Shown here: positions 1-20,770 of the stretch, one piece after another
Layout of the letters: every line of letters begins with the position of its first letter
How positions within the stretch are numbered: position 1 is the stretch's first letter
Source: Candidatus Heimdallarchaeota archaeon
GTDB taxonomy: Archaea > Asgardarchaeota > Heimdallarchaeia > Heimdallarchaeales > Heimdallarchaeaceae
Direction of reading: 5' to 3'
Length of the DNA: 20,770 bases
Assembly: GCA_030668875.1 (NCBI GenBank)
Contig: DAOVER010000048.1
Coordinates: 1 to 20,770, forward strand
Position numbers and translations under genes: made by a program
Notes under the pieces: model-generated
Databases searched by the model: none
Seen by the model: the letters and a program-made list of their open reading frames with translations, nothing else
What the model was told of the DNA's origin: nothing

Positions 1-1149
1 AGAGGTTAATCGCTTAATCGTTTCTTCAAGTTGTGTAACATCAACAGAACCAAAACTTGCTCTAACATAGTTTGTTTGGCTAGGACCAAATTCAGTTCCA
101 GGAACTAAGATAACTCTAGATTCATCAAAAGCTTTTGTTGCGAAACTTTCACCATCTGGGTATTTTGTTTGAGATATATCAGGATAACAATAGAAAGAAC
201 CAACTGGTTTCTGGCAATTAATACCTTTTATAGAATTTAATCCATCAACTATGATATCTCTTCTCTTCTGAAAGATTCCTTTAATTTTTTTCTTAAATTC
301 CGTAGCTGCAGGAGTGTGCATGAAATTGGCTAAAGCAACTTGTGTTGGTGTTGTTGCATTTGCTACAACAAAGCCGTGATAACCTAGTATTGGCTTCATC
401 AGCTCAGGTGTTGTTACCCCATATCCCATCCTCCAGCCAGGTATTGCAAATGTTTTAGAAAAAGAATTAATTGTAATCGTTCTCTCATAAGCCCCATCAA
501 TAGACCCTATATGAACATGTTTGGAATCATCAAATGTATAATATTCATATACTTCATCACTAAGAATAAGTAAATCATTATCCACTGCAATATCAACCAT
601 AGCTTTTAACTCTTCTCTATCCATAACTGCTCCTGTTGGGTTGGAAGGAAAGTTGAGCATTAAGGCCTTAGTTTTATCGTTAATTAATTCCTTTGTCTTT
701 TCAATGTCAATTTCAAAAGTATCAGTAGAGGGCATCCAGACAGTTCTACCTCCTGCTAGATTAACTTGTCTAGGATAAGTTAGAAAACAAGGATCTTGAA
801 CCAAAACCTCATCTCCTTTTGAAAGATAAGTTTGGAGAGCTATATAGATTAGTTGAACACCGCCACAAGTTACAATTGTACCATCAGTAGAACTGTAATC
901 AACACCGTAGTCTAATTTATATTTCTTGGTGATTGCTTCTCTTAACCCTAGATGCCCAGGTGTTTGTCCATAATTATTGAAGTTATCGTCAACAGCTTGT
1001 TTGAGTGCTTCTTTTAATTCATCTGGAGTATGGATATCTGGAGCACCTATCCCTAGAGAGATAACATTTTCTATTCCTTGGGATTTAGCAAATAGCTCCC
1101 TTATCCCACTTGGCTTTATTTTTTTCAATTTATCAGAGGTAAAATTCAT
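1..1149 (-). CDS. PLP-dependent aminotransferase class I/II (aspartate aminotransferase-like), 3' end cut by window edge
   Basis: Not in the ORF track; translated by hand from ATG at 1149: MNFTSDKLKKIKPSGIRELF...ISLGIGAPD...NFPSNPTG...ILSDEVYE...INSFSKTFAIPGWRMGY (PLP lysine motif)...GSFYCY...LVPGTEFG...YVRASF. The frame stays open to position 1 (383 codons, no stop). Confidence 0.93.
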   Translation of the reverse strand, partial: MNFTSDKLKKIKPSGIRELFAKSQGIENVISLGIGAPDIHTPDELKEALKQAVDDNFNNYGQTPGHLGLREAITKKYKLDYGVDYSSTDGTIVTCGGVQLIYIALQTYLSKGDEVLVQDPCFLTYPRQVNLAGGRTVWMPSTDTFEIDIEKTKELINDKTKALMLNFPSNPTGAVMDREELKAMVDIAVDNDLLILSDEVYEYYTFDDSKHVHIGSIDGAYERTITINSFSKTFAIPGWRMGYGVTTPELMKPILGYHGFVVANATTPTQVALANFMHTPAATEFKKKIKGIFQKRRDIIVDGLNSIKGINCQKPVGSFYCYPDISQTKYPDGESFATKAFDESRVILVPGTEFGPSQTNYVRASFGSVDVTQLEETIKRLTS

Positions 1150-1223
1150 CTATATTCAATTACTGATTAGATGTATCAGAATTAAATCTTTGTGTAAAAA
1201 CATGAAGAAACTTGGTAGAAATG

Positions 1224-2282
1224 TCATATCAAATGCATTATTCTTTCTACTGGAGATTCAAGTCCTTGCAAAATTTGTTTTGTTTTTTGTCGAATCGAAT
1301 TCTTCTCAGCTGAATTTCTAATTAAAATCTTGGCTCTTTCAATTGCGTTCTCCACTGTGTATTCATTGTATAAAGGTATACCAATAGAAGCAATATATTC
1401 CAACACAGCCAAAGGTTGAGGGTAGTATGAAATGGAAGGTGTCCCAACTGCTGCGGCTTCCCTTGACATTGTAGCTCCCCCAGTAATGCAGAGATCAGAA
1501 TAATAATAGAGAGAGAGAGTATCCACAGCTTTAGGTGGAATAATAAGCTTATCACCAAATTTCTTCTTCAAAGCTTCTTTTTGTGTTTCATACCTAGGAA
1601 ACATCACAACTTTTCCTTCATATTCTTTGAGTATGTCTTCTAAGATCACATCAAGATAGGTGAGTCCATCAATTCCTAGTTCTAGCATGTAAGCTGCATT
1701 GCTTTCTTCAGGTCTAGCTATTATAAAGCGATCATCAGTAGTAAGAGAGAGATGACCTAAAACTTCAGGTTTTGGCTTGAAATCTAGAAGCCATGCTACT
1801 TCATCAATCCCATTATAAGGTTGTAATTGTTCTTCAAGTGCTCCTAAAGACAACCATTTTTCTTTAGGTATACATGAACTATAAACTATATATTTTGAAA
1901 GAGGAAGTGTTAGTTTTCCTACAGCTTTAGCATGTGGTGAATCGTTAATCGTAATTGTCGGAATCCCAAGTCCGAAGGCAACTCGTGTTGATTCAGGACT
2001 TGAAAATGAAATATGATAATCGGGTTTTTCATCAAGATTGTTAATATACTTCGCAAGTAGTTCTATTCGCTTATTTCCAGCCATTAATTTTCCAAAGAGC
2101 GTCCCTCCTCCATGTCGACCTAGAACTTCTACATTTCTTTGTAATAGATCAAACAAACTTACTACATAATCATAATCTCTACATGTGAATATCACCTCAT
2201 GACCTTCTTTTTCAAGTTCATGAGCGATCGCATTAAATAGCAATGGTTCCTTAGCTGTTACAGTATCAAACCAGATTATCAT
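1224..2282 (-). CDS. DUF354 family protein (predicted GT-B fold glycosyltransferase-like)
   Basis: N-terminal IWFD...GHEVIFTCRDY...LGRHGG, central SFSSPESTRVAFGLGIP...NDSPHA and C-terminal ITGGATMSREAAAVGTPSIS match the archaeal DUF354 pattern as I recall it. Confidence 0.8.
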   Translation of the reverse strand: MIIWFDTVTAKEPLLFNAIAHELEKEGHEVIFTCRDYDYVVSLFDLLQRNVEVLGRHGGGTLFGKLMAGNKRIELLAKYINNLDEKPDYHISFSSPESTRVAFGLGIPTITINDSPHAKAVGKLTLPLSKYIVYSSCIPKEKWLSLGALEEQLQPYNGIDEVAWLLDFKPKPEVLGHLSLTTDDRFIIARPEESNAAYMLELGIDGLTYLDVILEDILKEYEGKVVMFPRYETQKEALKKKFGDKLIIPPKAVDTLSLYYYSDLCITGGATMSREAAAVGTPSISYYPQPLAVLEYIASIGIPLYNEYTVENAIERAKILIRNSAEKNSIRQKTKQILQGLESPVERIMHLI

Positions 2283-2367
2283 TAATGGAGAATTATATTC
2301 ATTACAAAAAAATCTTGTGATGAGAATGCATCTTGTTTTTCAATGGAAGGTTACATGTATTCCAGTT

Positions 2368-5300
2368 CTAATCACACTTACTGAAACCACATTGCCTGCA
2401 AGTATAGCACCCCTCTGCAAATTCTAACATTCCACCACAATCAGGACAAGCTATTATTCCATTATGCTTAACAACGTGATTACTGTTAATGTAATTAGCT
2501 AAAACTTGAGATATACCATCAGCGCAAGATAAGACTGTTTTACCTTGATAGAAGTTAGGACTGGGGCACCTTATACCAGCGAGATGATCAACTACAGATT
2601 CAACTTTTACCCCAGATCTGAGGGATAGGGATATCAACCTACCTACTGCTTCACTCTGGCTAGCTATACAACCACCACTCTTACCAACTTGAACGAAAAC
2701 CTCGCACACTCCTTTTTCATCTTTGTTAACCGTAACATAGAGATTACCACAACCTGATCTTATCTTGTGGGTTTGTCCAACTGTTACTTCAGGTCTTTCT
2801 CGAGGTTCAAGTTTTTCTATGTGTCTAAGCTGTTCATCAATTTTTGTTTTTGATTCATCTTTCTTTGTTGATAATACTTGATATTTTCTCGAACCATCTC
2901 TGTAAACTGTTATTCCTTTACAACCCTTCTTATAGGCAAGAAGATAGGATTCAGCTATGTCTTCTTTGGTTGCAGTCGAAGTGAAATTGATAGTTTTTGA
3001 GACAGCATTATCAACATAGTTCTGAAAGACAGCTTGCATTTCGATATGATCATTTGGAGTAATATCATGAGTGGTTACAAACAGCTGTCGTATTTTCTTT
3101 GGTATTTCCTCTAATTCTTGAATTGTATTTGTACTAGCAACTTTTTCTAGAAGTTCTTCAGAATAGATATCCTTTGCTTTTAATCGCTCTTCAAAAAGTG
3201 GATTAGCTTCAAACAATTTCCTCCCATCTAGAACATTGCGAGTAAAAGCTATTGCGTAAAAAGGTTCGATTCCACTTGAACATCCTGCAATTAATGATAT
3301 TGTTCCTGTGGGAGCGATGGTTGTAGTTGTAGCATTTCTCATATATTCATATTTATCCTTGAAAATACTCTTATCAAAATTAGGGAAATTACCCCTTTCT
3401 TTGCCTAATCTGGATGATTCATCACGAGATTTTTCTTGAAGGAAGGACATAATTTTATTAGCTAATTCAAGAGCTTTTTTAGAATTGTAGGAAATACCAA
3501 GAGAAACCAAAACATCTGCAAAACCCATAATGCCAAGACCTATCTTGCGATTGGCTTTAGTCATTTGTTCAATTTCAGGAAGAACGTATTGATTCCTATC
3601 AATGACATTATCAAGAAAACGAACAGCTAAACGAATAGATTCCTCTAAAAGAGACCAATCGATATCAGAATCTTTGACGTGCTTAAGAAGATTGATAGAA
3701 CCTAAATTGCAGGATTCATATGAGAGCAAAGGCTGTTCACCACAATTTCTCGTTTTAAGATAAACCACCTTTTTATTTGTATCATCCTCAGATAGAAATC
3801 CTCCTATGAAGAAAGTATGATAGTCATCTACAGTACCATTATATACATCATTAGTTCCGATATACGTCACACTTACTATTTTGTGGTTATACATTACAGA
3901 TCCTTCTTTCAGTTCCTTGTAAGTTGAAAAACCATGTTTGGTTCCCAATCTGAAATGAATTTCCTCATCTTTGCATTTATTTTCCCACTCTTTTTTCAAG
4001 GGATCTCTTTCTAGCTGTCTCTTTAACTCTTTATACTTCTGTATCTGTAATTCCTTATTCTTTTGAGCTCTATCTTGATATGTTTTGTTGATACCTTCAT
4101 TTCGACTGATTCGAATTGTGGAATCAGTATTAAACGCTTCCATACAGCAGCTTTTACTACAATATCCTATCTCTCTACGAGAGAAACTAGTGTTAAAAGA
4201 AGACCCACAATTAGAGCAGATTTTCTTTACTTTAACTAAATTTCCATCAAGATAACATTCTAAATCTGTTTTTCTTCTGCTCTCTTCTAGTTTTCTTTCA
4301 GCCCTATTTCTAAATCCTTTTGCAGCGCTTTTCTTGTATTTTTTACTTTTCCATAAATCTTTAGAAATTTTTGATAATTTTTGTTTTAATTCAGGATTAT
4401 TTTCATGATGGTTTCTAATACTCTGACCAATTTTTCTTTTTGTTGAATCGTCTAATTTCACGCCAAATCTTGGATTCTTTTCACCAACAACATCATAGAA
4501 AGGATTCTTCTTTTGATATTCTTTCCACTTCTTTTTATCTTTCTTAATTTTGTAAAGAGGATTCTTCTCTCCCTTCATTCTATTTGAATGATACTCGTTA
4601 TGTTCTGAGATGCCCATAATCTCTAGATTCTCAGGTTTATTGTTTTCAGAGTTAAAATCTCGGTGGTGTACTACACAATCTTTAGGAATAGAATTAGAAT
4701 TATTGTGATAAAAACTTGCAATATGTGTATGTTCATTTTTCTCGTGTCTCCCTTTATTATACAGTCTCCAGTATTTGTTGAATTCCGTCTTAGAGAATTT
4801 TCCTTTTTGTGATGATAGGCGTTTTGTTAAAATGTGTAAACTATCATCTCTCTTGAGTTGATCAGTTCGTCTAATTGATCCATCACGAAGATAGAATTTA
4901 TGATCAGCTGTTGCATTAATTTCATCACCTGAATCCAGTAGGATTTTATATACATCAACTTTTTCTCGTGTAAGCCTCGGATTTCTCATATATCTTACAG
5001 TAATTTTTCCTTCAGTATTTTCCGTGAACACAGGAACATCTTTACCTTCATCGGCTAATTGTTGTATTGGAACTGAACCTCTCCCATCTGCAGTGTATAC
5101 TAGCGTATCACCAGTTACACATGGGTTAGTGCTCTCTATTTCACCTACCTCAGGTGTTGGATTATCTCTGTTTATTCTGTCGATGAAAACCATCCCTGGT
5201 TCGCCATTTTTCCAAGCCATCTCTACTATTTTATCAAAAACTCCTTTTGCATTAAGTTTGCCAACAATTTGTTTATTTCTAGGGTTGATTAAATCATAAT

Positions 5301-8300
5301 CACTATTCTCATCTACTGCTTTCATGAAAACATCTGTAACTGCAATAGAGATGTTGAAATTAGTTAATTTAGTTTGATCTTCTTTGCAGGAAATAAATTC
5401 GAGAATATCAGGATGATCAACTCTGAGAATGCCCATGTTAGCTCCACGACGACGGTTATGAACTAATACACCATTTGCCACAAATTTATTTGAACCTGAT
5501 ACTTCGATATCCATAGTATAGCTATCCTCTTTTTCAATAGAACGAACTTGGGAATAATAGTATCTCGGATTCGAAATTTCCTTGAAATGTGTATCTTCTT
5601 TCAAAAAAGGAAATTTCTCAAATAATTGAAGAAGTCTCTTTCGTGTAAGCCCTCTATAAGAACTGGGAGATTTTGAGATATAGTGATAAATTGCTCTATA
5701 AAACAATCTATCAGCTCCTCGTTTTGTTCTTCCTTTATTGGTTCCTGCACCCACGTAATTATATTGTTGCCTTAATTTAGAACCTTGATTTGGAATATAA
5801 TCCACATATTCGAAAGCTTTTTGCGGAAACCTCTCAACTAGGAGATTATTCTTTCTACTCACTGCGAAACCTATTTCATCCTTGAAAATTTTCAAGCTTC
5901 TTTCAGGAATAACTGAGAGACAATAAATTGGTTTATCACCAAAGCTTCCTAAACGGTTTTTATTTAACGAAATTGAGGAAACAACTCCTAGACCTAACAA
6001 TAATTGCTGAAGTTTTTTAACCAAAGTTTCTGAAATTGAGTAATAACGTGGATAACCATCAGTATGTACATCCCCATCGCCAGAAAACAAACCTTTAATG
6101 AAACTTTTAGCAACAGATATAGAGGATTGAAATATGATTTGTGGAACAAAAGCATCAGCTGAAGAGGTTTTCTTCCAGTTCATTTTCTCAAAGTATTTAC
6201 ATAAATCTTTAGAATAAAAAAATAAATCAGAATAAGTGTTCTTATCATCAACCATACCCACAGGAAGATCAAATGTTTTTAACATAAGATCTTTAATCCT
6301 TTGAATTAAGTCAGGATCCTTATTATCAATACTGAAAACTATTCTTCCTTGCGTACTGATACAGCCATCTGCCATGTATAAACCTAAAATCTCTCCAAGT
6401 TCAGGTGTCATTTTTTCTGGAATAACAATCGGATTAGCATTATGATGCTGTTTTTTGATGGAAGGCAGAAAGACATCGCTCCCACAGTGCCCGTCTAATG
6501 AAATAACTAACCAATCACCCACCTTTAGATTTTCTGCTTCCTTCCAAACAAAATCACCTTCCTCATTTATGGATGCAATAAGATGGTTGTAAGTTGGCTT
6601 TATTTCTATACCTAAATCTGTAGTTATTTTTATTACTTCAGCAATGCTATTGTCCATAGAAATATATGCATGATTAAAATCTTCACCATCATACACAAGA
6701 GATTTAGTAGGATTATCACTTAAAGGTGGACAGTTGAGGAGTTCTCCAATTGGTATGGATCCCGTATCTGTACGAATCAAACTATCTGTAGCAACACACC
6801 CCCCTTGTTTTATTGTATTTGTTGCTGCATTGAAAACTTCCATAAAAGAAATTGGTCCCGATGCAACACCTCCAGTTGTCTTAACCACATCATTTTTTGG
6901 TCTAATCTTACTGAAGGAGAAACCTGTATTATGAACTGTAACAAATTGTGTGTTCCCTCCTAAGTAATTTTGATAAACAGGAACAGTGAAATCATAAAAA
7001 ATCTTTTTCTCTTTGAATTTGTTGATTGAATTTATTTTTATCAATCTATTGCTTACTAATTTTGTTCTTCTTGGTGTTTTTTTTGTTAGTAATTGTTGTG
7101 TGAAACCTGTTCTGAATTCAATACTCCACCAAGATCCTTTGATATCACGATCTCTTTCATCTTTTCGGTATCGAACTGAACAGTTGATTCCTATTAATGA
7201 CAAATGTCGTACAATGAGATCTTTCAGTTCTTCTGAACCTGTAGCTATACCAGATTTATCTTTACCAATCCATCCATCTGAATCAATTAATCCAGATATG
7301 AATGCTTTTGGATTAGGACACATAAAAGAGGACTTTGGAGTTTGTTTTCTATTGATTTCATTCCCATTTATTTTAACAAATCGTTTGATTAAACTAGCCA
7401 TTCTCAAATTAATGTACTTATTGTCATCTCTTAGATTATATTTAGAATGAATTGACAGTGTTTTGCAATTATTTCTAGGATCTTTATACACACTTCCTGA
7501 AGAATCAGCAATTCTTTCTAAAATCTCGCTAATTCGATTAAGGAATCTATCTTCAGAACTACAAAAACGTATTCTGACACCATTTTTTGTACTGTCTATG
7601 CTTCCATCTCCCAAAAAGAATCCATATAACCACCAGAAATCAGGCTCTTCATTTAAGAAGATGTTGTCATGAAAAGATGGTTTTACTAACCAATCTGTTT
7701 CAGTTATTTCATCAGCTCTTTTTGTTTTATATATACCTCCACTTCTTCCATCGGGAAGAGGTTCATAAACGTAGAACGGATGCCAATTAGTAACTTCAAT
7801 AAACCCTTCAGTACCAAACTCTATTCTATAATATTCATTCCTCTGAAATTTCCATAGTTGGGATACTTTAGCTCTTGTAAAACTCTCTGTGGTTTCATCA
7901 AAAGAAAAAACACTAAATGGTTTAGCAGAATGGCCTTTTTCATCAGCAGGTATTTGACTAAAACCTGGAATTTCTTCAATTGGTACAAAACCATATTCTA
8001 GTGTAGGTATAATGGTTCCAGCTGCACAACATCCTCCTCCTCCTTGGTGAATTAAAGCAGCATTTTTCACTCCATCAAATATCGAGGTCATGTCATCTTC
8101 AACAGGTAAAACAAAACAATTGTGTACTGCTACACAATTTGCTACATAAGTATGTTCTTCTTCAACTTCGAAATTATAAACCTCACTTTCCTCATTGATA
8201 ATCGAAATTTTCCTGATAGGTAAAAACAAAGTATCGTTAATAATTTTGTATTTCAATCTCTGCATTGAAGCTTGTGTCATTCCAGTAATTTTCTGGGAAT

Positions 8301-9519
8301 AAATATTTTTCATTAAATCTCCTGCTTCTGATGCTGAAAGTGTACACGAATAAGGTTGTTCAGTTCCTATTTCAGGGAAGGAGGGTGTGCTGAAACTGGA
8401 AACAATTCCTATTCGATTTAAAATCACCCAAGCAGCATAAACAAGATCGTAATTACACATCACTAATCTTGCATTGTGGATATGTCTATTCAGATATAAA
8501 GTACTATCTCCTCTAAAACAACCTGTGACATAGCCTTCCTGTTTTTCTGGAGGTAAAGTGAGCATCCAAGTAGGTAGTTTTTTCTTATTAAATCCACGAC
8601 CAACAATATTATTGATAAATTCTGCAAATACCTTAGAGTGGAATCTTATATTGATCCAATGTCCATTAGAATTTTCCTCTATTCTTGATTCTAATCCAAA
8701 TAACTTCTTAGCTAAACAAAGTACATCTTCTGCATATCCAATTTCCTTATCAGAAAAAGTAAATCTAACCATATTCATGTCAGAATCCCCTTCACTAGCA
8801 TAATATCCAATAAATCGAAGAAAATCAGCTGAAATAGGGATAGTGTTCTTTATTTGTTTAACTTTATCATTTACACTACCATGTCTTAAATGAGAGTCAA
8901 TTGTAGCTTGTTTTATGAGATCATCCTCAACAAAATATCTATCATCTTTTAAGTAATCACAAATTTCAATAGTATCAATATCTTTGATCTCTTTGGGATA
9001 AGATACCGCTACTAAATCTTGTTCTTCTAAATCTTTAACCAAAACCCAATCCACATCACTATTTTTATAAGCTAAGATTGGGTGGTCTTCTGTTACTGAG
9101 AGCGTGCTAGTTGGAAGTTTCCAAATATCAATGATGTAATGCTTCTTGCTTCTTCTAACCATTGTGTTAGTAACTTTGCTGAAATTTCCATCAGCTGTGA
9201 GAACAAGCTCTCCGACTTCTATGTCTTTTATTCTCTTGAACCCATTAAACGTATTAATTTTCTGGTTTTCCGTAAAACACGCCGATAACATTCCTAGCTT
9301 TGTACCTGCATTCATTAATGTTGGAGAATTTGGAAGGAACTTTAGTGAGGCCATCAATTCAAAGAATTTCTCTTTTTCTTCTTCAGTTTCTCCTATGAAA
9401 TCCGCTACACGTTTAAACAATCCTTCTGGTGTTTCCAAAGGTTTCTTGTTTTCATCGCGTAACAGATAGCGTTTCTCTAGAACAGTTAGAGCATTCTTTG
9501 TTAATTCTATTGTAGTCAT
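2368..9519 (-). CDS. nrdJ: Class II adenosylcobalamin-dependent ribonucleotide reductase precursor with four inteins (spliced length about 721 aa; C-terminal TSCPD-like domain and Zn ribbon; no ATP cone)
   Basis: Joined exteins give FLPNSPTLMNAG..LSA|CFV, GGG|TGFSFS, QGG|RRRGANMG, NP|CGEQPL..ESCNLGSIN, RKIGLGIMG, TIAPTGTIS, SGIEP, AVSKTINF and KGITVYRDGSR (class II type, no class I Tyr pair). The C-terminus has GCGNLYVTVN..RCP..SCAD and CPDC..CYTCRQC. AAGGGGAT lies upstream of the ATG. Confidence 0.95.
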   Translation of the reverse strand: MTTIELTKNALTVLEKRYLLRDENKKPLETPEGLFKRVADFIGETEEEKEKFFELMASLKFLPNSPTLMNAGTKLGMLSACFTENQKINTFNGFKRIKDIEVGELVLTADGNFSKVTNTMVRRSKKHYIIDIWKLPTSTLSVTEDHPILAYKNSDVDWVLVKDLEEQDLVAVSYPKEIKDIDTIEICDYLKDDRYFVEDDLIKQATIDSHLRHGSVNDKVKQIKNTIPISADFLRFIGYYASEGDSDMNMVRFTFSDKEIGYAEDVLCLAKKLFGLESRIEENSNGHWINIRFHSKVFAEFINNIVGRGFNKKKLPTWMLTLPPEKQEGYVTGCFRGDSTLYLNRHIHNARLVMCNYDLVYAAWVILNRIGIVSSFSTPSFPEIGTEQPYSCTLSASEAGDLMKNIYSQKITGMTQASMQRLKYKIINDTLFLPIRKISIINEESEVYNFEVEEEHTYVANCVAVHNCFVLPVEDDMTSIFDGVKNAALIHQGGGGCCAAGTIIPTLEYGFVPIEEIPGFSQIPADEKGHSAKPFSVFSFDETTESFTRAKVSQLWKFQRNEYYRIEFGTEGFIEVTNWHPFYVYEPLPDGRSGGIYKTKRADEITETDWLVKPSFHDNIFLNEEPDFWWLYGFFLGDGSIDSTKNGVRIRFCSSEDRFLNRISEILERIADSSGSVYKDPRNNCKTLSIHSKYNLRDDNKYINLRMASLIKRFVKINGNEINRKQTPKSSFMCPNPKAFISGLIDSDGWIGKDKSGIATGSEELKDLIVRHLSLIGINCSVRYRKDERDRDIKGSWWSIEFRTGFTQQLLTKKTPRRTKLVSNRLIKINSINKFKEKKIFYDFTVPVYQNYLGGNTQFVTVHNTGFSFSKIRPKNDVVKTTGGVASGPISFMEVFNAATNTIKQGGCVATDSLIRTDTGSIPIGELLNCPPLSDNPTKSLVYDGEDFNHAYISMDNSIAEVIKITTDLGIEIKPTYNHLIASINEEGDFVWKEAENLKVGDWLVISLDGHCGSDVFLPSIKKQHHNANPIVIPEKMTPELGEILGLYMADGCISTQGRIVFSIDNKDPDLIQRIKDLMLKTFDLPVGMVDDKNTYSDLFFYSKDLCKYFEKMNWKKTSSADAFVPQIIFQSSISVAKSFIKGLFSGDGDVHTDGYPRYYSISETLVKKLQQLLLGLGVVSSISLNKNRLGSFGDKPIYCLSVIPERSLKIFKDEIGFAVSRKNNLLVERFPQKAFEYVDYIPNQGSKLRQQYNYVGAGTNKGRTKRGADRLFYRAIYHYISKSPSSYRGLTRKRLLQLFEKFPFLKEDTHFKEISNPRYYYSQVRSIEKEDSYTMDIEVSGSNKFVANGVLVHNRRRGANMGILRVDHPDILEFISCKEDQTKLTNFNISIAVTDVFMKAVDENSDYDLINPRNKQIVGKLNAKGVFDKIVEMAWKNGEPGMVFIDRINRDNPTPEVGEIESTNPCVTGDTLVYTADGRGSVPIQQLADEGKDVPVFTENTEGKITVRYMRNPRLTREKVDVYKILLDSGDEINATADHKFYLRDGSIRRTDQLKRDDSLHILTKRLSSQKGKFSKTEFNKYWRLYNKGRHEKNEHTHIASFYHNNSNSIPKDCVVHHRDFNSENNKPENLEIMGISEHNEYHSNRMKGEKNPLYKIKKDKKKWKEYQKKNPFYDVVGEKNPRFGVKLDDSTKRKIGQSIRNHHENNPELKQKLSKISKDLWKSKKYKKSAAKGFRNRAERKLEESRRKTDLECYLDGNLVKVKKICSNCGSSFNTSFSRREIGYCSKSCCMEAFNTDSTIRISRNEGINKTYQDRAQKNKELQIQKYKELKRQLERDPLKKEWENKCKDEEIHFRLGTKHGFSTYKELKEGSVMYNHKIVSVTYIGTNDVYNGTVDDYHTFFIGGFLSEDDTNKKVVYLKTRNCGEQPLLSYESCNLGSINLLKHVKDSDIDWSLLEESIRLAVRFLDNVIDRNQYVLPEIEQMTKANRKIGLGIMGFADVLVSLGISYNSKKALELANKIMSFLQEKSRDESSRLGKERGNFPNFDKSIFKDKYEYMRNATTTTIAPTGTISLIAGCSSGIEPFYAIAFTRNVLDGRKLFEANPLFEERLKAKDIYSEELLEKVASTNTIQELEEIPKKIRQLFVTTHDITPNDHIEMQAVFQNYVDNAVSKTINFTSTATKEDIAESYLLAYKKGCKGITVYRDGSRKYQVLSTKKDESKTKIDEQLRHIEKLEPRERPEVTVGQTHKIRSGCGNLYVTVNKDEKGVCEVFVQVGKSGGCIASQSEAVGRLISLSLRSGVKVESVVDHLAGIRCPSPNFYQGKTVLSCADGISQVLANYINSNHVVKHNGIIACPDCGGMLEFAEGCYTCRQCGFSKCD
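3745..5121 (-). mobile_element. Intein 4 in NrdJ (459 aa, HNH endonuclease type)
   Basis: Junctions STNP|CVTGDTLV ... VYNGTVDDYHTF...KTRN|CGEQP; block B TADHKF; HNH motif VVHHRDFNSENNKPENLEIMGISEHNEYH; two GEKNP motifs; CSNC..YCSKSC. Confidence 0.92.
5455..6798 (-). mobile_element. Intein 3 in NrdJ (448 aa, LAGLIDADG type) with non-canonical Arg at +1
   Basis: Junctions KQGG|CVATDSLI ... TMDIEVSGSNKFVANGVLVHN|RRRGANMG; block B TYNH; motifs LGLYMADG and IKGLFSGDG. The +1 codon is CGT at 5454-5452. Confidence 0.92.
6928..8031 (-). mobile_element. Intein 2 in NrdJ (368 aa, LAGLIDADG type)
   Basis: Junctions QGGGG|CCAAGTII ... FYDFTVPVYQNY..VTVHN|TGFSFS; block B TNWHP; motifs YGFFLGDG and ISGLIDSDG. 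Confidence 0.93.
8119..9279 (-). mobile_element. Intein 1 in NrdJ (387 aa, LAGLIDADG homing endonuclease type)
   Basis: Junctions LSA|CFTENQKI ... VYNFEVEEEHTYVANCVAVHN|CFVLP; block B TEDHP; endonuclease motifs IGYYASEGD and VTGCFRGDS. Confidence 0.93.
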
Positions 9520-9567
9520 TTTATCCCCTTAATATGTTAGTAAACTAATTGATTTTTAAACCCCGGA

Positions 9568-9575
9568 ATTTATAA
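9568..9575 (-). promoter_or_regulatory. Candidate TATA box for nrdJ
   Basis: TTATAAAT on the minus strand about 50 nt upstream of the nrdJ ATG, which has an SD-like AAGGGGAT. Confidence 0.3.
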
Positions 9576-9850
9576 CATCAAATCACTTGTTTTCTTGAAG
9601 AGATGTTGGTAATTTTGTTGTTACAGATGTTTATAATAGGAAATATAATACACTATTTAAGCGTTTATAACACCAGCTAAAGTTGATTTAAGCCTCTAAA
9701 GCGAGTAATCTCTACAGATGAAAAAACTATAGAATAGAAGTTATTTTTAAATGATATAAAAGAAAAGTTGAAAATAGATTGCCTTACACAAAAATGAGCT
9801 TACTGTTTCCGATAAATTTTAATTAGTGCACATTATTGTAAGTTCATACA

Positions 9851-10708
9851 ATGAAATTCATGAAGAATAAACGAGCAATCTCTCCTGTTGTTGCAATTAT
9901 GTTGATGTTTGTTCTAACAATGGCTGCAATAGGTATATCATTGGTTTATATGGTACCTAGTATCAATGGATTCAAAGATAAAACTTACAACAATAGCAAC
10001 AATTTGTATTTTGTATCTCTGGATGACACGATACAAGACCTCGTCAATAGCCCCCCACCAGGAGATAGACAGTTTTACTTCAATCAGGATATAGGAGAAC
10101 TGTTTTTCGATTCTAGCTGGTTAGTCCTATTTCTACTCAAAGATGTAACAGGTGCACAAAATGCACTCCTTTTTCAGGAAAATATAACCAGAATTGTGCA
10201 AAGAAGTACAGCTGTAACGGATTATGATATAGGAGAACATAGATACATTGTTGGTCCTCAAAGCCAAGATTATATGTTTTTAAACGGTTCTAGTACCCTT
10301 TACAATGAAATTGCTTTAATTAATGCTACAAGATCGGTGTACGATTCAAATTATTTAGATTTAGCACTTTACTACAGATATGTTTTATCAACACACTATA
10401 CAACAGAAGGGGTAACAGAAATCTATAATCTGGATATAATTAATCTTAAACTGTCTCTCAATGAATCTTCAAGAGATAGATCTAATGCTCAATTCATAAC
10501 AATGCAATTAAACTACTTAGGAACTGAAAAACAAGAGCTTGAGGAAGTAAGCTTCATGAATGATATTTATAGTGAGGTTCGTATATTGCATGGTGCTGGG
10601 TTCTTCCAATACGAATATCCGTTATACTATCCAGCTAACCCAGCTTTTATAAGTCATCTAATTAGGATAAATATAATAAACATGCTAGTATCTGTTACAT
10701 TAACATAG
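9851..10708 (+). CDS. Large archaeal type IV pilin-like protein (class III signal peptide)
   Basis: MKFMKNKRA|ISPVVAIMLMFVLTMAAIGISLVYMV: basic leader, [KR][GA] cleavage site, hydrophobic helix, then a polar domain with several N-x-S/T sequons. Confidence 0.8.
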   Translation: MKFMKNKRAISPVVAIMLMFVLTMAAIGISLVYMVPSINGFKDKTYNNSNNLYFVSLDDTIQDLVNSPPPGDRQFYFNQDIGELFFDSSWLVLFLLKDVTGAQNALLFQENITRIVQRSTAVTDYDIGEHRYIVGPQSQDYMFLNGSSTLYNEIALINATRSVYDSNYLDLALYYRYVLSTHYTTEGVTEIYNLDIINLKLSLNESSRDRSNAQFITMQLNYLGTEKQELEEVSFMNDIYSEVRILHGAGFFQYEYPLYYPANPAFISHLIRINIINMLVSVTLT

Positions 10709-10717
10709 GAGAGTAAA

Positions 10718-11182
10718 ATGCCAAGCGAATATATTATGTATCTATCAATACTTCTTGTGGGAACCCTCGCTATCGGAGGGATTTCTGTTACGATGATGTC
10801 GATAAATAGTGCTATGGAAGACAGATCTATAGAAACGGGCATGGAAAATATTCTCCAGAATATTTCCGAGACGATACATGAGCTCAAGGAAAGTGAGCTA
10901 AAGAAAATAGCTCAAGGGGCTACAGTTATTCATACGGAGCTAGTTCTGGATATTCCAAAACAGATACAAGAAGAAGAATATAAGATTGAAGTGATTTTCA
11001 ATAATCTAACTTACTCTCTAAAAGCAAGCTTGATCGACAATCCAGATGTTTCTGTAACAGTTTCATTACTTATATCTCCTGGAAGTATTTCAATTACAGG
11101 GATAATAGAGAGTACAGGACAGAACCCAAGAGTAACTTTCACTTACGATGGTGTAACCAGTAACATAATTCTAGAAGACTGA
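10718..11182 (+). CDS. Pilin-like or membrane-anchored accessory protein, single N-terminal TM helix
   Basis: Own SD (taGGAG) 9 nt after the upstream stop; hydrophobic N-terminal segment YIMYLSILLVGTLAIGGISVTMM followed by an amphipathic helix and a beta-rich C-terminus. Confidence 0.6.
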   Translation: MPSEYIMYLSILLVGTLAIGGISVTMMSINSAMEDRSIETGMENILQNISETIHELKESELKKIAQGATVIHTELVLDIPKQIQEEEYKIEVIFNNLTYSLKASLIDNPDVSVTVSLLISPGSISITGIIESTGQNPRVTFTYDGVTSNIILED

Positions 11183-11202
11183 CAAAACACCTCGTGCTTT
11201 TT
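11183..11202 (+). terminator. Possible terminator after the pilin pair
   Basis: Tiny CAC-CTC-GTG hairpin followed by a T tract directly after the TGA at 11182. Confidence 0.2.
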
Positions 11203-11264
11203 CTTGAATTATTGTTCCATTGCTTATAATTTTAATTAGATTTATAGCTAATATGAAAAATACA

Positions 11265-11272
11265 TTTAAAAA
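11265..11272 (+). promoter_or_regulatory. Candidate TATA box for the ATPase gene (probably near-leaderless mRNA)
   Basis: TTTAAAAA 23-30 nt upstream of ATG 11295, preceded by an A-rich tract; no SD before the ATG. Confidence 0.3.
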
Positions 11273-11294
11273 GAGTAAATCATAATAATATTTT

Positions 11295-12830
11295 ATGCAA
11301 GAAGATACAGGCGAAGCTTTTACTGATACAGCTGCTGTTCCGATTCTTGAAGAAACATACCCCGTCAGTCCTCCATTTTCCTATGTATTAATCCAAACTG
11401 ACCCAGTTTCTAAAAGAACACAATATATGGTTGTTGAGATTCCACTCGACAGCAAAGAACAAGCTATCTATAAGAAAATCATGGATATCATGATTGACGA
11501 ACTTGATGTTGATCTTTCCGTTCTAAAATCCACAGAAAAAGCTGAAGAGTTTCTTAAAAAGAAAATAGTTGACATTATCAAAAGATATCGAATTTCTCTA
11601 AATGAATCACAATTTGAGAAAATTATGTATTATCTAGCTCGCGATCTTATAGGTTATGGTAAAATCCAACCTTTTATGTTAGATCCAAATATAGAAGATA
11701 TTTCATGTGATGGTATAGGTATACCAATCTATGTATGGCATAGGAAGTACGAATCAATTTCAACCAATGTTTCTTTTGACAGCGCAACAGTTCTGGATAG
11801 TTTCATCATAAAATTGGCTCAAAGAGCAAACAGACATATTAGTATTGCTAATCCACTGTTGGATGCTTCTTTACCAGATGGTAGTAGAATCCAGCTAACT
11901 TATGGAAAAGAAGTAACTCAAAGAGGGTCTACATTCACAGCAAGAAAATTCAAAGCAGATCCATTTACAATTACAGATCTTATTTTATACAATACAATAG
12001 ATCTAGATATAGCTGCATATTATTGGTTCACAATGGAACATAATGTTAGTACTCTTATTGCAGGGGGTACTGCAGCAGGAAAAACCACTCTACTCAACAC
12101 TATATCTATGATGATTAAACCAGACTTGAAGGTTGTAACCATTGAAGATACTGCAGAATTGAATCTTGCACACGAGAACTGGATACCAAGTGTTGTTCGT
12201 TCAGGTTTTGGTGAAACAACTGAAACTGGGTACAGACGAGGTCAGATATCTATGTATGAGCTACTTCGTGCTGCAATGAGACAGAGGCCCGATTATATTA
12301 TTGTAGGAGAAATCCGTGGTGACGAAGCTTACGCAATGTTCCAAGCAATGAGTACAGGTCACAGAGGTTTAGGAACTATTCACGGTGACTCTGTTGAAGG
12401 TGTCATTCACAGGTTAGAAAGCAAACCAATGAACATTCCACGTTCAATGATGAAGTCTCTTGATTTAATCCATGTTATTCGTAAAGTCCGCTTACAATCT
12501 AAATTCGCTCGTAGAACCCAATCCGTAACAGAATTGATTGGCCTTGACCCTGTAACAGAAGAAATATTGACAAATAAATTATACCAATGGAATCCAAAAG
12601 ATGATACTTTCATCTACTTCGGGAGAAGTTATGTTCTTGAGAAAATAATGGAAAATACAGGATTGGAAGAACAAGAAATCTTCGACGAATTAGAAAGAAG
12701 AAAAACCATTCTCCGATGGATGGTTAAGAAACGTATAAGATACTTTGAGGATGTAGCATCTGTTATTCAAGAGTATAATTCTGATCCAGATAGAGCTTTG
12801 GAAAAAGCTCGAAAAGGACTAAAAGCTTAA
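11295..12830 (+). CDS. Type II/IV secretion / type IV pilus assembly ATPase (FlaI/ArlI-CpaF-VirB11 family)
   Basis: DPNIEDISCDG, LDASLPDGSRIQ, FTARKF, Walker A GGTAAGKTT, Asp box IEDTAEL, Walker B YIIVGEIRG, His box TIHG, and a C-terminal ELERRKTILRWM..Y..DP typical of archaeal members. Confidence 0.93.
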   Translation: MQEDTGEAFTDTAAVPILEETYPVSPPFSYVLIQTDPVSKRTQYMVVEIPLDSKEQAIYKKIMDIMIDELDVDLSVLKSTEKAEEFLKKKIVDIIKRYRISLNESQFEKIMYYLARDLIGYGKIQPFMLDPNIEDISCDGIGIPIYVWHRKYESISTNVSFDSATVLDSFIIKLAQRANRHISIANPLLDASLPDGSRIQLTYGKEVTQRGSTFTARKFKADPFTITDLILYNTIDLDIAAYYWFTMEHNVSTLIAGGTAAGKTTLLNTISMMIKPDLKVVTIEDTAELNLAHENWIPSVVRSGFGETTETGYRRGQISMYELLRAAMRQRPDYIIVGEIRGDEAYAMFQAMSTGHRGLGTIHGDSVEGVIHRLESKPMNIPRSMMKSLDLIHVIRKVRLQSKFARRTQSVTELIGLDPVTEEILTNKLYQWNPKDDTFIYFGRSYVLEKIMENTGLEEQEIFDELERRKTILRWMVKKRIRYFEDVASVIQEYNSDPDRALEKARKGLKA

Positions 12831-12870
12831 ACTCCTTTTTCTTCTTTTATATTTTATTTTTAATTTTGTA
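12831..12870 (+). terminator. T-rich archaeal-type terminator after the ATPase gene
   Basis: Several oligo-T runs (ctccttttt cttcttttat attttatttt taattttg) immediately after TAA. Confidence 0.4.
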
Positions 12871-12941
12871 TTTCATTCAAATAATTGGGTTTAAATATTT
12901 AGAAAACAAAGTTTCAATGTATAAAACATAGGTGCAATAAC

Positions 12942-13589
12942 TTGAATCCAGATGATGATAATAATAAAAAGAAAAAGAAAAAACCTGAAGATGATATAGA
13001 AGACGATTTCACATTTCCGTTTGATTTGTCTAACATAAGTGGAGATTTTAGTGATATCAATGAAATAATGGAAAAATTCCTACCATATTTCAAAGGATCA
13101 TCCTTTGGAAAAATCATGGATGAATTGATGAAAAATCTCATGAAAAATATAGAAGAAGGAATGGATTCAGGTAGTCTTGAAGATATGATGAATAATCCCT
13201 ATGTCTTTGGTTTCAACATTGGGGTTGGACCTGATGGAAAGCCTACCTTTGGTCAATTTGGCAATATCAAACCTAAAGCATATGGTGACATCGAAACTAC
13301 AGATGTTAGGGAACCGTTAATTGACGTCTTCAAAGAAGGAGATAAAGTAAGAGTGATTGCTGAAGTTCCAGGTATCAATAAAGGAGATATTAAGTTGAGT
13401 GGATCTGAAAGAGCTTTAACCATAAAAGCTCATTCTCAGTACCGTAAATACGAGAAATCTGTGAGTTTGCCTGTTGCTGTGAACATTGATACTGCTAAGG
13501 CTAAGTACAAAAACGGTGTTTTAGAAGTCATCATTGAAGTCAAAGAAGATGATGATAAGAAGAAAGATTATAGTATTGAGGTAGAGTGA
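12942..13589 (+). CDS. hsp20: Archaeal small heat shock protein (Hsp20/alpha-crystallin)
   Basis: TTG start with SD aGGTG; YVFGFNIGVGPDGKP motif; alpha-crystallin domain REPLIDVF..VRVIAEVPGINKGDI..YEKSVSLP..AKAKYKNGVLEV. Confidence 0.92.
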   Translation: MNPDDDNNKKKKKKPEDDIEDDFTFPFDLSNISGDFSDINEIMEKFLPYFKGSSFGKIMDELMKNLMKNIEEGMDSGSLEDMMNNPYVFGFNIGVGPDGKPTFGQFGNIKPKAYGDIETTDVREPLIDVFKEGDKVRVIAEVPGINKGDIKLSGSERALTIKAHSQYRKYEKSVSLPVAVNIDTAKAKYKNGVLEVIIEVKEDDDKKKDYSIEVE

Positions 13590-13591
13590 AT

Positions 13592-13604
13592 AGGATTAAA
13601 TCCT
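13592..13604. terminator. Short hairpin between convergent hsp20 and pilin-like gene
   Basis: AGGAT-TAA-ATCCT inverted repeat fills most of the 17-bp gap between the convergent stop codons. Confidence 0.25.
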
Positions 13605-13606
13605 CT

Positions 13607-14290
13607 TTACACTTCTAACCATAAAAGAATGTTATTTGATAATACAGCAGATAATACTTGCCCAACCTGTAGATCTGCTTCATATCTTCCATCTAAAAGG
13701 TTACTCACGGAAGTTGTAGGTTCTATAGTAATTGTTGCATCGTTGATAATGGTTCTATAACCATTGCTAAGCTTATAGATATAGATATAATTTTCAGTCC
13801 CTATTGTTTCTGATATTTCTAGATAATATGTTGCACCAAAAACGAATGTTGCATCAAAGTAATAATCTGGACTATCAATATGAATAGATATTTCCATAGA
13901 ACAAGTAATATAAGTTGGATTAGCAGATGTGCTGGAGTTTGATATACTAAATGTTGAGTTATCGAATGTTAACGTTGAGGGTAAATTGTGGCTATCTAGG
14001 AAAGATTCTACCACAGTAATTCCTTCAGTTATTAATACAATAATGCTATCTTTTGTATAACTTCTTGAATATTGAGAGATTGCAACATCAACAAGTTGTT
14101 CTAATGACGAAACAGAATTTTCTACGTAGAAATTAATTTGTCCTTGATTAGGTGTTGGATTGATATACGGACTTTGAGTAATTCGATATACTGTTGTTGA
14201 TAAGAGTACTAAATAAATTAAGATAACAATTGATAGGAGAAGAAAAACTTGTCCTTTTCTTTTTCTCACTTTGAATATATTATTACCCAT
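13607..14290 (-). CDS. Pilin-like protein with class III signal peptide (Gln +1)
   Basis: Likely start ATG 14290 (SD GGTG; the track starts at GTG 14299): MGNNIFKVRKRKG|QVFLLLSIVILIYLVLLS. Confidence 0.7.
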   Translation of the reverse strand: MGNNIFKVRKRKGQVFLLLSIVILIYLVLLSTTVYRITQSPYINPTPNQGQINFYVENSVSSLEQLVDVAISQYSRSYTKDSIIVLITEGITVVESFLDSHNLPSTLTFDNSTFSISNSSTSANPTYITCSMEISIHIDSPDYYFDATFVFGATYYLEISETIGTENYIYIYKLSNGYRTIINDATITIEPTTSVSNLLDGRYEADLQVGQVLSAVLSNNILLWLEV

Positions 14291-14291
14291 T

Positions 14292-14759
14292 TTAGACACC
14301 TATCAACCAATATTGAATATGAATTTGGTGAGGAGCATAATCACCATTTCTAGATAATAAAAGATAATCTATTCCCATAGTTTCCTCCGTATAGGTATAA
14401 CCTTTATTTATCCAACTACTTTCTATAACCTCCTCCGTTACAAGATTTTCACAATAAAGTGTGAATCTACCATTGTCAGGCAGAGTTACCAAAATAGCTT
14501 GTTCAATTATAGTTTTTATTGAAGCGATATCTTCAGCTGTTCCAGAATTAAGTGCTATCAAAAATTCATTCAATTGCCCATTAGTATCTAAAGTTGTCAT
14601 AGCTTCATACAACTCGACGTTGTAACTAGGAACAATTGGAGGTTGTGTCGCAATTCGCACTTCATACAAAGCAGTAACCATGATAATCATTACAGAAACT
14701 GCAATGAATGCTTCAATAATAAACAACTGACCTTTTTTGTTCATTATTTTTCTTCTCAT
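14292..14759 (-). CDS. Pilin-like protein with class III signal peptide (Gln +1, Glu +6)
   Basis: Likely start ATG 14759 (GGTGA 5 nt upstream; alternatives 14765 and 14744): MRRKIMNKKG|QLFIIEAFIAVSVMIIMVTAL. Confidence 0.72.
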   Translation of the reverse strand: MRRKIMNKKGQLFIIEAFIAVSVMIIMVTALYEVRIATQPPIVPSYNVELYEAMTTLDTNGQLNEFLIALNSGTAEDIASIKTIIEQAILVTLPDNGRFTLYCENLVTEEVIESSWINKGYTYTEETMGIDYLLLSRNGDYAPHQIHIQYWLIGV

Positions 14760-14764
14760 ATTCA

Positions 14765-15922
14765 TCACCAATACCAAACTCGACACTTAACTAGTAGACC
14801 TCGCATATTCATTGTATATGTTTCAGAGATGTAAGTCTGTTGATTGAGATCGGAATATGGTCCGTAAATTCCTCCATCAGACTGTCTTAAAAACATAGGA
14901 ACGCCAAGATATCCTGCCCTATATTCTATATTTTCTCGTTCATGTACAACAACTACTGACAAACCATTAGCAGGCATAGCTACTTGCTCACCAAAATAAA
15001 TTTCTCCTTCAACGCTACCAATTTGTTGAAGATCATGAATAAAGTAGGAAACACTAGGATCTTCAAATGGAAAAACAACTATAGCTTTGGCGACATCACT
15101 CAAAGGAGCTCTAGTAACACTTACATCAACTGCACTATAATCTACATCAGTATTCTCTCTTACAAAGGGAGTATAGTCCATCGTTATTTCCGAATACTCT
15201 AATCCTCCTCCTTTGTATAATCTCATAACAGTATAATCTTGATAAACTTCTCCAACCTCAGCAAAAACCACGATTGTATAATAGTCACTCATTGTTGTCG
15301 AAAATGAAGAGTGATAGCTGATGGAACCAGAGATATTTTGTGTTGTTGTAGAGTTTATTGCAACTGAACCATCGGCATCGATAACAAATGCCCAGATTTT
15401 TGCGTCGTCTATACTAGTCTGGAATTCCTTAACGGAGCCATAAAGATTTATGTTGCCTAAGGAAGCTGTATATGCATCAATTGATACACGAATTGGTGAG
15501 CTAATTTCAATGGCAAAATCGTTAAGTAGTCCATAGGACGTTTTAACATTAATATAATTTAAACTCCAATAGCTAGTTATGCCAGAAACTAATCTGTTGA
15601 CTTTTGTGAAATCAAGTGAATGTTGATTATTCATTAAGCCTAAGCGGAAATCAGTCATTGAGGCTGTTCCAATCTGACCCCAATTGGAGGGAGATCCCTC
15701 TGTAAGAAAGACATTGTGATATAACCTGCTCAAATCCTGTTCCTTTGAATAAGTTTCCATTTGAATAAGTGAAGGAATCAGTAGATTTGTTAGTACTAAT
15801 ACAACTTGACTAAATGCTATAATAAAAATTAGCATAGCTAAAGCAAAATCAACTCCTCTAACTTGAGCAAGTTTACTCTTTCTGATTCGCTTCAGACTAC
15901 GCTTCAGACTAGATTTTGTCAA
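14765..15922 (-). CDS. Large pilin-like/adhesin-like protein with class III-like signal peptide (Gln +1, Asp +6)
   Basis: TTG start with SD AGGAG; MTKSSLKRSLKRIRKSKLA|QVRGVDFALAMLIFIIAFSQVVLVL, followed by EGSPSNW..FRLGL and a beta-rich extracellular part. Confidence 0.68.
   Translation of the reverse strand: MTKSSLKRSLKRIRKSKLAQVRGVDFALAMLIFIIAFSQVVLVLTNLLIPSLIQMETYSKEQDLSRLYHNVFLTEGSPSNWGQIGTASMTDFRLGLMNNQHSLDFTKVNRLVSGITSYWSLNYINVKTSYGLLNDFAIEISSPIRVSIDAYTASLGNINLYGSVKEFQTSIDDAKIWAFVIDADGSVAINSTTTQNISGSISYHSSFSTTMSDYYTIVVFAEVGEVYQDYTVMRLYKGGGLEYSEITMDYTPFVRENTDVDYSAVDVSVTRAPLSDVAKAIVVFPFEDPSVSYFIHDLQQIGSVEGEIYFGEQVAMPANGLSVVVVHERENIEYRAGYLGVPMFLRQSDGGIYGPYSDLNQQTYISETYTMNMRGLLVKCRVWYW
15888..15911. 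repeat. Perfect 12-bp tandem duplication (CGCTTCAGACTA x2)
   Basis: Read directly; encodes SLKR-SLKR in the leader of the 385-aa pilin-like protein. Confidence 0.85.
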
Positions 15923-15925
15923 TTT

Positions 15926-16357
15926 TTATTCTCCTTTTTCTTCTGATTCATCACCCAATATACGTTCTTCTAGTAGTGATTTTATCTCGGCAAGAGTGGC
16001 TTCTAGTTCCACTAGTTCCATACCTTTTTCTAGAAGATTATTGGCTCTTTCTTGCATATTTTCAGCGTTTTTAATCTTTTCAGAAACAAGATTTTCAACT
16101 TGTTCCTTGAGACCCGCTAAATCTGTTTTTGTGCTCATCATTGATTCTATTCGCTCAATTTTGTCCTCCAAAGGACCCAGATCAACAGAAACTGAACCAA
16201 CAGATCCTTTAGAAGAAGTACCGTCAGAGCTTGGTCTACCAGTTTTATCTAGGGTACCCATCATTCTTACAATATTAAAACTGATTTGATTAACAACTCG
16301 TTTAACTTCCCCTATTTCATCTTTTAGAGATTTGACATCATCTTCTAATTTAGGCAT
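15926..16357 (-). CDS. Uncharacterised soluble coiled-coil protein
   Basis: SD GGTGA; heptad-like segments LEDDVKSLKDEIGEVKRVV and LKEQVENLV...LEATLAEIKSLLEE separated by a Ser/Gly linker; no TM segment. Confidence 0.8.
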   Translation of the reverse strand: MPKLEDDVKSLKDEIGEVKRVVNQISFNIVRMMGTLDKTGRPSSDGTSSKGSVGSVSVDLGPLEDKIERIESMMSTKTDLAGLKEQVENLVSEKIKNAENMQERANNLLEKGMELVELEATLAEIKSLLEERILGDESEEKGE

Positions 16358-16373
16358 ATGGTTTCACCTTTTA

Positions 16374-17303
16374 TTATACATTTATAGCGATTAACGGATT
16401 GTCTGGTTGAATAAGTATTTTAAAAGCAAACCAACCAATAAACATCATTACAACAGAGTGCATTAATCCGGCTTTTATGGACATTTTTGACATCTTTCCT
16501 GCTACGAGACCTGAGAAAAAGCCTTGGACAGCAAGCATGTGTAGAAATAATATCTCCAACGTGTCTAAATCTATCTCCATTAAAAACATACCAGCTGTTT
16601 GATCTGCTGAGATATTTGCTGAACCAAATGGAATAAAGAATGTTATGAACAAGATTACAACAACCATGATGAATATTACATAGGAAGCATAGACTATCCA
16701 AACATAAGGCTTCATTGCCCCCTCTCTTTCTTTCTTAAGATTAAGAAGGGTTTGAATATGATGCTCAGTTGCTTCAAAAATCTCTTCGAGATTTCCTCCT
16801 GACCTTTCCGCTTCAAGAATAAGTATAGTTGCCCTTTGAGCCAAAGGAGTATCAACTGCAGACTGAAAATCTTCCATTGCTTTGTTGAATGGTATTCCCC
16901 AAGTGATTTTACTTGACATTTTTCTTAGTTCAGGAGTTAATGGTCCATAATGCCTTTTAGCAGATTCTTGTATTGCTCTTGGTAAACTCATACCTGTTCG
17001 TTGTGCATTACTAATCTCTCGAAGGAGATAAGGTAAATTTTCATCTATTCTTGATTGTCTTCTTTCTTCTCTTAAAACTATTAGAAATGTGGGAATGCCT
17101 ATAACAACGATTATTGCCAGGATAACAAAATCATTGATATCTAGAATTGTTATGAAGTCTCCACCGCTACTTGTTGCAATAACATCTACCAATCCGAGAG
17201 TTACTAAAATTACTCCGGAAATGATAGCTATCGCCCAGTAAATCACATCTTGAGTAATTTGAAACTGTTTTGTTTCTACTTCTACTTCTTCGCCTACTGA
17301 CAT
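16374..17303 (-). CDS. Type II secretion system F family platform protein (TadB/TadC/FlaJ-like)
   Basis: Likely start ATG 17303 (SD GGTGA; the track starts at GTG 17312); IDENLPYLLREISNAQRTGMSLPRAI...YGPLTPELRK...ITWGIPF..AM...ERSGGNL; several TM helices. Confidence 0.88.
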   Translation of the reverse strand: MSVGEEVEVETKQFQITQDVIYWAIAIISGVILVTLGLVDVIATSSGGDFITILDINDFVILAIIVVIGIPTFLIVLREERRQSRIDENLPYLLREISNAQRTGMSLPRAIQESAKRHYGPLTPELRKMSSKITWGIPFNKAMEDFQSAVDTPLAQRATILILEAERSGGNLEEIFEATEHHIQTLLNLKKEREGAMKPYVWIVYASYVIFIMVVVILFITFFIPFGSANISADQTAGMFLMEIDLDTLEILFLHMLAVQGFFSGLVAGKMSKMSIKAGLMHSVVMMFIGWFAFKILIQPDNPLIAINV

Positions 17304-17312
17304 CTCATTCAC

Positions 17313-18179
17313 CTACATTTCTGGTTGTTGTGCGTCTATTAGCACAATAATTGCCAATTCTGAAATTGGAATAATTATATAAACTAAAACTGCCATCATT
17401 ATTGTGGAATTCTCAGCTCCAGCTCCTCCAAGCATTGACATCATAGCTAAAATAACTATAAAAAATATTGGAGACACTACACCTAGAACCATAAACAATT
17501 CAGCCATGATTCCTAGGGTTTCAATGAAATTCTTTTCTCTTTGGACTTTATCCTCCAATAGTGTTTCAGTGGATACTTCAAGAAATCTTTGAAGTTCTCC
17601 TCCTGAAGTAAAGGTTCCAATTATTCCTTCAAGAAAACTTGAATATTTGGGAGATGGAGATCTAAGAGAGGCTTGACTTAATGCAAGAACAATATCATAA
17701 CCAAAAACTTGAATATCTCTGGAAATTTTCTTTGCATCCTTAACAATAGCTTCGCCTATTTTTTCCTTCGTTAAAGAAAGAAAGATCCTATCTGGTGTAA
17801 CTCCAGCTGATGCCATTGCAGTCATATAACTTGATGCGGTTGGTAAGGCTGCTTCTAACTTGGTTTTTCTTACACCTACTAGATAACTAGGATAAACCCA
17901 ACTATACACAAACATACTCGTTAGAACTAAAATAGGTAATATTATTACTAGTATTATTGAGAAATTCTCAACTACGATATAAATAGCAATAAGAGATATC
18001 AATGATACAACAGCCAAAATTATTGCCCAAAAGATTCTTACGCTCAGGTACATTCTTACACTTTTATCTATCCCGGCTTTTCTTAAAGTCAGTTTGAGAC
18101 CTTCAAATTCAGCTAAATAAGGTTCAACTAATCTACCAATATACGAATAAGCAATTGATTCAATAATTCTTGAACTCAT
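17313..18179 (-). CDS. Type II secretion system F family platform protein (TadB/TadC/FlaJ-like)
   Basis: SD GGTGA; LRKAGI..LPTASSYMTAMASAGVTPDRIF...FGYDIVLAL...SPSPKYSSFLEGIIGTFTSGGEL..FL; TM helices at both ends. Confidence 0.88.
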   Translation of the reverse strand: MSSRIIESIAYSYIGRLVEPYLAEFEGLKLTLRKAGIDKSVRMYLSVRIFWAIILAVVSLISLIAIYIVVENFSIILVIILPILVLTSMFVYSWVYPSYLVGVRKTKLEAALPTASSYMTAMASAGVTPDRIFLSLTKEKIGEAIVKDAKKISRDIQVFGYDIVLALSQASLRSPSPKYSSFLEGIIGTFTSGGELQRFLEVSTETLLEDKVQREKNFIETLGIMAELFMVLGVVSPIFFIVILAMMSMLGGAGAENSTIMMAVLVYIIIPISELAIIVLIDAQQPEM

Positions 18180-18443
18180 AATATTATCACCTAATGTGAA
18201 TCTTAAGACTATGTCCTACAAACTATATTGTAGAATGAGTATTTAACGTTTGCTCGTAAGCACTTTTGTGAACTAATATAAGAAAGTTCTTTTAATAGCA
18301 CATCTAGTTAATAGCATGTTTTTCTAAGGATACTGATTCTCGTTAGAAAAGGAATAAAATACAAGCATTCTTTAAGTAATAATGTTCCAAATATATACAG
18401 ATTTTGAGCAAATTTAGAAAATCCTCTTGAAGCTATCACCAAG

Positions 18444-18450
18444 TATAAAA
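18444..18450 (+). promoter_or_regulatory. Candidate TATA box for the gelsolin-domain gene
   Basis: TATAAAA 25-31 nt upstream of ATG 18475; no SD, consistent with a near-leaderless transcript. Confidence 0.3.
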
Positions 18451-18474
18451 ATGAGATGCAGTTAGTCTTCTTGT

Positions 18475-19185
18475 ATGAGTCTTTATATTATACAATCCTC
18501 AGGAGAGTTAACTGAATGCTATAACAAGGAAGTAGCAATAAAATCCGAAAACGTTTTGTTAGTAATCTCTCACATGCAAAAGAAAATTTACACATGGATA
18601 GGGGGACAAGCATCACCACATTCAAAATTTGCTTGTGCAAGGGAAACTGCAAGAATTCGAATGGAACTTGGTTACAAAATTGTTAACTTAGAAGAATCAT
18701 ATACAACCGATGAATTTACTAAAGCAGTAGATGAGGCTTGCAACGTTAATTCTAAGGATATGCCTTCACCAAAACCAAAACCTTTGGCAGTCAAACCTCT
18801 AGAAATCAAAAAACCTGCCCCAAAACCAACATTGAAATCCGCAGCTAAACCAAAGCCAAAGCCAAAGCCAAAACAAAAAACTGGAACTAAAAAAGAAGTA
18901 ATCACTACAACTGAACGCAGATATAGCTCTACTATTGATACAAAAGTCATAGATGTAGAACATGTCATAAAGCAACTGAAAATACTTCCACCTATGAGTA
19001 ACAGCATAAGAGACTATATTATCATAGATGATTCTCTTTACATTGCTCCTGAAAATCTTGAGAAACCTGGAACTGAATCTAAAGTTTCATTACAAGATGG
19101 ATCATTTGTTGCAGATAATTATGTTCCAAGATTATTTTTAGAAAATGGTAAAATAATTGCAATTGAATTGTGGAGATCTGTTTAA
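18475..19185 (+). CDS. Asgard-type gelsolin-domain protein (single gelsolin domain + Pro/Lys linker + C-terminal X domain; 1DGelX-like)
   Basis: aa about 1-88: LYII..GEL....VLLVISHMQKKIYTWIGGQAS..KFACAR.....EESYTTDEF resembles a gelsolin repeat. aa 97-135 contain 12 Pro and 13 Lys. The C-terminal RDYIII...GSFVADNYVPRLFLENGKIIAIELW resembles the tail I recall from Asgard gelsolins. Confidence 0.75.
   Translation: MSLYIIQSSGELTECYNKEVAIKSENVLLVISHMQKKIYTWIGGQASPHSKFACARETARIRMELGYKIVNLEESYTTDEFTKAVDEACNVNSKDMPSPKPKPLAVKPLEIKKPAPKPTLKSAAKPKPKPKPKQKTGTKKEVITTTERRYSSTIDTKVIDVEHVIKQLKILPPMSNSIRDYIIIDDSLYIAPENLEKPGTESKVSLQDGSFVADNYVPRLFLENGKIIAIELWRSV
18850..18873 (+). repeat. Hexamer tandem repeat (CCAAAG)3 CCAAAA encoding PKPKPKPK
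   Basis: Read directly within the gelsolin linker. Confidence 0.85.
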
Positions 19186-19715
19186 TATCCCATCTTTTCC
19201 ATAACTTTTTTGGCAATGATAGTATAGATATCGTCAACTCCTTCGCCAAATTTGGCTGAAGATTCAAGAACCATGTAACCCTTTTCTTCCCATTTTTCAA
19301 TGGCTTCTTTAATCTCTACAGAACGTTCTTCTTCTAAATCAGTTTTGTTGCCAACAATAATAATGGGGATTTCCGGACATTTTTCTTCAACTTCATTAAT
19401 CCAGTTACTTATATGGTCAAATGATTCCTTTCTTGTTATATCATAAACGATAACAGCACCATGAGCACCTGTGTAATAACGTTTTCTTAAAGTGGCTAAT
19501 TTATCTTGACCAACTGTATCAAAAAGAACTATTCTAAGTATGGTATCCTCATCATATTGAATGTTCTTACTATAGAAATCAACTCCAAGCGTTGGAAGAT
19601 AAGATGAAGAGAAGCGGTTCTGGGTATAACGTACTGCTAAGCTAGTTTTCCCTACTGCATAATCCCCAGCATTAATGATTTTGATGATGTAAGTAACGTT
19701 AGGTGATAAGCTCAT
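19182..19715 (-). CDS. Rab-like small GTPase (Ras superfamily)
   Basis: G1 GDYAVGKT, G2 YLPTLGVDF, G3 DTVGQ, G4 NKTD, G5 SSAK; RabF-like LGVDF, YYTGA and IVYDIT; no C-terminal Cys. Confidence 0.92.
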   Translation of the reverse strand: MSLSPNVTYIIKIINAGDYAVGKTSLAVRYTQNRFSSSYLPTLGVDFYSKNIQYDEDTILRIVLFDTVGQDKLATLRKRYYTGAHGAVIVYDITRKESFDHISNWINEVEEKCPEIPIIIVGNKTDLEEERSVEIKEAIEKWEEKGYMVLESSAKFGEGVDDIYTIIAKKVMEKMGY

Positions 19716-19831
19716 TATAATAAAGAACTTTGAGGTGTATTTGAGTATTTTCTTAGTCTCAAAGAATTAAGAAAAAACAAAAAACTCCATCAAAGAGTTT
19801 GCTTAAGATTTTTAAATGGTTTTTCGAGATA

Positions 19832-20554
19832 ATGTCAGAGATAATGAAACCTTCAAATGAAAGTTATTCCCACTTAACTGTAATAATCCCTACCTTAAAC
19901 GAAGAGAAGACTATCTCGCTATTACTAGAAAAGATAGAGGAAATCACCCCCCATGCAAATGTAATAGTAGCTGATGATGGTTCAGAAGATAAAACAAAGA
20001 AATTAGTAGAGGGTTTTGAGGGAAACATAAGTGTAAAGTTTCTTGATAGAAAATCTGCGCTAATTCATGGATTAACGATAAGTGTCTTAGATGCAATAAT
20101 GGATTGTAAAACTAATTACTTTCTTGTAATGGATGGAGATTTACAACATCCTGCAGAATCACTACCACGATTTTACAAAAAACTAGAAGAAGGGTTTAAT
20201 CTAGTTGCAGGAAATAGAGTGGAAGTGATTGGAAAATGGCCAATTCATCGAAAACTTATGTCTTATGTTGCTAGAGGGTTAGGCAGTTTTTCTTTAATGA
20301 TCAGAAGGAGAAATAGAGTAAAAGATATAATGTCAGGCCTATTTGCTTCAGAAACTAATATCTGGAAACAAACTATCTCCAGCCATAGAAAAGATTTCAT
20401 TTTGGAAGGATACAAGGTTCTATTCGACTTTTTGAAAATACACAAAACCAAACTAGAGGTAAGTCATGTTAATTACGTGTTTGGAACAAGAAATTTTGGT
20501 GAATCAAAAATTAACAAAAAGGTCATCTGGAAATTTTTCAAGTCGTTATTCTGA
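19832..20554 (+). CDS. Glycosyltransferase family 2, polyprenol/dolichol-phosphate mannose synthase (DPM1)-like, soluble
   Basis: LTVIIPTLNEE, VADDGSEDKT, VMDGDLQHP, KDIMSGLFA, YKVLFDF, FGTRNFGESK. The start is ATG 19832 or 19844; the TTG at 19799 used in the track overlaps a TTTTAAAT TATA-like element. Confidence 0.88.
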   Translation: MSEIMKPSNESYSHLTVIIPTLNEEKTISLLLEKIEEITPHANVIVADDGSEDKTKKLVEGFEGNISVKFLDRKSALIHGLTISVLDAIMDCKTNYFLVMDGDLQHPAESLPRFYKKLEEGFNLVAGNRVEVIGKWPIHRKLMSYVARGLGSFSLMIRRRNRVKDIMSGLFASETNIWKQTISSHRKDFILEGYKVLFDFLKIHKTKLEVSHVNYVFGTRNFGESKINKKVIWKFFKSLF

Positions 20555-20590
20555 AATATGCTCATGGTTTTTTATGGCATTTATAATATG

Positions 20591-20608
20591 TTTTTGTCTT
20601 TTTGTCTT
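20591..20608 (+). terminator. T-rich terminator candidate after the GT2 gene
   Basis: TTTTTGTC x2 tandem oligo-T tract about 37 nt after the stop. Confidence 0.3.
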
Positions 20609-20770
20609 ATTAGGGTGTAAATCTAGTAGCATTTTAGTGATAGTACGGGTGTTTTTATAGTGAACTCTGGGTTAACTATGGATGGCAAAGGTATTGCGTG
20701 CAGAGCGTATAGAAGTGGAGTATCATCCAGCACTGAGTAGAATTTGTCATCAAGCAAAAAATCTCTATAA

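Follow-up and report, generated by a model that had tools for sequence, protein, structure and literature searches.

The third of four inteins in an archaeal ribonucleotide reductase (RNR) gene is followed by an arginine, and sequence comparison places it in a large, old and selectively maintained intein lineage in loop 2 of the enzyme, whose members as a rule have Lys, Arg, Val or Ile at the first C-extein position (+1). In canonical splicing a Cys, Ser or Thr at +1 forms the branched intermediate, and the reviews of protein splicing known to us all treat this residue as indispensable for inteins. The gene lies in a window of 20,770 nucleotides (the whole stretch of DNA analysed, from contig DAOVER010000048.1 of a Candidatus Heimdallarchaeota archaeon); coordinates below are positions in this window, and all features given are on its minus strand. 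The RNR precursor is probably matured by some new route, as judged from the gene and its relatives.

A class II reductase gene with four inteins

According to its open reading frame, translation and Pfam matches, the gene (2368..9519) encodes 2383 amino acids divided into five extein segments (80, 29, 43, 111 and 458 aa) and four inteins. The Pfam matches are PF00317, PF02867 (E 6.7e-123), PF12637 (TSCPD) and PF14890, the last four times. The presence of both the RNR barrel (PF02867) and the N-terminal all-alpha domain (PF00317) identifies the host protein as a class II RNR (NrdJ), its cofactor class, of the adenosylcobalamin type, being predicted. The C-extein matches T. maritima NrdJ 1XJE (E 9e-17), a structure similarity to B12-dependent RNR. 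Removal of the four inteins in silico leaves a 721-aa protein, which aligns with the intein-free NrdJ of two genus-mates at 74-76% identity and with no internal gaps. All intein junctions are rebuilt exactly by this excision, as expected of intein insertions.

This is the sole RNR barrel in the source MAG, a 92%-complete genome in which no NrdD was found either. The intein-bearing gene is likewise the sole RNR in a carrier species of the same genus (G015), and in four complete single-contig carrier genomes, two of them Heimdallarchaeum chromosomes, it is the only RNR, with no NrdD. Since these carriers have no other RNR, the precursor must yield a working enzyme.

Sequence and Pfam matches delimit intein 1 (8119..9279; 387 aa, LAGLIDADG), intein 2 (6928..8031; 368 aa, LAGLIDADG) and intein 4 (3745..5121; 459 aa, HNH/NUMOD3 type, ending in TRN). 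They are followed by Cys, Thr and Cys, respectively, in agreement with the earlier note. Intein 3 (5455..6798; 448 aa, residues 908-1355 of the RNR reading frame) combines a HINT splicing domain with a LAGLIDADG homing endonuclease and sits between QGG and xRRGA; it starts at QGG/CVATDS, the slash marking the junction, and ends in VLVHN (1351-1355). It scores 51.9 bits with PF14890 (cut-off 35.8) and 71.6 bits with PF14528. Its N-terminal nucleophile Cys1 (TGT, Cys908; 6796..6798) is invariant in 22/22 representatives of its clade, as is the terminal His-Asn. Block B reads TYNH (intein residues 69-72; 6583..6594), its Thr being kept in 22 and its His in 19 of these 22. The two LAGLIDADG motifs, LGLYMADGC with Asp144 (6361..6387) and KGLFSGDGD with Asp241 (6070..6096), keep the Asp in 19/22 and 21/22 representatives. 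Intein 3 is thus, on its two motifs with their catalytic Asp, a mobile-type intein with a predicted LAGLIDADG endonuclease. According to sequence and alignment, blocks F and G (YTMD...FVANGVLVHN; 5455..5520) retain the Asp of block F and end in His-Asn; they are devoid of the second block F His and of a Ser or Thr ahead of His-Asn. The earlier note had described the intein as intact on account of Cys1, TYNH, the LAGLIDADG motifs and the terminal HN, a description that sequence and Pfam bear out.

An AF2 model of intein 3 (pLDDT 85, pTM 0.87; below 50 pLDDT in the flanks, +1 residue included) supports this anatomy. In structure the model comes closest to the TliVMA intein 7QSS (TM 0.65/0.72), PI-PfuI (1DQ3) and PI-SceI (1VDE). 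These inteins and PhoVMA (7QST) share the fold (Foldseek E 8e-27 to 1e-12, TM up to 0.72), but they are only 11-20% identical to intein 3, occupy other host sites and have a canonical +1 residue. A sequence search of the PDB matched the distant VMA and PI-PkoII inteins alone; PI-PfuI, a solved RNR intein, did not emerge from it as a close relative. Intein 3 therefore has the HINT fold, N-terminal Cys, block B Thr-x-x-His and C-terminal His-Asn of a canonical class 1 intein, but Arg1356 stands where the Cys, Ser or Thr of that class is expected.

The +1 arginine and its place in loop 2

The first C-extein residue, Arg1356, is encoded by CGT (5452..5454) and is a non-nucleophile; translation confirms that it is followed by RRGANMG, as first reported. 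This arginine is real, neither an error nor a recent mutation. The earlier note had raised the option of a single-base error or a recent mutation, CGT being one change from TGT or AGT and lying in a (CGT)3 run. Several observations contradict it. Logan contigs, which are assembled sequences and not raw reads, keep CGT at 5452-5454: in two samples of the probable source study they are identical to the window across 5000-6858 and 5000-7000. Another study, independent of the first, provides a 22x contig of a relative about 92% identical; it has 141 differences over 5105-6861, with none between 5440 and 5523 among the differences listed. For the relative X6 a difference at the codon confined to that run is possible, and for X5 none is among the differences listed. 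Furthermore, carriers of related inteins use 11 codons at +1: CGT and, among the relatives, CGC, CGA, CGG, AGG, AGA, AAA, AAG, ATA, ATC and GTT. In the same-genus species G015 the junction reads HN/KRRGA, with AAA (Lys) at +1. Finally, the intein-free genus-mates have CGC CGT CGT at the same place in the extein, Arg at the equivalent position included, so that the (CGT)3 run is accounted for as native extein sequence. With Arg, Lys, Val or Ile as the rule across an old clade, and with the gene as sole RNR, the allele is no singleton backed by a second enzyme. For practical purposes, one can dismiss both an artefact of sequencing or assembly and a very recent mutation that inactivated a TGT or AGT codon.

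Two simpler ways of saving a nucleophile were rejected. The intein boundaries are not shifted, because both ends are colinear with those of the canonical sister group and excision restores the native sequence. Nor does a nucleophile lie slightly further downstream, the first Ser/Cys being found only at +22/+23.

The insertion site is loop 2 of RNR, as had been proposed from the QGG/xRRGA signature; alignment to 1XJE and the loop description in PMC4728125 agree on this. The N-extein ends in IKQGG (6799..6813), the first half of the loop, with Gly at -1 and the equivalent of Gln294 at -3. The C-extein starts with RRRGANMG (5431..5454), the second half, in which the +2 Arg is equivalent to E. coli Arg298 and the +1 Arg1356 aligns to Arg206 of T. 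maritima NrdJ. Information is relayed between Gln294 and Arg298 in loop 2, whose movements set substrate specificity, and an Arg298Ala RNR is inactive (PMC4728125). Continuity of the loop between the -3 and +2 residues appears to be needed, which favours a rejoined backbone. Within one genus, the loop 2 sequence is identical in intein-bearing and intein-free alleles.

A loop-2 intein lineage without a +1 nucleophile

The earlier note had described a single allele and had suggested tabulating the +1 residue at the QGG/xRRGA site; beyond what the note could tell, the feature extends across a whole clade. An unbiased HMMER search over 1.84 billion representatives, with four mis-parsed rows left out of the tally, gave Lys 14, Arg 6, Val 1 and Ile 1, as against Thr 27 and Ser 15. 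The non-nucleophile group (+1 K/R/V/I) comprises 23 clusters, each a 50%-identity representative; in its sister group, inserted at the same site, the residue is Thr or Ser. In the tree, a branch with SH-aLRT 100 sets the 23 non-nucleophile rows apart, one reversal to Thr occurring on their side; their monophyly rests on a midpoint root. On this tree the +1 type needs 2 changes, compared to 19 in shuffles. Path lengths inside the group exceed one change per site.

Non-nucleophile inteins at loop 2 occur in at least 55 species genomes, spread over many archaeal phyla; because the scan pattern contained HN[KRV]RRGA, the 55/55 count is biased and describes distribution, not frequency. The carriers include Heimdall-, Hod-, Hermod-, Thor-, Micr-, Aenigmat-, Woese- and Nanoarchaeota as well as Methanoperedens, Thermoplasmata and Nitrososphaeria, and all members of the lineage stem from MAGs of organisms that are uncultured or in co-culture. 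At other host sites, every related intein is followed by Ser, Thr or Cys, so within the family the non-nucleophile +1 residue is confined to the loop-2 lineage.

The closest comparison is with the canonical class 1 LAGLIDADG inteins of the sister group (e.g. P0017, P0018, P0021). These occupy the same RNR site, there QGG/(T or S)RRGA, have the same HINT and LAGLIDADG parts in about 430-460 aa, are colinear with intein 3 at both ends and are 34-38% identical to it. Both groups share Cys1, the TxxH of block B, the Asp of block F and the His-Asn end. The sister inteins are followed by Thr or Ser; their position 4 is Pro, and two positions in block B are Lys/Arg. In contrast, members of the intein 3 clade are followed by K/R/V/I, lack the Pro, and have Leu/Ala in block B. 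Ahead of His-Asn they have Val, Ile or Leu, a Ser/Thr being found there in 0/23 clade members versus 36/40 in the sister group; the second block F His is present in 1/23 versus 30/40. The C-terminal active site is remodelled in the non-nucleophile clade, the differences between clade and sister group amounting to essentially one evolutionary event.

Selection on the intein is strong. Between the window and G015 the intein has pN 0.18 and pS 0.71, with omega about 0.1 in the HINT and endonuclease parts alike, and the extein has omega 0.07; dS is saturated and the omega values are rough. These data bear on the case of no processing at all, that is, a 448-aa insert tolerated in loop 2, or a dead gene with dNTPs obtained from elsewhere. 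In its favour, some carriers are symbionts of the DPANN type, for which scavenging of nucleotides is conceivable. However, such a state would not account for why Cys1 and His-Asn are so strictly conserved, nor for an omega of about 0.1, and the exteins are under equally strong purifying selection. The gene is, moreover, the sole RNR in the two complete Heimdallarchaeum chromosomes, and the insert parts two essential loop-2 residues. This case is considered very improbable.

Loss of a 'mandatory' nucleophile with an altered reaction path is known from monophyletic intein lineages without an N-terminal nucleophile (PMC4031507, PMC2807308). These lineages still need a +1 Cys, Ser or Thr, whereas intein 3 keeps Cys1 and lacks the +1 nucleophile. 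A full-text literature search, with many subscription papers outside its reach, yielded no report of a true intein that lacks the +1 nucleophile.

Maturation of the precursor

Of the options in the earlier note, cleavage only and an undescribed splicing or ligation route both stay in play. For the latter, type A bacterial intein-like domains (BILs) offer a chemical precedent that the note did not have. Like intein 3, they have a HINT fold, an N-terminal Cys, a C-terminal His-Asn and no +1 nucleophile, as in Clostridium thermocellum BIL4 (Dassa et al. 2004; Aranko et al. 2013, PDB 2LWY; as summarized in the review PMC4031507). They splice nevertheless, and the route proposed for them runs from a thioester through Asn cyclisation to aminolysis by the freed alpha-amine (PMC4031507). 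BILs differ in residing in variable regions of non-conserved bacterial proteins, in having no homing endonuclease and in giving mainly cleavage products, whereas intein 3 has a LAGLIDADG domain and occupies a conserved loop in an essential RNR of archaea, a location not typical of a BIL. Because it matches the intein Pfam model and nests among canonical RNR inteins, it is not BIL-derived.

By analogy with this route, intein 3 may mature through a Cys1 thioester, Asn cyclisation and aminolysis by the freed +1 alpha-amine, a proposal to which we give an even chance. First, the carbonyl of Gly(-1) would be converted into the usual thioester with Cys1. As the +1 residue offers no side chain to accept the acyl group, the terminal Asn would cyclise and free the +1 alpha-amino group. 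The freed amine, kept near the thioester by the active site of the intein and by the two halves of the RNR fold, already associated, would then attack the Gly thioester to give a normal peptide bond, QGG-RRRGA, and the intein would be released with a succinimide end. The occurrence of K, R, V, I and once T after one type of intein suggests independence of the side chain, and speaks for aminolysis. Attack by the Lys epsilon-amine as a general route is ruled out by the presence of Arg, Val and Ile in the same clade. Against aminolysis, it must be noted that replacement of the +1 residue by Ala in canonical inteins gives cleavage instead of splicing, and that cleavage products dominate in type A BILs (PMC4031507, PMC7664689). 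Conservation of Cys1 and His-Asn would be equally expected under self-excision without ligation.

If the intein only cleaves, its N end would be released by thioester hydrolysis and its C end by Asn cyclisation, leaving a non-covalent RNR of 152 + 569 aa nicked in loop 2; the fragment sizes first predicted are correct. A split yet functional RNR large subunit reportedly exists in phage Aeh1. Cleavage is the default fate of HINT domains without a +1 nucleophile, as seen in BILs (PMC7664689, PMC4031507), and it would explain the Cys1 and His-Asn conservation equally well. However, the nick would separate the Gln294 and Arg298 equivalents of the loop that sets specificity. There is also no sign of adaptation to free termini, the loops with and without intein being identical within the genus, and uncatalysed thioester hydrolysis would presumably be slow for an essential enzyme. 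Cleavage without ligation is regarded as the main rival to aminolysis, though as rather unlikely.

Ligation by aminolysis may also be set against ligation by other means, in which an internal nucleophile of the intein passes on the acyl group, or a helper protein acts in trans. Class 3 inteins use internal nucleophiles for some steps (PMC2807308), and the remodelled C-terminal active site of the clade would fit such a change. On the other hand, the HINT blocks contain no clade-specific conserved Cys, Ser or Thr, and the final transfer would still want an acceptor in the C-extein, where the first Ser or Cys lies at +22/+23. Such a route is considered improbable.

Should side-chain-independent ligation hold, intein 3 and its relatives would form a fourth mechanistic class of true inteins: mobile, endonuclease-bearing and splicing efficiently without a C-extein side-chain nucleophile, templated by the folded halves of RNR. 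This could as well prove right as wrong.

A Cys, Ser or Thr at +1 is used as a rule by intein finders and annotators, and the literature speaks of insertion sites 'preceding a nucleophile' (PMC5784728). The lineage described here, deep, widespread and under selection, breaks this rule. In many archaea it does so in the only gene for RNR, and Asgard archaea with complete genomes are among them. Rejoining of the exteins would make the lineage a mechanistic class of its own, new among inteins, and a natural model for tools of traceless ligation; inteins could then colonise sites without Cys, Ser or Thr, and scar-free protein ligation could be achieved at Lys, Arg, Val or Ile junctions. If they are not rejoined, many archaea would make their DNA precursors with an RNR whose specificity loop is nicked, an outcome no less surprising.

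An intein-rich ribonucleotide reductase gene

The minus-strand open reading frame at 2368-9519 encodes a class II ribonucleotide reductase (RNR) of 2383 amino acids (PF00317; PF02867, E 6.7e-123; TSCPD), 1662 residues of which (70%) are intein. The metagenome-assembled genome (MAG) comes from marine sediment (3.23 Mb, 99 contigs, 92% complete, 4.4% contaminated), and its close relatives are labelled Heimdallarchaeaceae or Heimdallarchaeota. Inteins 1 (residues 81-467), 2 (residues 497-864) and 4 (residues 1467-1925; 3745-5121, minus strand) are followed in the reading frame by C, T and C, as the earlier note had stated. Intein 4 is of the HNH_3 plus NUMOD3 type, not LAGLIDADG, and ends in TRN/C (slashes mark junctions), with Arg instead of His as the penultimate residue. 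In-silico excision of all four inteins restores every junction exactly and yields a 721-residue product, which is 74-76% identical to the intein-free NrdJ of two genus-mates and has no internal gaps against it. Of the extein segments that separate inteins, two measure just 29 and 43 amino acids, so the four excisions may be ordered or interdependent.

Intein 3 (residues 908-1355; 6798-5455, minus strand) begins at QGG/CVATDS, has TYNH as block B, keeps the Asp of both LAGLIDADG motifs and ends in VLVHN. The next codon is CGT (5454-5452), encoding Arg1356, followed by RRGANMG. The earlier description of an intact intein with Arg at +1 is thus correct to the base. The intein scores above the cut-off of the Pfam intein model, and its AF2 model (pLDDT 85) folds like endonuclease-bearing inteins of known structure, namely TliVMA (7QSS; TM 0.65/0.72), PI-PfuI and PI-SceI. 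Its fold, sequence family, host site and mobility module make it a true intein and not a BIL domain. One defining feature of canonical inteins, Cys/Ser/Thr at +1, is missing, and it departs from the BIL definition in host context and endonuclease.

Elsewhere, the window encodes a Ras-family small GTPase of 177 amino acids (19182-19715, minus strand; PF00071, E 2e-48; also Roc and Arf models). An intein-free T2SSE-type ATPase of 511 amino acids (11295-12830, plus strand), together with two T2SSF-family membrane proteins (16374-17312 and 17313-18179, minus strand) preceded by four minus-strand reading frames at 13607-16357 without Pfam matches, looks like a type IV pilus-like locus (T2SSF region, 13607-18179). 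The T2SSE-type homologue of a relative (GCA_964534625.1, L023:1-1191) has 1039 amino acids, carries a LAGLIDADG intein and adjoins the RNR gene.

Authenticity of the arginine codon

Two samples from what is probably the source study yield Logan contigs identical to the window across the region; these contigs are not independent of the assembly. In an independent study, a 4.8-kb, 22x contig from a relative about 92% identical shows 141 differences over 5105-6861; among the differences listed, none lies between 5440 and 5523. This check of the Arg codon was made on contigs rather than on a raw-read pile-up. Three intein-free genus-mates read KQGGRRRGANMG at the site, with codons CGC CGT CGT, so the (CGT)3 run is native extein and not a slip. 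In the same metagenomes, other organisms are represented by contigs that lack the intein and have IKQGG-R/K/T-RRGA across the site. The suggestion of a sequencing error or recent mutation is refuted by the independent contig, the clade-wide K/R/V/I at +1, selection and the sole RNR, and a misread CGT now carries virtually no probability. Nor is this a singleton allele backed by a second RNR: many relatives lack C/S/T at +1, and neither another RNR barrel nor a class III RNR was found in this MAG.

The same sediment sample holds a 934-nt, 5x contig that joins both extein flanks without the intein (window 5436-6832), an intein-free RNR allele of a co-living organism and a potential homing target. 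In the roughly 92%-identical relative, 1276 letters replace the window's 7 at 6861-6869, a net in-frame gain of 423 codons within the 43-residue extein, around TTGGVA/SGP; a fifth intein probably sits there, at a position left empty in the window.

A clade of inteins without a +1 nucleophile

The orthologous intein of a same-genus species (G015) has an identical insertion point, 73% amino acid identity and Lys (AAA) at +1. A HMMER search of 1.84 billion cluster representatives with intein 3 plus flanks detected about 65 full-length inteins at this site, whose +1 residues, four mis-parsed rows being left out, are K 14, R 6, V 1 and I 1 versus T 27 and S 15. A maximum-likelihood tree built on 63 of them, with an arbitrary midpoint root, groups all 23 non-nucleophile rows to one side of a single branch (SH-aLRT 100). 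The tree needs 2 changes of +1 state against a mean of 19 in shuffles, one member of the clade has reverted to Thr, and internal path lengths exceed 1 substitution per site. Two sister inteins of the non-nucleophile type, P0096 and P0115, both end in VHN within VAQGG/x-RRGAQMG and are followed by Lys and Thr, respectively; their type seems indifferent to a nucleophile at +1. At other host sites, related inteins always have S, T or C.

With one genome taken for each prokaryotic species, a scan whose pattern included the junction, and which hence shows distribution rather than frequency, detected the non-nucleophile junction in at least 55 species, nearly all MAGs (+1 K 36, R 16, I 2, V 1; codons CGT, CGC, CGA, CGG, AGG, AGA, AAA, AAG, ATA, ATC, GTT). 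Carriers include Heimdall-, Hod-, Hermod-, Thor- and Promethearchaeota, Micr-, Aenigmat-, Woese- and Nanoarchaeota, Methanoperedens, Thermoplasmata, Methanomassiliicoccales, Nitrososphaeria, Methanospirillum, Thermococci and a few bacterial MAGs.

The clade differs from its canonical sister group mainly around the C-terminal junction; phylogenetically these differences are one event, and the counts are descriptive, not statistical. Ser/Thr directly before His-Asn occurs in 0/23 non-nucleophile versus 36/40 canonical inteins, a second block F His (by spacing, the Mtu RecA His429 equivalent) in 1/23 versus 30/40, and Pro at position 4 in 0/23 versus 26/40. Lys/Arg at block B positions 73 and 75 is found in 5/23 (mostly Leu) versus 37/40 and 4/23 (mostly Ala) versus 30/40, whereas Arg at position 9 marks 16/23 versus 0/40. 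The HINT blocks of the clade contain no new conserved Cys, Ser or Thr.

Cys1, the block B Thr and the terminal His-Asn are each present in 22/22 members, the block B His in 19/22, the block F Asp in 18/22 (plus 2 Glu, 2 His) and the LAGLIDADG Asp in 19/22 (motif 1) and 21/22 (motif 2). Between the window and G015 inteins, pN is 0.18 and pS 0.71, near synonymous saturation; omega, a rough value with dS saturated, is about 0.1 in HINT and endonuclease parts alike versus 0.07 in the adjoining extein. Cys1 and the terminal Asn, hence both junction chemistries, are under selection. In Ca. Heimdallarchaeum endolithica the intein is about 67 residues shorter than the H. aukensis copy and keeps both junctions (QGG/C ... 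LVHN/RRRGA), which suggests endonuclease decay with retention of junction chemistry.

Maturation within loop 2

G015 has one RNR gene, and the intein-bearing gene is the sole RNR, in a stop-free frame, in four single-contig genomes: H. aukensis (CP084166), H. endolithica (CP084167), Nanoarchaeota archaeon YN1 (AP031373) and a Micrarchaeota chromosome (OY970229). Together with conservation and omega, this refutes a pseudogene. Given conservation, purifying selection and the sole RNR, the precursor must give a functional enzyme; that it stays unprocessed is very improbable.

The window C-extein aligns with residues 206-321 of T. maritima NrdJ (1XJE), +1 Arg on Arg206. E. coli loop 2 is residues 292-301, CSQGGVRGGA, in which Gln294 and Arg298 are the key positions; the Arg298Ala enzyme has essentially no activity (PMC4728125). 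On this numbering intein 3 is inserted between the counterparts of Gly296 and Val297, which bears out the proposed loop 2 location and puts the Gln294 counterpart at -3 and that of the essential Arg298 at +2.

The main rival to splicing, cleavage without ligation, would produce a two-chain RNR of 152 + 569 amino acids. The conserved residues fit this model just as well, and HINT domains lacking a +1 nucleophile usually end this way (PMC7664689). However, such a nick would separate the two residues by which loop 2 couples effector to substrate, and loop sequences are identical in intein-bearing and intein-free alleles; we regard it as possible but doubtful. Ligation by some other route is unlikely.

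Which side chain stands at +1 does not matter, as K, R, V, I and, in one case, T accompany the same intein type. This, the selection on Cys1 and Asn, and the need for a working RNR point to aminolysis of a thioester as a quite plausible way for intein 3 to mature; type A BIL domains have been proposed to take this route (Dassa 2004 and Aranko 2013, both reviewed in PMC4031507). An N-S shift at Cys1 would make the thioester, Asn cyclisation would release the +1 alpha-amine, and the freed amine would attack the thioester to form the peptide bond. Three features would favour aminolysis here: Gly at -1 would leave the thioester unhindered, the basic residues clustered from +1 to +3 are expected to reduce the pKa of the new amine, and extein halves of one barrel fold could keep the amine placed after cleavage. 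A full-text literature search of incomplete coverage found no description of true inteins without a +1 nucleophile. By descent, the closest relatives of intein 3 are the canonical Thr/Ser inteins of its own site; by presumed mechanism, they are the type A BILs.

Follow-up and report, generated by a model that had tools for sequence, protein, structure and literature searches.

Does a cluster of type IV filament genes in a Heimdall-group Asgard archaeon encode a swimming archaellum, a surface pilus, or some other apparatus, and what might it be used for? In the window that we analyzed (the whole stretch of 20,770 nucleotides), positions 9851 to 18179 hold ten open reading frames (ORFs), all of them intact (Table 1). 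The pilus parts are one PilB/FlaI-family ATPase, a platform split over two genes, four prepilins, a leaderless pilin-like protein, and a coiled-coil protein. Judged by their sequences, they form an intact gene set for a surface type IV pilus, not for a swimming archaellum, with a putative function. The best explanation for the locus as a whole, and one that we hold to be likely, is an archaeal type IV pilus (T4F) machine that does not rotate and is of the "clade 2/system 2" kind, with a proposed part in filament assembly and adhesion.

Table 1. Genes of the pilus locus, with positions in the window
Feature	Position	Strand	Description
pil285, prepilin	9851..10708	+	class III motif KRA/ISPV; Pilin_N/DUF7289-type N terminus; beta-rich domain of ~250 aa
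pil154, leaderless pilin-like membrane protein	10718..11182	+	hydrophobic N terminus MPSEY; DUF7266 family
PilB/FlaI-family secretion ATPase, assembly motor	11295..12830	+	511 aa; T2SSE 130 bits
hsp20	12942..13589	+	NCBIfam archaeal Hsp20 163 bits
pil230, prepilin, DUF7261-like	13607..14299	-	class III motif RKG/QVFLLL
pil164, small prepilin, DUF7288-like	14292..14786	-	class III motif KKG/QLFIIE; Gln and Glu invariant
pil385, large prepilin, DUF7287-like at N terminus	14765..15922	-	class III motif A/QVRG/VDF
cc143, soluble coiled-coil protein	15926..16357	-	without TM segment or signal peptide
platform C-half, PilC/TadC-like	16374..17312	-	one T2SSF domain, 62 bits
platform N-half, PilC/TadC-like, first gene of minus-strand operon	17313..18179	-	one T2SSF domain, 42 bits

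The choice between archaellum and pilus turns first on the ATPase. No Walker A, Asp box, Walker B, or His box residue of this protein varies among 12 orthologues, and we therefore call it catalytically intact. The top NCBIfam match is the model for the archaellum ATPase ArlI, but the score of 420 bits is under the cut-off of 550. Against PDB sequences, the window ATPase scores 443 bits with A. fulgidus GspE (afGspE; PDB 2OAP) and 290 bits with FlaI, whereas a true Asgard ArlI scores the opposite way (FlaI, 421; afGspE, 312). Phylogenetically, it falls inside an Asgard clade (support 97/100); the sister group is a Bathyarchaeia/Methanomethylicia/Nitrosopumilus clade (95/95), and Asgard ArlI lies far off on a separate long branch. 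The closest named relatives are Heimdallarchaeaceae/Heimdallarchaeota AB_125. The sub-cut-off score, the reciprocal PDB scores, and the tree rule out ArlI as the identity of this protein. Orthologues of the ATPase are often labelled "flagellar protein FlaI" in the source databases.

An archaellum, or a motility apparatus derived from one, whose archaellins have diverged strongly, could draw on that labelling, on the ArlI match, and on a weak FlaC_arch match of cc143 (E 0.005). It is at odds with the placement of the ATPase and with the genomes encoding a true ArlI, which hold a window-type paralogue as a separate copy. Moreover, domain and family model searches detect no archaellin, ArlH, ArlF/G, ArlCDE, ArlX, or prepilin peptidase in the window, and the 92%-complete genome contains no Arch_flagellin match and no archaellin. 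We give this explanation almost no credence; the lack of an archaellin, the separate paralogue, the tree, and the reciprocal scores refute it as far as our tools reach. The system does share with the archaellum the superfamily of its ATPase, a platform, subunits with class III signals, and a peptidase, but it differs in having no ArlI orthologue, archaellin, ArlH, or ArlF/G and in its split platform. An earlier, sequence-only reading of this DNA had likewise proposed a non-archaellum type IV pilus-like system with no archaellum-specific or peptidase gene in the window, and both points are borne out.

Which kind of pilus machine the ATPase belongs to is suggested by its best solved full-length match, A. 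fulgidus GspE (AF0659; E 9e-132), which is the reference for clade 2/arCOG01817 (Makarova et al.). This protein also has 511 aa and no extra domains, a comparison that covers the ATPase alone. A 2026 survey suggested subclade 4A (Aap-like) for some Heimdallarchaea (PMC13705601); our preference for clade 2 follows from one solved reference and model scores, not from a full reference tree, and is to be read as provisional.

The two PilC/TadC-like proteins align to complementary halves of the ArlJ model (positions 10 to 249 for the N-half, 269 to 541 for the C-half), indicating that their genes make up one split platform. Both ORFs are in one reading frame with a single TAG between them. This TAG is a real gene boundary, because a GGTGA and an ATG come after it and relatives share the split with other junctions. 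The C-half likely starts at the ATG at 17303, 3' of that GGTGA; a GGTGA also sits 8 nt 5' of the N-half ATG. Nearly all complete loci of the same ATPase group have a split platform, in Asgard, Bathyarchaeia, Methanomethylicia, Nitrosopumilus, DPANN, and DHVE2 alike.

Five pilin-like genes had been proposed; all five are present, and four have a class III motif while pil154 is leaderless. In Pfam, the pil285 protein matches Pilin_N with E 0.012 and DUF7289 with E 0.18, its orthologues in loci L007 and L037 match DUF7289, and the motif [KR][KR][GA]/[VI]SP is kept across 11 orthologues. Its AlphaFold2 (AF2) model is poor (pLDDT 47), with an N-terminal helix followed by strands. From its sequence, pil285 could be a major or large structural pilin. 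In pil154, the N terminus reads MP[SH]E[YW] with an invariant Glu4. The protein matches DUF7266 over nearly its full length (E 2e-5), and a profile built from 11 Asgard orthologues retrieves bona fide DUF7266 proteins (E 2e-6 to 2e-4) among 1.8 billion representatives searched. It is probably a base or anchor subunit independent of the peptidase.

The three remaining pilins are linked to DUF families via orthologues and gene order; direct searches of the same genome for DUF7287 and DUF7288 gave no matches. The class III motif of pil230, a putative minor pilin, is kept in orthologues with a complete N terminus; the orthologue in L008 matches DUF7261 (E 0.0026), and the gene occupies the position of DUF7261 in the Haloferax mediterranei locus. 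For pil164, the true start is likely the ATG at 14765. Precomputed PF23959 matches are found on its Loki orthologue and on several database relatives; a pil164 profile compared with one DUF7288 protein was not significant. Among the best 120 of its 184 relatives, the names shown are Asgard lineages, "subsurface metagenome," or "hypothetical protein." The pil385 protein aligns with the H. mediterranei DUF7287 protein in hhalign (probability 82%, E 1e-5). Its AF2 model (pLDDT 80, pTM 0.76) combines an N-terminal helix of 70 aa with Ig/FnIII-like beta-sandwich domains in tandem. In the PDB, only generic Ig/MG/FnIII tandems resemble it; in the ESM Atlas, it matches archaeal hypothetical clusters over its full length (TM 0.74 to 0.84). 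The model suggests a tip or adhesin-type minor pilin. Within the genus, identity is 97% for the ATPase, 79 to 83% for the platform halves, 73% for cc143, and only 50 to 55% for all five pilins, and we count the low pilin values as consistent with surface exposure.

Beside the pilins lies cc143, previously regarded as an orphan. It is in fact kept between the platform and pilin genes, with orthologues at the same position in 10 Asgard loci; apart from the FlaC_arch lead, its database matches are generic coiled coils only. Neither the Bathyarchaeia loci examined nor the H. mediterranei locus has it. We regard it as a putative cytoplasmic scaffold or motor regulator. The hsp20 gene between the two halves of the locus, correctly recognized in the sequence-only reading, occurs at the equivalent position only in the genus relatives (L034 to L036). 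An A/T-rich region of its own lies upstream, its TTG start is preceded by a GGTG, and a T-rich stretch lies between the ATPase stop codon and hsp20. It is unrelated to the pilus system, a separate gene lodged at an inversion junction.

The convergent arrangement of the two halves, once thought to be how the system is built, is likewise no design feature. The layout with hsp20 is confined to this genus (the window and L034 to L036), whereas all nine pilus genes run in a single direction in L037 and in the Hodarchaeales loci L045 and L046. Locus L008 is another variant of the nine-gene operon, and the Loki/Borr loci L007 and L043 are co-directional variants with the pil285 and pil154 genes downstream, in which jackhmmer did not call pil230. 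The convergent layout is therefore derived, a recent genus-level inversion with hsp20 insertion, and has no functional meaning. Among the Heimdallarchaeia genomes sampled, 73 of 76 have the ATPase and 72 of 76 have pil385. Across genomes, pil385 accompanies the ATPase in 76 of the 83 that are ATPase positive, and in about 50, by a hand comparison of two match tables, both lie on one contig no more than 8 kb apart. The gene set is thus inherited together across Asgard lineages, and its two halves do co-occur. With this co-occurrence, an ATPase that does not group with ArlI, and a genome in which no archaellin is detected, both tests that the sequence-only reading set for refuting its proposal leave that proposal standing. 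This retention, in ~72 of 76 sampled Heimdallarchaeia, also bears on whether the locus is a remnant in decay, unable to build any structure. The operon is broken by the inversion, the peptidase is unlinked, and some scattered Asgard T4F genes have been seen as remnants (PMC13705601). Yet all ten ORFs are intact, the catalytic residues are invariant, the genes are tightly packed, and an RBS-like GGTGA precedes both platform-half genes, making decay extremely unlikely.

The missing peptidase is found elsewhere, so that the system proves complete at the level of the genome though not, as had been claimed, within the window. Contig C54 carries the single PibD/FlaK-type peptidase gene (Peptidase_A24 plus Arc_PepC_II); the protein keeps both Asp motifs and shares 29% identity (E 8e-18) with a peptidase whose gene immediately precedes the ATPase gene in a Loki-type locus. 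Contig C74 has a separate gene for a 142-aa PilA-like pilin, a candidate filament-body pilin as an alternative to pil285, and large proteins with Pilin_N-type N termini are encoded on C82 (920 aa) and C71 (605 aa). Proteins with class III signals, these large ones among them, could be displayed or exported by a short pseudopilus or bindosome-like platform in place of a long adhesive pilus, and T4F machines have been proposed to be widely functionalized by class III-signal binding proteins (PMC13705601). Five pilin-like proteins with no obvious small, abundant major pilin in cis would also fit a minor-pilin-only structure. We nevertheless consider this unlikely: scores fall far short of the model cut-offs for BasE (229 against 1000) and BasF (31 against 1300), no substrate-binding protein genes lie within or beside the Asgard loci examined, and the C74 protein is a classic small PilA-like pilin.

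Another proposal was a DNA-uptake filament, which would also fit the intein load next door. In bacteria and in Sulfolobales, cells take up or exchange DNA by means of type IV filaments, and a ribonucleotide reductase (RNR) gene that carries three or four inteins does lie 330 bp upstream. A competence-, Ups-, or Ced-like pilus is, however, very unlikely here. The window and the orthologous loci contain no DNA-binding or DNA-translocation gene, and the UpsF model reaches 40 to 44 bits against a cut-off of 400. The RNR adjacency is specific to the genus, other lineages having unrelated neighbors, and the RNR ORFs of the genus relatives (720, 720, and 1088 aa) hold, judged by their length, no intein or about one. 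The intein load therefore varies independently of the conserved pilus genes and lends the proposal no support.

How new, then, is the predicted pilus? The sequence-only reading overstated its case in calling the filament uncharacterized, since the pilin set is homologous to one associated with PilB/PilC in haloarchaea. In H. mediterranei (pHME505, 318 to 328 kb), genes of the DUF7287-DUF7288-DUF7261-DUF7266-DUF7289 set come after the platform gene. They correspond to the five pilin-like families of the Asgard locus in nearly identical order and have matching N-terminal signatures (RGQ..[VI]DF, [KR][GA]Q.F..E, and [KR][GA]Q..L). Sequence comparison identifies the five Asgard families as remote homologues of this set. 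The ATPase cores are 43% identical over 402 aa, but the haloarchaeal protein is extended at both termini to 931 aa, compared with 511 aa, and the platform is one fused 674-aa gene instead of two half genes. Haloferax also has a KaiC-like DUF7125 gene upstream, which the Asgard locus lacks, and no coiled-coil gene. Unlike pil154, the DUF7266 protein of the haloarchaeal locus carries a short leader (MTDRA), and pil385 has gained ~200 aa of Ig-like domains relative to its counterpart. In a quick tree, the two ATPases are not sisters; haloarchaeal PilB falls outside the Asgard/Bathyarchaeia-group clade, suggesting that the pilin set may differ in history from the module of ATPase and platform. In the scheme of Makarova et al. 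2016, the H. mediterranei-type locus probably corresponds to the "PilB4/HVO_1160-like" type (clade 2). We conclude from these likenesses that the Asgard system is a variant form of a pilus already known from haloarchaea, itself functionally uncharacterized: neither system has a demonstrated function, and H. volcanii PilB4/C4 is expressed with a product that is not known (PMC4371748, PMC12542753).

For the Asgard pilus, we propose that the peptidase would cut the short basic leaders off the prepilins and that the hexameric ATPase would drive the FN/FC platform to lift pilins from the membrane into a helical filament. An initiation or tip complex of minor pilins might consist of pil385, pil164, and pil230, in which pil385 would offer its Ig-like domains as the adhesive end. 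Either pil285 or the small PilA-like pilin in trans could make up the filament body; pil154 would remain membrane bound as a base subunit, and cc143 would act on the cytoplasmic side as motor scaffold or regulator. Adhesion to surfaces or partner cells appears the most likely use, and contact with partners is plausible, a suggestion taken solely from the literature.

Similar machinery is seen in two further settings. The suggested similarity to Bathyarchaeia loci holds for the ATPase and the split platform but not for the adjoining pilin set: Bathyarchaeia, Methanomethylicia, and Nitrosopumilus loci share a sister ATPase (49 to 56% identity) and the order ATPase-FN-FC, but after the platform come no more than one or two small pilins of the Pilin_N type, with no cc143 and no pil385, pil164, pil230, or pil154 in cis. 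The CdiP system of Cuniculiplasma divulgatum has a split platform and makes real adhesive pili (PMC12448462). In both this and the Asgard system, N-half and C-half platform genes adjoin the ATPase gene, but in CdiP two ATPases flank the platform and the pilins lie ~500 kb away. A CdiP-like layout is also found in the DHVE2 locus L113, whose ATPases fall outside the Asgard plus Bathyarchaeia-group clade.

The contig that carries the locus (C79, 20.8 kb in its entirety) comes from a MAG of 3.2 Mb in 99 contigs that is 92% complete and whose nearest named relatives are Heimdallarchaeaceae, Heimdallarchaeota AB_125, and YT1_029. Ten ORFs, all of them intact, lie within positions 9851 to 18179, and three independent MAGs confirm their arrangement. 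The locus is real and intact, a variant of an already known kind; judged from its genes, it is an archaeal type IV filament (T4P/T4F) assembly gene set. The minus-strand genes are packed tightly, and a T-rich stretch separates the ATPase gene from hsp20, whose presence at the locus is genus specific and which we dismissed as a part of the pilus system. A search of sequencing runs for the locus returned marine-sediment DNA metagenomes, of which two may be its origin, with no RNA run among the matches listed.

Features of the pilus locus, its neighbors, and related genes elsewhere
Feature	Location	Strand	Description
RNR ORF	window 2368-9519	-	Ribonucleotide reductase, 2383 aa, three or four inteins
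pil285		+	Prepilin, N terminus of Pilin_N/DUF7289 type (KRA/ISPV)
pil154		+	Hydrophobic N terminus without leader; DUF7266 member, E 2e-5
ATPase		+	511 aa, T2SSE
hsp20		+	Own A/T-rich upstream region; GGTG ahead of TTG start
FN		-	Platform N-half; one T2SSF domain, ArlJ model positions 10-249
FC		-	Platform C-half; one T2SSF domain, ArlJ model positions 269-541
cc143		-	Soluble coiled-coil protein
pil385		-	Prepilin
pil164		-	Prepilin
pil230		-	Prepilin
Gelsolin-like gene	window 18475-19185	+	236 aa; weak Gelsolin-repeat match, E 0.023; Pro/Lys-rich linker
Small GTPase gene	window 19182-19715	-	Rab/Ras-like, Ras 164 bits
C54 peptidase	C54:5102-5923		PibD/FlaK-family class III signal peptidase; Peptidase_A24 and Arc_PepC_II, both Asp motifs
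C74 prepilin	C74 (L114:1477-1905)	+	Stand-alone classic PilA-like prepilin, 142 aa, KKRG/VSPVIATVLL...
C82 ORF	C82:13784		Open frame of ~920 aa, Pilin_N-type N terminus
C71 ORF	C71:4568		Open frame of ~605 aa, Pilin_N-type N terminus
C9 ATPase	C9:27524-30326 (L002)	-	Additional, highly divergent T2SSE ATPase of 458 aa; T2SSE 69 bits, window ATPase 100 bits
G086 ATPase	G086:C17:41037-44042		Orthologous ATPase in stop-free frame of ~1070 aa; match in two parts (model 34-311, 307-519)
G058 ATPase	G058:C66:6462-9518		Orthologous ATPase in stop-free frame of ~1070 aa; match in two parts (model 34-311, 307-519)

The assembly machinery appears intact at the level of its motifs. The ATPase matches T2SSE with 130 bits, and its Walker A, Asp box, Walker B, and His box (G257-T264, E284-E288, D333-G342, and T354-H363) do not vary among 12 orthologues. 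The two T2SSF domains required of a platform are supplied by two adjacent genes, FN and FC, which align with the N and C halves, respectively, of ArlJ, and relatives keep this split. The two ORFs share a reading frame with a single TAG between them, followed by GGTGA and an ATG; because of these signals after the stop, and because relatives are split at other junctions, the junction is a real gene boundary. Read-through of the TAG, pyrrolysine, and a pseudogene were all excluded, as the layout is unchanged in the genus relative L034, and in L036 the stop is a TAA and the following gene lies in a different frame. The apparent fusion of the platform in L036 (608 aa) is spurious and stems from masked N bases.

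Four of the five pilin-like proteins carry a class III signal motif (basic leader, glycine or alanine at -1, hydrophobic helix) that is conserved in their orthologues, and cleavage is predicted. The sequence-only reading saw no prepilin peptidase in the window and proposed a search for one elsewhere in the genome; a PibD-type peptidase is encoded by a single gene on contig C54. A Loki-type locus encodes a homologue of this peptidase immediately before its ATPase gene. The coiled-coil protein cc143 resembles only generic coiled coils in the PDB and the ESM Atlas and has a weak FlaC_arch match (E 0.005). The predicted complex of cc143 with the ATPase scores 0.02, which is evidence neither for nor against binding.

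The locus is not an archaellum, as judged from several comparisons of its sequence. The ATPase reaches 420 bits against the NCBIfam model for the archaellum ATPase ArlI, below the cut-off of 550, and among solved structures its best match is Archaeoglobus fulgidus GspE (443 bits), with Sulfolobus acidocaldarius FlaI at 290. A control Asgard ATPase that exceeds the ArlI cut-off reverses this order (FlaI 421, GspE 312). In an IQ-TREE phylogeny of 53 ATPases, the window protein falls within an Asgard clade (support 97/100) whose sister is a clade of Bathyarchaeia, Methanomethylicia, and Nitrosopumilus (95/95), and the ArlI pair sits on a long branch of its own. Model searches found no ArlH, ArlF/G, ArlCDE, or ArlX within the window, and archaellin (Arch_flagellin, PF01917) has no match in the 92% complete genome, although four archaeal control genomes do match. 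The ArlI cut-off is reached by a single genome in the phylum sample of 300; this genome and a second just below the cut-off both also encode the paralogue studied here. The view that this is a non-archaellum system, with ArlH, ArlF/G, and archaellin absent from the window, is thus borne out.

To place the locus among its relatives, we called ORFs in 85 related loci and classed them by jackhmmer from the window's proteins. The ATPase-FN-FC core is present in nearly all complete loci, across Asgard archaea, Bathyarchaeia, Methanomethylicia, Nitrosopumilus, DPANN, and DHVE2. Among the 85 loci, only those of Asgard archaea (Heimdall, Hodarchaeales, Loki/Promethearchaeota, and Borrarchaeum) have cc143-pil385-pil164-pil230 following FC along with pil285 and pil154. 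All nine genes are co-directional in L037, L045, and L046, whereas in the window and its genus relatives L034 to L036, the block from FN to pil230 is inverted, with hsp20 at the junction. Therefore, the "two convergent operons" originally described are a recent, genus-level rearrangement of one ancestral operon.

The two halves of the locus also co-occur across genomes. The pil385 profile matches 78 of the 300 genomes of the phylum sample, including 76 of the 83 that are ATPase positive, and a hand comparison of the two match tables places the two genes within 8 kb on one contig in roughly 50 genomes. Within the class Heimdallarchaeia, the ATPase is found in 73 of 76 genomes and pil385 in 72 of 76. 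The operon is present in 20 of the 21 genomes sampled from the family in which the ATPases are identical or near-identical to ones from named Hodarchaeota/Heimdallarchaeota MAGs. The locus is truly split in one Heimdallarchaeia family (L039, L041, and L100, and f6 of the phylum sample): pil154-ATPase-FN stand alone, and pil385 is on another contig in 10/10 genomes where both could be located (in G267, the two are present as fragments only). Although recorded as Bathyarchaeia, L041 has an ATPase that nests inside this Asgard group, suggesting a mislabelled or misbinned record. L113, from a DHVE2 group archaeon, has a split platform between two ATPases, both outside the clade of Asgard and Bathyarchaeia-group sequences; this layout is that published for Aciduliprofundum and the Cuniculiplasma CdiP.

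Conservation falls steeply from the ATPase to the pilins. The within-genus comparison gives 97% identity for the ATPase, 79 to 83% for the platform halves, 73% for cc143, and only 50 to 55% for all five pilin-like proteins; set against L034 to L036, the ranges are 92 to 97% for the ATPase, 79 to 83% for the platform, 66 to 73% for cc143, and 43 to 56% for all five pilin-like proteins. Such a gradient is the pattern expected for surface-exposed subunits and suggests diversifying selection or cassette exchange of surface parts. A Foldseek search of the PDB with pil385 returned generic Ig/FnIII/MG tandem domains only and no solved pilin; the AF2 model of pil285 (pLDDT 47) was left out of the fold search. 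The major pilin may be pil285 or the PilA-like prepilin on contig C74 acting in trans, both being candidates. The C74 prepilin resembles the lone pilin encoded after the platform genes in Bathyarchaeia.

The Asgard pilins appear to have counterparts in haloarchaea. Weak Pfam matches pair the five families with the haloarchaeal DUF7287, DUF7288, DUF7261, DUF7266, and DUF7289. Searched against 1.8 billion representatives, the Asgard pil154 profile recovered bona fide DUF7266 proteins (E 2e-6 to 2e-4), on contigs reading T2SSF-DUF7287-DUF7288-...-DUF7266-DUF7289. The annotated Haloferax mediterranei plasmid pHME505 encodes DUF7125 (KaiC-like), a 931-aa PilB-like ATPase, and a fused 674-aa platform, followed by DUF7287, DUF7288, DUF7261, DUF7266, DUF7289, and a Pilin_N pilin. 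Gene order after the platform agrees between the Asgard and haloarchaeal sets, as do the N-terminal signatures, family by family, and the ATPase cores of the window and H. mediterranei are 43% identical. The pil385 profile matches a DUF7287 protein at E 1e-5 (hhalign), pil164-DUF7288 and pil285-DUF7289 pair via orthologues, and the pil230-DUF7261 pairing is weak (E 0.0026). Against one haloarchaeal DUF7288 protein, the pil164 profile stayed below significance, and direct searches of the MAG with DUF7287, DUF7288, and DUF7125 gave nothing significant.

Compared with the haloarchaeal set, the Asgard version has a minimal ATPase, a platform split as in the experimentally shown CdiP pilus (PMC12448462), an added coiled-coil gene, a DUF7266 homologue without a leader, and a pil385 that is larger by what are modelled as tandem Ig-like domains (AF2 pLDDT 80). 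A haloarchaeal PilB was not recovered as sister of the Asgard ATPase; in a quick FastTree with one haloarchaeal sequence, it fell on a long branch outside the clade of Asgard and Bathyarchaeia-group ATPases, in agreement with the remark of Makarova that ATPase/TadC modules and pilin sets evolve independently. Set against afGspE (443 bits), FlaI (290), and the BasE model (229) alone, the window ATPase is nearer to afGspE, the clade 2/arCOG01817 reference (Makarova et al. 2016). With its haloarchaeal-type pilin set, the locus would fit what Makarova et al. named "PilB4/HVO_1160-like", within clade 2; the Aap-like subclade 4A may be an alternative placement. Its two-gene platform is unlike the single-gene platform stated for system 2 (Sivabalasarma and Albers 2026); many clade 2 loci have two tadC-like genes (Makarova 2016). 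In a 2026 survey, "simpler Aap-like systems" are attributed to some Heimdallarchaea (PMC13705601). In Haloferax volcanii, pilB4/C4 are expressed (PMC4371748, PMC12542753).

Among known archaea, Heimdallarchaeia stand closest to eukaryotes, and the way they contact surfaces and partners in syntrophy is directly relevant to models of how eukaryotes arose. The literature already notes T4F components in Asgard archaea (PMC13705601; PMC13700489), and a 2026 census found ordered type IV filament loci to be rare among them (PMC13705601). Our sample points the opposite way, with nearly every Heimdallarchaeia genome in it keeping a single compact set of pilus genes; existing models probably miss the Asgard pilins because of their very fast divergence. 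The window locus is otherwise an ordinary member of this Heimdallarchaeia pilus family. The tie to haloarchaeal PilB4-type loci links the Asgard set to hosts that are genetically tractable.

For pili of this kind, we would infer by default a role in adhesion or partner contact. The cultured Hodarchaeales "Ca. Margulisarchaeum peptidophila" HC1 and "Ca. Flexarchaeum multiprotrusionis" SC1 are reported to bear unexplained surface filaments on their protrusions, helical, 15 to 25 nm thick, with a tip knob, and concentrated where partner methanogens meet (bioRxiv 10.1101/2025.02.26.640444). If these were the product of orthologues of the locus, the unusually large pilins pil285 and pil385 could account for the filament thickness and a complex of minor pilins and Ig domains for the tip knob. 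That the orthologues do build these filaments, making the system a Heimdallarchaeia-wide organelle of syntrophic partner contact, seems to us improbable, though compatible with the operon's presence in 20 of 21 genomes of the Hodarchaeota/Heimdallarchaeota-like family and with the rarity of true ArlI in the phylum sample. Because the preprint reports knob-tipped filaments at partner interfaces, the locus is a testable candidate and nothing more, and it provides a concrete list of candidate genes for the surface filaments of cultured Hodarchaeales.

DNA uptake, the other function raised by the sequence-only reading, finds no support. Neither the window nor the orthologous loci contain DNA-handling genes, and the Ups and Com models fall far under their cut-offs (UpsF, 40 to 44 bits against 400; ComGA, 65 against 300). 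The intein load of the neighboring ribonucleotide reductase (RNR), which had been taken to fit DNA uptake, does not carry over to relatives: the gene adjoins the locus within the genus only. The window ORF has Intein_splicing matches in four stretches, LAGLIDADG in three, and HNH in one, whereas L034 and L035 have orthologous ORFs of 720 aa, a length that implies no intein, and that of L036, at 1088 aa, implies about one. Close strains thus differ strongly in their intein load. The two-part ATPase matches in G086 and G058 suggest an intein within the pilus ATPase of some relatives.

Further genes of the same genome were noted. The C9 ATPase is followed by two small genes (269 and 207 aa) that match no Pfam family, and is possibly a remnant or else an unrelated secretion-ATPase module. 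The large C82 and C71 proteins are possible class III-signal surface proteins able to use the same peptidase or machine. On the far side of the locus, the gelsolin-like and small GTPase genes are convergent with a 4-nt overlap, and the same pair adjoins the pilus genes in L034 (64% and 79% identity).
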